DNA from: an uncultured virus (IMG/VR IMGVR_UViG_3300008107_000141)
Taxonomy: Duplodnaviria > Heunggongvirae > Uroviricota > Caudoviricetes
Strand: one strand, 5' to 3'
Length of the DNA stretch: 64,000 nucleotides
IMG/VR virus record: IMGVR_UViG_3300008107_000141
This document shows, piece by piece, positions 1 to 64,000 of the stretch (position 1 is its first letter; each line of letters begins with the position of its first letter). Under the pieces are notes generated by a model, which saw nothing but the letters and a program-made list of their open reading frames with translations, did not search any database and was not told where the DNA came from. Both the position numbers and the translations under genes were made by a program.

Positions 1-1
1 A

Positions 2-439
2 GGGTACACAATCGAAGACGACGTAGTATCAGCAAATACATCAGTTGTATACTTCCCAATCAAGTCAGGTCATCCAAGATCTGAAAAGGATGTTACATTG
101 TTTGAGAAGATTGCCCTTGCTGCAACTGCTCAGAAGTATTGGTCTGACAATGGTGTTTCTGTAACACTTTCATTTGACAAAGAAACAGAGTCAAAGCATG
201 TTGTTCCAGCACTTCATATGTACGAAGGACAACTAAAAGCAGTATCATTTCTTCCGATGGGCAATACCGTTTATCCTCAGCAACCATATACTCAGATTAC
301 TGAAGAAGAATATGAGTCATATATTGGTAAACTAAAGCATATTGACTTTAGTGCAATTTATGATGGTGTGGATAATCTTGAGGCTCAGGGCGAAGCATAC
401 TGCACAACAGACTACTGTGAAATTAAAATAAACAAGTAG
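2..439 (+). CDS. nrdJ: Class II (B12-dependent) ribonucleotide reductase, C-terminal part (5' end outside window)
   Basis: Frame is open from base 2 (GYTIEDDVVSANTSVVYFP...). It has Q..W.DNGVSVT, LKAVSFLP, YPQQPY and the C-terminal CTTDYC Cys pair typical of monomeric RTPR. Confidence 0.85.
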   Translation, partial: GYTIEDDVVSANTSVVYFPIKSGHPRSEKDVTLFEKIALAATAQKYWSDNGVSVTLSFDKETESKHVVPALHMYEGQLKAVSFLPMGNTVYPQQPYTQITEEEYESYIGKLKHIDFSAIYDGVDNLEAQGEAYCTTDYCEIKINK

Positions 440-446
440 TCTTCTG

Positions 447-455
447 TGGTAAAAT
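447..455 (+). promoter_or_regulatory. Extended -10 promoter TGGTAAAAT
   Basis: TGnTAnnnT motif 9 nt before ATG 465; the same motif recurs before many genes. Confidence 0.55.
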
Positions 456-464
456 AGACTCATT

Positions 465-3400
465 ATGTCTAGTCCTTCCAACCTATATGCAGAAAAAGTG
501 TTCTCGGAGCACCCTACTGGCCTATGGGCCTTGGATGATAATGCAGACTACGTCTCTTTAATTTCAGAGTCACAAAGAAACCTTTCAAATTGGACAATTA
601 TTGGCGGTACGTATGAAGCATACTCTCAATCAGTAGACGAACCATTTATAAATAGTTATGTGGGCAAAATAACAGCAACTCCCACAAACAGTGAGTCAGG
701 ATCTGTTACTGCCATAAGTAATGACATAATGGGGTTAAAAGATTTAAACGAGTACCTAAGAACATTTTGTGTTGGAGGATATTTTTATTCTGAAAGTTCT
801 TACATTTCTGGGTTTGAAATAGGGTATCAGTACGAAGACACAACAAGCGGACAAATAGTTACACATTTAAAAAATTATGATACTGTAATAAATAATAGTT
901 GGGTTTTTATATCAGAAACATTTGACACTCCTCCAGACGATACAAACTTTAGGTTAGTTTTTAAAATTAATTTTATTGGTGGTTCAGAAACTGAAGATGT
1001 GTTTTTAGTTAATGGAATAAGTCTTGGACAGTGGTCGGAAGAGTTTGCCTCAACCTCTCTTGGCGTTACTCCTATAGACATTCCATCAACAATATCAATT
1101 GCTCCACAAAAAGGAATAGTTGCAAAATGTTACGGATTGCAAGATTTGGATGCGTATTATTTGATTTCTGACAACATGCTAAAAGCAAAAAATTTAGGAA
1201 TTCCTATTGTTTATGGAACATCAAGTCTAACTGCCCTTTATCCAAATGGGTCGAATCCATCTCTAATAGTTCCTGGTGTGGGATTTTTAAATGAGTCTGG
1301 AAAATTTAGAGAGTATACTTTAGAAACTTGGCTTAGAATAAACTCTTATTCAAATGAAGTAAAAAGAATTATTGGTCCAGTTGCATCCAATGACGGTATT
1401 TATGTAGACGGTCCTTCTATCGGACTTAAGATTGGTTCTGAATATAAAACATATTATGTAGGAGAGTGGACAAGGCCAATGCTTGTTCATTTAAGAATAG
1501 GAAAAGATATTATTTCTTTGCTTATCAATGGTCAAGAGGTAATTTCTTTGGACTATTCTGTAAATTCGTTGTCAGTTCCATCAATGTTGAATCAAACCGA
1601 AAAGGATCAAGACTGGATTGGCTTTTATGCACACGAGGACATATATCCAATAGAAATAGACTGTGTAGGAATTTATCCTTATGTTGTCCCAACTGCCGTA
1701 GCAAAAAGAAGATTCGTTTTTGGTCAAGGAGTAGAAGTTCCAGAAAATATAAATACTTCTTATAGTGGAACATCTGTTTTTATTGATTATGCTTTTGCTG
1801 ATTATACTTCAAACTATTCTTATCCAAAAATTGGATCTTGGCAACAAGCATTTAACGATAATACATCAATAGTTAATAAGGCTTTGTCTGTACCATCTGC
1901 CCCACTTCCAAAAATATTTTTGTCATCAAAAACAGAGAGTGAGTTGTTCGCTAGTTGTAAAACCATACAGCAGTCAGATTCAGTAAACTTTTTTACATTT
2001 AGGCCAGACGCATCTTGGAACGATGTTTCAGGATATTTATTTTTTGAAAATTTTGATTTTATTAAAGAACCTACTTCTGCGTTTTATGGCTGTTTTAGGC
2101 TTCCTCAGTCTTCTAGCACTAAGCAAACGCTTTTTAGAATTGAAAAAGAAAACACAAGCAGTTATTTTGAAATAGAGTTGCTTAACAATCAAATTTCTTA
2201 TGTAATAAATTATGATGGAGTTTTAGAAACAATATACTCTCCAACAATAGCAGAGCCATTAGAGTTGATAGATATAGGACTAAACATTCCAGCGTTTATT
2301 TCAAGATTTGGAAATCCAGCAGCAGACTTTTTTGGATCTTTGTCAGATTTAAGAATGTATGTTGGTGGCAAAAAAAATGGAACTCAGACATTTACTGGAA
2401 AAATTTACAAGATAGGGTTTTGTAGTAAATACAATTTTCAAAAAATTAGATCTTTATTTAATGAAATAGGTGTCCCAGTTTGGAACGAAGACTTGTTTGC
2501 TATTTATCAAAATAATCAATTAATAAACATAGATGGAGGATTAGACACAACCTCTCTGCCACCATATGGCTCTGTAAATGATACTGCCAATGGTGCTATT
2601 AGTGGAGGTGGAGTCTTTATATCAGACGAAGACTTTCTTTTAGATCATACAGCAACATATACACTTGTACCAGATCAAGTTTTTGATACTTACAAACTTA
2701 CTGTTTCTGCAAACGCATATTGGGAAGATCAAATACCATTAACATATTTTGCAGAGTCTGTTTTGGATAAACGAGGAGACCAATATTTTGATCTTGATTT
2801 TATTCAGTTTAATGTTGATTATCCAGTAACGTCAAAAACAATTGCTATAGATAGTGAGCCAGTAGAATGGACATATGCAGATCTGGCAAATGAATATGGA
2901 ATTCCAATTCAAAGAACCTACGAATCGCTGGATAATTATTTGTTTACTGGATACAATGATTATGAAGATTTAAAAAATAAAATTGCAAAAGATTATAGGT
3001 ATGACACCGACGGCGCAGTTGTAAAAACCTACGTAACATTTCAGTACACAGAACTGGGAGCCAACCAAACACCATTTTATTTTACAAAAACAGAGAGGCC
3101 ATCTAGAAACGGAATATTGATTCCAAAATCAGATTGGATGACTACAAAATATGAAGTCGTAGATAACATGATTATTTATCCACCTTCTGGAGTAGATTTT
3201 AATGATCTTTCTATTGTAACCCATATAGACATTAATGTTAAAAACTCTCAGACAAACAATGTTAATATCAAAAAACTTTCTTACGCTTCTCAGGCATTAA
3301 ATGAATCAGACGGAAGCCCTATTGGTACAAGATTTGGCACACCTCTTTATCCATATACAAAGACTGGCATTTACTATAATTTTAAAAAGAACAATCCATT

Positions 3401-4181
3401 TTCAATATATACTGGATCATCTCCATATTTGTATTTAACAAAAAATAGCGGAATTCAGATAAAAGGACAATACGATCCTTTGGTAAATCGTGGATTGTCT
3501 ATTCCAATTAATCCTAGTAGAGCAAATAATTTTAAAGTAATTGCAGCGCAGATGGCTGTAAGATTTGATGGCGACTATTTCCCATATGCACCAACTCAAA
3601 TATTTGAAATAGAAAGCAAGTCATCATATATAAAGTTTTACATGGTTGCATGTGATCCTACTGGAAGAAGGGCAAAAGTCTATGGTATAGATGCCAAGAC
3701 TGGTCTAGTTCAAAATGGAATAGGTTTTTATTGGAACGGTAAAGTTGTTAAAGAGCCAGTCATAACTCTTCAAGAATGGGGCTTTTTGGGAATTAATTTT
3801 GCAGATAGTTTAGAGTTTTCATATTTTGAGGGGGCTGTAAGATTGACTGGGCCATTAGTATTCAACAGCATATCCTATTACCAATCAACAAATCTTCAAG
3901 AGGTTCAGAATATATCAGAAAGACCCTGGTTTAGGGTAAAGATTTTGTCTGGTGGCCCTTTGGACTGGGAGTTTTGGCATACTGGTCCATTTAACTGGAA
4001 CAAAGTTCTTGTTTTAACAGAGACCAGTTACTATGGAGTAAATCCTTCAGAGGTGTATAAGAGTTATACAGGAACCAATAAGATAATTGTAGGGGATAAT
4101 GTTCCAATAAGTGTTGGAAACTACGGTTACTCATTATACAATGACATATTCTGGAACAAATTTACTGTTGATCCAGTTTAA
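465..4181 (+). CDS. Large virion structural protein with concanavalin/LamG-like beta-sandwich regions
   Basis: 1238 aa, beta-rich. N-terminal HPTGLWALDD and YTLETWLRIN...LLINGQEV resemble LamG motifs. Lies upstream of the portal gene. Confidence 0.5.
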   Translation: MSSPSNLYAEKVFSEHPTGLWALDDNADYVSLISESQRNLSNWTIIGGTYEAYSQSVDEPFINSYVGKITATPTNSESGSVTAISNDIMGLKDLNEYLRTFCVGGYFYSESSYISGFEIGYQYEDTTSGQIVTHLKNYDTVINNSWVFISETFDTPPDDTNFRLVFKINFIGGSETEDVFLVNGISLGQWSEEFASTSLGVTPIDIPSTISIAPQKGIVAKCYGLQDLDAYYLISDNMLKAKNLGIPIVYGTSSLTALYPNGSNPSLIVPGVGFLNESGKFREYTLETWLRINSYSNEVKRIIGPVASNDGIYVDGPSIGLKIGSEYKTYYVGEWTRPMLVHLRIGKDIISLLINGQEVISLDYSVNSLSVPSMLNQTEKDQDWIGFYAHEDIYPIEIDCVGIYPYVVPTAVAKRRFVFGQGVEVPENINTSYSGTSVFIDYAFADYTSNYSYPKIGSWQQAFNDNTSIVNKALSVPSAPLPKIFLSSKTESELFASCKTIQQSDSVNFFTFRPDASWNDVSGYLFFENFDFIKEPTSAFYGCFRLPQSSSTKQTLFRIEKENTSSYFEIELLNNQISYVINYDGVLETIYSPTIAEPLELIDIGLNIPAFISRFGNPAADFFGSLSDLRMYVGGKKNGTQTFTGKIYKIGFCSKYNFQKIRSLFNEIGVPVWNEDLFAIYQNNQLINIDGGLDTTSLPPYGSVNDTANGAISGGGVFISDEDFLLDHTATYTLVPDQVFDTYKLTVSANAYWEDQIPLTYFAESVLDKRGDQYFDLDFIQFNVDYPVTSKTIAIDSEPVEWTYADLANEYGIPIQRTYESLDNYLFTGYNDYEDLKNKIAKDYRYDTDGAVVKTYVTFQYTELGANQTPFYFTKTERPSRNGILIPKSDWMTTKYEVVDNMIIYPPSGVDFNDLSIVTHIDINVKNSQTNNVNIKKLSYASQALNESDGSPIGTRFGTPLYPYTKTGIYYNFKKNNPFSIYTGSSPYLYLTKNSGIQIKGQYDPLVNRGLSIPINPSRANNFKVIAAQMAVRFDGDYFPYAPTQIFEIESKSSYIKFYMVACDPTGRRAKVYGIDAKTGLVQNGIGFYWNGKVVKEPVITLQEWGFLGINFADSLEFSYFEGAVRLTGPLVFNSISYYQSTNLQEVQNISERPWFRVKILSGGPLDWEFWHTGPFNWNKVLVLTETSYYGVNPSEVYKSYTGTNKIIVGDNVPISVGNYGYSLYNDIFWNKFTVDPV

Positions 4182-4183
4182 TA

Positions 4184-4192
4184 TGGTATACT
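4184..4192 (+). promoter_or_regulatory. Extended -10 promoter, leaderless transcript
   Basis: TGGTATACT, then 7 nt, then ATG 4200; no SD. Confidence 0.65.
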
Positions 4193-4199
4193 TATTGTC

Positions 4200-4586
4200 A
4201 TGGATTCATTAATAAACCCAAAAACTGGTAAGCCAATTGTACAAAATGTACGACGTAAAGTAATTGAAAAGAATTACAATTGGGGTCTTTATGTATATAA
4301 AAGGTCAAATGGCAAGTGGTTTACAGACGGACATGGGTCAGTTTTAAATATTCCATCTGAAAAGGGAGATATTTCCAAAATTGCAGAACTAAAAAAAGTT
4401 GCAATGTATTACGGAGACCCTGGAGATGGCGAAGCAATTTTTGTTCCAGGCGGGACCAGGGTATCAGAAGAAGAGTATTCTGAGCAAGTAGACAGAATGA
4501 AGTCAGGCCTTATTCCATCCCTAAATGACTTGGGTGCTGTACAAGCAGCAAAAGATACAATTGCTAAGTATGGAGATGAGGATTAA
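4200..4586 (+). CDS. Hypothetical protein preceding portal
   Basis: 128-aa ORF with its own promoter, abutting the portal gene. Confidence 0.75.
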   Translation: MDSLINPKTGKPIVQNVRRKVIEKNYNWGLYVYKRSNGKWFTDGHGSVLNIPSEKGDISKIAELKKVAMYYGDPGDGEAIFVPGGTRVSEEEYSEQVDRMKSGLIPSLNDLGAVQAAKDTIAKYGDED

Positions 4587-4587
4587 T

Positions 4588-6174
4588 ATGGAAGAGTATA
4601 CAATTAGTGCAAAGATTGACGATGCTATCAAAAAGGAAGATCCGTTTGCAAAATCAGATCCGTTTGCAAATAACTGGGACACACTAAAAACATTAGACGG
4701 TCTAGACTCAAACTTTAAAAGAAGAACCAGTAGGCTATCTACCAAAGCGTTGCAACCAACACCACAATATACAACCGCAGCGTTAGCAGGAAAAAGCGGT
4801 ATTGATGGAGCACAGTCAAAAGAAATTAATCCAGGGCTAGTATATGTAAACGGCTATGGAATGTTTGACGTTATTACACCGCCTTGGAATCTGTATGAAT
4901 TAGCAAACTACTACGATACATCATTTGCAAATCATGCAGCAATTGATGCCAAGGTAGAGAATATAGTTGGACTTGGTTACGAGTTTAAGGTTTCTCCAAG
5001 AACCATGATGAGGCTCGAATCATCAGAAGATAACAGCGCAACACAAAAAGCAAGAAAAAGAATTGAAAGAGCAAAGATTGAAATGCGTGACTGGCTAGAG
5101 TCTCTTAATGACGATGACTCTTTTACTGCAACGATGGAAAAGGTTTACACAGATCTTCAGTCTACTGGAAATGGATACCTAGAAATAGGAAGAACAACTC
5201 GTGGAGAAATTGGATATGTTGGTCACATTCCAGCAACAACCATGAGAGTCAGAAGATTGAAAGATGGGTATGTTCAGATTATTGGAAATAAGATTGTTTA
5301 CTTCCGAAATTTTGGAGCAAAAAATCCTAATCCTCTTACAACAGATTCACGTCCAAATGAGATAATTCACTTCAAACAATACTCACCTCTTAATACGTTT
5401 TATGGAGTGCCAGACATTATGTCAGCAATTAACTCATTGCACGGAGACTCTCTTGCCTCTCAGTACAATATTGACTACTTTGCAAATAAGGCAGTTCCAA
5501 GATATGTTGTAACATTAAAGGGTGCAAAACTTTCTGGAGATGCAGAAGACAAGATGTTTAGATTCCTGCAAACAAACCTAAGAGGACAGTCTCATCGAAC
5601 TCTTTATATTCCACTACCAGGTGATACAGAAAACAATAAGGTAGAATTTAAGATGGATCCTATTGAAGATGGTATACAGGATGGATCCTTTAAAGAGTAT
5701 CGTAAGCAAAATCGTGATGATATTTTGGTAGCACATCAAGTGCCACTTTCAAAACTAGGCGGTAGTGATTCTGCATCTATAGCAGCAGCGCTTGCACAAG
5801 ATCGCACCTTTAAAGAGCAAGTTGCTCGCCCAGCGCAACGACAACTAGAAAAAATGATTAATAAGATCATTCGTGAAAAAACAGACATACTTGAGTTTGT
5901 GTTTAATGAGTTAACTTTGACTGATGAAATTGCACAGTCTCAGATACTTGAGAGATATGTTAAGAATCAAATTATAACTCCAAACGAAGCAAGAGTTATT
6001 CTTGATATGCCACAGCGAGAGGGTGGAGACGAAGTACTACAGTTGAAACCAGAGGCTGCAGCAGAGGCAACTACATCAAGGTCTAGAGATTCAGAGAGAA
6101 CAAACAACAACTCTGATAGTACATCAACAGTCGCTGGAAGAAATCCAAAGGGTGAAGGTAGAAAAACTCCCTAA
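4588..6174 (+). CDS. Portal protein (HK97/PBSX-like)
   Basis: GNGYLEI, HIPATTMRV, EIIHFKQYSPLNTFYGVP, I.TPNEAR..L.M motifs. Start taken at ATG 4588 after the upstream stop. Confidence 0.9.
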   Translation: MEEYTISAKIDDAIKKEDPFAKSDPFANNWDTLKTLDGLDSNFKRRTSRLSTKALQPTPQYTTAALAGKSGIDGAQSKEINPGLVYVNGYGMFDVITPPWNLYELANYYDTSFANHAAIDAKVENIVGLGYEFKVSPRTMMRLESSEDNSATQKARKRIERAKIEMRDWLESLNDDDSFTATMEKVYTDLQSTGNGYLEIGRTTRGEIGYVGHIPATTMRVRRLKDGYVQIIGNKIVYFRNFGAKNPNPLTTDSRPNEIIHFKQYSPLNTFYGVPDIMSAINSLHGDSLASQYNIDYFANKAVPRYVVTLKGAKLSGDAEDKMFRFLQTNLRGQSHRTLYIPLPGDTENNKVEFKMDPIEDGIQDGSFKEYRKQNRDDILVAHQVPLSKLGGSDSASIAAALAQDRTFKEQVARPAQRQLEKMINKIIREKTDILEFVFNELTLTDEIAQSQILERYVKNQIITPNEARVILDMPQREGGDEVLQLKPEAAAEATTSRSRDSERTNNNSDSTSTVAGRNPKGEGRKTP

Positions 6175-6226
6175 TGTCCGATTTGTCCAGAATGTGATAC
6201 TTGTATAAAATGGAGGGTATAATATA

Positions 6227-7564
6227 GTGGTGACCAATATATCTAAAGCCCATTGGAACTCCGATGGGGATAATCTTCGTCTCTCAATGCCTTTTAGTAA
6301 GGTAGATAAGGAAAGACGTATTGTTTCAGGTTTCGCTTCATTAGACAACCTAGACAAACAAAACGATATAGTTACTTCAGAGGCTTCTATGAAGGCCTTT
6401 GCAAAGTTTAGAGGCAATATTCGTGAGATGCATCAGCCATTGGCTGTTGGAAAAATGATTAATTTTAAGGAAGACAAATACTTTGATCCAGACTCTAAGA
6501 AGTTTTATTCTGGAGTTTTTGTCTCCGCATACGTATCAAAAGGCGCACAAGACACATGGGAAAAAGTTCTAGATGGAACCCTTACTGGTTTTTCTATTGG
6601 CGGTAAAATGAATAAGTGGGATGATGGTTATGATGAAAAGTCTGATTCTACAATTAGAATTATTAAAGACTATGACCTAATAGAGTTGAGTCTGGTTGAC
6701 TCGCCAGCAAATCAATTTGCGAACATTGTATCGATTGAAAAAGTTGACGGCGTAGATGTTATTAAAGCAGACTCAACTGTTCTAGAAAATGTTTTTTACG
6801 ACAAAGAAAACGGTATAGTAATCTCATCTGAAAATGAATCAGAACTTAGCCCAATCAGCGGAGAACAGATGGAAAACATAGGATTCGTTGAAAAAACGGA
6901 TAACGAAAAAACAACAATGATAAAATTCTTAGTCGATAGTGCTAAAGGCATTAATACTTCTAAGATGAACAAGGAGGTACAACATATGACAAAATCAAAG
7001 ACACAAGTTGAAAAGACAGATGTAGTTGAAGATGTTGTGGTCGCTCCAGAGGCAGATGCATCAGTTGCAGAAGTTACTGAACAAGTTGCTAAGGCAGACG
7101 AAGTTGAAACGACTGAAGTTGTTAAGACAGAAGAAGCCGTGGCAGAAGAAATTACTAAGGCAGAAGATGCTGAAGCAATTGAAACAGTAACCGAGGCAGT
7201 TGTAGAAGTATCTAAATCAGAAGAAGTAATTGCTGAGGCAGTTACCGAAATGAAAAATACTCTAGAATCAGCCTTTAGCGATCTAGTGTCAACAGTAAAG
7301 GCTTTGCAGGCAGAAGTAGAACTTCTTAAGTCTACAAAGGTCGATGTTGATACTGTTAAGAATTCATTTGATGCCGTTGCAAAAGATATTGCAGCAGTAA
7401 CAAGTGAATTTAATGAATTTGGAAAACGAGTAGACGCTGTGGAAGCAGACACCGCATTCCGAAAGTCTGGAGATATCGGCGATATCTTCCAGTCTCAGCC
7501 TGAAATGGTTGAAAAATCCCTATGGGGCGGTAGTTTCCTCAAAACAGCCGATCTATTCAAATGA
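6227..7564 (+). CDS. HK97-type prohead protease fused to acidic scaffold
   Basis: RIVSGFAS..D.Q.D, REMH, GFSIGG and ELSLVDSPAN, followed by an E/V/A-rich coiled coil. Confidence 0.9.
   Translation: MVTNISKAHWNSDGDNLRLSMPFSKVDKERRIVSGFASLDNLDKQNDIVTSEASMKAFAKFRGNIREMHQPLAVGKMINFKEDKYFDPDSKKFYSGVFVSAYVSKGAQDTWEKVLDGTLTGFSIGGKMNKWDDGYDEKSDSTIRIIKDYDLIELSLVDSPANQFANIVSIEKVDGVDVIKADSTVLENVFYDKENGIVISSENESELSPISGEQMENIGFVEKTDNEKTTMIKFLVDSAKGINTSKMNKEVQHMTKSKTQVEKTDVVEDVVVAPEADASVAEVTEQVAKADEVETTEVVKTEEAVAEEITKAEDAEAIETVTEAVVEVSKSEEVIAEAVTEMKNTLESAFSDLVSTVKALQAEVELLKSTKVDVDTVKNSFDAVAKDIAAVTSEFNEFGKRVDAVEADTAFRKSGDIGDIFQSQPEMVEKSLWGGSFLKTADLFK
6986..7564 (+). CDS. Nested in-frame scaffold protein (internal start in protease gene)
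   Basis: Strong SD AAGGAGGT at 6971-6978 precedes in-frame ATG 6986 at the start of the acidic region. Confidence 0.6.
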   Translation: MTKSKTQVEKTDVVEDVVVAPEADASVAEVTEQVAKADEVETTEVVKTEEAVAEEITKAEDAEAIETVTEAVVEVSKSEEVIAEAVTEMKNTLESAFSDLVSTVKALQAEVELLKSTKVDVDTVKNSFDAVAKDIAAVTSEFNEFGKRVDAVEADTAFRKSGDIGDIFQSQPEMVEKSLWGGSFLKTADLFK

Positions 7565-7587
7565 ACAAATCACTAGGAGGTGACAAT

Positions 7588-8721
7588 ATGTCAGAAGAAA
7601 TAATCAAAAACCAGCCAGGCGCATCTGGAGATCTAGGTGGAACAGCCCCAGGTCTTTATCAGGGCCAAGGTGCATTCGCATCAGGCGGTATTGGTGGAGT
7701 AACAAATCCAGGTGCAGATACACTTGGTAACATTCCAACAGCAACGCTAGGAACAACTAGCGGAGCAAATGCTGTTAACCCTAGTGGTTCAGCGGCTTCT
7801 GGAATTTTGCGCCCCGAGCAGGCTCGTCGTTTTATCGACTATGTTTGGGACGCTACAGTGTTAGCAAAGGATGGCCGTCGTGTAACAATGAAGGCTAACT
7901 CAATGGAACTTGAGAAGATTAACGTAGGTGAGCGTGTAATTCGTGCTGCAGCACAAGCAGTAGGTAACTACACAAACACAGGCGCAACCTTCTCCAAGGT
8001 CGAACTTACTACCAAGAAGATTCGTCTTGATTGGGAAGTAACTGCAGAATCTTTGGAAGATGGTGTCGAAGGTGATGCTCTAGAAGATCACTTAGTACGC
8101 TTGATGACCAACGCATTCGCAAATGATATCGAAGATCTCGCTATCAATGGTGATGGTGCAACAGGAGCATTCTTGTCAATCATGCCAGGCTTTATCAATA
8201 AGGTAAAGACAAATGGAGATGCACATGAGTCAGTCGTGACCGTAGCAGATAATGCTTGGACACCTAGCGTCATGCAGGGCATCATCAATGCAATGCCACG
8301 TAAGTACCGTGCACTTAAGAACAATCTTAAGTTCTACGCAGGTACAGACGCATTCGGTGGAATCGTTAAGAACAACGGTACACTTGCAGATGCAGTTGCT
8401 GAAGCGTTTGCTGGACAAGTTCCAGGAAGCACTCAAGCAAACCGTCAGAACTATCTCGACGGTATTGGACAGACATTCGGTGGAGCACGTACAACTCGTG
8501 TTCTCGGAATTGAAGTTCAAGAAGTTCCTTACTACCCAGAAGGCTATATCGATTTGACATTCCCTGCCAACCGTGTTTGGGGATTCCAGAGAGATATTAC
8601 TGTAAACCGTGAGTACGTAGCGAAGAAGGATACAATTGAATATACTGTATTCGTTCGCTTCGGTATTCAATGGGAAGAAGAGGATGCAATTGCATTCGCT
8701 GACGCTTCAGCAGATGAGTAA
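7588..8721 (+). CDS. Major capsid protein (HK97 fold)
   Basis: SD AGGAGG before ATG 7588. Motifs GILRPEQARRFID, VELTTKKIRLDWEV, EDLAINGD. Highly biased codons; follows the protease. Confidence 0.9.
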   Translation: MSEEIIKNQPGASGDLGGTAPGLYQGQGAFASGGIGGVTNPGADTLGNIPTATLGTTSGANAVNPSGSAASGILRPEQARRFIDYVWDATVLAKDGRRVTMKANSMELEKINVGERVIRAAAQAVGNYTNTGATFSKVELTTKKIRLDWEVTAESLEDGVEGDALEDHLVRLMTNAFANDIEDLAINGDGATGAFLSIMPGFINKVKTNGDAHESVVTVADNAWTPSVMQGIINAMPRKYRALKNNLKFYAGTDAFGGIVKNNGTLADAVAEAFAGQVPGSTQANRQNYLDGIGQTFGGARTTRVLGIEVQEVPYYPEGYIDLTFPANRVWGFQRDITVNREYVAKKDTIEYTVFVRFGIQWEEEDAIAFADASADE

Positions 8722-8742
8722 TCTGTAGAAGTAACCTTTTAT

Positions 8743-8775
8743 GGGGGGCGGGAGTTCACTCTCCTGTCCCCCTTA
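8743..8775 (+). terminator. Hairpin after capsid gene (probable terminator)
   Basis: GGGGGGCGGGAG-TTCACT-CTCCTGTCCCCC, followed by promoter TGATATAAT at 8785-8793. Confidence 0.6.
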
Positions 8776-8811
8776 ATACTTTAGTGATATAATACAAACA
8801 AGGAGGATATT

Positions 8812-9219
8812 ATGGAAAACAATGAATATAACAAGCCATTCGTAGCAGAAAATGCACCAGAGCCTATTGTTGCTGAAACACCAGTAGAGCCTGCTGCAGA
8901 GCCTGTCGTAGAGCCAGTTGTTGTAGAAGCGCCAGCAAAGGTTGAAGAGCCAGCAGCAGAGCCAGTTCAAGCGCTAGGATTTACAAATACAGGTGCTATT
9001 GGATCAATGGCAGCAGACGGTCCAAAGAAGACTGTTAAGCCAGCAAATCAAGATGGAGACAAGGTGGCCATTCACTCAACAAAGAATGTTCGTTGGGAAG
9101 AAGTTGGAACACTTTACAGAGGTTACAATATTGTAACAAAAGAGCAAGCAGACAAGTGGCTTACTCGCTCACATGTCCGTGTTGCAACACCCGAAGAAGT
9201 AAAAAAGGTTTTAGGGTAA
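8812..9219 (+). CDS. Hypothetical protein with Pro/Glu-rich N-terminus (head-associated?)
   Basis: SD AGGAGG; EP/AEP low-complexity N-terminus; lies after the capsid gene. Confidence 0.65.
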   Translation: MENNEYNKPFVAENAPEPIVAETPVEPAAEPVVEPVVVEAPAKVEEPAAEPVQALGFTNTGAIGSMAADGPKKTVKPANQDGDKVAIHSTKNVRWEEVGTLYRGYNIVTKEQADKWLTRSHVRVATPEEVKKVLG

Positions 9220-9225
9220 TATAGT

Positions 9226-10107
9226 ATGGAGATATTGAGAGTTCCGCCATACGCAGATATACCAGTTACTTACACTATTCCTTCGTCTATCGTAAATGAA
9301 GATGTAACTGTTTTAGTAACTGATATGGCGGACCTTTCTGTATCCACACTAGAATTTCCAGAACTTTCTACAGGGGACACTCTAACTATAAACCTTCCTG
9401 GAAGGTATGACTCTGAGTATAGGGTAGAAGTAAAAATTATAGATGATGTTATTATTGACGATACATATGAGGTAACTAGACCGTATGTGGATCCGTCCAC
9501 AAAGGGAAACACTGCTTCTGACATTGCTGCATATGCAGATAGTGAAGGTATAGCAAGAGCAATAATTGATTCAATTGTTGGAGAAGGTTTTTATTATAAG
9601 AAAAAGGTTTTAAATTTTACAGGAACTGGATCAGACTATTTACCTATCTGGGATGATGTAAAAAAGGTTTTAAGTGTATACGAAAATAACAAATTGGTAA
9701 CAGATAGAGAATATGAAGTAACATCTGATAAAACAGCAATTGTTGAAAAGTCAACAGACAATATTAATCGTGCAGAGTCAGCCCCACTTGTTCTGCCAGC
9801 AGCGTCTTCGGATTCTCTAGATCCACAATTTATTTACAGAGGATTTGGCAAAACATGGGACTACAGAATAACAGTTGAGTACGGTTACTCCAATGTTCCA
9901 TCAGATATTGTAAAAGCAACTGAGATGCTTGTTCACGATATAGACTGTGGAAAGTTAGATTATTATAAGAGATTTATTTCTTCGTACAATACAGATCAAT
10001 ATAGAATTCAGTTTGACAAAGGTCTTTTCGAGGGAACGGGAAATATACTTGTAGACAAGATACTTTCAAAGTATACTAAGTCTATTACAAAACTTGGGGT
10101 GTTGTAA
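9226..10107 (+). CDS. Head-tail adaptor-like protein
   Basis: ITVEYGYSNVPSDIVKAT motif typical of adaptors; synteny. Confidence 0.6.
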   Translation: MEILRVPPYADIPVTYTIPSSIVNEDVTVLVTDMADLSVSTLEFPELSTGDTLTINLPGRYDSEYRVEVKIIDDVIIDDTYEVTRPYVDPSTKGNTASDIAAYADSEGIARAIIDSIVGEGFYYKKKVLNFTGTGSDYLPIWDDVKKVLSVYENNKLVTDREYEVTSDKTAIVEKSTDNINRAESAPLVLPAASSDSLDPQFIYRGFGKTWDYRITVEYGYSNVPSDIVKATEMLVHDIDCGKLDYYKRFISSYNTDQYRIQFDKGLFEGTGNILVDKILSKYTKSITKLGVL

Positions 10108-10556
10108 TGACAATATGCGAAACCCCAGACTTTATGTTTCCAATGCAAGCATCTTTGTATCATCCAATAGTTGAGCAAGGTGACTTTGGTGCAATAAAAA
10201 AGCAATGGGTTTTAGATAGGGTTATTGCATGTAACTTTAGTTCTGGTGGAACTGCTTTTAAAGAAGAAGTTAAGCCAAATGTTAATATAACCCAACATTC
10301 AATTTTAATTGGAAGAGTAAAATCAGACATAAGGATGTCATCCAGAGATGCTAAAAATTCTTTAACAAACATACTAATAACAGATATTAAAGATCAAGAG
10401 GGCAACCTGATCTACTTAGAAACATCTGGGCCAAGATCTGGCAAAGGAACGCTGTTTGAGATAGCAACATATGAGCCATTTGTTGGCCCATTCGGAACAG
10501 TTGAATCTTACAAACTAGTTATAAGAAGATCAGAAAATCAAACAGGTGATGTATGA
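10107..10556 (+). CDS. Putative head-tail stopper
   Basis: Synteny and size; translationally coupled to the upstream gene. Confidence 0.45.
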   Translation: MTICETPDFMFPMQASLYHPIVEQGDFGAIKKQWVLDRVIACNFSSGGTAFKEEVKPNVNITQHSILIGRVKSDIRMSSRDAKNSLTNILITDIKDQEGNLIYLETSGPRSGKGTLFEIATYEPFVGPFGTVESYKLVIRRSENQTGDV

Positions 10557-11230
10557 GAGCCGTATTTAATTCAGCGCAATTTAAAAAAGAAATGAACAAT
10601 ATGGTAGATTATTCTATGGGATTTTTGGAGGGCATACAAAGAGGTAAGACAGTATTTCTAAAAACAATAGGGGTAGAAACAGTAGAACTTATGAAAGAGT
10701 TTATAGATTCTAACGCTAGGGTTAATCCAGATATGCTGCATCATGTTTATGAATGGAATCAGACAGGTAGTCCTAGTGCAAGATTATATGATATATCATA
10801 TACAACAAGTAATCTAGGTTTGTCATTTAGGTCGTCGTTTCGTCAATCTACTTCAATAAAGAATGGGTCTAGGACTCCGTTTTATGATAAGGCAAGAATA
10901 ATGGAAGAAGGCATTCCAGTTACAATTAGACCAAGAGTGGCACAAGTCTTGGCATTTGAAGATAACGGAGAAACAGTGTTTACAAAAAATGAAGTAAGGG
11001 TAGACAGCCCTGGAGGAACAGAAGTTCAGGGTGGTTTTGAAAAGGTATTTGATATGTTCTTTAATAGATATTTTTCTCAAGCATTTTTAAGAGTAAGCGG
11101 TATTGCTAGATATCTTGAGAATCCAGTTGTATATAGAAAAGATATGGCAGCAGGTAAAAGACTGGGCAGATCTAAAGGTTTGTCAACGGGCTATCGTTGG
11201 ATTGCTAATGCAGGAGTTGGTATTCAGTGA
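10553..11230 (+). CDS. Putative neck/tail completion protein
   Basis: Synteny between adaptor and tail terminator. Confidence 0.4.
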   Translation: MRAVFNSAQFKKEMNNMVDYSMGFLEGIQRGKTVFLKTIGVETVELMKEFIDSNARVNPDMLHHVYEWNQTGSPSARLYDISYTTSNLGLSFRSSFRQSTSIKNGSRTPFYDKARIMEEGIPVTIRPRVAQVLAFEDNGETVFTKNEVRVDSPGGTEVQGGFEKVFDMFFNRYFSQAFLRVSGIARYLENPVVYRKDMAAGKRLGRSKGLSTGYRWIANAGVGIQ

Positions 11231-11742
11231 CAGCATTAATTCATCATCCACCTACAATTATCAACAAATATCTTGCATCAAAACTAGATATGCCTGAATT
11301 TAGCGGGGCCGCATATTTTTTCCCAACTCTTCCAACACAAATAGATGCGTTAACTGAAACATTTCCAGACAGTAATGGAGTTTTTGCTGTGTATGACAGA
11401 ATGTTTAAAATGAGAAGGGTTCCATTTCCATACATAAAGTGCGAACAACTTTTGTACTATTTCTATGCCACTGGCGATGACGCACAAAAAAAGATGATAA
11501 TTACTCAGCAGCAGGTAAATGACCTTTTAGATTATGCAGATGATTCGGCAAAAGATCTAAATGAATGGGCAGCAGCAAACCAAGAAGATTGGAACGCAGA
11601 ATCTAAGCCATGCTTTTTCCACAACTTTAAGATTTATCAACTAGAAGAAACCAGAGACATCGTGGACTTTGGCACAGCCCGTACTTATGCGGGGAATAAG
11701 ATCATAATAGACTACGATTGGCACCCTGTAAACCCATCATAA
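11227..11742 (+). CDS. Putative tail terminator protein
   Basis: Immediately upstream of the major tail gene. Confidence 0.4.
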   Translation: MTALIHHPPTIINKYLASKLDMPEFSGAAYFFPTLPTQIDALTETFPDSNGVFAVYDRMFKMRRVPFPYIKCEQLLYYFYATGDDAQKKMIITQQQVNDLLDYADDSAKDLNEWAAANQEDWNAESKPCFFHNFKIYQLEETRDIVDFGTARTYAGNKIIIDYDWHPVNPS

Positions 11743-11807
11743 AAAGGCTGTATAATTATGGTGAGGAAACAAACCCCCTTTTAATAAAATGAAAGAGGTG
11801 AGAATAT

Positions 11808-12464
11808 ATGGCATACAGCCGTGGTTCAAGTAGTAACATTATCGTGGGTGCAGCAGCACTCTTCACGCATAATGCAGGTCCAATCGGATACGACTCAGCG
11901 CTTGGCAAGATTACTGATGCAAAAGCAGCACTAGATCTTCCAGCAATGACAGCATCCGCAACATCCTACAAGGAAACTTTGTCACTTGATGACGAAAATT
12001 ACACCAACGTAGGTTATACATCGAACGGTTTGGAACTCGCATTCCAGCCAGATTTCGGTGAAGTAGCAGTAGATCAACTTCTCGACGTTGCTCGTCTATT
12101 CAAGCAAGGTATGACAGTTAATCTAAATACATCATTCGCAGAGGCAACACTAGAAAATCTTTTAGTTGCAATTGCAGCAGATGATACAGACCTAGTATCA
12201 GCATCAGGACTCTCAACATTGAAGATGTCCGCAGGTGATATTGGTGACGTTCCACTAGAGCGTGGACTAGTAGCAGTAGGACCAGGATCTGGTTCTTCAG
12301 CAACTCCAAAGGAAAGAATCTATGTTGCATACCGTGCACTCTCAATTGAGAATGTTACAGTATCAGCAAAGCGTGATGAGGCTTCAATGTTTGAAGTATC
12401 ATTCCGTCTCCTTCCAAACGATGACGCATCATACGGTAAAATCGTAGATCGTTCACTCGACTAA
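11808..12464 (+). CDS. Major tail (tube) protein
   Basis: NIIVGAAALF, VGYTSNGLEL, VDQLLD, T.FAEATLENL motifs; biased codons; synteny. Confidence 0.8.
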   Translation: MAYSRGSSSNIIVGAAALFTHNAGPIGYDSALGKITDAKAALDLPAMTASATSYKETLSLDDENYTNVGYTSNGLELAFQPDFGEVAVDQLLDVARLFKQGMTVNLNTSFAEATLENLLVAIAADDTDLVSASGLSTLKMSAGDIGDVPLERGLVAVGPGSGSSATPKERIYVAYRALSIENVTVSAKRDEASMFEVSFRLLPNDDASYGKIVDRSLD

Positions 12465-12481
12465 TACAACTTAATAGGACT

Positions 12482-12510
12482 AGCCCAGACTCACAAGGTC
12501 TGGGCTTTTC
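12482..12510 (+). terminator. Intrinsic terminator after major tail gene
   Basis: AGCCCAGAC-TCACAAG-GTCTGGGCT-TTTC. Confidence 0.75.
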
Positions 12511-12514
12511 CATT

Positions 12515-12523
12515 TGGTATACT
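12515..12523 (+). promoter_or_regulatory. Extended -10 promoter, leaderless transcript
   Basis: TGGTATACT, then 6 nt, then ATG 12530. Confidence 0.65.
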
Positions 12524-12529
12524 TATATA

Positions 12530-13210
12530 ATGGCAACAAGCGTATATGAAAAGAAAAAATTTTCTCTTATTGATGGAACGGTCATTGATGCTGCTCCACT
12601 AAAAATAAAATATCTTAGAGAATTTTTAACAAAATTTGAAACAATAAAATCAGCAAAAACAGATGATGAATCAATATCTGTCTTGGTTCTTTGTGCTCTT
12701 ATAGCAATGAAGCAATATGCTCCATATATAAAAACTATAGATGACCTTGAAGACAATTTAGACTTACCAACAATATATGAGGTTATCGATATTGCAGCAG
12801 GAATTAAGATTAATCAAAAATCAGAAGAGCCAGTAAAATCTCAAGCCGTAGATAGCGGATCTTCCTGGGAGACTTTGGATTTAGCAAAATTAGAAGCAGA
12901 GGCGTTTTTGATTGGCATTTGGAAAGACTATGAAGAATTAGAACAATCTTTGTCAATGCCTGAATTAACTGCAACAATTAAGGCTAAAAGAGATTTAGAC
13001 TACAGCGATAAAAAGTTTGCCGCTGCTATGCAAGGTGTGGATCTTGATAAAAATTCAGGGAATAGTAATGAATGGGAAGATATGAAGGCTAGGGTATTTA
13101 GTAAAGGTGCAGCAGAAAATGGAAATGATATCCTTGCACTTCAGGGTAAAAATGCAGAAAGGGCTGGTTTTGGAATAGGAATGGGCCTAACCTATGAGGT
13201 TATAGAATAG
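12530..13210 (+). CDS. Tail assembly chaperone, long (G-T-like) form
   Basis: Lies between tail tube and TMP. The N-terminal ~95 aa is paralogous to 13267..13590; the C-terminal half carries WKDYEELEQSLSMPEL. Confidence 0.7.
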   Translation: MATSVYEKKKFSLIDGTVIDAAPLKIKYLREFLTKFETIKSAKTDDESISVLVLCALIAMKQYAPYIKTIDDLEDNLDLPTIYEVIDIAAGIKINQKSEEPVKSQAVDSGSSWETLDLAKLEAEAFLIGIWKDYEELEQSLSMPELTATIKAKRDLDYSDKKFAAAMQGVDLDKNSGNSNEWEDMKARVFSKGAAENGNDILALQGKNAERAGFGIGMGLTYEVIE

Positions 13211-13266
13211 CAAAAAAATAGACTCCGCTATGGTATAATTAACTTTAACCTTATAAGGAGGAATAA

Positions 13267-13590
13267 ATGGCAACTGCCACGGAAGAAAAAACAGTAACTC
13301 TCATCGATGGAACAAAGATCAAGGTAAGACCATTAAAGATCTCACTACTTCGTCCATTCATGAAGAAGTTTGAAGATATCGCCAAAGTAGCAGAAGACAA
13401 TGAAAAGTCAATGACTCTACTTATGGAATGTGTACAAATCGCAATGCAGCAATACAAGCCAGAGTTGGCGGAAGACAAGGAAGCCCTAGAAGAAAATATA
13501 GACCTTCCTACAGTATACAAGATCGTCGAAGAGGCATCTGGAATTAGACTTTCAGACGCAACTCTGCTTGGCAATCTTGTAAATAACTAA
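13267..13590 (+). CDS. Tail assembly chaperone, short (G-like) form
   Basis: Own promoter TGGTATAAT (13231-13239) and strong SD TAAGGAGG; paralog of the preceding gene's N-terminus. Confidence 0.7.
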   Translation: MATATEEKTVTLIDGTKIKVRPLKISLLRPFMKKFEDIAKVAEDNEKSMTLLMECVQIAMQQYKPELAEDKEALEENIDLPTVYKIVEEASGIRLSDATLLGNLVNN

Positions 13591-13608
13591 ATAAAGAGGT
13601 GTTGATGG

Positions 13609-16600
13609 ATGGCTGATGTTCAATCCAATATTCATGTAAATATTGATACGTCAGATGCTTTAGCAAGTTTAAAACTTCTACAGCGTCAAATATCAGCCTT
13701 CCACACACAGATGTCAAAGTCTGGCGCAGCAGCGTCAGCGGTAGCAGCAAATCAAGCACAAAACTTGATGAACAGCATAAATGCTACTGGAAAATTTCAA
13801 GCAACCATGCGAACGGTTGCTACAAGTACTGAGTATTTTACTAACGCTTTAGAAAAAAATAAACTAACCTCCAGAGAGTATTTTAGGTATACTGGAGCAG
13901 CAACCAAAACTTTTGGTAGACTTTTTAAATCTGAGTTTGAAACAATAAATAAAGTTGCACGAGAGCGTGTAAAAGATATCCAGACCCAGTATATAAAGAT
14001 GGGTCGTGGGGCAAATGGAGCCCTTCAAGCCATTGCCGTAAGACCTCTCACATTGGACATGAAAAATCTTGCTACACAAACGCAAATCGCAGCACAGAGA
14101 CAGCAACTATTAAATCAATTACTAAAGCAAGGCTCAACTAATCTATTAAATTTTGGTAAGAATACGCAGTGGGCTGGTCGTCAGTTGATGGTTGGTTTTA
14201 CAGTGCCATTGATGCTACTCGGATCAACTGCAGCAAAAACTTTCATGAAACTTGAAGAGCAGGCAATTAGGTTTAAGCGTGTTTACGGTGAAATGTTTAC
14301 TACGCAAGAAGAAACTGACGCAATGGTTAAGCAGATACAGACACTTGCAAAAGAATATACTAAGTATGGTGTTGCTGTTGAAAAGACCATGGAGATGGCA
14401 GCAAACGCTGCAGCAATGGGTAAAATGGGTGCAGAACTTACTGCACAAGTTACCGAAGCAACACGACTTGCCGTGCTTGGCGGTGTTGAACAGGAACAGG
14501 CTCTTGAGACAACAATTTCTGTTACTAACGCATTTGGTGTAGCAGCAGAAGATTTGGCAAAGAAGATTGACTTCCTTAACGCAGTTGAAAACCAAACTGT
14601 TGTATCTATTGAAGATTTAACTATTGCTATTCCTAAAGCAGGACCAGTTGTACAGCAACTCGGTGGCGATGTTGAAGACCTAGCATTCTTCCTTACAGCA
14701 ATGAAGGAAGGTGGTATTAATGCATCAGAAGGCGCTAACGCACTTAAGTCTGGTCTAGCATCATTAATCAATCCATCTGAAAAAGCATCTAAGATGCTCG
14801 CAGGGCTTGGCATAAATATTAAAGGTATTGTTGAAGCAAATAAAGGAGATGTTGCAGCAACTGTTGTAGGATTTTCACAAGCCTTAGATACACTAGATCC
14901 GCTTAATCGTGCAAGAGCAATTGAGCAATTGTTTGGAAAGTTCCAGTTTTCAAGACTTTCAACACTATTTAAGAACGTAACTGCAGAGGGCTCTCAGGCA
15001 GCCAGAGTTTTGGGATTAACAAAAGCAACAACAGAAGAGTTAGCAATTCTGTCACAGCGAGAATTGGACAAGATAGAAAATACAACAACATATAAGTTTA
15101 AAAAGTCTATAGAAGATCTTAAGGTAACACTTGCACCAGTTGGAGAGCAGTTCTTAAAGGCTCTTACTCCAATTGTAGAATTTGCATCTAAGATTTTAGA
15201 TAAATTTAATAACCTGGGAGAAGGAAGTAAAAAGTTTTTAACTATTCTCACCGTAGCGCTAGGAGCAATTGGACCGATTGCTCTTATGACATTCGGTCTG
15301 TTGGCTAACGGACTTGCAAATATAATTAAGTTATTTGCAACAATGAAAACCTCGTTCAACCGTGCTGGCTCATCAACACAGATACTTGGTAACCAAACAG
15401 ACTATTTAACTCAACAACAACTTGAGGCATCTGCAGTAGCGGCATCATTAGATCAAGTTCACCAAAAACTTAGACAAACCTTTACCTCTGAAACTGCAGC
15501 AGTCAATGCACTTGCAGCAGCATATCAAAGGGCAATCGCTTCACAATTAGGATTTACTGGACCAGTAGGTAGAGGTGGAAAAGGTGGCGGTATCCCACAA
15601 AGTAGAAGATACTCAACAGGCGTTGAAAGAGTTCCAGGACCAATGGGTGCAGGCGACATTGTCCCAGCATTGCTATCTCCTGGCGAAGCAGTTATTCCTG
15701 CACAAGCAGCACAAGATCCAGCAAATAGGCCAGTTATTACTTCTTTAATTAATGATGGAACGGCTGTTCCTAAAACTAAAAAGAAAAGAACTAAGCCAGA
15801 TACGGTTTTTGCACATGCGACAAGTCCGCAACAAATGCAGACAAAGAATATTTCAGACCAGTTTGGCGACATACGAACCAATCTTGGAGCAAGAGGAATT
15901 GAAAGAGCATTAGGATATCGTGGACTTGGGTTTGATATTCCAGAAGAAGTTCACAAGAAACTTACAAATAATACTTTAGATGTAAGAGAATATGAGGCAG
16001 AAATAAGAAAGGCTCGTGCTGTAGAGACAATGACTTCTCAGTTAATGAAGCCACCTTCTAATTTAACCGCAGATGAGGCTTCACGAGTAACAAACAAGAT
16101 TCGTAAAAACTTAATATTATCTTTACAAAATCTTCCAGATGGAACAAAAATAGGTGACAGAGTAATATACTCACGAATGGGTAATCTTAAAACAGGTGTA
16201 ATGGGTGGTCTTGCAAGAGACCCAAGAATTGCACCAGCAATTGAAAAGATATACTCTGTTGCTGGCATCGGCGCTGCATCTGCTTCAACTATAAAGTATG
16301 ACGCAAAGAAAATGGCTGTTGAAGATCTTATAAAAAATATAAGAACTTATGCTCCAAACACTAACCCATCTGTTGTTTCTGCAATAGAGGATCTTGCTAA
16401 AAAAGCCCCAGGAATAATGCTTGATGTTAAGCGAGATGGTGACAAGGTTGTTGCATACGAAAGACCAGAAGTTAGTGGAAAGAAGAAGTCTAAAAATCCA
16501 AATGACTGGACATTAACAGATAAAAGAAATAATGGTTCTTTAGTACAGGATAAAAACGGAAACTGGGTATTTAAAACTGGAAGATCTGGTGGAGACACTG

Positions 16601-19600
16601 GTGCAGTAAAGATTGGCGGTACTGCAGGAAAAAAACTTCTTGAAAAAGCAAGAGCAGCACTACAAGGCTTAACCGCAGAAGACATTGATGGCAGACCAAT
16701 TACCACATATGGCAAGCAACTTGAAAAGGGTACTGGATACAGCAATGTTGCTGCTCGTGATGCCTCTGGAGTGTTCCTAACAGAAGACGGTAAAAAGGTT
16801 TATGTAAAGCCAATGCCTGATTTGCGAGCAGCGCTTGCAGAGCAAAGAGCAACAATAATAGCAAGAGAAGTACATGGGCTTGAGGCTCCAAAGCAAGAAC
16901 TTAGAGTTATTAAGGATCCATACACTGGAAAAACAATGTTTGCTCTTGAGTCTGCCTATGATCCAAAGTTTACTCCAAAAGAATTGTCAGGCAATTTTAG
17001 CAGAGAAGAATATTTCAGACAACTGGTTGCAGCAAATCTTCGTGGCGATGACGACCTAAAGAAAGGAAACTTAGGCGGAAATAGGTTAGTAGATGTTGGC
17101 AAGGCTGGCGTACTAGATGGAGCGTCTGGACCAAGAGGTTACGCAGAAAGAATGCCATCAATGCTTGAAATGGCAGAAAAGAATTTAAGTGGAGTTAGGG
17201 GTCCAGCAGCAGGCAAATCACCATTCTGGTTTGGAAATGCAACGGCAGATATTGCAAAGAATATGACTCCTGATGAATACCATAAAGCAATGATTGCTGA
17301 AATTGATAGAACATTGCCAAAACTAAAAGAAACGATAGCAAAATTTAATCTTGGACCAGAAGATCAAAAATACTATCAGGCAATGATAGACAGACTTGAA
17401 GAAGGCAAAAAGGTTAACTGGAGACTCGTACACGCAAAGCATAATGCCATTCTAGTAAAGCCCGATGAATTGGTTGAAGATGAAGATGGAAAAACAGAAA
17501 AGCCAAAAACAAGAAGAAAAACTAGAGGCGTTAAGTCAGGTAGTCCAAAAGATACAAGAGAAATGAATAAGCCCAAAAAGGGTAAGAGAATTGTTCAAGG
17601 TCCTAGAGGTGTAAGGGTTCCTGGTTTTGCAGATGCTCCAGAATCAAGCAGTGCAATAGGTTCATCAATAGTTGCTGGAGCAAAATCTTCTATAGCAGAG
17701 GCTAAGTCAACAGGACAAAAAATTGGATTAACTATTTCCCAGTCTGCAGCAGCAGCATCAAGAACAGCGCTTTATGGTAGTGGGCCAGTAGATGCTAATC
17801 AAAAATCTCTTCGTCGTAAATTAGAAAAGTTAGAAAGAGATAACAAGAGATTAAATAAGATAGCAGCGCAAGCGCCAGTTCCTCAGCCAGTGGTTGCTGC
17901 AAACATGGCACAAGATGGACAAAGAATGACACCATCTGGAAGAATTAAATCCTATATTCAAAGAAGAGAAGATAAGAGGGCCGCAAGGGTCGCAGCAGGC
18001 AAGGGACCTGGTATGGGTGTCGGAGGCGCTGCTATGGCTGCCTCTGGAATTGCAATGCTAGGATCCATGGCCCCAGGCAAAGTTGGAGAAATTTCTCAAA
18101 AGATAATGATGCCTTTAATGGGTCTTTCAATGATTTTGCCTATGCTAAAGAGCCCAGTAATGGCAGTAATTGCAGGGCTTACAGCAACAGTTGGAGCATT
18201 TATTGCATTAAGAATGGCATTTAATAGTGCTCAAGAAAAAGTTTTGCAAGAGGCAGAAAAGTTTAGAGGGTCTACATCAGCAATTCAGAGCATAGCAAAG
18301 TTTGGCGGTAAAGTAACTGCATCAGAACAAATGGATCTAAGAAGAAAGAACTCGTTCTCAATGCTAGGTCCAGCAACAGGCAAAACAACATACGGAGAGG
18401 CTTTTGCTCAAACAAAAGAAGGAAAGGCTTTAACTGAAAATATAGCAAAACAAAATGCAGCAGGAAAGGGTGGTCAGGTAGTTTCTGACTTGACAAGCCA
18501 ACTTTCAACTGCAGTAATGTCTGGAGCAATGGATATTAATCAAGCAAAGAGTCTTGCAATGAATGCTGCTAAAGAAGCAGGAGATATGTCTATAGGTCTT
18601 AAAGTTATTGCACAAATGGAAAAGGTTCTTGGACCAAACGGAGAGGATTTAGATAAAAACCCTCTTGAAGTTAGAACAAGAATGATTGCCGAAAATCAAA
18701 AGAGAATGCAGTCAAACATGTCAAACATTGAAAATGCTGGCATGATTACTAAACTTGCTGGACAAAAAACAATGCAAAAGGTAGGCATAGGCGCATCTGC
18801 TGCAGGTGGCGCAGCGATAGGAGCAACACTTGGTGCTGCTCTTGGAAGCGTTGTCCCAGTTCTTGGAAATGCTGTTGGAGCAATAATCGGTGGCGGTATC
18901 GGTGCTGCAGCAGGAGCAATTGGTGGATATTTTGCCTCAAAGAAATTTACTCAACAGTCCGCACAACTTGGAGCAGCATATGCAGTAGATGCTAAAATTG
19001 CAATGGAGCAAAATAAGCAAATGCTAGATTCATTTGATTTGTATATGGAAAAGAAAGTTGAAGAGTTAAGACTTCAAGGAAAAATTAATGAAGCAAATGA
19101 ATTGCAAGAAAAGTTAATTGACAAAAGAAATGATTTAACAGCAGCACAAAGAGTTATTCAAGAAGATATTGTTTCTCAGTACAACAGTGCTGGTGGTATG
19201 CAAGAGTCAATGATGAGTGGTATGAAAAAGGCTGCCAAGGCTAGATATAAAGATAATCCAAATGAAATTGCTTACATGGATGTTGTTGGTGCACAGGCAG
19301 GACAACTTCGTAAAGATGGCGCAATAGATAAAGGTCAAGAATTTTTAATTCAGGCAAAAATGGCAAGTGGCGATATTCCTCCATCAGTCTTTAGACAACT
19401 TCTTCAGATGGCAACAGATAACAAAGACATTGCTCCAAAGATGATGAATATTATAACAAAGTTTAGTGGTGCTACATCTGAATCAATTGGTGTTGCTGCT
19501 CAAAATATTCTTAACGCTAAGGGAGATATTGACAAAACAGTACAGGCACAATTTATTACTAAAGTTTCAGCATTTGAAGAAGATTCAGACGCACTAGACT

Positions 19601-22600
19601 TTGCTAAAAATATGATTAAGTTAAACAATTTAAACGCAGTTATACCGTCTAATGTTTTGGTTAAATACTACACAGAAAATGATGCAGCCTATCAACAACT
19701 AAACACAATGCTTGACGCCATTGAAGGCAAAAAAGATTTAACAGCAACCATGGTGTACGAAATTATTCCACAGGTTAAAGGAACTAATGCATTTAATGAA
19801 GATTACTTTAATACTTTAACAGAAGACCAGCAAAAGGTGTATACAACAACAATTGCTTCAGTTATTAATGTTCCAGATCCACAGATTGTTGCAACTGACG
19901 ACTACCAGACATGGCTAAAAGAAAACACAGTAATTGAGGGTAGAACATACGGTGGAGCACAGTATAAGGGGCTATCGCAGGCTGCTTTAATTGCTCACTA
20001 TAAAGAACAGCAAGGTTTCAAGGCTGTAACTGAGGGAGCATCTATAACAGCAAAGGCTCCAGTTGGTGGTGGCGACAAGAGTAGTGGCAATAAGCCAAAG
20101 TCTTCGCCTTTAGATGATTTGGTAAAAAGGTTGAGAGATGTTCGTAAAAATCAGATTAAGGTTACAGAAGGTTTTGATGCATCGTTTAAATCTTTAAATA
20201 AATTATTTGGTGGCAAGAAAACTATTGATATTTTCGGCGGTATAGAAAATGACATGAGAAGATTGGGAGCAGGAGAAGACCTAATTGAACTCATCGTCGG
20301 CATGGATCCAAAAGAGTATGAAAAACAAAAGAATAAGTTATTTAAGTTTGATGAAAAAGGAAATATTATAAAAATAAAAGATGGCGCTAAGAGCATTGGA
20401 GATGCCCTTCAGTCTGTCAAACTTGGAGAGTTTGTTAGTGAACAACAAAAAATGGCTAATCAAATAGGTGATCAAACTGCAGCACTTAAGAGATTGCAGG
20501 CAGCAGGCATAGAAGGCTCTGTTGCTCTAGAAGCAGTAGCAGACGCTACCTTTGCAGCAGCAATTGCTAATAAGAACCTATCTGACGAACAAATAAAAAA
20601 GATAACCAAGGCATGGAACAAATCAACCAAGGCCAAAAGAGAGTATGCCGCTGTAGAGGCTGGTATACAAGAAAAGCAAGAGTTGCAAGACAGAGTAACA
20701 TTATTGAAAAAAATTACTGGAGCATTTGGAAGTTTAAAACAAGAAGAACTTCAAGCAATTATGGATAGTTCTGCACTACAAAATCTGTTAATTAATTTTG
20801 GTATAGATAATAAAGATTTTAAAGATTTGCTTCAGAAGGCAGTAGATAAAGCAAAAGTTGAATTAAAACTTAAGCAAGTGACTATTGAAGGAATGCAGGA
20901 TATATTTGATACTGGATATAGCAATGCAATGGAAGCATTTGATGTAGAAGAAACAAGGCTAAGACTTAATTTTGATGAGTCAAATAAAAAACTCAAAGAT
21001 GAAATTAAAAAGGCTGAAGAACTGATTGCCGTAAAGCAAGAGCAGATCAGAGTACAGGAAATAGGATTAAAAGAAATTGAAGACCAAGAGGCCAAGGTAA
21101 ATGAAAAATATGATGAAAGATTAAAGGCTCTTGATGAGGTTGAAAAAGCAAATGCTTCAATATCACAGCAACAGAAAGGTCAACTAACTCTTGCCGAGGC
21201 GTTGACATCTGGAGATATTGCTGCTGCTGCTCGTGCTGCACAAGAAATGAGAGCGCAGTCTGCAGCCGATGCCGTAACAAAACAAAAGGATGCCTTAGAA
21301 AAATCAAGAGAGTATGAACTATCACAACTAAGATCTAAAGACGGCAGAAGTAGAATTGAAATCGAAAAAGAAATTAAAAAACTTCAGGACGAAATTTATG
21401 ATATTGAACAAAAGAGCCTTGAGCCAAATAGAGAAACATTAAGACTTAATGAACTTGCTTTAGAAAAGGCGATTGAGGGAATTACTGTATTAGGAAAAAC
21501 AAGAGATGCATGGGAAAGAATTAAAAACGAAGTTGATCTTGCAAGAGTTAGTTCAGCACAATTTGTTAAGCAGATGCAGGATGCTCTTGATATTGTTAAT
21601 GCTTTGATTGCTGCCTATAAGAATCAAACAGTAAATACAGATCCAATCATTCCCGCTGGAGGGTACCAAGATCCTGGTGTCACTACATGTCCTCCAGGAT
21701 TTAAACTAGTTAACGGTAACTGTGTTAAGAGTGATACCGAAACAGGATGTCCTACAGGATACAGTATGGTAAATGGAAACTGTGTTAAGGATGAAACAGG
21801 TGCAAAACCATGTCCTGCAGGGTATAGCATGGTAAATGGAAACTGTGTTAAAAATCAAGATGGTGAAGGTAACAAAACTAACCCATGTGGTTCTGGGTAT
21901 TTCTTAAATCAAGAAGGAAAGTGTATTCCTATAAAAAATTCTTCAACTGATTCATCAACTGGGTCCTCTTCAGGGTCATCGTCTGGATCTTCAGGAGGGT
22001 CTAATAATTTTGATGCACTTAACTATGGACTTAATACTGGCGGATCAACTGCTGCCTTGCATTTAGAAGATTTAAGCAGAATTGCTGATGCCGTTACAGT
22101 TGCAAATATTACTAAGAATGCTGGACAAACTGCAGGAAGCCATGTTAATGATTTATTAAATATGAAGGATAGAGCAGATGCCTTTAATAAAGAAATTGTT
22201 AATGCAAATATTAAAAAGATGGGCGCCACTCCATATGCCCATTTAGACGAACTAACAAATACTCCAGCACAAAAGGCTAAGTCAGCAGCAGCATTTAGTG
22301 CAGAGGTAAAGGCAGCAAATGCTAAAAAGGCTGCAGAAGAAGCAGCAAAGAAAAAGGCTGCAGCAGATATTAAGAAGTTTGGTGGCAATGCCATAGCAGC
22401 GTCGCAGTTTGCAAACTGGAAAGCCATGGGTGGCTTAATTCAAAGATTTGCTATGGGTGGATTTGCTAGGGGGACTGATACAGTTCCAGCAATGTTAACT
22501 CCAGGCGAGTTTATTATGAGTAAGTATGCTGTCGATTCATACGGTCTAGATACAATGAGAAAAATAAATAATGGAGAGTTGTCTGGCGGTTCAGTGTATA

Positions 22601-22734
22601 ATAATACATATACCCTAACAGTAAATGCTAAGACAGATGCAAATCCAGACGAAATTGCACAGGCTGTAATGGCAACTATAAAGAGGGTTGACGACAGAAG
22701 AATTAGGGGGGTGGCTATAGGTGGCAGAAGGTGA
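13609..22734 (+). CDS. Tape measure protein with inserted cargo domains
   Basis: 3041 aa. TP901-type core (AMKEGGINASEGANALKS), hydrophobic segments, coiled coils and C-terminal TDTVPAMLTPGEF. Confidence 0.9.
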   Translation: MADVQSNIHVNIDTSDALASLKLLQRQISAFHTQMSKSGAAASAVAANQAQNLMNSINATGKFQATMRTVATSTEYFTNALEKNKLTSREYFRYTGAATKTFGRLFKSEFETINKVARERVKDIQTQYIKMGRGANGALQAIAVRPLTLDMKNLATQTQIAAQRQQLLNQLLKQGSTNLLNFGKNTQWAGRQLMVGFTVPLMLLGSTAAKTFMKLEEQAIRFKRVYGEMFTTQEETDAMVKQIQTLAKEYTKYGVAVEKTMEMAANAAAMGKMGAELTAQVTEATRLAVLGGVEQEQALETTISVTNAFGVAAEDLAKKIDFLNAVENQTVVSIEDLTIAIPKAGPVVQQLGGDVEDLAFFLTAMKEGGINASEGANALKSGLASLINPSEKASKMLAGLGINIKGIVEANKGDVAATVVGFSQALDTLDPLNRARAIEQLFGKFQFSRLSTLFKNVTAEGSQAARVLGLTKATTEELAILSQRELDKIENTTTYKFKKSIEDLKVTLAPVGEQFLKALTPIVEFASKILDKFNNLGEGSKKFLTILTVALGAIGPIALMTFGLLANGLANIIKLFATMKTSFNRAGSSTQILGNQTDYLTQQQLEASAVAASLDQVHQKLRQTFTSETAAVNALAAAYQRAIASQLGFTGPVGRGGKGGGIPQSRRYSTGVERVPGPMGAGDIVPALLSPGEAVIPAQAAQDPANRPVITSLINDGTAVPKTKKKRTKPDTVFAHATSPQQMQTKNISDQFGDIRTNLGARGIERALGYRGLGFDIPEEVHKKLTNNTLDVREYEAEIRKARAVETMTSQLMKPPSNLTADEASRVTNKIRKNLILSLQNLPDGTKIGDRVIYSRMGNLKTGVMGGLARDPRIAPAIEKIYSVAGIGAASASTIKYDAKKMAVEDLIKNIRTYAPNTNPSVVSAIEDLAKKAPGIMLDVKRDGDKVVAYERPEVSGKKKSKNPNDWTLTDKRNNGSLVQDKNGNWVFKTGRSGGDTGAVKIGGTAGKKLLEKARAALQGLTAEDIDGRPITTYGKQLEKGTGYSNVAARDASGVFLTEDGKKVYVKPMPDLRAALAEQRATIIAREVHGLEAPKQELRVIKDPYTGKTMFALESAYDPKFTPKELSGNFSREEYFRQLVAANLRGDDDLKKGNLGGNRLVDVGKAGVLDGASGPRGYAERMPSMLEMAEKNLSGVRGPAAGKSPFWFGNATADIAKNMTPDEYHKAMIAEIDRTLPKLKETIAKFNLGPEDQKYYQAMIDRLEEGKKVNWRLVHAKHNAILVKPDELVEDEDGKTEKPKTRRKTRGVKSGSPKDTREMNKPKKGKRIVQGPRGVRVPGFADAPESSSAIGSSIVAGAKSSIAEAKSTGQKIGLTISQSAAAASRTALYGSGPVDANQKSLRRKLEKLERDNKRLNKIAAQAPVPQPVVAANMAQDGQRMTPSGRIKSYIQRREDKRAARVAAGKGPGMGVGGAAMAASGIAMLGSMAPGKVGEISQKIMMPLMGLSMILPMLKSPVMAVIAGLTATVGAFIALRMAFNSAQEKVLQEAEKFRGSTSAIQSIAKFGGKVTASEQMDLRRKNSFSMLGPATGKTTYGEAFAQTKEGKALTENIAKQNAAGKGGQVVSDLTSQLSTAVMSGAMDINQAKSLAMNAAKEAGDMSIGLKVIAQMEKVLGPNGEDLDKNPLEVRTRMIAENQKRMQSNMSNIENAGMITKLAGQKTMQKVGIGASAAGGAAIGATLGAALGSVVPVLGNAVGAIIGGGIGAAAGAIGGYFASKKFTQQSAQLGAAYAVDAKIAMEQNKQMLDSFDLYMEKKVEELRLQGKINEANELQEKLIDKRNDLTAAQRVIQEDIVSQYNSAGGMQESMMSGMKKAAKARYKDNPNEIAYMDVVGAQAGQLRKDGAIDKGQEFLIQAKMASGDIPPSVFRQLLQMATDNKDIAPKMMNIITKFSGATSESIGVAAQNILNAKGDIDKTVQAQFITKVSAFEEDSDALDFAKNMIKLNNLNAVIPSNVLVKYYTENDAAYQQLNTMLDAIEGKKDLTATMVYEIIPQVKGTNAFNEDYFNTLTEDQQKVYTTTIASVINVPDPQIVATDDYQTWLKENTVIEGRTYGGAQYKGLSQAALIAHYKEQQGFKAVTEGASITAKAPVGGGDKSSGNKPKSSPLDDLVKRLRDVRKNQIKVTEGFDASFKSLNKLFGGKKTIDIFGGIENDMRRLGAGEDLIELIVGMDPKEYEKQKNKLFKFDEKGNIIKIKDGAKSIGDALQSVKLGEFVSEQQKMANQIGDQTAALKRLQAAGIEGSVALEAVADATFAAAIANKNLSDEQIKKITKAWNKSTKAKREYAAVEAGIQEKQELQDRVTLLKKITGAFGSLKQEELQAIMDSSALQNLLINFGIDNKDFKDLLQKAVDKAKVELKLKQVTIEGMQDIFDTGYSNAMEAFDVEETRLRLNFDESNKKLKDEIKKAEELIAVKQEQIRVQEIGLKEIEDQEAKVNEKYDERLKALDEVEKANASISQQQKGQLTLAEALTSGDIAAAARAAQEMRAQSAADAVTKQKDALEKSREYELSQLRSKDGRSRIEIEKEIKKLQDEIYDIEQKSLEPNRETLRLNELALEKAIEGITVLGKTRDAWERIKNEVDLARVSSAQFVKQMQDALDIVNALIAAYKNQTVNTDPIIPAGGYQDPGVTTCPPGFKLVNGNCVKSDTETGCPTGYSMVNGNCVKDETGAKPCPAGYSMVNGNCVKNQDGEGNKTNPCGSGYFLNQEGKCIPIKNSSTDSSTGSSSGSSSGSSGGSNNFDALNYGLNTGGSTAALHLEDLSRIADAVTVANITKNAGQTAGSHVNDLLNMKDRADAFNKEIVNANIKKMGATPYAHLDELTNTPAQKAKSAAAFSAEVKAANAKKAAEEAAKKKAAADIKKFGGNAIAASQFANWKAMGGLIQRFAMGGFARGTDTVPAMLTPGEFIMSKYAVDSYGLDTMRKINNGELSGGSVYNNTYTLTVNAKTDANPDEIAQAVMATIKRVDDRRIRGVAIGGRR
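21688..21927 (+). repeat. Four tandem Cys-rich repeats inside TMP
   Basis: CPPGFKLVNGNCV, CPTGYSMVNGNCV, CPAGYSMVNGNCV, CGSGYFLNQEGKCI; similarity also visible at DNA level. Confidence 0.85.
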
Positions 22735-23392
22735 TGTAGATCCAAGGCTGTTGTATGTAAATGGTCGTAAAAAATATAACAGACCAAGCGGTATGCTGTG
22801 GTCTGAAAATTCTGGTACCCTAGTAGAAGACCCTGCAAGCACAACAACCCCAAAGAAAAAACTATATGTCCCAATTGGTTTTGAGGTTGGTACTGATCCA
22901 GAAAGCATAGAGGATGAATCTCTTATTGACCAGTTTTTATTTTTAACTGATGACAACAGACAACCCATTGATATTAAAACAGAACGAATTGAAAAGCGGG
23001 AGCGAATGATTAATGGCCGAATGAGGTCATATCACATTGCAGACAAGATTACAATAAGCACTAGTTGGGACATGATTCCATCTAGGTCGCATGAAGATTT
23101 TCCAAATTTTAATCCAGCAACTGGGTTGTCTCCACACAAAGCATACACAACAGACGGAGGCGCAGGAGCAGCAGACATGTTAGAATGGTATGACTCGCAC
23201 AAGGGCTCATTTTGGGTATTTCTTACATATGATAGAAAAGGAATATTCAAGGGTACGCCAGAGCCGTATAAGCATCTCCAGCAATATAATCAACTAGTTG
23301 AAATGTTTATTAGTGATTTTTCATATTCGGTTGAAAAAAGAGGAACCAAGTTTGATTACTGGAATGTTTCTGTAACACTGGAAGAGGTATAA
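22721..23392 (+). CDS. Minor tail protein (distal-tail-like)
   Basis: Directly after TMP; ends WNVSVTLEEV. Confidence 0.55.
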   Translation: MAEGDVDPRLLYVNGRKKYNRPSGMLWSENSGTLVEDPASTTTPKKKLYVPIGFEVGTDPESIEDESLIDQFLFLTDDNRQPIDIKTERIEKRERMINGRMRSYHIADKITISTSWDMIPSRSHEDFPNFNPATGLSPHKAYTTDGGAGAADMLEWYDSHKGSFWVFLTYDRKGIFKGTPEPYKHLQQYNQLVEMFISDFSYSVEKRGTKFDYWNVSVTLEEV

Positions 23393-26300
23393 TGTTTGAA
23401 GACAAAGACCTGCAGACATTTCTGGAGACATCTCCAACTATTAGAAATAAGTCGGTAATTACTGCAGAATGGAATATGAATATACCAACAAATATAAAAC
23501 ATGTTGGTAATTATAGATATAGACCAACACAAACATCTACAGTTTATTCTTCTTTACCCACAAGTTTTGACATCAATGATGATGGAAATTTTTATACAGG
23601 AGCAACAGATGCAGACATTGTAGTTGATGGATCTTTTGATAATAATGATGTTCCCACTATATTTTTAACTAAAAAAGAAAAGTTGCAAACCCTATACTCA
23701 TTGGAAGATTGTTTTGGACAGTTTAGACCAAGATCTGGAATTAATAAGGCAGTATTTTTTGAGAATGGAAAACTTCATCATCCAAATCTATTTATGGCAG
23801 ATAGGCCTAGATATTACATGCCAGACAAAAATGATATATTTAAATACTGGACATCGTATAGATCTGAAGTAACATATAAGTATACCTACAACGACGCCTC
23901 TGTTTCCTATGGCTCATCTCAAATATTTTTAGATAAAGATGGTAAACAAAAACTGGGAACAATTGATACACTTTCTGAATATGGTATTGCGTCTAAGGTT
24001 CGTGGGTCTCAGTACGACATTGAAGATGCTTGTCCGTTTGTTGTTTATAAAGAAAAAATACCAGCAAATAGAATTGTTGTTAAGATGCAAACCCATACTG
24101 GAACAGAAAATCTTGGTCCTTTTTCATCTTCTACAGGGTCTTTTGCTGATCCATTTTTTGGAGAGTTAAATCAAAAAACTCCTAGCAAGTGGAAGATTCA
24201 AGTTTTAAAAGATAATAATTGGCAAGACCTTATATCTTTTGATCCATCAAAAAGAAGAAGAGATGGCTCTTCAATTATTAAAAGTGATGGCTATGTTGAA
24301 ATTGCTTATGGACTAATTGTTCCAGATGAGTGGAGAGATAACTTTGTATTTGCAGAGACATATCCAACTGAACTCTTTTTACCAAAAGAGTCGGTAATTG
24401 GATATGCATATCTTATTAAAGAAAATGAAAATGACATTGGAGAATATCATATTTGGAATGGTCAAGATTATACAATAGTTAGACCAAAATATGGGTGGTA
24501 TGTTCAAGATGAAACTGTAGATAGGCTAACCAACTTTGTTGTAGACGCAACAGATCCAAGTAAATTTTTAAGAACATTAGATGGTAAAGTTCAATATAGA
24601 GAGTTTGAATATATTTCTGGAATAAGAATTGTAGTTGATACAATGAATGTGAAAGACTCAACATTTGATTTAATAGAAATGTCACCCAGACTTGTAATGA
24701 ATATATCAGATAAGACATTAGATTATTCGATAAATAAAAGTGCATCTGACCTTGGGGTTAGCGGTTTGCCAGTCGGACAACTTGTTGCTTCAAATGGATC
24801 AATAAATATATTTGATTATGATCAAGCCTTTAATGAAAATAATTATTCTAGTATTATTCATAAATATACAGATAGACACATACAGTTTAAGTTTTATGAA
24901 GTTATAGTTGATGTGGATGGTTGGGATTATTGGGTTCCAATAAAAACACTATACTCTGACTCATTTCCAAAGTCTGATGTTGTGAACAAAAGAATTTCAA
25001 TATCCTTAAGAGATCTATATTGGTATTTAGAATCAATAACAGCGCCACAAATATTAATGACTGAAGTTTCTGTTAGTTCTGCAGTTTCCCTTTTGCTTGA
25101 CTATATTGGATTTTCTAACTATACTTTTAAAAGAGTGGCCAATGAAAAAGAAGTAATAATTCCATATTTTTTCATTCCTCCAGACAGAAGCGTTGCAGAA
25201 ATTCTTCAAGACATAGCAGTTTCTACACAAACGGCAATGTTTTTTGATGAATATAATAATTTTGTTATGATGAGCAAAAACTACATAATGCCAACCAAAG
25301 AACAGAGGCCAACAACCTTTGCACTTAAAGGAACAAATGATTTGTTTGAAGATAGAGAAATTACAAATAAAACTTTGGAAAAATCTAAACTTGCAAATAT
25401 TATTTCTGTTTCTGCTCAGTCTAACATTGTATATAATGATGGAGTAATTAACTATACTCCAAGACATATTCAAAGATCAATAGGATCTATAAAACAGGCC
25501 AACCTTTTAGATGAAGAAAGATACTATACCTATAAACCAGCACTCCTCTGGGAGGTTTCTGGAACTGAAAATACAAAGTCTTTGAATAATGAGATTGGAA
25601 CCCAATCTTCTTATCTTCTTACAGCAATTCCACTAAATGCAAACCTTTCTGCAGATGTTCCAGTTGTAAAAAATAATGTTGTTATAAATAATACTTTTAG
25701 TTTAGGCGAGGCAGTGTTTTGGATTGCCAGATATAACGGGTACTTTTATTCTCAAGGAGAAATCATAAAATACGATGCCGTTCAGCACAATGTTACTGGA
25801 TTTGGAAATGTCTGGATAACTTCTATTGAAGACTACCAATACTATTTTGCCAAACTACCTTTTAACGGGAAAATATATCCAACAGGTCTAGTAAGAATTT
25901 ACTCAGAGCCAAAGTATTTTGAGCAGGGTGGCGTAATAAAACTTCAAAATGGGCCAGTAGTAAAGCATGGTCGTGGTCAATTTGGAACAAATGTAGTAGA
26001 ACATACTGCTGGCATATCTGATTACTGGAAGTCTGATGACAATGCTAAGGGGTGCTATATGGCTTCTGAATATCTTTTTGATAACAAAACCCCAATTCCT
26101 GCAACAACAGTTTCTTCTGCAGGCAAAACAACAGACACAGGTGTTTCTGCGGATGCCATAGGAAGAACTTCTACAAGAACTGGTCTTATAAAAAACTTTT
26201 TCTCTACAACACTTACTGGAGAAATAACAACACAAACCCAACAACAGCCTGGATCAATTCAGTCTTCTGCTTTATCTTTAACTGGTCCAAACTTTACAAC

Positions 26301-27783
26301 AAAGGAAAAACCAAGAAACTTTATTTCTTATGTTCATAAATCTTTAGAAAATAAAAAATATAAACATTTTGGAACAAGAATGAGAATTGTTGGTAAGATA
26401 GAAAATAATCAAGACAGAGGACAAACCTCCAATGGATCTTCAACATATTTTGTAGTGAATGGAACTACGCCAGATAAAAATATTAATATTTCTGGAGGAT
26501 CTGCAGGTATAGCAATAATGCTTAATCCTGCTACAAATGTTGGATACTATTTTGAGATAGCAGCGTTAGGATTGGGTAAACTATCAGACACAGAAAAGCA
26601 GGGCGTTAGCAATGTATTTTTTTATAAAATAAAGTCTAACAATGGATCCGCAGTTCCAGTTAAACTTTGGGATGGTTTGGGACAAATCACAGTTGATGAC
26701 GGAAAATTTACTGGGCAGTCAAGAAGTTTTGCTGAGGAAAATCCGACGGTATATGATTTAGCAGTAGAATACGAAGACATAGGAACAACAAGAAGGTTCT
26801 ACTTATATTTAAATGGCGTTATGATAAAGACTGTAGATGATACAGATCCGCTTCCAGCATACTCAAATATTGCACTATTTACAAGAGGATCTTCAAGAGC
26901 AATGTTTGAAAATGTATACGCTCTATGCAATAACTATTCTCAAAACACATCTTTCCGTTTGGGTGCTCCAGTCAACTCTGTTTTTGGAGACTCAGAGTTA
27001 GATGTCAATGAGTCGTTTAGAAAATACTCTATAAGCGGATTGATACAAAATACTTATTTAACTGGTATTAGTTCTTCTGAGCCACCAAAATATGATATCT
27101 ACTTTGAAGAGTTTGGAAGTATTATGAGAGAATTAGCAGCATTTAACTTTAAATACGATAAAGCATATCCAGCACTTAGTGCAAAAATTTCTCCAACATT
27201 TAATAAAATGAAAGGTTATGCAGTATCTGGTTTTAGAGCAGGATCCTACGGAGCAGAGTTTTTAATTTTTAATACAACCGATGCACCTTTGTCATTAGAT
27301 GAAACTAGCGGAAACTATTTGAGAATTCAGGGAATTACATTTACTCAGCAGTCTGATAACAATCTTACAGTTGATGAATATTTTAACAAGAACAGTCTTG
27401 TTTCTAATCCACAGTTTGTTGCAGATAAACTTATATCAAATCCATATAAATTCAAACAAGACTATCAAGATATTAAACTTAGCAGAATGACCTACGGTAA
27501 AAAAGATTTTGCTATAGATACAACATATATACAGTCTCAAGATGAAGCAAACAGTTTAATGGAATGGCTAATTGAAAAAATAGCAAAGCCTAGAAGATCT
27601 ATTGGGGCTCAAATATTTGCAATTCCAACAATACAACTAGGAGACATCGTTAGCGTAGACTACAAAGAGAACGATATAAGCATGGCGTCAAATCCAAATA
27701 ATAGATTTGTTGTATACAATATTGAATTCTCAAGAAGTTCTGACGGTCCTTCAATGACTTTATTTTTAAGTGAGGTGGTTTAA
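23392..27783 (+). CDS. Large minor tail / tail tip protein
   Basis: 1463 aa; AMFFDEYNNFV and PTIQLGDIVSV motifs typical of hub/tip proteins. Confidence 0.65.
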   Translation: MFEDKDLQTFLETSPTIRNKSVITAEWNMNIPTNIKHVGNYRYRPTQTSTVYSSLPTSFDINDDGNFYTGATDADIVVDGSFDNNDVPTIFLTKKEKLQTLYSLEDCFGQFRPRSGINKAVFFENGKLHHPNLFMADRPRYYMPDKNDIFKYWTSYRSEVTYKYTYNDASVSYGSSQIFLDKDGKQKLGTIDTLSEYGIASKVRGSQYDIEDACPFVVYKEKIPANRIVVKMQTHTGTENLGPFSSSTGSFADPFFGELNQKTPSKWKIQVLKDNNWQDLISFDPSKRRRDGSSIIKSDGYVEIAYGLIVPDEWRDNFVFAETYPTELFLPKESVIGYAYLIKENENDIGEYHIWNGQDYTIVRPKYGWYVQDETVDRLTNFVVDATDPSKFLRTLDGKVQYREFEYISGIRIVVDTMNVKDSTFDLIEMSPRLVMNISDKTLDYSINKSASDLGVSGLPVGQLVASNGSINIFDYDQAFNENNYSSIIHKYTDRHIQFKFYEVIVDVDGWDYWVPIKTLYSDSFPKSDVVNKRISISLRDLYWYLESITAPQILMTEVSVSSAVSLLLDYIGFSNYTFKRVANEKEVIIPYFFIPPDRSVAEILQDIAVSTQTAMFFDEYNNFVMMSKNYIMPTKEQRPTTFALKGTNDLFEDREITNKTLEKSKLANIISVSAQSNIVYNDGVINYTPRHIQRSIGSIKQANLLDEERYYTYKPALLWEVSGTENTKSLNNEIGTQSSYLLTAIPLNANLSADVPVVKNNVVINNTFSLGEAVFWIARYNGYFYSQGEIIKYDAVQHNVTGFGNVWITSIEDYQYYFAKLPFNGKIYPTGLVRIYSEPKYFEQGGVIKLQNGPVVKHGRGQFGTNVVEHTAGISDYWKSDDNAKGCYMASEYLFDNKTPIPATTVSSAGKTTDTGVSADAIGRTSTRTGLIKNFFSTTLTGEITTQTQQQPGSIQSSALSLTGPNFTTKEKPRNFISYVHKSLENKKYKHFGTRMRIVGKIENNQDRGQTSNGSSTYFVVNGTTPDKNINISGGSAGIAIMLNPATNVGYYFEIAALGLGKLSDTEKQGVSNVFFYKIKSNNGSAVPVKLWDGLGQITVDDGKFTGQSRSFAEENPTVYDLAVEYEDIGTTRRFYLYLNGVMIKTVDDTDPLPAYSNIALFTRGSSRAMFENVYALCNNYSQNTSFRLGAPVNSVFGDSELDVNESFRKYSISGLIQNTYLTGISSSEPPKYDIYFEEFGSIMRELAAFNFKYDKAYPALSAKISPTFNKMKGYAVSGFRAGSYGAEFLIFNTTDAPLSLDETSGNYLRIQGITFTQQSDNNLTVDEYFNKNSLVSNPQFVADKLISNPYKFKQDYQDIKLSRMTYGKKDFAIDTTYIQSQDEANSLMEWLIEKIAKPRRSIGAQIFAIPTIQLGDIVSVDYKENDISMASNPNNRFVVYNIEFSRSSDGPSMTLFLSEVV

Positions 27784-28370
27784 TGTCAAGCCCAATTAGT
27801 TCTGTAGACCCAATTTATCTTTCTGCTGTAGCAGCAATACCAGAGCCATCCCCAAAAAATAATGATGACGGTGTTAAGATTGCAACGCCAGATTTAATAT
27901 TATCAAATGACGAAACAATGTCAATAGAGATAATGACTGACTTAATTTTTGAAGATATTGGTGGATACGAACTTGCAACAATTTCTAGACATGACCTAAT
28001 AAATGGTCAAAAGGTTATATATGCACCAATTAAAAATTTAACAGATTTGTATTTACAGTACAACCCAAATAATGTTTTAAGGCTTCAGTCTGCAGACTCT
28101 TATTTTAAGTCACTGTCACTTTCTATCCTTGATCGTCTTCCAGTATGCGGTACTGGATATGATATTGCACCACCAGTAAGTAATCCAAATGAGCCAGATA
28201 AGACCAAATGGACAAAAACACCAAACTGTAAGTCTATATACGTAGATCCAATCACTGGAGACCTTGTAATTAATCTTATAAACATGAAAGAAAATGAGCA
28301 GGTGGAAGTAGAGATATTGACCGCTGGGAACATTTTTGATGATACAATATACTATGGGAGCAGCCAATGA
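27783..28370 (+). CDS. Minor tail protein
   Basis: Coupled within the tail operon. Confidence 0.45.
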   Translation: MSSPISSVDPIYLSAVAAIPEPSPKNNDDGVKIATPDLILSNDETMSIEIMTDLIFEDIGGYELATISRHDLINGQKVIYAPIKNLTDLYLQYNPNNVLRLQSADSYFKSLSLSILDRLPVCGTGYDIAPPVSNPNEPDKTKWTKTPNCKSIYVDPITGDLVINLINMKENEQVEVEILTAGNIFDDTIYYGSSQ

Positions 28371-29530
28371 TAACTAATATAGGAAAAAATCTTTTAGCAA
28401 AGTACCTTGTTGGGCAGACGCCATCGTATGCGTCCCACATTGCCGTAGGCTGTGGAGCCAAGCCAGTTGTTTCTGACTATACATTTTCCCCTCAAGAGTT
28501 AACAACATTAAAAAATAAAGAGTCTTTAGATTTTGAAATGTTCCGTGCTCCTATTATTTCTAGGGGATTCGTAAATGAAAATGGTTTGTCAAAAGTAGTA
28601 CTGACAGCAGAACTACCTACGGAAGAAAGATATGAGATTACTGAAGTTGGTATTTTTTCTGCAGGCTCAAATCCAGTGGCTGGATCATTTGATAGCAGGG
28701 TAGTTTATTCTTTTGCAGATACGGATAATTGGCGGTATAGTGTTGATGGAGCCTCTCCAATAGACATTCCTGTAGAATATAGTCCATTAGACGGCGATAG
28801 CAATAATGGAACGATAAACCAAACATCAAAGATTTTTTCTACAAATGCAGACAATAGAGTTTTTACCCAAGCAGATAGAGTTAATAGAAACGAAAGATGT
28901 AGATTTTTAAATAATATAATCGCAATCAGAGGAGACTCTTCTTCTCTTCAATACAACATTGAAGGTGGGATGATTAAGTCAAATGATTCAGACTATATAG
29001 TGTTAGATAATCCATCGTCAGATTTTAGCAAGAACAGCCCCTTGGACGAACTAAGACTTTCTTTTTCTGTTGTAAGCAAGGTGGCAAACTCCCTAACTGT
29101 TCCAGATAATGTAAAAATATTGGTAGAGTTTTCTCATACTGGGCCAGCAGCAACGATACAATATGCAAAGTTTGTAGTTGACATTGATGATATTAATTAT
29201 GCACAAGGTATATCAGAAGATAAGCACAACTTTGCAAACAACAGATATATTGTAGCAAAAAGAACATTTCAAGAGTTAGACAAAAGTTTGAGATTTAACT
29301 GGCCAGATGTATCCTCTGTAAAAATTTATGCTTGTGTTACTAAAAATAATCTTCCATCGGATTCTTTTTATGTATGCCTAGACGGACTAAGGCTTGAAAA
29401 CACTACATCAACAAACTCTTTGTACGGTCTAACTGGCTACTCTATAATTAAAAATGTTCAGGCAAGACCAATTATAAAATCAGCCAACACAACCAATTAT
29501 ATAGAGTTTAGATTTGTATTGGATGTTTAA
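28367..29530 (+). CDS. Minor tail protein
   Basis: MITNIGK...HIAVGCG...ITEVGIF resembles tail-collar/baseplate-type proteins. Confidence 0.55.
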   Translation: MITNIGKNLLAKYLVGQTPSYASHIAVGCGAKPVVSDYTFSPQELTTLKNKESLDFEMFRAPIISRGFVNENGLSKVVLTAELPTEERYEITEVGIFSAGSNPVAGSFDSRVVYSFADTDNWRYSVDGASPIDIPVEYSPLDGDSNNGTINQTSKIFSTNADNRVFTQADRVNRNERCRFLNNIIAIRGDSSSLQYNIEGGMIKSNDSDYIVLDNPSSDFSKNSPLDELRLSFSVVSKVANSLTVPDNVKILVEFSHTGPAATIQYAKFVVDIDDINYAQGISEDKHNFANNRYIVAKRTFQELDKSLRFNWPDVSSVKIYACVTKNNLPSDSFYVCLDGLRLENTTSTNSLYGLTGYSIIKNVQARPIIKSANTTNYIEFRFVLDV

Positions 29531-29532
29531 CC

Positions 29533-29970
29533 ATGAGTAAAACTCCAGATAAAGGAATAAAAAATGTTATTATTAAAAAAGATTCTTTGGGAAAGGTTAC
29601 TGAAAACAATTCTGTTGTTTTAAGATTTAGAATAATATCAGATGATAAAAATAGAAAGTCTGCATATTCTCAAATATTTGTTGCTGAATCTGGAGAAGTT
29701 CTTCTTGGTGTTGGAGATATAAATATTGTTGGAAACACAATAATGGTTAACTGGTCTGCTGGAGAAATATCAACTCAAATACTCTATGATGTTTTTATAG
29801 GCTTTGACTCTTCTGTTCCAACATTTAGGGCCTCTACAGGATCTTCAAATTATTCGTTTATTAAAACTGGAACCACATCTGTGCGTGTTGTTGTTCAGGC
29901 ATCATCCGTTAACCCATCTTTAAATCCTGATTTAAAAATATATGATTCTGGAATAGTCAGTCTGGTATAA
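29533..29970 (+). CDS. Putative minor tail protein
   Basis: Beta-rich ORF at the end of the tail operon. Confidence 0.4.
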   Translation: MSKTPDKGIKNVIIKKDSLGKVTENNSVVLRFRIISDDKNRKSAYSQIFVAESGEVLLGVGDINIVGNTIMVNWSAGEISTQILYDVFIGFDSSVPTFRASTGSSNYSFIKTGTTSVRVVVQASSVNPSLNPDLKIYDSGIVSLV

Positions 29971-29977
29971 TTATATT

Positions 29978-30421
29978 ATGGCAATATTACCTTTACCCGA
30001 ACGGGGGCAGCCTTTAGATGTAACATATCTTTATCAGATAGTTAAGGCACTCAATGATCTTTCCAGTCAAGCGTCTACATCAATATATAAGTATGTTACG
30101 GTAGACACCCCAAACTCTGGCAAGCAGAGCGTAAAAACGTCTGAGGCAAGAATTATAGGAGGCTACGTTCAAGTAACTTCTGGCTCATCTCAAACAGCAG
30201 GATCTACCCAATCATTTTCATATAGTTTGCCAAGCGAGTTTAAGTTTCCTCCAGTTGTTACTGCAACTCCAATTAATATTGGAAATACAGATGCTGGAAA
30301 AGATGTTACGGTTACCCTATTAAGTATTTCAACATCGAAGATTGAAGGAGTTGTAAAGTTTAATGTTGGCGGAGACACTACTGTCGGTGTTAACTTATTG
30401 ATAGTGGGAATTCCTAATTAA
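29978..30421 (+). CDS. Putative tail fibre/tip accessory protein (H-type lectin-like C-terminus)
   Basis: F..PPVVTAT motif; leaderless promoter TGGTATAAT at 29963-29971. Confidence 0.45.
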   Translation: MAILPLPERGQPLDVTYLYQIVKALNDLSSQASTSIYKYVTVDTPNSGKQSVKTSEARIIGGYVQVTSGSSQTAGSTQSFSYSLPSEFKFPPVVTATPINIGNTDAGKDVTVTLLSISTSKIEGVVKFNVGGDTTVGVNLLIVGIPN

Positions 30422-30612
30422 TGATTTATTGTAAAAGATGTAAAGGAAGAATGTTTGTCGATAGGCAATATTCACAAATAAATAACTTAGAACTATATTG
30501 TATGTCTTGCGGATCGAGAACATTTTTTCATCCGCCTAGTAATTCACAGGAGGGCATGTGGCTGTTAAAAAGGGAACAATTGAGAGCGAAGGTTACAATG
30601 TCCTCCCTGTAA
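30421..30612 (+). CDS. Small zinc-ribbon protein
   Basis: CKRC...CMSC. Confidence 0.65.
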   Translation: MIYCKRCKGRMFVDRQYSQINNLELYCMSCGSRTFFHPPSNSQEGMWLLKREQLRAKVTMSSL

Positions 30613-31100
30613 TTTCAGGGAACAAAAAAGTTTGGTTTTTAAACGGGGACCTTGTTAGAATACATCATTTAAATAAGTCTAATGGGATAATGTCTGTTTA
30701 TAATATAAATAAAGATAGAATTGAAAGTTGTTTAATTAGTGATTTTAAAAAAAATAGAGAGCGAGCATACACAGTTGGAGAGACTGCTAATTTAGTTAAT
30801 CGTCATAAAAAATATATGCCATCTCTTATGCGTAGAGGAGTTATTCCATTTCCAAGGGGATCTCAAAAAGGCGGAGAACGAGGTTTTAGGGTTAGATCAT
30901 ATTATTCAGAATCGCAAGTAAAAGAGATTCGTGATATACTGGCTACATACCATATTGGTAGACCAAGAAAAGATGGATTAATTACAAATGATATTACGCC
31001 CAGCAAACAAGAGTTGACAAGAAGAATGGGCGATGGTATACTTACATATACGAAAACAGAAGATGGACGATTCATTCCTGTATGGAGTGAGTCTATTTAG
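30558..31100 (+). CDS. Putative DNA-binding (MerR-like HTH) protein
   Basis: AYTVGETANLVNRH...YYSESQV pattern. Confidence 0.5.
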   Translation: MAVKKGTIESEGYNVLPVISGNKKVWFLNGDLVRIHHLNKSNGIMSVYNINKDRIESCLISDFKKNRERAYTVGETANLVNRHKKYMPSLMRRGVIPFPRGSQKGGERGFRVRSYYSESQVKEIRDILATYHIGRPRKDGLITNDITPSKQELTRRMGDGILTYTKTEDGRFIPVWSESI

Positions 31101-31114
31101 CGAAGGGTATAAGA

Positions 31115-31324
31115 ATGGAAAATGAACCAACTAAGGTGTCCGTAACTCTAGGATACACTTTAAATCTAGGCAACTTTCAATCACTAAGGCTAGACCTTGG
31201 CGTAACTGACTCAAAGCGAGATGGCGAAAATACAGATCAGGCTTTTGAGCGTGTTTATAAGTTTGTTGAAGATAAACTTACAGCAAAAATTCTAGAAGCA
31301 CAGACTGAAGCAGAAGCAAAGTAA
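31115..31324 (+). CDS. Conserved phage hypothetical protein
   Basis: TLNLGNFQSLRLD; upstream TTGACA-N17-TATACT promoter inside the previous gene. Confidence 0.65.
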   Translation: MENEPTKVSVTLGYTLNLGNFQSLRLDLGVTDSKRDGENTDQAFERVYKFVEDKLTAKILEAQTEAEAK

Positions 31325-31632
31325 TGGCTGAACGCAAAGACCGTATGGCTTTGCTTAGTCGTTATGGTAAGTTGCACACACAGCGATATGAGCAGAAGCC
31401 GTCTCTTAATCTTAATGTAGAGCAGTGGGCTGCTGATGCACTTATTGAGTCTTACGGAATGATCGGTTGTTATGATTTACTCAATTATTATTTCAGCATC
31501 GCTCATTCCCCTTCTTGGAATTACTTTGCATACAACGCAGAAAAAATACTTCAAATAAAATTAGACAAAGAGCGGGACGATGCAGAAAGAGCAGAGCGTA
31601 GAATAATGGCAAAGGAGTGGTTAAGTGAATAG
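31324..31632 (+). CDS. Hypothetical protein (upstream of helicase)
   Basis: Translationally coupled ORF. Confidence 0.6.
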   Translation: MAERKDRMALLSRYGKLHTQRYEQKPSLNLNVEQWAADALIESYGMIGCYDLLNYYFSIAHSPSWNYFAYNAEKILQIKLDKERDDAERAERRIMAKEWLSE

Positions 31633-32845
31633 CACAGAATCAAAACTAATAACTGCTGTATTGCAAGATAAACAAATACATGTTCTTCTTCAGGCCAATG
31701 TAGAAAATCTTCTCAGAACACATGCAGATATTTGGAACTTTATCAGGCTTTATTTTGAAAACAACTCATCGCTACCGCCAGTTGACCTAGTTAGTGAAAA
31801 GTTCAGAGACTTTGACCCAGTTCCAGGGGTGGGTGCAACCAAGCACCATCTTGATGAACTTCAGGGAGAATATTTAAGAGATAGCCTAAAAGATATTTTA
31901 AGATCTGCTGCTAGTGATGTTCAACAGGGTGAGGGCAACAAGGCTTTAGAAAATCTAATAACACAGACCTCAGAGTTAAAAAAGAACACTGCTGCTATTC
32001 GTGATATTGATGTTACTGACCTAGAGTCTGCTATCGCATATTTTGAAAATGTAAAGAAGCAACAAGCACTAGGTCATATTGGCATCAAGACTGGCCTGCC
32101 AGGATTTGATAACTACCTACCCTCTGGAATCATGCCAGGGCAGTTGGGAGTCTTCTTGGCATATCCAGGTATCGGAAAGTCGTGGTTGGCTCTCTATTTC
32201 GCTGTACAGGCCTGGAAACAGGGTCGTAGCCCACTGGTCATAAGTCTTGAAATGAGTGAGACAGAGGTGCGTAATCGTGTCTTTACAATTATGGGTGAAG
32301 GCCGTTGGTCACATAGAAAGTTGAGTAATGGAGAAGTAGAGTTAGATATGCTCAAAGACTGGCATGCCAAAAATCTACAGGGTAAACCAGAGTTTCATAT
32401 TATCTCAAACGATCAGGGTGGAGAAATTAATCCATCAGTCCTTCGTGGAAAGATCGATCAGTATAAGCCAGACTTTGTAATCGTTGACTACCTTCAGTTA
32501 ATGGCTCCTAATCAGAAGTCAGATAATGAAACGGTACGAATGAAGAACCTTTCAAGAGAACTCAAACTCATGGCTATTGGCGAAGAGGTTCCTATTATTG
32601 CTATCTCCTCTGCTACACCTGACGATGTAAACGATTTGTCTACAGTCCCAACACTTGGTCAAACAGCGTGGTCTAGGCAGATTGCGTATGATGCTGACTG
32701 GGTCTTAGCCCTTGGGCGAGGTACAAACAGTGATATTATTGAGTGTGCTTTTAGAAAGAATAGAAATGGCTTTATGGGAGATTTCCTAGTTCAGTGTGAT
32801 TTTGACAAAGGCTATTATAGGTACAAAGATTTTGAAGATAAGTAG
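31625..32845 (+). CDS. dnaB: Replicative DNA helicase
   Basis: Walker A AYPGIGKS, SLEMSE, IVDYLQLM, YDADWVL, KNRNG. Confidence 0.92.
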   Translation: MNSTESKLITAVLQDKQIHVLLQANVENLLRTHADIWNFIRLYFENNSSLPPVDLVSEKFRDFDPVPGVGATKHHLDELQGEYLRDSLKDILRSAASDVQQGEGNKALENLITQTSELKKNTAAIRDIDVTDLESAIAYFENVKKQQALGHIGIKTGLPGFDNYLPSGIMPGQLGVFLAYPGIGKSWLALYFAVQAWKQGRSPLVISLEMSETEVRNRVFTIMGEGRWSHRKLSNGEVELDMLKDWHAKNLQGKPEFHIISNDQGGEINPSVLRGKIDQYKPDFVIVDYLQLMAPNQKSDNETVRMKNLSRELKLMAIGEEVPIIAISSATPDDVNDLSTVPTLGQTAWSRQIAYDADWVLALGRGTNSDIIECAFRKNRNGFMGDFLVQCDFDKGYYRYKDFEDK

Positions 32846-32857
32846 GTATAATATGGT

Positions 32858-33211
32858 ATGCCAAAAAATAAGGAAAACATACCACCAGACTTTTATCATC
32901 ATAAGTCTTTGAGGAAGTTTTATATTGATGGGGTTATTCAGGACGAGGCTTTAATAGGAAGATTAAAGATAGAATATATAAGATTGCTAGTATCAGAAAT
33001 GAGGCTGAGTGGATATGTTCCAAGATTTGATATTGACCCAGACTTCACAATAAGGTATAATGAGATAAAAGGGTTTTTTGAGTTTGAATTATCTATACAC
33101 GGAGTTTACGCAGGGAAAAGGAAGAGCGAATGGATAGCAGGGGTAGACGGAACCAATCCAATCAATATACCGCAGAACAAGTCAAGAGAGTCCTTACGGG
33201 ATCAGGCGTAA
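32858..33211 (+). CDS. Hypothetical protein
   Basis: 117-aa ORF with TATAAT 5 nt upstream of the ATG. Confidence 0.6.
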   Translation: MPKNKENIPPDFYHHKSLRKFYIDGVIQDEALIGRLKIEYIRLLVSEMRLSGYVPRFDIDPDFTIRYNEIKGFFEFELSIHGVYAGKRKSEWIAGVDGTNPINIPQNKSRESLRDQA

Positions 33212-34074
33212 CAGTTGAATCAGAATTAGATGCAGACTTTATAATATTTTGTCCTTTTCACAATAATCACAGAACCCCAGCAGGAGAAGTTCAAAAAAAT
33301 AGCGGAATGTTTTTTTGTTTTTCATGCCAAAAATCAGCAGATCTAATAGAACTTGTAATGCACACATCTGGAAGATCTTATTTTGAGGCTGCTAGGTTTA
33401 TCAAGAGCAAAGAAAAGCAGAGTAATCTTGCTATAGATATTGATCGTGCATTAGTTGAAGAAGAAAAGTATAAGCCTTTTGATGAACTAATTATTAAAAG
33501 ATTACACAACAACCTTGTTGCCTCTGAAAGACCAAAAAACTATTTTTCATATAGAAAAATATATCCTCCATCATTTTCTAAGTTCTCATTGGGCTATTCC
33601 GATAAACAAGACATGGTTACTGTTCCAGTTCATAGCCCAGAAGGAATCCCTTTGGGATTTGTTGGTAGATCAGTTGAAGGTAAAGATTTTAAGAATACTC
33701 CAGGTTTGCCAAAAAGCAAAACCCTTTTTAACTTGCATCGTGTAAAGAAATCTGATAGAGTATATGTTGTGGAGTCATCATTTGATGCTATCAGGCTAGA
33801 TCAATTAGGAATGCCTGCAGTGGCAACGCTTGGCGCAAATGTCTCTAGCAAACAAATAGAATTGCTTCAAAAGTATTTCAATAACATTATTGTTATTGCT
33901 GATAATGATGAGGCAGGTGGAAACATGAAAGACAGGATAATTGAAAAACTTGGATCTCGTGTTTCTATAGTTAAACTAAATAAACAATATAAAGATATAG
34001 GCGATATGACTGATAATGAAATAAAAGATTTAGACTTTTCATTTGACAAATCTATAGAGTCTATGCTAAACTAA
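33130..34074 (+). CDS. dnaG: DNA primase (Zn finger + TOPRIM)
   Basis: CPFH...CFSC zinc finger; VVESSFDA and ADNDEAG TOPRIM motifs. Confidence 0.88.
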   Translation: MDSRGRRNQSNQYTAEQVKRVLTGSGVTVESELDADFIIFCPFHNNHRTPAGEVQKNSGMFFCFSCQKSADLIELVMHTSGRSYFEAARFIKSKEKQSNLAIDIDRALVEEEKYKPFDELIIKRLHNNLVASERPKNYFSYRKIYPPSFSKFSLGYSDKQDMVTVPVHSPEGIPLGFVGRSVEGKDFKNTPGLPKSKTLFNLHRVKKSDRVYVVESSFDAIRLDQLGMPAVATLGANVSSKQIELLQKYFNNIIVIADNDEAGGNMKDRIIEKLGSRVSIVKLNKQYKDIGDMTDNEIKDLDFSFDKSIESMLN

Positions 34075-34098
34075 TACAAACACACAAAGGAGAAAACT

Positions 34099-34755
34099 AT
34101 GAGCGTTATTAAGGGACTAAAAAATATCAATGCCCTGCTCGATAAGCCAAAATATGAAAACGACGGACCAAAGATCAAGTGGCTAAAACTTGCTGATGGT
34201 CAGTCAGTAAAAATCCGTTTCATTGAAGAACTAGACGAAGACTCTGCTAACTATAACGATAGCCGTGGACTTGCTCTTGTTGTCAAAGAACATGTTAATC
34301 CAAAAGACTATAAGCGTCGTGCTGTAGACACTATGGAATCAGAAGGCCGTGACTGGGCTGAAGAAATGCACCGTAAAGATCCAAAGGCTGGATGGCGTGG
34401 CCGTCTTCGCTTTTATTGCAATGTCCTAGTCGACGACGGCATTGAGGCACCATATGTTGCTATCTGGTCAATGGGTATCAGCAAGCAATCATCATTTAAT
34501 ACAATTCGTGAGTATGCCCTAGAAACAGGAAGCATCTCAAATGTAGTTTGGAAGTTGAAGCGTAATGGCCAGGGAACTGAAACAAACTATACACTTATTC
34601 CATCAGCACCAGACAAGGAGCCATTTGACTGGAAGGGTATCGAACCATATCCTTTGGAGTCAGCGCTTAAGAAGGTTCCTTACGCAGAACAAGAAGCGTT
34701 CTACTTGGGCTTTGATGGTCCGTCAGTAACTTCGTCCACCAACACTGATTGGTAA
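34099..34755 (+). CDS. Putative single-stranded DNA-binding protein
   Basis: WLKLADGQSVKIRF, KLKRNGQGTETNY, acidic/Trp C-terminus; lies between primase and polymerase. Confidence 0.6.
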   Translation: MSVIKGLKNINALLDKPKYENDGPKIKWLKLADGQSVKIRFIEELDEDSANYNDSRGLALVVKEHVNPKDYKRRAVDTMESEGRDWAEEMHRKDPKAGWRGRLRFYCNVLVDDGIEAPYVAIWSMGISKQSSFNTIREYALETGSISNVVWKLKRNGQGTETNYTLIPSAPDKEPFDWKGIEPYPLESALKKVPYAEQEAFYLGFDGPSVTSSTNTDW

Positions 34756-34756
34756 G

Positions 34757-37700
34757 ATGAACTACGTAGGCTTACATGTCCATACCCACTTTAGTCTTTT
34801 TGACGGGATTGCTACTCCAGAAGAATTAGTAGACCGAGCAGTTGAACTTGGTATGCCAGCATTGGCTATCACAGATCACGGAACATTGTCTGGGCATCGG
34901 GAACTGTACCGAGTTGCAAAAGCAAAGGGCATTAAGCCTATTCTTGGGCTAGAAGGATATATGTGTTCTGATATATCCGATAAGCGTGATAAGAATGAAA
35001 GAGAAGGTCAACAAGATCTTGTCTATAATCACATTATCCTTCTAGCCAAGAATAAAATTGGTTTAGAAAATCTAAATAAGATAAGCGAAATAGCATGGAC
35101 TGATGGCTTCTTTAAAAAGCCTAGGTTTGATTTTAAGATATTAGAAAAATATAAAGAAGGAATTATTGTTTCTTCTGCATGCCCAAGCAGTGTTCTAGTA
35201 AAGGCTTTAGAAGAAGAAGAATTTGCACTCGCTAAAAAGTATATTAGTTGGTTTAAAGATAACTTCGGCAGTGATTATTATATTGAGGTTATGCCACACA
35301 ACGAAGCCCACATAAATAAATACCTTTTGGATTTAGCAGATGAGTTTAACATTAAGGCTATTGTTACTCCAGACTGCCATCATTCTCACCCAGGGCAAAA
35401 AGAAATTCAAGAATTTAAACTAATTATGAATACCCATGCCAAACTTTCTAAAGATGTTTCTTATGCTAAGTCGGCAAAGTGTTCTAACATGATGGACAGG
35501 CTGGACTTGCTTTATGGTAAAGATAGAGAGATAACATTTAATAAGTTTGATATTCATTTGCTTTCTTATGAAGAGATGAAGGCAGCCATGAAATCGCAGG
35601 GTATTGATAGAGAAGATATATACACAAACACATTATCGCTTGCAGACACTGTAGAAGACTATGAAATTCAAGAAGGCTTAAACTTGCTGCCAGTTCAGTA
35701 TAAGAGTCCAGATAAGGAACTTGCAAAGATTGCTTTGGAAGGTTTGACAGCAAGAGGGTTGTCTGAAAACAAGCAGTATATAGACAGGCTTAACGAAGAG
35801 TTGGAAATTATCAAGGATAAAAAGTTTGCTCCATACTTCTTGGTTGTTAGCAACATGATTAACTGGGCAAAGAAGGAAGAAATTCTAGTTGGACCTGGTC
35901 GTGGATCATCTGCTGGGTCTTTGGTTTGCTATGCCCTTGGAATTACAGATATAGATCCAATTCAACACAACCTATTGTTCTTCCGATTTATTAACCCAGA
36001 CCGTAATGACTTTCCAGATATTGACACAGATATTCAGGATACTAGGCGTGAAGAGGTTAAAGACTATCTTGTAAGACAGTATCGACATGTAGCATCTATT
36101 GCAACATTCCTTCAGTTTACTGGTAAAGGAATTGTTAGAGACGTTGCCAGAGTTCTAAACATTCCTTTGTCAGATGTAAACAAGGTTCTAAAGACAGTAG
36201 ATTCGTGGGATGATTACTGTACATCAAAATCAACATTAGAGTTTCGTGAAAAATATCCAGAGGTAGAAGAATATGGTGAACAACTTCGTGGTCGTATTAG
36301 GGGAACTGGTATTCATGCTGCTGGTGTAGTTACTAGTAAGGATCCAATTTTTAGGTATGCACCGTTGGAAACTCGTTCTTCTCCTGGATCTGATGATCGC
36401 ATACCAGTTGTCGGTATTGATATGGAAGAGGCTGAAAAGGTTGGCCTTATTAAAATAGATGCATTAGGACTAAAGACTTTGTCTGTTCTAAAAGACACTA
36501 TTAACATAATTAAAGAGCGTGACGGTAAAAAGATTGACCTTCTTAAAATAGATATGGATGATAAAAATGTTTATCAGATGCTGTCAGATGGATATACAAA
36601 GGGCGTGTTCCAGTGTGAAGCAGCACCATATACAAATCTACTAATTAAGATGGGTGTAAAAAATCTAGCAGAACTTGCTGCTTCAAATGCTCTTGTTCGT
36701 CCAGGCGCAATGAATACAATTGGAAAAGATTATGTTGATCGTAAACATGGTCGTCAGAACATATCCTATATTCATCAAGTTGTAAAAGAATTTACAGAAG
36801 AAACCTATGGCTGTATTCTTTACCAAGAGCAGGTTATGCAGGCTTGCGTACATCTTGGCGGTATGTCCATGTCTGAGGCTGACAAGGTTCGTAAGATTAT
36901 TGGTAAGAAAAAAGATGCTAAAGAGTTTGACATATTCAAGGATAAGTTTGTAGAGGGTGCTTCTCGTTTTATTAGCCCAAACAATGCTCGTGACTTGTGG
37001 CATGATTTTGAGGCTCACGCAGGGTATTCATTTAATAAGTCCCATGCAGTAGCATACTCAACGCTATCATATTGGACTGCATGGCTAAAGTATTATTATC
37101 CACTAGAGTTTATGTTTGCACTTCTAAAGAATGAAAAGGATAAAGATGCAAGAACTGAATATCTTATTGAAGCGAAAAGAATGGGTATTAGCATTAAACT
37201 ACCTCACATTAACGATTCGGATATTGATTTTAAGATTGAGGGTAAGGGTATTCGGTTTGGACTCTCGGCAATCAAGTTTATCTCTGATAAGATTGCAGAA
37301 CGATATATATCGGCACGACCTTTTAAGTCTTACAAAGAACTTGAAGAGTTTACCTTCACAAAGGGCAATGGAGTAAACTCTCGTGCACTTCAGGCACTTC
37401 GTGTAATTGGTGCAGCAACATTTCCAGATAATCCTAGAAATGATCAAGAGATTAAAGAAAATTTATATGAATATTTAAATCTTCCAGAATTTAATATTAC
37501 AATACCTTCACACTATTATGCCTTCATTCAGGATATTGTTGATTTTGAAGAAAAGGGATCTTATATATTTATGGGTATGGTAAAATCTATTAAGAGGGGA
37601 ACAGGATGGTCACGAGTTGAAATTTTGGACAAGACTGGGTCTGTCGGTATATTTGATGATGAAAATACCGCTATTGAGACGGGTCGTTCTTACTTGGTCC

Positions 37701-38032
37701 TTTGTAACGATAATAGGATTGTATCTTTCATACCGTCTGACGAGATAAAAAGTTCGTCACATGCATTGGTTAAATTTTTAGGATATAAGCAATTGCCATA
37801 CAAAGATGATGAGATGTTTGTTGTTTCTTTTAAGCCCAGAGTCACCAAGACAGGGAAGAAGATGGCATCGCTAACTTTGGCAGATACAAAAAGAGATCTG
37901 CACTCAATAACAGTATTTCCAACATCTTTTGCAAAAGCATACATGCATATTGAAGAAGGAAAGTATTATAAGTTTGATTTTGGAAAAACAAAAGACGGAA
38001 CCGTAACATTGGAGGATGTACATGTCAGTTAG
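34757..38032 (+). CDS. dnaE: DNA polymerase III alpha subunit
   Basis: PHP HVHTHFSLFDG, GRGSSAGSL, PDIDTD, HAAGVV, KIDALGL, YSFNKSHAVAY. Confidence 0.95.
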   Translation: MNYVGLHVHTHFSLFDGIATPEELVDRAVELGMPALAITDHGTLSGHRELYRVAKAKGIKPILGLEGYMCSDISDKRDKNEREGQQDLVYNHIILLAKNKIGLENLNKISEIAWTDGFFKKPRFDFKILEKYKEGIIVSSACPSSVLVKALEEEEFALAKKYISWFKDNFGSDYYIEVMPHNEAHINKYLLDLADEFNIKAIVTPDCHHSHPGQKEIQEFKLIMNTHAKLSKDVSYAKSAKCSNMMDRLDLLYGKDREITFNKFDIHLLSYEEMKAAMKSQGIDREDIYTNTLSLADTVEDYEIQEGLNLLPVQYKSPDKELAKIALEGLTARGLSENKQYIDRLNEELEIIKDKKFAPYFLVVSNMINWAKKEEILVGPGRGSSAGSLVCYALGITDIDPIQHNLLFFRFINPDRNDFPDIDTDIQDTRREEVKDYLVRQYRHVASIATFLQFTGKGIVRDVARVLNIPLSDVNKVLKTVDSWDDYCTSKSTLEFREKYPEVEEYGEQLRGRIRGTGIHAAGVVTSKDPIFRYAPLETRSSPGSDDRIPVVGIDMEEAEKVGLIKIDALGLKTLSVLKDTINIIKERDGKKIDLLKIDMDDKNVYQMLSDGYTKGVFQCEAAPYTNLLIKMGVKNLAELAASNALVRPGAMNTIGKDYVDRKHGRQNISYIHQVVKEFTEETYGCILYQEQVMQACVHLGGMSMSEADKVRKIIGKKKDAKEFDIFKDKFVEGASRFISPNNARDLWHDFEAHAGYSFNKSHAVAYSTLSYWTAWLKYYYPLEFMFALLKNEKDKDARTEYLIEAKRMGISIKLPHINDSDIDFKIEGKGIRFGLSAIKFISDKIAERYISARPFKSYKELEEFTFTKGNGVNSRALQALRVIGAATFPDNPRNDQEIKENLYEYLNLPEFNITIPSHYYAFIQDIVDFEEKGSYIFMGMVKSIKRGTGWSRVEILDKTGSVGIFDDENTAIETGRSYLVLCNDNRIVSFIPSDEIKSSSHALVKFLGYKQLPYKDDEMFVVSFKPRVTKTGKKMASLTLADTKRDLHSITVFPTSFAKAYMHIEEGKYYKFDFGKTKDGTVTLEDVHVS

Positions 38033-38899
38033 TATCGAAGAAGCATTAGCACAGTTAGACCCAAAGTTAAGAAAGAAACTTGGCAGTGGTATCGGAGTAA
38101 ACTTTGAATATCAGCCCACACCCAGTTTCGGATTAAACAAGGCGTTAGGTGGAGGCTTGCCATATGGTAGACAGGTGTTGATTTGGGGAAGCAAGTCTTC
38201 TGCCAAGTCTTCTATGTGTCTTCAGATGATTGCCCTTGCACAAGCCGAAGGTAAATTGTGTGCTTGGATTGACTCAGAGATGTCATACTCAGAAGACTGG
38301 GCTAGAAAGATGGGGGTAGATCCAGAAAAATTAATCTACTCACAGGCTAGAACAATCAGTGACATGGTTGATGTAGGAGTAGCCCTAATGAATGCGGGGG
38401 TAGATTTAATTGTGGTAGACTCTATTACATCAATGCTTCCTGCAATTTATTTTGAAAAGGACACTGATGAGATGAAGGCTTTGGAAAATACAAAGCAGAT
38501 TGGAGCAGAGTCTCGTGACTTTAGTAACGCATGGAAAATGCTTAATTATGCAAACAATAAAGTTAAGCCAACTTTGCTTGTTCTTATTTCTCAGTCTCGT
38601 AACAATATCAATGCTATGTATACTAGCCAGCAGCCTTCTGGTGGTCAGGCTACTAAGTTTCTCCAGGATTTCAATCAGGAGAATACGATTTCTATTTTAG
38701 AGGAGACGTATTAGGAGTAGACGCAATTGCTGATCTTGTTGACACAGCAGAGTCTATGGGTTTTGTAGAGCGTACAGGAGCATGGTATATTCTTCCAGAC
38801 GGAACTAAGATTCAGGGAAGAGAAGGATTTATTAATAGGGTAAGAGAGGATCTTGATCTACAAGATATGATTAAGAATAAAATTAGTGGACAAGTATAG
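38022..38899 (+). pseudogene. recA: RecA-like recombinase interrupted by internal deletion plus frameshift at ~38660
   Basis: Walker A GSKSSAKS, VVDSI and GGQATKF are present. The C-terminal domain (SPGFQSGEYDFY...GAWY) continues in another frame at 38660..38899, and the intervening conserved segment is missing. Confidence 0.8.
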
Positions 38900-39071
38900 C
38901 GTTTACGAAGGAAAGTTTCCTTGTAAGGTTTGTAAAAAAGAAGTAAAAACTATTAGAGTATATCTTGCAACTGGTATGGCGTCTTGGATGTGTTCTGATA
39001 AACACTTGTCTGAAGTTCAGTTGTTTAAGGTTGGTTATAAGAAAAGGAAGGTCAATGAGCGAGAAGAGTGA
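38886..39071 (+). CDS. Small zinc-binding protein
   Basis: CKVC...C..KH. Confidence 0.55.
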   Translation: MDKYSVYEGKFPCKVCKKEVKTIRVYLATGMASWMCSDKHLSEVQLFKVGYKKRKVNEREE

Positions 39072-39336
39072 AAGTAAAAGAATAGGTGCCAAGCAGCACA
39101 AAAACTCTGGTCGCAATACTAAAAAGGGTGACGCTTCCTGGAAAAATTTTGTTGTAGACTTTAAAGAGGTTGGAAAATCTTTTACATTAAATAAAGAGGT
39201 GTGGGCAAAGGCTACCACCGATGCTATAAAGAATGGAAAAGACCCAGCCATAGTTGTGGTTATTGGCGAGGGTAACGCCAAGGTCAGACTTGCTATAATT
39301 GAAATGAGTATTTTAGAACAACTAACGGAGGAATAA
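39055..39336 (+). CDS. Holliday-junction-resolvase-like PD-(D/E)xK protein
   Basis: NSGR...KGDA....VVDFKE motif; start set at ATG 39055. Confidence 0.6.
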   Translation: MSEKSESKRIGAKQHKNSGRNTKKGDASWKNFVVDFKEVGKSFTLNKEVWAKATTDAIKNGKDPAIVVVIGEGNAKVRLAIIEMSILEQLTEE

Positions 39337-39641
39337 TGGAGCAACAACAAACAACAATAGATATGGTAAATGGTTTGGCAGAGATTGCAGACTATATGGA
39401 TGATCAGGAGTTGACAACGGCTCTTACTTTCATTGCTAAGATTATTATAAAGCCAGACATACCACTTAATGTAGCAACGGTAGAGATAGTTAGGCTACAG
39501 GCAATTGCAGCAAAGATGTCTCTCAAGGCCACTTGGATGGCAAATGTAGACAAGTCTGATAGAGGGAAAAAGAATCTTTACTACACTGCAGCAGAGTCAA
39601 TCAACAATCTTGTTTCTGCTTTAAAGTACATAATCCGATAA
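39336..39641 (+). CDS. Hypothetical helical protein
   Basis: SD GGAGG; coupled ORF. Confidence 0.6.
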   Translation: MEQQQTTIDMVNGLAEIADYMDDQELTTALTFIAKIIIKPDIPLNVATVEIVRLQAIAAKMSLKATWMANVDKSDRGKKNLYYTAAESINNLVSALKYIIR

Positions 39642-39675
39642 TCTGCTATACTTATACTAACAGAAACGAGTTAAA

Positions 39676-40491
39676 ATGACAAAAAATTTACTACATACAG
39701 TTATGATAAAACAAGAAGAAAAGCCAGTTCACTCTATGGATATTGCTGCCCTAGAAGCAAAGATTAAAGAAGGATATACGATTAATCGTGTAGATAAGCA
39801 CACTGTCAAAAAGACTTTTGCCCCTTCAACCATTGCATATGGGCACGGAGAGTGTGCAAGATATTGGTATCTTGCTTTTGATGGTCAAATGTTTGAAGAT
39901 AATGCAGATGCATATGCAGCAGCAAATATGACTGCTGGAACACTATCACACGCCAGAATTCAGGCAGCAATGATGAATTCGGGGGTAGCAAAAATATATC
40001 GCAATGATGATAACGAATCAACCACTGAGTTTAAGATCACCCACAGCGATCCTCCTATCTTTGGATACGGAGATGTTATGCTTGATTGGCAAGGTGAAGA
40101 ACTCATTGGTGAAATTAAAACAATGATGAATGAAGGTTTTGAATATAGAAAGGCATCTGGTAAAGCCAAGACTGGACACCTTATGCAACTACTTATCTAT
40201 ATGAAGATTTTAAAACGGCCAAAGGGTGTTATGATTTATGAAAATAAAAACAATCATGAACTTCTTTTGATTCCCGTAGAAGTAAACGATCATTACCGTC
40301 GGTGGGTAGACCAGGCATTTGATTGGATGAGGACAGTTCGAAAGGCATGGGAAGATAAAACTTTACCAGTCAAGAACTATAGATCTAATTCCAAGATATG
40401 CAAGTCATGCCCAATCAAAAAGGCATGCGAGTCTGCAGGGACAGGCGTAATTAAAATAGCGCCCCTGGAGATTCTTGGTGAGACATTGTAA
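39676..40491 (+). CDS. Cas4-like PD-(D/E)xK exonuclease
   Basis: PS.....C.R, GT..H, D..GEIKT, QLLIY and C-terminal CKSC....C (split Fe-S ligands). Confidence 0.8.
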   Translation: MTKNLLHTVMIKQEEKPVHSMDIAALEAKIKEGYTINRVDKHTVKKTFAPSTIAYGHGECARYWYLAFDGQMFEDNADAYAAANMTAGTLSHARIQAAMMNSGVAKIYRNDDNESTTEFKITHSDPPIFGYGDVMLDWQGEELIGEIKTMMNEGFEYRKASGKAKTGHLMQLLIYMKILKRPKGVMIYENKNNHELLLIPVEVNDHYRRWVDQAFDWMRTVRKAWEDKTLPVKNYRSNSKICKSCPIKKACESAGTGVIKIAPLEILGETL

Positions 40492-40762
40492 CTTTTGCGA
40501 TAAACAATTTGATCAATCAGTATCGTATCAGATATATTGTTCAGTAGAATGCAGAGACCTTGCAACAAAAGAAAAAATTGCTGCAAGGTATTTGCAATCA
40601 AAAAGAGCAAAAAGAAAAGGAAAGGTAAGGCCTTGCAAATCTTGTTCAATGCCATTATCAATATACAATGACCATCAAATTTGCAATACATGCTCTGTCA
40701 ACCCAGATGCAGTTGCTAAAGCACTAAAAAAGATTAAGGATAGGACTAATGGTAAAAAATAA
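40475..40762 (+). CDS. Cys-rich zinc-finger protein
   Basis: CNFC, YCSVEC, CKSC, CNTC. Confidence 0.65.
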   Translation: MVRHCNFCDKQFDQSVSYQIYCSVECRDLATKEKIAARYLQSKRAKRKGKVRPCKSCSMPLSIYNDHQICNTCSVNPDAVAKALKKIKDRTNGKK

Positions 40763-41339
40763 ATGGGGCATCGAAGTTAGGCCAGAGAGAATCTGCGCTA
40801 TTGATGCCAGCACTAATAGTCTTGCATATGCTACATTTCATAATGATAAGTTAAAAGAAGTTGGAAAAATAACTTTTGAGGGTAAAGACATATACGAAAA
40901 GGTTATTGATGCTGGAAAAAAATCAAAGGCATTGTTTGATCATATTATAAATGTTGATGCAATTGTTATTGAGCATACGGTATTTATGAACAGCCCTAAA
41001 ACTGCTGCAGACTTGGCTTTAGTTCAGGGTGCTCTTCTTGGTGCTGCTGGACAGTCTGGTATCCAAACCATAGGCAAGGTTGCTCCCATTACATGGCAAA
41101 ATTATATAGGAAACAAAAAAATTTCTAAAGATGAACAACTATATATTAGGTCACAAAACCCAGGTAAATCTGAGTCTTGGTACAAAACATATGAACGTAA
41201 TTTAAGAAAAGAAAGAACAATTAGATTTATTAATACTATATATGATAGAAATATTGAAGATAATGATGCTGCAGATGCCTGCGGTATAGGTCATTGGGCA
41301 ATAAATAATTGGGGTAAGGCTTTGGGGGTTGACAAATAA
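40749..41339 (+). CDS. RuvC-like resolvase
   Basis: AIDAS, IVIE, DAADACGI catalytic pattern. Confidence 0.75.
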   Translation: MVKNKWGIEVRPERICAIDASTNSLAYATFHNDKLKEVGKITFEGKDIYEKVIDAGKKSKALFDHIINVDAIVIEHTVFMNSPKTAADLALVQGALLGAAGQSGIQTIGKVAPITWQNYIGNKKISKDEQLYIRSQNPGKSESWYKTYERNLRKERTIRFINTIYDRNIEDNDAADACGIGHWAINNWGKALGVDK

Positions 41340-41343
41340 CATC

Positions 41344-41499
41344 ATGGCTGCTAAACTATATACAAGCGAGACTTATATGCGTAAGAGGTATCTTATGGAT
41401 AAAAAGACTCCAGAAGAAATAGCAAAAGAATGTGGGGTTAGCGTGGAGACAATCTATGTATATCTTGCTAAATTTAAATTAAGGAAGTCTAGACGATGA
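41344..41499 (+). CDS. Small HTH protein (not in ORF track)
   Basis: MAAKLYTSETYMRKRYLMDKKTPEEIAKECGVSVETIYVYLAKF... Confidence 0.7.
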   Translation: MAAKLYTSETYMRKRYLMDKKTPEEIAKECGVSVETIYVYLAKFKLRKSRR

Positions 41500-41630
41500 A
41501 AAAAGTATTGCTACCTATTGTTGTATTTATTGGAGTTTTTTCTGCTTTAGCGGGAATAACACTAATTAGGCTATCTAAGAGTATGGAAGATTGGGAAGCA
41601 TCGTGGGAAGAGGATGAAGATGAGTTCTGA
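41496..41630 (+). CDS. Small single-pass membrane protein (not in ORF track)
   Basis: MKKVLLPIVVFIGVFSALAGITLIRL plus an acidic tail; coupled to the upstream gene. Confidence 0.55.
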   Translation: MKKVLLPIVVFIGVFSALAGITLIRLSKSMEDWEASWEEDEDEF

Positions 41631-41892
41631 GACACAATTCACAATCGCTCAGGTTTGTGATGAAATTAAGGAAATGCTTATTGCTAAGAATAAGTCCTAT
41701 GGAGACTCTGCTTTAAATCCAGTTAGAATTTTTGCTACCTCTGATAGTGTAGAGCAGTTGCATGTTCGTATTGATGACAAGTTATCTAGAATAACTAGGG
41801 GTGGATCTTATGTCGGAGACAATGATATAGACGACCTTATTGGATATTTGATATTGCTAAAAATAGCAAGGGAGTTAAATGGTGTCAACTGA
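41614..41892 (+). CDS. DUF1599/nucleotide-modification-associated-like protein
   Basis: KNKSYGDS...RIDDKLSRI...DLIGYLIL. Confidence 0.65.
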   Translation: MKMSSETQFTIAQVCDEIKEMLIAKNKSYGDSALNPVRIFATSDSVEQLHVRIDDKLSRITRGGSYVGDNDIDDLIGYLILLKIARELNGVN

Positions 41893-42415
41893 AGATGATT
41901 TAGTTAAGCACCTTGATCAGGTTAATCAGGTAGTAGAAGAATATCTGAAGGGTAACGATCCAACTGCAATTTCAAAACAACTTGCAATACCAAGACAAAA
42001 AGTTGTTACACTTATTAATGAGTGGAAGGTAATGGCTTCTGCTAATGACGCTATTCGTGCTCGTGCTAAAGAGGCACTTGCTGCAGCAGACACACATTAT
42101 AGTAAACTAGTATCTCGTACATACGAAGTTATTGATGAAGCATCAATGACAAATAACCTTAGTGCAAAAACTGCTGCTATTAAACTTGTAATGGACATTG
42201 AGTCTAAAAGAATTGACATGCTACAAAAGGCTGGTCTTCTTGAGAACAAAGAACTAGCAGAAGAAATGATTCAGATAGAAAGACGGCAAGAAGTTTTGAT
42301 GGGAATTCTTCGTGACATAGCGTCTGAGTATCCGCAGATACGAGATGAGATTATGCGTAGGCTTTCTGATATTGCTAAAAAGGATGAAGTGATTACAATT
42401 GTCCACGATGTTTGA
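41879..42415 (+). CDS. Putative terminase small subunit
   Basis: N-terminal HTH plus helical region, directly upstream of TerL. Confidence 0.55.
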   Translation: MVSTEDDLVKHLDQVNQVVEEYLKGNDPTAISKQLAIPRQKVVTLINEWKVMASANDAIRARAKEALAAADTHYSKLVSRTYEVIDEASMTNNLSAKTAAIKLVMDIESKRIDMLQKAGLLENKELAEEMIQIERRQEVLMGILRDIASEYPQIRDEIMRRLSDIAKKDEVITIVHDV

Positions 42416-44183
42416 TGATTTCTTAGAAGCACTTAAAGATAATCATTTTGAAGAAACTCCAGTTGACGCAAAGACATTTGTTGAGTCACCAGACTACCTT
42501 GGTCAGCCAGGCCTATCTGATATTCAGTATGACATTGTCGAGGCAATGAGTCAAATATATCGTAAAGAAGATTTAGAAAATTTAATGGGGCATGAAGAAG
42601 GTGCAAGATATTATGAAAAATATACCAAGAATGAAATTATCCTCCAACTTGGAAAGGGTAGTGGTAAAGATTTTACTTCTACTGTTGCTTGTGCTTACAT
42701 CGTGTATAAGTTACTATGCCTTAAGGATCCAGCCAGATATTTCGGCAAACCCACTGGGGATGCTATAGACCTAATCAATGTTGCTATTAACGCTCAACAG
42801 GCCAAGAATGTTTTCTTTAAAGGTTTTAAAACAAAGATTGAAAAGTCTCCTTGGTTTGCAGGCAAGTATAACCCCAAAGCAGATTCAATTGAATTTGATA
42901 AATCAATTACTGTTTATTCTGGACACTCAGAGCGTGAATCACATGAGGGACTAAACCTTTTGCTTGCAGTTCTGGATGAGATTTCTGGTTTTGCATCAGA
43001 GGTTGGCACAGGAAATGAACAAGGAAAGACTGCAGAAAACATATACAAAGCATTCCGTGGATCTGTAGACTCTCGTTTTCCAGACCTAGGTAAAGTTGTT
43101 TTGCTTTCGTTCCCAAGATATCCAGGAGACTTTATTTCAGAAAGATATGAGTCTGTTATTGCAGATAAAGAAGTAATAGAAAAGAAGCATGAGTTTATAA
43201 TTAATCCACTATTGCCAGAAGACGATAAAGATAATAGGTTTGAAATATCGTGGGATGAAGACCAAATACTTTCATATAAGTATCCTGGAGTCTTTGCACT
43301 TAAAAGACCTACATGGGAAGTAAACCCTACAAGAAAAATTGACGATTTCAAGATTGCATTTATGACAGACCTTGGAGATGCAATGATGCGCTTTGCCTGT
43401 GTACCAACATTTGCTTCTGACGCATTTTTTAAGCAGGCAGAAAAGTTAAGATCCTGCATGACAACTAGAAACCCAATAGATGATTTTAAAAGGTTTGATG
43501 AATCATTTAAACCAGACCCAAATAAAAAATATTATGTACACGCAGACCTTGCACAAAAGCATGACAAGTGTGCAGTTGCAATTGCCCATGTAGAAAAATG
43601 GGTAAACATACAGGTAATCAATAATTATGAACAGGTCGCCCCAATAGTTGTAGTAGATGCCGTTGCTTGGTGGGAACCAAAGGTAGAGGGTCCAGTAAAT
43701 CTATCTGAGGTTAAGCAGTGGATACAAAACCTAAGAAGAATAGGGTTTGATATTGGCATGGTTTCTTTTGACCGTTGGCAGTCATTTGATATTCAGAATG
43801 AGTTAAATCAGGTAGGAATGAAAACTGATACTGTTTCTGTTGCTAAAAAACATTATGAGGATATGGCTATGTTGGTATATGAAGAAAGACTTGTTATGCC
43901 AGCAATAGAGTTATTGTTTGAAGAATTAACCCAGTTAAAAATTATGAAAAATGATAAAGTTGATCACCCCAGGAAAAAATCTAAAGACTTGGCCGATGCT
44001 GTGTGTGGTGCTATTTTTGGTGCTATATCTCACACTCCTAAGAATATAGACTCTGAAGTAGAGGTTCATACTTTTAGGGATAGGCCACGCCAGGTTGACG
44101 AACTACCTGCAAACGTGATACAATATAAACCTAGTCAAATAGAAGAGATTAAAGACTATTTGGATAGACTAAAAACAATATAA
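42399..44183 (+). CDS. terL: Terminase large subunit
   Basis: GKGSGKD Walker A, VLDE Walker B, HADLA..HD and DHP...SKDLADA nuclease motifs. Confidence 0.9.
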   Translation: MSTMFDDFLEALKDNHFEETPVDAKTFVESPDYLGQPGLSDIQYDIVEAMSQIYRKEDLENLMGHEEGARYYEKYTKNEIILQLGKGSGKDFTSTVACAYIVYKLLCLKDPARYFGKPTGDAIDLINVAINAQQAKNVFFKGFKTKIEKSPWFAGKYNPKADSIEFDKSITVYSGHSERESHEGLNLLLAVLDEISGFASEVGTGNEQGKTAENIYKAFRGSVDSRFPDLGKVVLLSFPRYPGDFISERYESVIADKEVIEKKHEFIINPLLPEDDKDNRFEISWDEDQILSYKYPGVFALKRPTWEVNPTRKIDDFKIAFMTDLGDAMMRFACVPTFASDAFFKQAEKLRSCMTTRNPIDDFKRFDESFKPDPNKKYYVHADLAQKHDKCAVAIAHVEKWVNIQVINNYEQVAPIVVVDAVAWWEPKVEGPVNLSEVKQWIQNLRRIGFDIGMVSFDRWQSFDIQNELNQVGMKTDTVSVAKKHYEDMAMLVYEERLVMPAIELLFEELTQLKIMKNDKVDHPRKKSKDLADAVCGAIFGAISHTPKNIDSEVEVHTFRDRPRQVDELPANVIQYKPSQIEEIKDYLDRLKTI

Positions 44184-44209
44184 ACCAAATGAATAATAAA
44201 AGGAGAAAA

Positions 44210-45337
44210 ATGAATTCATTTAAGAAGATCGCTCTTGCCGTGGTTGCAGCCATGACTATGAGCACACTAGTAATGACACCTGCAAGTGCCAATACCGTTT
44301 CTGTGGACGTAACAACAGAAATTTCTGGCGCAGGTACTGCAGCCTCACCATTTACAGTTAAGGTTCCATCTGATAACGTCGTAAGCGTTGCAGATACTTC
44401 AACTGTTACAAACAACGAAGCACTTCTTATCACCGCTACAGTTGTTGCTGGAACACCAGTAACATTTACTGCAGTTGGTGCTGGAACACGCCTCGTCTCT
44501 GCAATTGGTTCAACAGTTAATGCATCTGCTGGATCATCATCAATCACAGTCACACCTGCTTCAACAACAGCGACTGTATATGCATATACAACAACTACTG
44601 CTGCATCTGCGGTTACAGTTTCTGTAACTGGTGCAAGCACAACAATTTATCTTAAGGGTGTTGCAGGTCCTGCATATGAACTTAAGATGTCAATCCCTGC
44701 TTCAGGAAATATTTCTGGCAAGGTAACTGCAACTCTTGATGTAGCAGATATTTTCGGCAATGCTGTTGCTGATACAGTAACTGTTACTACTCTTGGTGGC
44801 GCAACTGCTGGAACAGTAACTGCTGATGCTCTTGTAACAGGTCGTTACACATCAGAGATCTCACTTCCTGCTGCTGCTGGAACCGTTGCTGTCGGTGCAT
44901 CTATTGCTGCTCCAACATCTGTTCCAACAATTAAGTTGGCAACAACTTCACAGACTGCAATCGTAACAGTGTCTGATCTTGCTACTGCTCTTGCTGCTGC
45001 TAACGCTGCACTTGCTGCAGAAAAGGCTGGTCGTGTTGCTGATGCAACTGCTGCTGCTACTGCTCTTGCTGCTGCTGTAAAAGCAGAACAAGACAAGGCT
45101 GCTGCTGCTGCAATTACTGCTGCTGCAGAATTGGCTAAGGCTAAGGCTGATGCTGTAACCGCTAAGGTTGCTGCAGACAAGGCACTTGCTGATGCAACTG
45201 CTGCACATGCTGCAGAACTTGCAAAGGTTAAGGCAGACAATGCTGCTGCAATCGCTGCAATGAAGAAGGCATTCAATGATCTTGCCAAGAAGTGGAACGC
45301 AAAGAATCCAAAGGCAAAGGTTACACTTGTTAAGTAA
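44210..45337 (+). CDS. Secreted/surface protein: signal peptide, Thr/Val/Ala-rich Ig-like region, Ala-rich coiled coil
   Basis: SD AGGAG; MNSFKKIALAVVAAM...PASA signal peptide; highly biased codons. Confidence 0.75.
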   Translation: MNSFKKIALAVVAAMTMSTLVMTPASANTVSVDVTTEISGAGTAASPFTVKVPSDNVVSVADTSTVTNNEALLITATVVAGTPVTFTAVGAGTRLVSAIGSTVNASAGSSSITVTPASTTATVYAYTTTTAASAVTVSVTGASTTIYLKGVAGPAYELKMSIPASGNISGKVTATLDVADIFGNAVADTVTVTTLGGATAGTVTADALVTGRYTSEISLPAAAGTVAVGASIAAPTSVPTIKLATTSQTAIVTVSDLATALAAANAALAAEKAGRVADATAAATALAAAVKAEQDKAAAAAITAAAELAKAKADAVTAKVAADKALADATAAHAAELAKVKADNAAAIAAMKKAFNDLAKKWNAKNPKAKVTLVK

Positions 45338-45365
45338 TTAACATGTCTAATCGGAGGTTAAGGAG

Positions 45366-47003
45366 ATTAAAAAACTAGTAAGAGTATTGTCAGCAGCACT
45401 TTTGGCTTTTGGATTCAACCTATGGATTCCTGAAAATGCCTATGCAAACTGTGTAAACTTTATACAATCACAAACCATAGCAGCAGCATACGAAGGCGAT
45501 GCTGAACCTACAGTGCATCATATGGACACTTGCTCAGGTGACGACATATCTTATCAAATACCAATAGCAACTACCGTGACTTTTGACGGGGTACAGTATG
45601 AAAACATTTATGCAACAACTAACTCAGTAATTACATTTGGACAACCTGACGGTACATTTCATACCTATCCATCTACACCATCTATCTCTTTATATTCAAT
45701 GGACTGGTTTCCAGGAGTGAGCGGAACATCTGGTTTGGACATATATTATTCTGAAGGTGGGTTTCAAATGAACCTCAATATGGTCCCATTCGGTAACTAT
45801 GGGGCACAGCCAAGTACAGTAAATATATTGGTGGCTATCACTAATACTGGCGGTTTGGCGGTGTCTTACAGTTATCAAGGCCCTGAATATCAAAATCTTA
45901 GAACAGGTGTTCGTTTGCATGATGGGTCAGTAGTTTCTTTGGAGGCTTGGGGTGCAACACAGGTTTCGGCCTCTGATCCAGCCCCTACACTGCAAGCAGA
46001 GCCTATTCCAGAGCCATCTCCTACGCCTACCCAGCAGCCCTCTCCAGAACCCTCTCAAACGCCCACAGAAGCCCCTATAACGCCCGAAGAGCAGCAAGAG
46101 CAGGTGGCAGAGGCAGCACAGTTGGCTGGAGAAATATCAGACTTAAATAATCTTATTGCTTCTATTAATGGTGACACATTAAGTGAGCCAGATCCAGAAC
46201 TACCTTTGGATATTGAGCCAACTCCAGACCCAAGTCCTGAGTCTACAAATGAACTAGATTTGCCTGACCCTGATGTTGAGGTTGATCCAGAGATAATTAC
46301 TCCAGAGGATCCAAGGTTTCCTGACGATGAGGAGAATGATCCAGACAATGTAGAGCCTTCTCCAACTCCAGAATCCTCGCCTTCAGAGGACGAAGCATCA
46401 ACCGAACCAGAACCCAGTCCAGAGCCAATCCCAGACACAGACCAAACAGAAACCACAGAACCTGATCAAACACCTGAAGACACCCCTTCCGAAAATACTG
46501 AAACAGGTAATGATACCACAAACGATAGCAGTCCTATCTCTGATGAAGAACTTAATAAGTTAAATAAACTAATCGGACAAAATGATGCTAAATTGGCTGC
46601 AGAACTATCAAATATGTTGACAGAACTATCTTTATCTGAAGAAAAAGCATTGGCCAACGAGTTAGGCATTAAATCAGAAGATGTAGAAGCACTTGTTGAA
46701 TTAATTAAAGATGATCCTAAAATAGCAGTAGCCTTTGTAGAGTTTTCAAGTAGAGCAGAAGAAAACGCAGATGCCCCAATGCCATATACATTAGCAGATG
46801 CCGTTACTGAAGTACAAACAGAAGCATTCTTATCAGATCCACTTGGAGCAGTGTTCAATGTGGATGTTACAGAACTCCTATCTAATTTCTCTGAGTTAGG
46901 TATGGATATGACAGATGATCAGAGAGAAAAAGCACAGGAAGTAATTATCCCAGTAGTACTTGTTTCTAACATAGTATCTGCGGTAATTGGAATGAGGAGG
47001 TAA
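45366..47003 (+). CDS. Membrane-anchored surface protein with Pro/Glu-rich stalk (probable ATT start)
   Basis: Signal peptide (I)KKLVRVLSAALLAFG...AYA, NIDO-like TFDGVQYENIYATTNSVITFG, PE/PT stalk and hydrophobic C-terminus. Confidence 0.7.
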   Translation: MKKLVRVLSAALLAFGFNLWIPENAYANCVNFIQSQTIAAAYEGDAEPTVHHMDTCSGDDISYQIPIATTVTFDGVQYENIYATTNSVITFGQPDGTFHTYPSTPSISLYSMDWFPGVSGTSGLDIYYSEGGFQMNLNMVPFGNYGAQPSTVNILVAITNTGGLAVSYSYQGPEYQNLRTGVRLHDGSVVSLEAWGATQVSASDPAPTLQAEPIPEPSPTPTQQPSPEPSQTPTEAPITPEEQQEQVAEAAQLAGEISDLNNLIASINGDTLSEPDPELPLDIEPTPDPSPESTNELDLPDPDVEVDPEIITPEDPRFPDDEENDPDNVEPSPTPESSPSEDEASTEPEPSPEPIPDTDQTETTEPDQTPEDTPSENTETGNDTTNDSSPISDEELNKLNKLIGQNDAKLAAELSNMLTELSLSEEKALANELGIKSEDVEALVELIKDDPKIAVAFVEFSSRAEENADAPMPYTLADAVTEVQTEAFLSDPLGAVFNVDVTELLSNFSELGMDMTDDQREKAQEVIIPVVLVSNIVSAVIGMRR

Positions 47004-47004
47004 C

Positions 47005-47211
47005 ATGAAAATAATTAAGAAGGTTGTAAAGGGATTTTTTACATGGCTTAAGGATGCTGGTGTAGAAATAATTGCTCAGGCATTTACTCTCCTTGGATTC
47101 TTTATCGCTTGGTTAACCCTAACAGGATCAGCAAGAGATATTGTTGGTCTTGCAGTATTAATTACAACAGTGGTCTGGTTAATATCAATACCGCTTAGAA
47201 AGGAGGACTAA
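47005..47211 (+). CDS. Small two-TM membrane protein
   Basis: Two hydrophobic helices. Confidence 0.65.
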   Translation: MKIIKKVVKGFFTWLKDAGVEIIAQAFTLLGFFIAWLTLTGSARDIVGLAVLITTVVWLISIPLRKED

Positions 47212-47212
47212 C

Positions 47213-47497
47213 ATGGCAACTAAAAAAATAGTAGAGGCTCCTAAGAAAGAGCATCCACAGAAAGCATTGACAAATGTGTTGATGAGAATTGTAGCAGTAT
47301 TTGCAGCGTCTGGTCTATCGGTACTTGGTGCTGGGGCAGTAGTTGGAATTGACACAATTCAGGCAGTAATGCTTGCTGGTTTGCTTGGTGTTGCTTCTGT
47401 TGTTGAAAGGCTTGCAAGGGCTTTTTTGGACGATGGAAAACTCACAATATCAGAAATAAATGAAGCGTTCAAAACGGTAGATAAAAAGGCTAATTAG
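47213..47497 (+). CDS. Holin-like membrane protein
   Basis: Two TM helices; C-terminal DDGKLTISEI; SD AGGAGG. Confidence 0.5.
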   Translation: MATKKIVEAPKKEHPQKALTNVLMRIVAVFAASGLSVLGAGAVVGIDTIQAVMLAGLLGVASVVERLARAFLDDGKLTISEINEAFKTVDKKAN

Positions 47498-47513
47498 TCA
47501 TTTTTGAGCCTAC

Positions 47514-47569
47514 TTGACGGCCCCTTCAGGGAATGGTATACTTAACTATACCTATCTGAAGGGGCTTTT
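47514..47569 (+). promoter_or_regulatory. Sigma-A promoter embedded in terminator-like hairpin
   Basis: TTGACG-N17-TATACT; arms GCCCCTTCAG (47520-29) and CTGAAGGGGC (47556-65), then TTTT. Confidence 0.65.
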
Positions 47570-47572
47570 GGC

Positions 47573-48097
47573 ATGACCTGTATTGCTGTATTAAAACACG
47601 AAGGCAAAGTTTACATGGCGGGAGATCGTGGTGCGTCTGATGACGGAACGATCCTTGCTCTTGAAGCACCCAAGGTTTGGAAAATAGGTCCATACCTTAT
47701 TGGATATGCTGGGGCATTAGACGGAGAAAGAATTCGTTACAATTTTAAACCAACTGCTCCTAATATTAAAGACACAGATAAGTTTATGCAGACTAAATTT
47801 ATTAAAGAACTAAGAGAATTCTACAATGAGTTTTGGGTTGATACAACAAAGGATGGAGATCTCGGTTTGATTATTGCAATTCGTGGAGAGATATATGAAC
47901 ACAGTGCTGTAGATATGTCTTTATCTAAATATTCTACCCCATACATAGCAATGGGTTCTGGGGCAGAATATGCATACGGTGTTTTATATGCAACAGATAA
48001 ACAAAAAAATGCAAGAAACAGAGTCCTTCAGGCTGTAAATGCAGCAATTAAGTTTAGCCCATCTTGCATGGGTCCAGTAGACATTGTTACTGCTTAA
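47573..48097 (+). CDS. Ntn-hydrolase (proteasome beta/HslV-like) protease
   Basis: N-terminal M-T-C-I-A, AGD, K, IGYAG, AMGSG and A..A motifs. Confidence 0.75.
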   Translation: MTCIAVLKHEGKVYMAGDRGASDDGTILALEAPKVWKIGPYLIGYAGALDGERIRYNFKPTAPNIKDTDKFMQTKFIKELREFYNEFWVDTTKDGDLGLIIAIRGEIYEHSAVDMSLSKYSTPYIAMGSGAEYAYGVLYATDKQKNARNRVLQAVNAAIKFSPSCMGPVDIVTA

Positions 48098-48114
48098 AGT
48101 TTTAGGAGAAAAAA

Positions 48115-48615
48115 ATTAAAGTTTTAGATAACTTTTTAAATAAAAATGATTTTAAAACTATTCACGATACTGTTCTGGGGGGTAGTTTCCCTTGGTTTTA
48201 TAGTCCAATTGTAGTGTCTTCAGATGAAGAGTATGGAATAGATAAGTTTCAATTTTTTAATACACTATGTCTAAAAAATGAAATTAAATCAGATTTTTAT
48301 AATGTATTAGATCCGTTAATAAAAAAAATAAATCCTTCATACATATATAGAGTAAAGGTAAATCTTGGCACAAGGACAAGCGTCCCAGTAGTTGGTGGCA
48401 TGCATTCAGATACTGAGTTTAATAATACAACAGCAATATTTTATTTAAATAATAATAATGGATATACCATTTTTGAAGACGGATCAAAAGTAGACAGTGT
48501 AGAAAATAGGCTTGTTGTGTTTAATTCAAATGTAATGCATTCTGGAGTATCACAAACAGACTCTAAGGTTAGATGTGTTATTAATTTAAATTATATTAGC
48601 GAATTGACAAATTAG
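48115..48615 (+). CDS. 2OG-Fe(II) oxygenase-like protein (probable ATT start)
   Basis: (I)KVLDNFL...FPWFY, HSD, TAIFYLN, ENRLVVF..H, R..IN. Confidence 0.7.
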   Translation: MKVLDNFLNKNDFKTIHDTVLGGSFPWFYSPIVVSSDEEYGIDKFQFFNTLCLKNEIKSDFYNVLDPLIKKINPSYIYRVKVNLGTRTSVPVVGGMHSDTEFNNTTAIFYLNNNNGYTIFEDGSKVDSVENRLVVFNSNVMHSGVSQTDSKVRCVINLNYISELTN

Positions 48616-48638
48616 GGATTGTTGGGTATACTTATAAT

Positions 48639-48821
48639 ATGATAGAAGATGAAGATCTAGACGAGTTCGGTATCTGGCTTTCAAATGGTATTGAGCGAGG
48701 ATGGATAACAGAGCCATTCTGTAACACTCATGATGGAGATCCCTACATGAGTGAAGAAGAGCAAGAAGAGTGGGAAGCAGGAGGCGACCCATGTCAATTA
48801 GTTGTAAGAATAAAAGAATAA
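48639..48821 (+). CDS. Hypothetical protein
   Basis: TTGACA-N17-TATACT (48604-48632) lies 6 nt before the ATG; motifs C.THDG, GGDPC. Confidence 0.65.
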   Translation: MIEDEDLDEFGIWLSNGIERGWITEPFCNTHDGDPYMSEEEQEEWEAGGDPCQLVVRIKE

Positions 48822-48846
48822 ACAAATAAAAATAATAAGGAGAAAA

Positions 48847-49719
48847 ATGAAAAAGGCACTACTAGCAATACTATCAGCACTATTTGTAATTAGCACAGTT
48901 CAGCCAGTACGGGCAAACGATGAGAGGGTTTTAGCAATTATTGATACTGCTATTAATTCTAACAACTTCCCTCAAATTATTCATGAGGTTTGCTTTACAA
49001 CTGTAAAGTCAAAGATTGTTTCTCAAAACATGTCTTGCCCTAACGGAGAATTGTTTATGGAGGGCAAGGGTGCAGCGTCTGCCCCATGGCCAACATCAGT
49101 CAACAATGCTACATATCACGGCGATGCAATGGTAAAGTCTGCTCTGACTGTTAATCCAAATCTAAAGATTGTTTTTATTAGATTTAATGATGTTACATCC
49201 CTTGGAAATTCAAGGGGAGATGCAAGAGCCTTGGCATTAGCATTTGACTGGGTATCAAAGAATGCTGCTAAGTACAGTATCGATGCTCTTTCAGTCAGTC
49301 AATCTTCGGTAAGTACAGGAAACCTTGCACTGTGCACAAGAGACACAGTTACCATCAATGCCGTGTCATCTCTAAATGCAAACAATATTCCAGTTTTTGT
49401 TGCGGTAGGAAATGACAGACGACGAGATGTTGTTGGTTTTCCATCATGCGTTAGTGGAGTGACAGGTGTTGGTGCACTTGGTAGCGCAACTCAACTAGAG
49501 GCAGCAACAAATACAGGCCCTGGTCTTGATATGGTTGCTCCTGGTTCGGTTCAAATTACTAAATATAATGGATCTCCAACATCAACTGCTGGAAGTTCAG
49601 TAGCAACTGCAGTGTCTGCTGCTTCATATGTAAGCCGTAATACATTTAAAACTTTTACAGAGTATTTTTCATCTTTGTCAAAGATTTTAATTGGCAATAC
49701 ATCATATATTCGTAATTAA
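48847..49719 (+). CDS. Secreted subtilisin-like (S8) protease
   Basis: Signal peptide; AIIDT (Asp), HGDAM (His), AVGND (oxyanion Asn), AGSSVAT (Ser). Confidence 0.8.
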   Translation: MKKALLAILSALFVISTVQPVRANDERVLAIIDTAINSNNFPQIIHEVCFTTVKSKIVSQNMSCPNGELFMEGKGAASAPWPTSVNNATYHGDAMVKSALTVNPNLKIVFIRFNDVTSLGNSRGDARALALAFDWVSKNAAKYSIDALSVSQSSVSTGNLALCTRDTVTINAVSSLNANNIPVFVAVGNDRRRDVVGFPSCVSGVTGVGALGSATQLEAATNTGPGLDMVAPGSVQITKYNGSPTSTAGSSVATAVSAASYVSRNTFKTFTEYFSSLSKILIGNTSYIRN

Positions 49720-49725
49720 TTAATT

Positions 49726-49752
49726 GTCCTGGGCATGACTAAAAACTGCCCA
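49726..49752 (+). ncRNA. Candidate H-type pseudoknot, copy 1
   Basis: GTC-C-TGGGCA-T-GAC-TAAAAAC-TGCCCA; matches the copy at 56670 with compensatory changes. Confidence 0.5.
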
Positions 49753-49755
49753 CAT

Positions 49756-49828
49756 TGCCCTATAACTCAGATGGTAGAGTGCCGAACTGTTAATTCGGAT
49801 GTCCCTGGATCGAGACCAGGTGGGGCAG
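49756..49828 (+). tRNA. tRNA-Asn(GTT)
   Basis: Acceptor TGCCCTA/TGGGGCA, anticodon arm CCGAA-CTGTTAA-TTCGG, T arm CCTGG-ATCGAGA-CCAGG; no encoded CCA. Confidence 0.9.
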
Positions 49829-49869
49829 CGTGATATAATTATATTGTCATATCAACAAGGAGGAATATT

Positions 49870-50511
49870 ATGGCAGTTAAAGGTAGTTTAGAAGCAATCA
49901 TTGAGGTTGCAAAAAAGGAACTCGGAACTATTGAGGGTCCAAAAGATAATGAGACAAAGTATGGCAAGTGGACAGGTGCAAACTTTTTGCCATGGTGTCA
50001 ATCATTTGTTTCTTGGTGTGCATTTACTGCAGGACTAGATCCAAAGAAATATCCAAAGACTGCAGCAACTATTGCAGCGTCTGACTGGTTTAAGAAGAAT
50101 GATCGTTGGGCAGATGCTCGTAATGACGATCCAACTCCAGGTGATTGGATTTATTTTGATTTCCCAGAAGATGGCGTAAATCGTATTTCGCATGTTGGTC
50201 TTTGTATTAAGAATAATGGTGATGGAACTATTCAAGTCATCGAAGGTAATACCTCTGGAACTGCAAAAGGAGACCAGCGCAATGGTGGAATGTGTGTAGA
50301 GAAGACTCGTGCATATGTTAAGAACAACAAGAAGAAGTTGGTTAATGCTGTTGTTGGATGGGGAAGACCAGTATACGCTGGAGAAGAAAGCCTTCCGCTA
50401 TTGAGTAAGGTTGGTTCATCTGATACTGCAACATCTGCAGAGCCTGCTGCAAAGAAAAAGAAGAAGAAGGCTGCTGGTGGCGGTGGAGGAAAGGCACAGG
50501 TAGCGCTATAA
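49870..50511 (+). CDS. CHAP-domain endolysin/amidase
   Basis: N.TKYG.W, PWCQSFVSW, PGD..YF, HVG, IEGNT. Confidence 0.85.
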   Translation: MAVKGSLEAIIEVAKKELGTIEGPKDNETKYGKWTGANFLPWCQSFVSWCAFTAGLDPKKYPKTAATIAASDWFKKNDRWADARNDDPTPGDWIYFDFPEDGVNRISHVGLCIKNNGDGTIQVIEGNTSGTAKGDQRNGGMCVEKTRAYVKNNKKKLVNAVVGWGRPVYAGEESLPLLSKVGSSDTATSAEPAAKKKKKKAAGGGGGKAQVAL

Positions 50512-50729
50512 TGGAATCAAAAAAGAAGTCTTTGTTGAAGACTATTAGTTGGCCGTTTGTACATTTTACTTTTGTTTCTGGAATAATTTATTTTGTACTT
50601 AAATATTATACTGGAGAAGCAGAGTGGGAATATGTTGGTTTTTATGGACTATCATATCTAACACTAGAAATGACATTCTTTTATTTACATGAAAGAGCAT
50701 GGGCCAAGTTTGGCAGAAAGGTTAAATAA
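50511..50729 (+). CDS. DUF2061-like membrane protein
   Basis: SLLKTISW...FYLHERAW. Confidence 0.7.
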   Translation: MESKKKSLLKTISWPFVHFTFVSGIIYFVLKYYTGEAEWEYVGFYGLSYLTLEMTFFYLHERAWAKFGRKVK

Positions 50730-50842
50730 TGCGTATTAAAATTATTAAGTTTGTAGTTAAACTACTTGGTTATGAGTGGTCTGGTGATGAACTTAAACTT
50801 CCTGTTTGGCAAGTAAAGGCTAAATCAAAGAAAAAGAGTTAA
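50729..50842 (+). CDS. Small hypothetical protein (not in ORF track)
   Basis: 37 aa, TAATG-coupled at both ends. Confidence 0.5.
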   Translation: MRIKIIKFVVKLLGYEWSGDELKLPVWQVKAKSKKKS

Positions 50843-51462
50843 TGGTCGCAAACCTTACACCTATTAAACCTACACATATTTATGCAGGTGCTGTTGCTGT
50901 ATATGAGAATGTGTGGAAAGACTATGAACAAACAATCAAAGACTTATTGTCTATTGACGATGATCAGTCAATTCCTGTTAGTTTTCGTCCATCCCAAACA
51001 ACGGAAGATTACGAGAGTGGGGATCCTTTGCGCCAATCAGTAAGAACAAGTTATGGTCTTTCTATTGGAAAGGCTGCTGCTGTAAGTAAAATTGGAAAAG
51101 ACATATACGAAGCCTGCAATAATCTGGTTAGGTCTGCAATTTCTCAATATACCAAAACATTTAATATAAATGAAGAAATTAAAGACGCAGAAAGTTATGG
51201 ACTTTTAAGGTATAATCCTGGTCAAAAGTATAATCTTCATTACGATAATGGAACAGAAACATCAAGATCAGTTTCTGTCTTGATTTATTTAAATGATAAT
51301 TATGAGGGCGGAGAGTTAGAGTTTGCTAATTTTAATTTAAAGATAAAGCCAAAAGCAGGGACATTAGTGCTTTTTCCTTCAAATTATGCATATGCTCATC
51401 TTGCTCATCCAGTAGTGACTGGAACAAAATATGTAATAGCAACATGGTTAAAGGATAAATAA
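50842..51462 (+). CDS. Prolyl-4-hydroxylase-like 2OG-Fe(II) oxygenase
   Basis: HYD, YLNDNYEGGEL.F, FPSNY..H...PV..G.KY. Confidence 0.85.
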   Translation: MVANLTPIKPTHIYAGAVAVYENVWKDYEQTIKDLLSIDDDQSIPVSFRPSQTTEDYESGDPLRQSVRTSYGLSIGKAAAVSKIGKDIYEACNNLVRSAISQYTKTFNINEEIKDAESYGLLRYNPGQKYNLHYDNGTETSRSVSVLIYLNDNYEGGELEFANFNLKIKPKAGTLVLFPSNYAYAHLAHPVVTGTKYVIATWLKDK

Positions 51463-51463
51463 G

Positions 51464-51649
51464 ATGGCAATATATGAGTATCGATGTGGAGAATGTAAAG
51501 AAAACTTTATTAAACAAAGACCAATGGCGTCTGAGGATCCAGGGTATAAATGTGATGCTTGCAATTCAGATCTAATTCGTGTATACTCTAATGTAGGAGC
51601 AGTATTCAACGGCAGTGGATTTTATTCTACTGACAATCGGAAGGTATAA
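51464..51649 (+). CDS. FmdB-family zinc-ribbon protein
   Basis: YEYRCGEC...CDAC...F.GSGFYSTD. Confidence 0.8.
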   Translation: MAIYEYRCGECKENFIKQRPMASEDPGYKCDACNSDLIRVYSNVGAVFNGSGFYSTDNRKV

Positions 51650-51650
51650 T

Positions 51651-51902
51651 ATGTTTACAATGGTTAAAGATGAGGCTAAGACAGAGTGGCAACTATCCCC
51701 AATTGACAGGTGTGATAGATGTGGTGCTGAGGCCCTAGTGAGAGTAACTGGCTTAAACGGAGAACTGTTGTTTTGTGGTCATCACTATAACAAGGTTATG
51801 GACAATGCTGTTGGTTACGATAAAATGATGAAGTTTGCAATTACCGTTCTTGATGAAAGAAATAAACTAATTGAAAATAAAGCAAAGGGGAAAGATTACT
51901 AA
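51651..51902 (+). CDS. Small Zn-binding hypothetical protein
   Basis: DRCDRCGA...LLFCGHH. Confidence 0.65.
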   Translation: MFTMVKDEAKTEWQLSPIDRCDRCGAEALVRVTGLNGELLFCGHHYNKVMDNAVGYDKMMKFAITVLDERNKLIENKAKGKDY

Positions 51903-52309
51903 TGTATACATATTATGTAAGAAAAGTAGAGGGCGTAGTAGATGGAGACACTATTGACGTTCTAATTGATTTGGGTTTTGATATTTTATTTGCGTCTCGT
52001 GTTAGACTCGCTGGTATTGATACTCCAGAGTCTCGTACTAAAGATCTTAAAGAAAAGGCTCTGGGGCTAGAATCTAAAGAGTACCTAAAGAAGTTTTTGA
52101 AGGATGCAAAGTCTGTAGTAATTAAGACAGAAAAGATGGACTCTTCTGAAAAGTATGGTCGAATTCTTGGTTGGCTTTATGTAGACGGAGACACCGTTTC
52201 TGTAAACGACCATATGATTAATGATGGTTATGCTTGGGGCTACCTTGGAGATACTAAGGTAAAAGATTTTGATGCTTTGGCAAAGGCTAGAAAGAAATCT
52301 GGAAAATGA
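51902..52309 (+). CDS. Thermonuclease (SNase-like)
   Basis: VVDGDT, RVRLAGIDTPE, KYGRILG. Confidence 0.85.
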   Translation: MYTYYVRKVEGVVDGDTIDVLIDLGFDILFASRVRLAGIDTPESRTKDLKEKALGLESKEYLKKFLKDAKSVVIKTEKMDSSEKYGRILGWLYVDGDTVSVNDHMINDGYAWGYLGDTKVKDFDALAKARKKSGK

Positions 52310-52638
52310 ATGAATCGAATGAAATATTCAACAAATTAGTTTTAACTGGTGGGCTAAGGTTTGCTGGTAAGGATCCAGAAACAGGAGAAAACATGTATGT
52401 TAAAACAGAAATGTTGAAAGACATAGATCCAAAACTTGATGTAGCATTGGGAAAATATTTTTCAGAAATGTCAATGAAGTTGTGGGAAAAAGGTTTTATC
52501 GATATGGATGTGACAGATGCTAACCCTATTGTTAGCCTTAATAAAAAATCTCTTGATCCAGAACAGGTAAAAAAATTGGATGCAAATGAAAGGTCAGCCC
52601 TAAAACAGTTAATCAAACTTCTTTTTAACAAAAAGTGA
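52306..52638 (+). CDS. Hypothetical protein
   Basis: ATGA-coupled ORF. Confidence 0.6.
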   Translation: MNESNEIFNKLVLTGGLRFAGKDPETGENMYVKTEMLKDIDPKLDVALGKYFSEMSMKLWEKGFIDMDVTDANPIVSLNKKSLDPEQVKKLDANERSALKQLIKLLFNKK

Positions 52639-52661
52639 TAAAATAAGTTTAGGGGGCATTA

Positions 52662-53078
52662 ATGAACGATATTTTTGGAGCAATCCTTTTGACGGCAGCA
52701 ATGCTGCTCTCTATTTTCTTTTATCTATTCAAGTCTCGTAGGCATACAAAAAATGTGCAGATTGTAAGTCAGGCTAGACTGCACCACAGATACTCAGGAT
52801 CTAAAAAGCACAAAAGAAGGCTTAAGCCAAAAACTCAGTCTAGTAGACATCAGGATGAATCTACAACCAAGGTAATAGTTGTAGATGATGTAGCGTATTG
52901 GATTAAAAATAATACATTTTATAAAGCCCCTCTAGTAAATGAAAAAATTGATAAAGATTCTGCAGAAAAAGTTGACACAACCAATATGGATAAGGTACAA
53001 TTAGATAAGATGTTGTTCATAGTAGACAAACTAACAGAAGGGACAAGTGATGATAGTAGGGGTTCAGGGAACGCCTAA
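52662..53078 (+). CDS. Hypothetical protein with N-terminal TM helix
   Basis: Hydrophobic N-terminus followed by a basic stretch. Confidence 0.6.
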   Translation: MNDIFGAILLTAAMLLSIFFYLFKSRRHTKNVQIVSQARLHHRYSGSKKHKRRLKPKTQSSRHQDESTTKVIVVDDVAYWIKNNTFYKAPLVNEKIDKDSAEKVDTTNMDKVQLDKMLFIVDKLTEGTSDDSRGSGNA

Positions 53079-53400
53079 TTTCAACAACTATAATATTTTC
53101 CTTAGAGCAATGGCTGTTGCTTTGTCTGAATTAAAAGATAATGAAAAAGAGTTTTACTTATACTCTGTTGGTCCAGGAAATGTTAATGATATGGCGATGG
53201 AGTTTGTAAATCTTTCTGAAAGAGGTATGAAGTCTAGAGGAAAGTCTATCAAACTATTTAGGGTTACTCCTCAATGGCTTGAAGAAAATATTGATAGTTT
53301 TGATCACTTTGCTTTTGTTGCAAATCCAAAAGAAAGAGTGTCGAACCTAGTTAGTTTGTCAAAGTCAAAAAATATTAATACAAACGTATACAACTTTTAA
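53047..53400 (+). CDS. Possible SLOG/YspA-like protein
   Basis: IVGVQGT..F.NY N-terminus resembles the SLOG G-(S/T)-R-x-F-x-D-Y pattern. Confidence 0.4.
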   Translation: MMIVGVQGTPNFNNYNIFLRAMAVALSELKDNEKEFYLYSVGPGNVNDMAMEFVNLSERGMKSRGKSIKLFRVTPQWLEENIDSFDHFAFVANPKERVSNLVSLSKSKNINTNVYNF

Positions 53401-53411
53401 GGAGTATAAAA

Positions 53412-53624
53412 ATGAAAACAATAGATTCTCTTGAACAAATGGAGACAATTGTTTCCAAGAACAAAAACTTGTCTTGGGATGGTTGGAATGTTGTTGAAAT
53501 GTCAAGGTCAGATAAGGCAATGACATCAAAATACGGAGCACTTAAAAACGGTGCTTGGTACCTAAAAAAGATTTTTGTCGTCTCTAGAAATGGATGGGAA
53601 ATACCTGACAAGTATGTAGCATAA
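53412..53624 (+). CDS. Hypothetical protein
   Basis: SD AAGGAG; LSWDGWNV. Confidence 0.65.
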   Translation: MKTIDSLEQMETIVSKNKNLSWDGWNVVEMSRSDKAMTSKYGALKNGAWYLKKIFVVSRNGWEIPDKYVA

Positions 53625-53626
53625 TT

Positions 53627-53908
53627 ATGAATAGGTATGAATGGAAAGATAATGCTGCATGCCTAGATTATGATACTAATGTTTTTTTTGATAAATACGA
53701 AGAAGATGAGTTGTTAAGGCCTGCTGTAGACCTGCTATGTTCTGAATGTCCAGTAAGAAAAGAGTGTTTTTCTGTTGGTATTTCTGGCAAAGAGTGGGGC
53801 GTTTGGGGCGGGGTATACTTAGAAAACGGCGAAATATCAAAAGAATTTTCTAGCCATAAAACAAAATCTGATTGGGGTGTAACATGGCAGTCTTTAACAA
53901 TGGACTAA
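53627..53908 (+). CDS. whiB: WhiB-family Fe-S transcription factor
   Basis: W...AAC...FF...C..CPV...C...GVWGG. Confidence 0.9.
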   Translation: MNRYEWKDNAACLDYDTNVFFDKYEEDELLRPAVDLLCSECPVRKECFSVGISGKEWGVWGGVYLENGEISKEFSSHKTKSDWGVTWQSLTMD

Positions 53909-54153
53909 TATATACAGATGCAATGAGAAGAGCCTTTAGGTCTCTTGATCATCTTGCACCAAAAGGTTTTTCTTTACAAATAATTGAACACGAAGAGGGA
54001 TTTTTAACTGTTCGTGCTTCTGAAAAATCTTTTATGCTTTTAAGTCATGATGACAAGATTCGTGCTGCAAACTATATGATTAAAACAAAGAAGGCTCTTG
54101 AGCAGAACGGGGCAATTGTTCAGTTGGTTAGAGAGGGAGGGAAAGAATTATGA
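53908..54153 (+). CDS. Hypothetical protein (start uncertain)
   Basis: In-frame with the track ORF at 53872; start is either ATA 53908 overlapping the whiB stop or ATG 53923. Confidence 0.5.
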   Translation: MYTDAMRRAFRSLDHLAPKGFSLQIIEHEEGFLTVRASEKSFMLLSHDDKIRAANYMIKTKKALEQNGAIVQLVREGGKEL

Positions 54154-54560
54154 TAGAAATATTTGCTATAGTTGCTTTGTCTATCACTTCGTTATTATTT
54201 ATTTATTTGTATATTGTACAAAAAAGAATAAACATTTCAATTCTTGCAAATACTTTAAAAACTTTGTTACAGCAAGAAATCCAGCATAAAGAAAATAAAA
54301 CAGATAAAGAAAAAGCAAATGAAGATTTTTTAAAATTTGTTTCAGATTCTCGTGATTTAGCATATGAGTATATAGAGTCTGTTCAGGCTGGACTACAAAA
54401 ATTTATTGATGAGGTTGAGCCACAGATTGACTATTATGACAAGTATGGGGCTGCTATTGAGGGAATGGTTTCTCCCCATGATTTTGCTTTGAAGAAAATA
54501 TCTTCAGAATTTAAAGAATTAAAAAAATTACTTCCCGAAGATTATGGTAAAATGTTATAA
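54150..54560 (+). CDS. Membrane-anchored hypothetical protein
   Basis: N-terminal TM helix; FLKFVSDSRD.AYEYIE. Confidence 0.65.
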   Translation: MIEIFAIVALSITSLLFIYLYIVQKRINISILANTLKTLLQQEIQHKENKTDKEKANEDFLKFVSDSRDLAYEYIESVQAGLQKFIDEVEPQIDYYDKYGAAIEGMVSPHDFALKKISSEFKELKKLLPEDYGKML

Positions 54561-55435
54561 TGAATTTTTATTATTTTGGTGGTGTGTTTCATGAAAATAG
54601 TATGGAGACAGCCCCTATTCTTGAAAAAAATAATTTTTCTGGGGTAATGTATACATATGATCCGACAGAAGGAGACATGTTTACAAGAGTTGCAAGAGAA
54701 ATCAAAACAGACGGCAAGATTAAATATCTTGTTGCAATTAGGCCATATACTATATCTCCACAATATTTATACACAATAAGTCAATCAATAAGCGAAATTG
54801 CTCCGAATAGACTTCAAATCAATGTTGTTCCTGGATATATCAAAGATCATGAAAAAAATATTGGTGGTATTTTAGGCGAGGTAAATGATCTATCAGAATC
54901 TTTAGAAAGATCAAAATACACAATTGAATTTATTAAAAAACTTGATGAAATAAATAATGGCATAATGGCTACTCAAACTGCAGAAGGAAAGCAACTAGAG
55001 AACACTTTAGATGTTTATATATCAACTACAAACAGTTATGTTTTTGAAACTGTTAAAAAATACAAAAATAAAATAATTTTGCCTTACCATATTTATAAAC
55101 GTGGATTTTGGTCAGATGTTTTAAAAGATCCATCAATGATGATTAATCTTGATATTAAAGATACAGAGGTTATGCTGGCAATGACACCAATTATTAGAAA
55201 AACAAAAGAAGAGTTAGAGCCACTGGCAAAACATGCAATGAGACCAGTCTGGAAAAAAGGCGAAGTCCCAGTGGTAGTAGGAGATGTAGAATATTTTACA
55301 TACGATAGTTTCCACGAATTTGTTCAAACTCTTAAAGAAGACAATATTAATCATCTTTTAATTAATGCTGTTCCAAGATCTGAATCAGAAATTATTATAT
55401 CTTTTATCAATCAGTATGTGGAGTCACAAAAATGA
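54560..55435 (+). CDS. Luciferase-like monooxygenase (LLM) family protein
   Basis: KYLVAIRPYTISPQY...RLQINVVPG resembles SsuD-type motifs; leaderless promoter TGGTAAAAT at 54545-54553. Confidence 0.65.
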   Translation: MNFYYFGGVFHENSMETAPILEKNNFSGVMYTYDPTEGDMFTRVAREIKTDGKIKYLVAIRPYTISPQYLYTISQSISEIAPNRLQINVVPGYIKDHEKNIGGILGEVNDLSESLERSKYTIEFIKKLDEINNGIMATQTAEGKQLENTLDVYISTTNSYVFETVKKYKNKIILPYHIYKRGFWSDVLKDPSMMINLDIKDTEVMLAMTPIIRKTKEELEPLAKHAMRPVWKKGEVPVVVGDVEYFTYDSFHEFVQTLKEDNINHLLINAVPRSESEIIISFINQYVESQK

Positions 55436-55593
55436 TAGAGTTAAAAACCTATGATCAGATATTTTTGGATCCAGTTGGATACTGTAATGTTCTTTATTGT
55501 AAAGAAGACGGAGAAAAATTGTTTAGCACAGAAACAAGGGTTTTAGATGTTTGTTTAAACCATTACACACAACTACAAAATGCGAGGGAATAA
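55432..55593 (+). CDS. Small hypothetical protein (not in ORF track)
   Basis: 53 aa, ATGA-coupled; C....C and C..H motifs. Confidence 0.5.
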   Translation: MIELKTYDQIFLDPVGYCNVLYCKEDGEKLFSTETRVLDVCLNHYTQLQNARE

Positions 55594-55779
55594 ATGAAAG
55601 AAATCTTGTTATCATTATCAGTAGGCCTTACTTTAGGCTTAATAATCTTATCAATAAGCGCAATATCCCCAGTTAAGATTCCAATTCCAGCCCCTCCAGT
55701 ATTCGCTGGCGTTGCTGGTATAATTGGATTATGGCTTGCTCAACCAGTTTGGGTGGCCATATCGAAGTTCATATCCTAG
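55594..55779 (+). CDS. XapX/DUF1427-like membrane protein
   Basis: PIPAPPVFAGVAGIIGLWL. Confidence 0.7.
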   Translation: MKEILLSLSVGLTLGLIILSISAISPVKIPIPAPPVFAGVAGIIGLWLAQPVWVAISKFIS

Positions 55780-55789
55780 GAGGAAAAAA

Positions 55790-56089
55790 ATGAATGAACA
55801 AATTAAGGCAGCACTAGCGTCTTATGGTCGATCAGTTCTTGGAGCAGCAACAGCAATGTATGCTTCTGGAGTAACTGATCCACAGACACTAGCATACTCA
55901 TTGCTTGGTGCAATTGTGCCAGTAGTATTGAGAGCAGCAAATCCAAACGACACAGCGTTTGGTCGCCTACCATCTGTAGAAGATGTAGACGCTGCAGTTA
56001 AGTCTGCAAAGGTTGTAAAGAAGCCTGCAAAGAAGGCTCCAGCAAAGAAGAAGTCTGGCGGTGGCGGAAAGCCACAGCAAATGCTTTAA
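55790..56089 (+). CDS. Holin-like membrane protein with Lys-rich tail
   Basis: SD AGGAGG; LASYGRS...PVVLRAANPNDTAFGR; K/A/P-rich tail. Confidence 0.55.
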   Translation: MNEQIKAALASYGRSVLGAATAMYASGVTDPQTLAYSLLGAIVPVVLRAANPNDTAFGRLPSVEDVDAAVKSAKVVKKPAKKAPAKKKSGGGGKPQQML

Positions 56090-56106
56090 TAGTATTTGTT
56101 TATAGG

Positions 56107-56149
56107 ACAGGGATGGGCACTTGACATCCCTGTTTTATTATGCTATAAT
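56107..56149 (+). promoter_or_regulatory. Terminator overlapping consensus promoter of hsp20
   Basis: ACAGGGATG/CATCCCTGT stem plus T-run; TTGACA(56121)-N17-TATAAT(56144). Confidence 0.7.
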
Positions 56150-56155
56150 TTAGTT

Positions 56156-56210
56156 GTGCCTGCCCAAAGGGGGGTACAAATTGAACTCGCTTAACAAGGA
56201 GGAAATAATG
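56156..56210 (+). promoter_or_regulatory. ROSE-like RNA thermometer in hsp20 5'UTR
   Basis: 5' hairpin, then CTCGCT-TAACA-AGGAG pairing the SD with a bulged G. Confidence 0.6.
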
Positions 56211-56627
56211 GTAAGTTCATGGTCATTGGATCTTTTTAAGGATCCATTTTTTATTGGTTTCAACAGAGAGTTGGACCGCTTCTATAATATCCATCGTGAG
56301 GCAACTCGTCAATCATATCCACCATATGATGTGGTAAAGATTGATGAAGATACTTACAAACTATCTTTGGCTATTGCTGGCTTCAGCAAAGATGAGGTAG
56401 AGGTTTCTGTGGATAATGGAAGTCTTATTGTAAAGGGTGAGAAAACCGAAGAGGACGCAAATAATGTCCTGCATAAGGGTATCGCAACCAGAAAGTTCAC
56501 ACGCACCTTTGCTCTCGGAGAGTATATGGAGGTTGATCGTGCTGAAATGGCAGACGGTATTCTTAGCGTCTTTGTGGAAAGAAACATCCCCGAAGAAAAG
56601 AAGCCCAAAACTATCAAAATCAAGTAA
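56208..56627 (+). CDS. hsp20: Small heat-shock protein (Hsp20/IbpA-like)
   Basis: YPPYDVVK, LAIAGF, LHKGIATRKFTRTF.L, A.M.DGIL, IPEEKKPKTI.I. Confidence 0.92.
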   Translation: MVSSWSLDLFKDPFFIGFNRELDRFYNIHREATRQSYPPYDVVKIDEDTYKLSLAIAGFSKDEVEVSVDNGSLIVKGEKTEEDANNVLHKGIATRKFTRTFALGEYMEVDRAEMADGILSVFVERNIPEEKKPKTIKIK

Positions 56628-56644
56628 ATGATATAATAGATATA

Positions 56645-56704
56645 TAGCGTATGGTATCGCTGCCAACGCCCACCTGAGCATGTGGAGAAACTGCTCATTT
56701 TTTT
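56645..56704 (+). ncRNA. Candidate small RNA: hairpin + H-type pseudoknot (copy 2) + U tract
   Basis: Promoter TGATATAAT (56629-56637), hairpin at 56647-69, CCAC-C-TGAGCA-T-GTGG-AGAAAC-TGCTCA, then a T-run. Confidence 0.55.
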
Positions 56705-56720
56705 ATGCTATAATAGTTTT

Positions 56721-57785
56721 ATGCCGTATCGTATAGGTGCTAAGGGTTCTAATGGTTGTTCTGGATACCCCGCTTTAAAGGACACAGGAGAGGTTATGGG
56801 ATGCCATAAGACTCGTTCTGAGGCTGCAGCACAGATCTACGCTATAAACCGTTCTGAGGGCAATATAGGCAAGGCAATGGTCAAAGAGGGCGACATGGTT
56901 ATGGCCCCACACGAAGAAGAAATGTATGTTGGTCGTGTTGTTCATGTTATGAATGAGGGTATGCTTGGAACTCCAGGATCTGAGTACGCACTCGAGGCAA
57001 GTCCAGAAGACCCTGCGATATTAATACAATTATTTGAAATGGAAGATGGTGGTCTTGAAGAGACTGAGTATTTTGTTGGAGCAAAAGCATCGGAAGTAAT
57101 GGCTATGCCATCACTAGAGTCAAATGTGGGAATGGATAAAGCATACGAAGGATGCGGATGTCCAATGTGCAAAGAATTAAATGTAACATGTGAGCAATGT
57201 CCTCAATGTCAATCTGGAGAAATGAAATCAGATTGCTGTGCTAATGTAAACAAACAAGCACCGTGTTGGGATGGATATGTCCAGCGTGGCATGAAGCCAG
57301 GCGCAAATGGTAAGCCAGTTCCTAACTGTGTTCCTGCTGCAAAGGCTGATGATCTTTGGGAAGATGACGACACAGTTGAGTATGATACAGACTCTGTATC
57401 TAAAGCAGAAGGTTATTCTCCACCTGCAGGGGCAAGGGCTGCTGCTCGTAAAGCAATTAAATTTAAAGAAGATGGTAAGGCAAAAGGTGCAGGAACTTCA
57501 GTTGGCTGGACTCGTGCAGGGCAGTTAGCAAGAGGAGAAACTTTGTCTCTTAGTACTGTTAAAAGAATGTATTCATATTTCTCACGCCATGAAATAGACA
57601 AAAAGGGCAAGGACTGGGGCAACTCAGCAAACCCATCTAATGGTTATATTATGTGGCTTGCATGGGGTGGAGATGCAGGATTCTCTTGGTCAAGAGGAAT
57701 TGTTAATCGTGAAAAAGATAAGGCATTGTTTGCTGACTTTGGAAAAGATTATACAAGAGTGCAAACAGAAAAGCATACACTTTAA
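56721..57785 (+). CDS. Modular protein (probable capsid-packaged polyprotein)
   Basis: Leaderless start (TGCTATAAT at 56706-14, then 6 nt); several short modules separated by x-x-K-(A/S/Q) sites. Confidence 0.7.
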   Translation: MPYRIGAKGSNGCSGYPALKDTGEVMGCHKTRSEAAAQIYAINRSEGNIGKAMVKEGDMVMAPHEEEMYVGRVVHVMNEGMLGTPGSEYALEASPEDPAILIQLFEMEDGGLEETEYFVGAKASEVMAMPSLESNVGMDKAYEGCGCPMCKELNVTCEQCPQCQSGEMKSDCCANVNKQAPCWDGYVQRGMKPGANGKPVPNCVPAAKADDLWEDDDTVEYDTDSVSKAEGYSPPAGARAAARKAIKFKEDGKAKGAGTSVGWTRAGQLARGETLSLSTVKRMYSYFSRHEIDKKGKDWGNSANPSNGYIMWLAWGGDAGFSWSRGIVNREKDKALFADFGKDYTRVQTEKHTL

Positions 57786-57937
57786 TGTCAAAAAGAAAAT
57801 CATCTGGCAAGTACAGATCAAAGCATCCATTTAATCCAGTTCAGATTAAAGACGGAATGATTGTTCGTTTAAGAAAAGACGGTACTGTTAAGGCAGTTCT
57901 TGGTAAATACGGCGAGTATAACAAGAAAGATAAGTAA
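57785..57937 (+). CDS. Small basic protein (not in ORF track)
   Basis: MSKRKSSGKYRSKHPFNPVQIKDGMIVRLRKDG..., TAATG-coupled at both ends. Confidence 0.6.
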   Translation: MSKRKSSGKYRSKHPFNPVQIKDGMIVRLRKDGTVKAVLGKYGEYNKKDK

Positions 57938-58188
57938 TGAAAGAACTAATACATTTTACAGCGGAATGGTGTAATCCATGCAAAAGAATGGCACCAGTTA
58001 TAGATGAGTTTTTAAAAAATAATACAGATATTCACTATGATAAGGTTGATGTTGATACAGAATTTTATAAAGCCGAGCAATACAATGTTCAATCAGTTCC
58101 AACTTTAATATCAAAAATTGACGGCAAAATTTATGATCGTGTTTCTGGCGTTGTATCTGAATTTAAATTAAAATCAATGTTTGGTTAA
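57937..58188 (+). CDS. trxA: Thioredoxin
   Basis: FTAEWCNPC, VQSVPT. Confidence 0.9.
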   Translation: MKELIHFTAEWCNPCKRMAPVIDEFLKNNTDIHYDKVDVDTEFYKAEQYNVQSVPTLISKIDGKIYDRVSGVVSEFKLKSMFG

Positions 58189-58332
58189 ATAATCTTTTAT
58201 TAATTCCATAATTTGGATCGTGTACTTATCATAATCTATTTCAATAATAAGATTGCCATCTATCAATTTATGTACCTTTATTTCTTTTCCGATTTCAAAC
58301 AGTATATCTTTTATATCATTTTCTAAACTCAT
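58174..58332 (-). CDS. Small hypothetical protein (not in ORF track)
   Basis: MSLENDIKDILFEIGKEIKVHKLIDGNLIIEIDYDKY..., 52 aa. Confidence 0.5.
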   Translation of the reverse strand: MSLENDIKDILFEIGKEIKVHKLIDGNLIIEIDYDKYTIQIMELIKDYLTKH

Positions 58333-58335
58333 TTG

Positions 58336-58407
58336 AGCCTCCTGTAGGATTTGAACCTACGACAACCCGCTTACAAGGCGGGTACTCTACCCCTGAGTTA
58401 AGGAGGC
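58336..58407 (-). tRNA. tRNA-Thr(TGT)
   Basis: Acceptor GCCTCCT/AGGAGGC, anticodon arm CCCGC-CTTGTAA-GCGGG, T loop TTCAAAT. Confidence 0.92.
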
Positions 58408-58800
58408 AATCCATTTACCAATGATTGATGCAATTAATGCATAAGACTCAAACTTAGCCTTTGTTGTACCTCCATGAGATGTAATAGCATTCATTCTAAG
58501 TTGTGCAGGTAATCCAGTTAAGTTAGGATCGTCTGCCATTTCAGTATATGGATACCAAACATTGTTTTGTGCCATCAATGCTGCTGCTGTAAATGCTGCA
58601 TTTTTTTCTACCTCATCTGTAACGCCAGCAGAAATCATAGCAACAATATCTTGATTACCTGTTGCTAATGCTGCTGCAAGTGCGAGGGATGAAGCATAAT
58701 CATAATCTACAGTACTTCTATTAATGACAGCATCAAGATTTAACTTAATGTCTTTAGCATATTCAGGAACAAGTTCCTTGACTTCATCTACCCAAGTCAT
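58387..58800 (-). pseudogene. ahpD: Alkylhydroperoxidase AhpD, truncated just before the CxxC active site and running into tRNA-Thr
   Basis: PEYAKDIKLNL, AALMAQNNVWY, LRMN and ASIIGK are present; no Cys follows and the ORF ends within the tRNA. Confidence 0.75.
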
Positions 58801-59366
58801 AGTGTTTCTCCACCAAGGCTTCTATTGCATGCACAAAGTTCTCCTGTTTGAAGAGCATCAAGAATACGTAATGTTTCTTCTGGACTTCTTCCGACATTAA
58901 GATTATTTACAGTTACATGTTGAATAACATTATCTGGATCAATGATAAATGTTGCACGAAGAGCAACACCATCCTCATTTAGAACACCAAGTTGAGTTGC
59001 TAAACCAGTGTAGCCTTCTTTATCATCCCATTGAAATTCACGAACCTGATCTGCAAAAGACCAAGAATTGGTTTTCTTTAGATCTTCATGTGCATTACGC
59101 CATGCAATCTTGCAAAACTCATTGTCTGTTGATCCTGTTAATAATACTGCATCACGATCATTGAAATCATTAACTAACTTATCGTATGCCACAATTTCTG
59201 TTGGACAAACAAAGGTAAAATCCTTTGGATAGTATACAAGGACCTTCCATTTTCCTGGAAACCATTGTTCATTTAATACTTCAAAAACATCATCAGCGCC
59301 ATCCAGTCTTCCTGGTTTTACTCCGACAATACGAAATGGATTTAATTTATATCCAATTGTTTTCAT
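58797..59366 (-). CDS. ahpC: Peroxiredoxin AhpC
   Basis: YPKDFTFVCPTE, RATFIIDP, GR...E.LR.LDALQ.GELCAC. Confidence 0.92.
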   Translation of the reverse strand: MKTIGYKLNPFRIVGVKPGRLDGADDVFEVLNEQWFPGKWKVLVYYPKDFTFVCPTEIVAYDKLVNDFNDRDAVLLTGSTDNEFCKIAWRNAHEDLKKTNSWSFADQVREFQWDDKEGYTGLATQLGVLNEDGVALRATFIIDPDNVIQHVTVNNLNVGRSPEETLRILDALQTGELCACNRSLGGETL

Positions 59367-59392
59367 TATATCTCTTTCTTCTATGTTTGATC

Positions 59393-59464
59393 AAAAATAG
59401 GGGGTGTAGTGTTGCAACATAGGCTATAAGTGTTTCCCGACAAATATAGGCTAACTACACCCTT
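59393..59464 (-). ncRNA. Structured leader/small RNA upstream of ahpC
   Basis: Promoter TGCTATAAT (59471-79, minus); closing stem GGGTGTAGT/ACTACACCC, inner CTATA/TATAG, then a T-tract. Confidence 0.45.
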
Positions 59465-59488
59465 ACTACTATTATAGCATTATAGGGG

Positions 59489-59923
59489 CTATACTGCAAT
59501 ATCGGATACCTTATATGAACTAGGATAATGCTTTATAGATCCATCTGTAGACACTAAAAATTTTTCAAAATTCCAACCAATATCTCTTCCCCCAGTAGCC
59601 TTCTCCTTGCAATATTTATATATTGGGTGGGCATTTGGACCATTAACCTCTATTTTTTCAGAGATGGCAAATGTTACTCCGAAGTTAGTTGTACAAAATT
59701 GCTTAATTGCTTCATTGGAGTCTGGCTCTTGGTTGCCAAATTGATTACAGGGAAATCCAATAACGACTAACGAATCACTTTGTGCCTTTTGTAAGTCTGC
59801 ATATTGTGAGGTGTACCCACATTTGCTTGCTGTGTTTACAATAAGAATATTTTTATCCTTAAAGTTTTTTAGTTCTACAACATTTTTGTTGTTGTCTATA
59901 AATGATAAATCATATATGCTCAT
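59489..59923 (-). CDS. gpx: Glutathione peroxidase (Cys type)
   Basis: NTASKCGYT, GFPCNQFG.QEP, WNFEKFLV. Confidence 0.92.
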   Translation of the reverse strand: MSIYDLSFIDNNKNVVELKNFKDKNILIVNTASKCGYTSQYADLQKAQSDSLVVIGFPCNQFGNQEPDSNEAIKQFCTTNFGVTFAISEKIEVNGPNAHPIYKYCKEKATGGRDIGWNFEKFLVSTDGSIKHYPSSYKVSDIAV

Positions 59924-59970
59924 AAAAATTCTCTCCTATGTTCTATACTAAGTATATCATAGGAGAGAAT
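59924..59970 (-). promoter_or_regulatory. Promoter inside RBS-occluding terminator hairpin
   Basis: Minus strand: ATTCTCTCCTATG-atatacttagtatagaa-CATAGGAGAGAAT-TTTT-ATG, with TGaTATACT at the stem/loop junction. Confidence 0.65.
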
Positions 59971-59993
59971 GGTTTTTATTAATAACTAATTTA

Positions 59994-60797
59994 TTAAACA
60001 GCAACTAGTTCGTCTGCATTGACATATGCTGGATTAATGATTGATTTTTCTCCAGCCATCAATCTTTCGATATGGTCACGGATAACAGCATTTTCCTCAT
60101 TGAAAATGTATTCAGATCTATCTGGACCCATTTTTGGATCTTGTCCTTTTGCTATTAGATCTTCTTTGAGTGTACGCTCAACATCCCAGTTCAATGTTGT
60201 AGCAGGATAATGCTTAACCACATATCCATCTTTATCAATTAAATATTTTTCAAAGTTAGCATTCATCATGAATCCGCCATTATGTTCATTTAAATATCTT
60301 GATTCATAATCTGTTTTTTCAACTATACCAAGTTCTTTTTTCTTATTCATTATTTCCAAAATTTGTCTTGAAACTTCTAGATATAGTTCATGTCTTTCTC
60401 CAAAAGGCTGTCCATTTCCGTTAAGTCCTGGTCCTTTTCCTAGCCATGGTGCTTCTAGTGGGATTTCTGCGGGATTTGATGTAATCATTTCTGAAAATGG
60501 GAACGTAACACCATAAACATCTATTCCGTAATTCTTTGAGTCTAAACCACAAGTGATACCTTTTGACCACTTTCCTTTTGTAATGCTAGGACCACAGAAG
60601 TCATTTGTTGGAATTGCAACAACAGTAAAGTCATCTCCAGCAAGATCTTCCTGAATCCACTGAATAGACTCCATTTGACCAGCGTTTCCACAACCAACTG
60701 TTGTGTTGATAAGCAATACTACTTTGCCTTTAAATTGCTGCAAGAAGTGTGATTCTCCTTCAGCAGACTCCAATTCGATATCATATATAGATTTCAT
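59994..60797 (-). CDS. Divergent glutathione-peroxidase-family protein with insertions
   Basis: GKVVLLINTTVGCG, AIPTNDFCG, YGVTFPF, NFEKYLIDKDG.VV. Confidence 0.8.
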   Translation of the reverse strand: MKSIYDIELESAEGESHFLQQFKGKVVLLINTTVGCGNAGQMESIQWIQEDLAGDDFTVVAIPTNDFCGPSITKGKWSKGITCGLDSKNYGIDVYGVTFPFSEMITSNPAEIPLEAPWLGKGPGLNGNGQPFGERHELYLEVSRQILEIMNKKKELGIVEKTDYESRYLNEHNGGFMMNANFEKYLIDKDGYVVKHYPATTLNWDVERTLKEDLIAKGQDPKMGPDRSEYIFNEENAVIRDHIERLMAGEKSIINPAYVNADELVAV

Positions 60798-60838
60798 CGA
60801 TTACCTCCTATAGGTTATGAGATTATTATAGCACCCTT

Positions 60839-61546
60839 TTAGCAATCGTCTTTTGTACTAAGTACTATATTATTATCAGACCAGCACTGACCATATAGCG
60901 TGTGCCTTGAGTTTGGTCCAAGAACTTTTGTTACTCTGTGGGTAAATTCTTTGCCAATCGGAATATTTATTAACATGCCAGCCTTTGGCTTTACTATATA
61001 GCCTTTTTTAAATTCTATGTAGCCACCTTCAAAGTCATCATTCAGGTATATTGAGTGTGATGCAATCCTACTACCAGTAGCACCTGTATCTTCCCAGTGC
61101 CAATCCATAGCATAGTCAATATCTTCTGCGCTATCGGGGTTAGATCTAACTGCAAACATTTCTGCATTGCCAAGAGACATACTTTCGTCTCTATCTCTTT
61201 TTATTTCTTCGTCTGTACAATATTTGAATGTTTGAATCCCGCTGTTTGGTGCGTATCCTTCTGGAAGTACAGATCTCAGTCTTTCAAATATCCCCTCTGG
61301 GCCGCTAAAAATATCAAAAACTTCTTCTATAACTGGATCATCTTGGTTTGGAATTGCAAGTGTGCCATCTTCATCATATCTAGGCTCACTCATAGGCCAT
61401 TTGTTTAATATGTTTTTATATGGAGAACGCATAGTTGTGTACCAATGGTTTGGATCATCACAATATTTTTTTAATAAAGACAATTCATTTTCTTTTAGAA
61501 AGTTTTCTATGTACCATAATCCTTCATCTAAATATACTTTTTCCAT
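60839..61546 (-). CDS. 2OG-Fe(II) oxygenase (paralog A)
   Basis: HWED, YLNDDFEGG, H.V..V.GP..R. Confidence 0.8.
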   Translation of the reverse strand: MEKVYLDEGLWYIENFLKENELSLLKKYCDDPNHWYTTMRSPYKNILNKWPMSEPRYDEDGTLAIPNQDDPVIEEVFDIFSGPEGIFERLRSVLPEGYAPNSGIQTFKYCTDEEIKRDRDESMSLGNAEMFAVRSNPDSAEDIDYAMDWHWEDTGATGSRIASHSIYLNDDFEGGYIEFKKGYIVKPKAGMLINIPIGKEFTHRVTKVLGPNSRHTLYGQCWSDNNIVLSTKDDC

Positions 61547-61549
61547 AAT

Positions 61550-62233
61550 TTAACAATCATCCTTTGTGCTTGCTATAACTATTGAAGGGTCTATGTAGGA
61601 GTTTCCGTAAAGAGTATGTCTTGAGTTTGGACCCAAAACCTTATTAACTCTGTGTCTATATTTGTGGCCTCCAGGAATTACAGCAAGCGTTCCAGCCTTT
61701 GGCTTTAACTTAATAGGAACTTCAGCAAACTCTAATTCTCCACCCTCGTAATCATCATTAAGATATAAACTGAAGGAGCATACAATGTTTTGTTCATGAC
61801 CTGGATCTTCATGCCAATACATAGCAAAATCTATATTTTTATCATCTATATTATATGAATTTATTATGTCCATATTTAAGTTTTCTTTTATCTGATCATC
61901 TGTCATATATTTAAAACTTTGGAGTGTGGCATGTCTGCGGTATGATGGAGGAAGAACAGACTCAAGCCTTTGCCATACGCCATTTGGTCTTGTAAATACT
62001 GGAAGATCTATAACTTCAGATGTTTCGTTTGGAAATTCTATATTTCCATTTTCGTCATATTTAGGAACAATATTTAAAAATTTATTTAGTATATTTTTAT
62101 AAGGCGACCTCATTGTTGGATACCAGCCAAGTTCGTCGTCTGTCTGTGTTTTGAACCACTCAAGTTCTTCTTTTGTTAAGAAATCTTCAATGATCCAAAC
62201 CTTTTTGTCTTCATCTAGATATATTTTTTCCAT
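61550..62233 (-). CDS. 2OG-Fe(II) oxygenase (paralog B)
   Basis: HED, YLNDDYEGGEL.F, HRV..V.GP..R; leaderless promoter TGGTATCAT at 62240-48. Confidence 0.8.
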   Translation of the reverse strand: MEKIYLDEDKKVWIIEDFLTKEELEWFKTQTDDELGWYPTMRSPYKNILNKFLNIVPKYDENGNIEFPNETSEVIDLPVFTRPNGVWQRLESVLPPSYRRHATLQSFKYMTDDQIKENLNMDIINSYNIDDKNIDFAMYWHEDPGHEQNIVCSFSLYLNDDYEGGELEFAEVPIKLKPKAGTLAVIPGGHKYRHRVNKVLGPNSRHTLYGNSYIDPSIVIASTKDDC

Positions 62234-62263
62234 ATGGATATGATACCATAGTTTTGTTTCTGA

Positions 62264-62413
62264 TTATACTTTAATTACTGTTTCCCAAAAAGCGATTGCT
62301 CCTGATATTGTAGCATTTTTTGTAATCACAAAGGCAACAACAAATGAAGAAAGAGTTCCCCATATGCGGTAACTTAGTGCCTTAACAAATGATCTTGCCC
62401 TAGTTACTTTCAC
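62264..62413 (-). pseudogene. DUF2061-like membrane protein, apparently C-terminally truncated
   Basis: VKVTRARSFVKALSYRIWGT...WETVIKV*; lacks the Y.HERxW motif kept by the copy at 50511. Confidence 0.5.
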
Positions 62414-62455
62414 GAAGGCCACTCAATTTTATCATTGCCTATTTTATCTAATATT

Positions 62456-63214
62456 TTAGATGCCCATTTCTTTACGCTTTTGCGTAGCCGATATAGCATG
62501 AATATTTGCTCCCAAATCTACTTGTTCAATCTTATAGCCTACATCACGACCATAAACAATATTTGTAATATTTGGCAGTCGTAATACTAATGTATCCTTA
62601 AATGGATTATCTTGCTGAATATATGTTGCAACCTCATCATACTTCAATGGATCCTTTTCTGATGTCTTGTATGTATTGCGAACACCTACTAATACCTGCT
62701 TAGTTCTTTTGTGAGCCTCTTCTTTGAGAGCCTGATGCCCTTCATGCCAAGGCTGATATCTTCCTAACTGAAGAGTTGTTGGGGCAGACCAATCAAACAA
62801 GGCGCCCGCCTGTATTACAGTGTCTACTTCCTGCTCTAATGTGTATCCGTCTAGAATTCTGATATCAAATCTTTCTGGATCTTGCCACATTTTATTTGTA
62901 TCTTCAAATCTACCTTGCTTAATTCTGTCTACCCAAACAACAACATCTGCTGGGCCAAATGCCTCTCTGGTTTCTTTAGTAGGACAAACAAAGTCAACAA
63001 TGACAGGAGCAACGCCCTGATTTGCAATTAGCCTTGCCATCTCTCCCATGCGACGAGCATGCTCAATCCTATCTTCGGCGGTAAATCCAAGATCAGAATT
63101 AACTGTAGATCTTACCTCATCAGCATTAAGATGTATAGCATTAATTCTTTCTTTAAGTGCCGTTGCAAGTGCAGTCTTACCAGATCCAGGCAAGCCTATA
63201 ATTTGTATGATCAT
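62456..63214 (-). CDS. cysC: APS-kinase-like domain fused to HxGH nucleotidyltransferase domain
   Basis: GLPGSGKT, NADEVR, DLGF..EDR, VCP; C-terminal GRYQPWHEGH and ISAT..R. Confidence 0.75.
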   Translation of the reverse strand: MIIQIIGLPGSGKTALATALKERINAIHLNADEVRSTVNSDLGFTAEDRIEHARRMGEMARLIANQGVAPVIVDFVCPTKETREAFGPADVVVWVDRIKQGRFEDTNKMWQDPERFDIRILDGYTLEQEVDTVIQAGALFDWSAPTTLQLGRYQPWHEGHQALKEEAHKRTKQVLVGVRNTYKTSEKDPLKYDEVATYIQQDNPFKDTLVLRLPNITNIVYGRDVGYKIEQVDLGANIHAISATQKRKEMGI

Positions 63215-63238
63215 TTTGTTCCTCCAAAACCATTATAG

Positions 63239-63310
63239 CACCCCTGGCAGGAATCGAACCTGCGACAAACGGATTAGAAGTCCGCTACTCTTCCGCTGAG
63301 TTACAGAGGT
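63239..63310 (-). tRNA. tRNA-Arg(TCT)
   Basis: Acceptor ACCTCTG/CAGGGGT, anticodon arm GCGGA-CTTCTAA-TCCGT, T loop TTCGATT. Confidence 0.92.
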
Positions 63311-63314
63311 ATTG

Positions 63315-63386
63315 TATCTCCAACGGAATTCGAATCCGTGTTGCTGCCGTTGAGTTCGGGGCCTTAACCAACTTGGCTACTGCTCC
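63315..63386 (-). pseudogene. Chimeric tRNA-like sequence (5' half of one tRNA, 3' half of another)
   Basis: D arm (TAGCCAAGTTGGTTAAGGC) and T arm (ACGGA-TTCGAAT-TCCGT) are good. The acceptor strands GGAGCAG/TGGAGAT and the anticodon stem do not pair. Confidence 0.65.
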
Positions 63387-63419
63387 ATTATTTAATTATA
63401 GTTTGTATCGTACTGCTTG

Positions 63420-63998
63420 TCAAATACCGTTGTCTTCAAGTCTTCGTAATATTTCTGCGGTATCTGGATCATTAATCATTTCTTCTATAGCAGCATTAAC
63501 TGATGGTCTTGTTTCTGGCAGGGTATATAAACGATTTTTAGTAATCTTATACAACAACTTTCTAATTCTTTCACAATCGTCATGTCTCCACCATGTATAA
63601 CAAAATAGCCTATCTTCTGATTGAACTATGTTTAAACAAGTTTTATATTCTTCAATAATTTTATCTATAATATTTTTTTGTGCTTTTTTACAGTCATCAC
63701 AAAAACAGTCACAGTCTTCTAGGTTATGACACAAACTCATTCTATATTTAAGAACTTCGCTAAAAATTTCGTCGTCCTGACTTAACATTAGGTGACTATT
63801 GTCTGTTTTATAATCTGTAAATCTAAAAAAAATCATCTTGACAAACTCTTGATCTTTAAATTTTTTAAAAGGCCTCCAATGAATTATTTCATTAGGATTA
63901 AAAATTAATGCTGAGTTGTCTTCAAGTTTGTAAACTTCTAAATTTAATCCCAACTCCCATTCAGTATTAGATTGCAACTGAAAGTTTATAATTAAATC
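63420..63998 (-). CDS. Oxygenase-like C-terminal part (5' end outside window) read in frame into a Cys-rich domain
   Basis: Open to the window edge; ALIF..N..IHWR...MIFFRF, then MSLCHNLEDCDCFCDDC... Confidence 0.5.
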   Translation of the reverse strand, partial: DLIINFQLQSNTEWELGLNLEVYKLEDNSALIFNPNEIIHWRPFKKFKDQEFVKMIFFRFTDYKTDNSHLMLSQDDEIFSEVLKYRMSLCHNLEDCDCFCDDCKKAQKNIIDKIIEEYKTCLNIVQSEDRLFCYTWWRHDDCERIRKLLYKITKNRLYTLPETRPSVNAAIEEMINDPDTAEILRRLEDNGI

Positions 63999-64000
63999 TG

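Follow-up and report, generated by a model that had tools for sequence, protein, structure and literature searches.

The genome fragment analysed here comes from an uncultured aquatic phage and carries, between its tail tube and tape-measure genes, two paralogs that are likely to be its two tail assembly chaperones (TACs), G-T and G. We consider it quite probable that they derive from the duplication of one frameshifting locus, and that the excess of G is obtained through transcription and initiation signals and not through ribosomal slippage. The two halves of the long protein are homologous to the two frames of a single locus in relatives, the slippery heptamer of that locus has been lost, and the two genes have opposite, conserved start signals. 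In this phage and in more than 100 related sequences, a likely tail-assembly chaperone is probably present in a long and a short form encoded by two separate paralogous genes, whereas the nearest relatives have a single gene with a predicted ribosomal frameshift.

The window, i.e. the whole stretch of 64,000 nucleotides that was analysed, contains portal, protease, capsid, tail and DnaE-type polymerase genes, has a GC content of 37% and corresponds to a fragment of a phage genome. On the minus strand it encodes two adjacent glutathione peroxidase-family proteins (59489-60797, PF00255, 144 and 267 aa, 25% identical), and two 2OG-Fe(II) oxygenase-like genes are found beside them (60839-62233). 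Genes for tRNA-Asn (49756-49829), tRNA-Thr (58335-58407) and tRNA-Arg (63238-63310) were predicted, the last prediction overlapping an extended -10 motif at 63232-63240. Large ORFs with neither PHROG nor Pfam match are present at 465-4181 (1238 aa), 44189-45337 (382 aa) and 45387-47003 (538 aa). The tape measure gene has non-canonical inserts at 17000-17400 and 21600-21900 of the window; a kinase-like stretch was recognised by eye in the translation at residues ~1130-1270, and Cys-rich CPxGYxxVNGxCVK repeats are located at residues ~2690-2750.

Features of the region between the tail tube and tape-measure genes, in window coordinates
Feature	Position	Strand	Basis or remark
Tail tube (major tail) protein gene, upstream neighbour	11808..12464	+	homology to annotated major tail proteins
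Hairpin resembling an intrinsic terminator, with T-rich tail, behind the tail tube gene	12482..12514	+	10-bp stem at 12482-12506
Extended -10 TGGTATACT	12515..12523	+	6 nt before the G-T ATG (12530); leaderless transcript predicted
Putative fused G-T (TAC-NC) gene, 226 aa, single open frame	12530..13210	+	halves correspond to phrog_10504 and phrog_10474
G-like (TAC-N) domain of the fused protein, residues 1-97	12530..12820	+	45% identity to the short paralog
T domain	12854..13207	+	homologous to the -1 frame ORF of frameshifting relatives
Extended -10 TGGTATAAT of the short gene	13231..13239	+	27 nt before the G ATG (13267)
Shine-Dalgarno TAAGGAGG of the short gene	13254..13261	+	5 nt before the G ATG
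Putative stand-alone G (TAC-N) gene, 107 aa	13267..13590	+	phrog_10504, E 5e-20
Tape measure protein gene, 3041 aa, downstream neighbour	13609..22734	+	PHROG tape-measure families, E 1e-97; Pfam PhageMin_Tail

The tail tube gene product shares 43-46% identity with the proteins annotated as major tail protein in five Streptomyces phages, and its match with Pfam Phage_TTP_17 is weak (E 0.016). The original prediction placed between the tail tube and tape-measure genes a pair of proteins with a common N-terminal domain. This was confirmed, with agreeing coordinates: residues 1-95 of the 226-aa protein align with residues 1-96 of the 107-aa protein (44/97 identical, E 3e-25).

The identification of these proteins as TACs is likely; its grounds are gene position and homology, and the fold lends weak support. 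They are encoded where TACs are expected, between the tail tube and tape-measure genes, and they are homologous to annotated TAC-N proteins and post-frameshift T ORFs. The long protein matches phrog_10504 over residues 1-100 and phrog_10474 over residues 130-218, and the short protein matches phrog_10504 alone. A tblastn search matched 130 phage records (127 Streptomyces, 3 Rhodococcus); among the 60 matches listed, all are in two pieces, under genes annotated as tail assembly chaperone or hypothetical. Reading frames were examined in six phage records, bearing in mind that the TAC annotations in phage records are themselves predictions. In five Streptomyces records G ends after ~115 codons and T overlaps G in the -1 frame, and a joined CDS is annotated in the records of Streptomyces phage Sham and Rhodococcus phage Francesca. 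The Streptomyces BE/BK phages, which had been put forward as relatives with one frameshifted locus, do have a single locus in which a -1 frame ORF overlaps the preceding one, and these two ORFs match the two halves of the 226-aa protein. The relatedness of its C-terminal half to post-frameshift T domains, on which the prediction depended, is borne out by 44-51% identity with the -1 ORF of five Streptomyces phages and by the joined CDS of Sham. In the relatives the -1 frameshift is a prediction, and it is reported as such for the BK1 phages (PMC10793280).

The predicted structural models consist of a beta-hairpin and helices, with a pLDDT of ~87 for the G-like domain; for the T domain the model is poor after residue 160 and no clear solved match was obtained. 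The best solved matches are YqbN, HK97 gp13 and Rbstp2171, all termed TACs in PMC9603447 and all weak here (Z 4.0-5.8 versus a tool threshold of 8). YqbN (3KLU) was the top match of the two wide searches (Z 5.5 and 5.8, rmsd 4.0 and 3.9, 84 aligned) and 3FGX was found with Z 4.3, values below the significance guide, as is the first Foldseek match of G, 2OB9 (E 0.98, TM 0.45). Several TAC/GT proteins were matched in BFVD with E-values from 2e-4 to 0.06. Foldseek of the 226-aa model against the PDB gave no match at E<=0.001, and no Pfam TAC family matched either window protein. A Pfam match to Rubisco LSMT (E 0.002, below cut-off) was discarded as helical noise. Since the N-terminal domain is the annotated TAC of the BE/BK phages and the solved TAC folds are matched, if weakly, the TAC identity proposed originally is not refuted. 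The host is presumed to be an actinobacterium on the basis of the Streptomyces and Rhodococcus relatives; the eight GTDB loci are in bins of mixed phyla, which do not indicate a host.

To compare the locus with its relatives, 334 loci, redundant between scans, were assembled from four IMG/VR scans (80 loci each from 422, 584, 563 and 152 confirmed), one GTDB scan (8 loci) and the six phage records. The scans were ranked by likeness to the query, so that locus counts are not frequencies in nature. A fused G-T followed by G was found in 240 loci, a single locus with T in the -1 frame in 89, and 5 were cut by contig ends. Intermediates between the duplicated and the single -1 state were not found among the 334 loci, nor was a fused locus without stand-alone G where the tape-measure gene is in view. 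Deduplication, for which truncated rows and the nine loci fetched last were dropped, left 127 distinct duplicated and 60 distinct frameshift-type sequences from 230 and 88 records, window included. Representatives at 50% identity were also searched without a profile. Of the 401 matches, 150 were listed; three of these span the full query, and many contain T or G alone. The fusion therefore appears to be restricted to a clade within a mostly split family.

All 60 distinct -1 loci have a slippery-type heptamer in the G frame within the overlap: GGGAAAC (31), CCCAAAT (12), CCCGGAA (9), CCCAAAC (7) and GGGAAAT (1). These five heptamers, a list drawn from the data themselves, are absent from 118 distinct fused junctions and from 101 distinct G ends. 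At the window locus G and T are in one frame, and the frameshift typical of the lambda G/GT class is missing; the pair would act as G/GT does while lying outside the recoded class. CCCGGAA falls short of a full X XXY YYZ heptamer and permits P-site re-pairing only. In the BE-type Streptomyces phages (L081, L082, L166-L171 and L175) T, in the -1 frame, follows a conserved C CCG GAA, in many cases immediately past a -1 frame stop, which makes this a candidate atypical -1 site; T is annotated as a separate gene in the two BE records examined. An internal insertion is present in the frameshift-type G of L183, L184 and L334, where the G profile matches in two pieces, and the G of Francesca has 174 aa.

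An ancestral frameshift followed by one duplication is the most likely history according to the trees, with some conflict among them. In the G-domain tree of 47 rows, 11 of them aquatic frameshifting rows, one clade holds the G-T N-domains (100/99) and another the stand-alone G (80/92), and the frameshifting G is the third side (87/60), which supports the gene duplication originally claimed. The two states are also separate on the T tree with these 11 rows (85), and are not separated on the corresponding tube tree. The tape-measure tree unites 37 duplicated loci in a single clade (SH-aLRT 92), which lies within successive frameshifting groups. Mean identity within the class is 50% for the G-T N-domains and 65% for G, and mean identity to the aquatic frameshifting G is 41% and 57%, respectively: the G-T N-domain diverged faster after the duplication.

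It is unlikely, although some trees could be read in this manner, that the duplicated state arose repeatedly or that some frameshifting relatives reverted or swapped the cassette, which would concern the history only. With sparse sampling, four frameshifting GGGAAAC loci are nested in the stand-alone G on the G tree and lie inside the duplicated group on the tube and T trees, and on the concatenated tree the frameshifting L292/L307 nest with the duplicated L210 (SH-aLRT 97). However, the sparse G tree also has all G-T N-domains in one clade (99/90), and the G and T trees with the 11 aquatic rows split the states as described above. The grouping of L210 with L292/L307 is confined to the tape-measure tree (99), the partition to which the concatenated conflict traces; this suggests that the tape-measure gene was exchanged between loci of the two states. 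Moreover, L292/L307 retain the CCCAAAC/T site that they share with Streptomyces BK phages, as expected from retention. A single origin is not rejected (p-AU 0.215, 31 of 56 rows) in an AU test performed by fast search with LG+F+G4 and 5000 replicates, too few per the program. Reversion to frameshifting, at which the sparse G tree had hinted, was weakened by the denser sampling.

The start signals of the two genes are conserved. TGGTATACT, TGGTATAAT and TAAGGAGG are present where they had first been described, and the position of these motifs predicts a leaderless G-T and a G with its own promoter. The hairpin after the tail tube gene (folding energy -23 kcal/mol, z -6.3) directly precedes TGGTATACT. 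A hairpin of -10 kcal/mol or better is found upstream of G-T in 83/83 distinct loci and upstream of G in 7/111. All 91 distinct regions upstream of G-T have a -10-like hexamer, with the TG extension in 88; its spacing to the ATG is 6 nt in 69 and 5-9 nt in 88. A Shine-Dalgarno motif was found in 0/91 of them, partly by construction, the stretch being the promoter. Upstream of G, a TG-extended -10 is located 23-37 nt before the start in 106/106 distinct regions, and 105 have a Shine-Dalgarno motif (median duplex energy -11.6 kcal/mol). In the 53 distinct regions upstream of the frameshifting G, a -10 occurs 23-43 nt before the start in 49 and a Shine-Dalgarno motif in 40. These leaders resemble those of the stand-alone G, and the downstream copy would therefore have kept the ancestral leader type, which the upstream copy lost. 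Neither the TGGTATACT nor the TGGTATAAT promoter was reported by a sigma-70 scan that requires a -35 hexamer, so both are at most of the extended -10 type.

The pattern TGNTATAMT occurs 22 times in the window versus 7.9 +/- 2.7 in shuffles, and 0/100 shuffles reached this number. An ATG located 6-7 nt past the same extended -10 motif is also found at 4184-4200, 29963-29978, 55716-55733 and 56706-56722; leaderless starts thus look common in this phage. In locus L329 an endonuclease VII gene (L329:1285-1842, 185 aa, PF02945 E 8e-22) is inserted between G-T and G and has TGATATACT 6 nt before its ATG. The promoter motif of G is located at the end of this gene, and G still has its own TGCTATAAT; the G-T and G genes therefore need not adjoin.

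The predicted chaperone activity, transcription starts and G:G-T ratio would combine as follows. In the upstream copy G and T would have become fixed in one frame and the leader lost, with the ATG at or beside +1. The downstream copy would have lost T and retained the ancestral promoter, leader and Shine-Dalgarno. The transcript of the tail tube gene would stop at the hairpin, insulating G-T from this strong transcript, and a leaderless transcript would yield G-T and then continue into G. The second promoter, with its full Shine-Dalgarno, would yield more G and probably also tape measure. As there is no conserved hairpin between the genes, G would be on both transcripts, and for this reason and because of its full Shine-Dalgarno it would exceed G-T. 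The presumed actinobacterial host may initiate efficiently on leaderless transcripts, in which case the ratio could differ widely from the 30:1 of lambda. On the lambda model, G together with the G portion of G-T would form a coat on the tape-measure protein, and T would bring in the tail tube subunit.

The same two chaperones could also be made in a ratio that is irrelevant or not strongly in favour of G, the diverged G-T being specialised, e.g. in starting or capping the chaperone spiral, and the promoters setting timing and not amount. We judge this improbable. The G-T N-domain diverges faster and has a conserved motif of its own, PLKIKYLR versus PLKISLLR, but faster divergence would be expected equally of a low-abundance copy. 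Several other window genes have an ATG or TTG 6-7 nt past the same motif, so that leaderless starts are not special to a scarce product. However, G has two predicted upstream promoters and a near-invariant strong Shine-Dalgarno, and the ratio is reported to be crucial in lambda (PMC5009743, PMC3296357). It is much less likely still that the long ORF is the entire chaperone system, its short form arising by slipping out of frame, with the downstream gene as a spare paralog or a decoy against a TAC-sensing defence. Decoys are conceivable, since Avs17 is reported to sense the N-terminal core of TACs (preprint 10.64898/2026.01.04.697583), and some in-frame X XXY YYZ heptamer exists in 9/118 junctions. 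Against slipping, these heptamers are A-run types, unconserved and missing from the other 109 junctions. Against a spare or decoy role, the downstream gene is the more conserved copy, is closer to the frameshifting G, has kept the ancestral leader type and is present in every fused locus with the tape-measure gene in view.

The in-frame extension of the 226-aa copy was recovered in RNA libraries. Contigs of 2/4 RNA runs span the whole long ORF without indel, the other two not covering it. These two are shallow runs with contigs over the tube gene and G and a gap at G-T, which was not counted because G is better conserved across strains and gaps of this kind are no evidence. Such metatranscriptome contigs place the region in RNA libraries; starts, strand and levels are not readable from them. 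An assembly artefact or chance indel fusing two ORFs is extremely improbable, given independent RNA-run contigs across the junction, the same fused frame in the 240 fetched loci (redundant between scans) and 127 distinct duplicated loci reaching down to ~48% identity with the window G-T.

A G-T and G pair with expression set by start signals would mean that the G/G-T frameshift can be replaced in nature, by duplication and expression control, in a lineage far from T4. We see even chances for a broader reading, that a single duplication ended a highly conserved recoding event in a large aquatic siphovirus clade, rebuilt the stoichiometry through leaderless versus Shine-Dalgarno starts, and left the G domain of G-T free for specialisation, with a hetero-subunit chaperone spiral as the outcome. 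The ancestral and derived states can be aligned, and the frameshifting sisters at ~57% identity constitute a natural before-and-after pair. If the proposal is true, whether the frameshift is kept for the ratio alone becomes directly testable, and its purpose could be sought in the ratio, in identical N-domains or in insensitivity to the host tRNA state. Leaderless and leadered starts could likewise be compared among the late genes of phages. Annotators should not, as a matter of course, merge neighbouring TAC paralogs or label them as frameshifts; in BE phages, the ORF past the TAC that is listed as hypothetical would be the T frame behind CCCGGAA.

In the lambda G/GT class the short form is in large excess and TACs are absent from the virion. 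As in lambda, the genes are located between the tail tube and tape-measure genes, and short and long products have a common N-terminal domain, whose predicted fold weakly resembles that of TACs. In contrast to lambda, there are two genes without frameshift and with separate predicted promoters, the long gene is first, as the reversed order noted originally, and the N-domains are paralogous, with 40-45% identity, and not the same sequence. In lambda, gpG and the G part of gpGT are reported to bind the tape measure and T the tube subunit, at a G:GT ratio near 30:1 that is crucial and is altered by the host tRNA state, the last point from PMC3296357 (PMC5009743, PMC3296357). The TAC -1 frameshift is described as conserved (Levin 1993; Xu, Hendrix, Duda 2004, 2013, 2014; via PMC5009743, PMC3296357). 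Compared with the Stanwilliamsviridae (Streptomyces BE/BK), Francesca and the aquatic -1 relatives, G, T, tube and tape measure are homologous at 32-57% identity, and a terminator and an extended -10 are likewise located upstream. These relatives differ in having one locus with T in the -1 frame, CCCAAAT/C, GGGAAAC/T or CCCGGAA at the overlap, and no second G.

The T4 two-gene TAC pair is genes 26 and 51. Some T4-like phages are reported to have a separate short gene and a fused long gene without frameshift (PRFect preprint PMC10274946, citing Vladimirov, Gautam, Davidson, Virology 2022, 566:9-15). The window locus has this arrangement, a short gene and a long gene that fuses the short part to a downstream part. 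This precedent, absent from the original prediction, makes the locus less surprising. In the literature covered, subscription journals being mostly outside it, only the PRFect paper was found on tail chaperone duplication and no description of the present clade. No Pfam/PHROG match with T4-like TACs was obtained at E<=1 for the window proteins, nor among 50 G proteins; with no T4 baseplate Pfam match here, an independent origin is likely. The locus is a clean new example and not a new principle, the T4-like two-gene solution having been reported already. The T4-like phages are myoviruses of another lineage; in contrast, close relatives of the present phage are still predicted to frameshift, so that the states before and after the duplication can be aligned.
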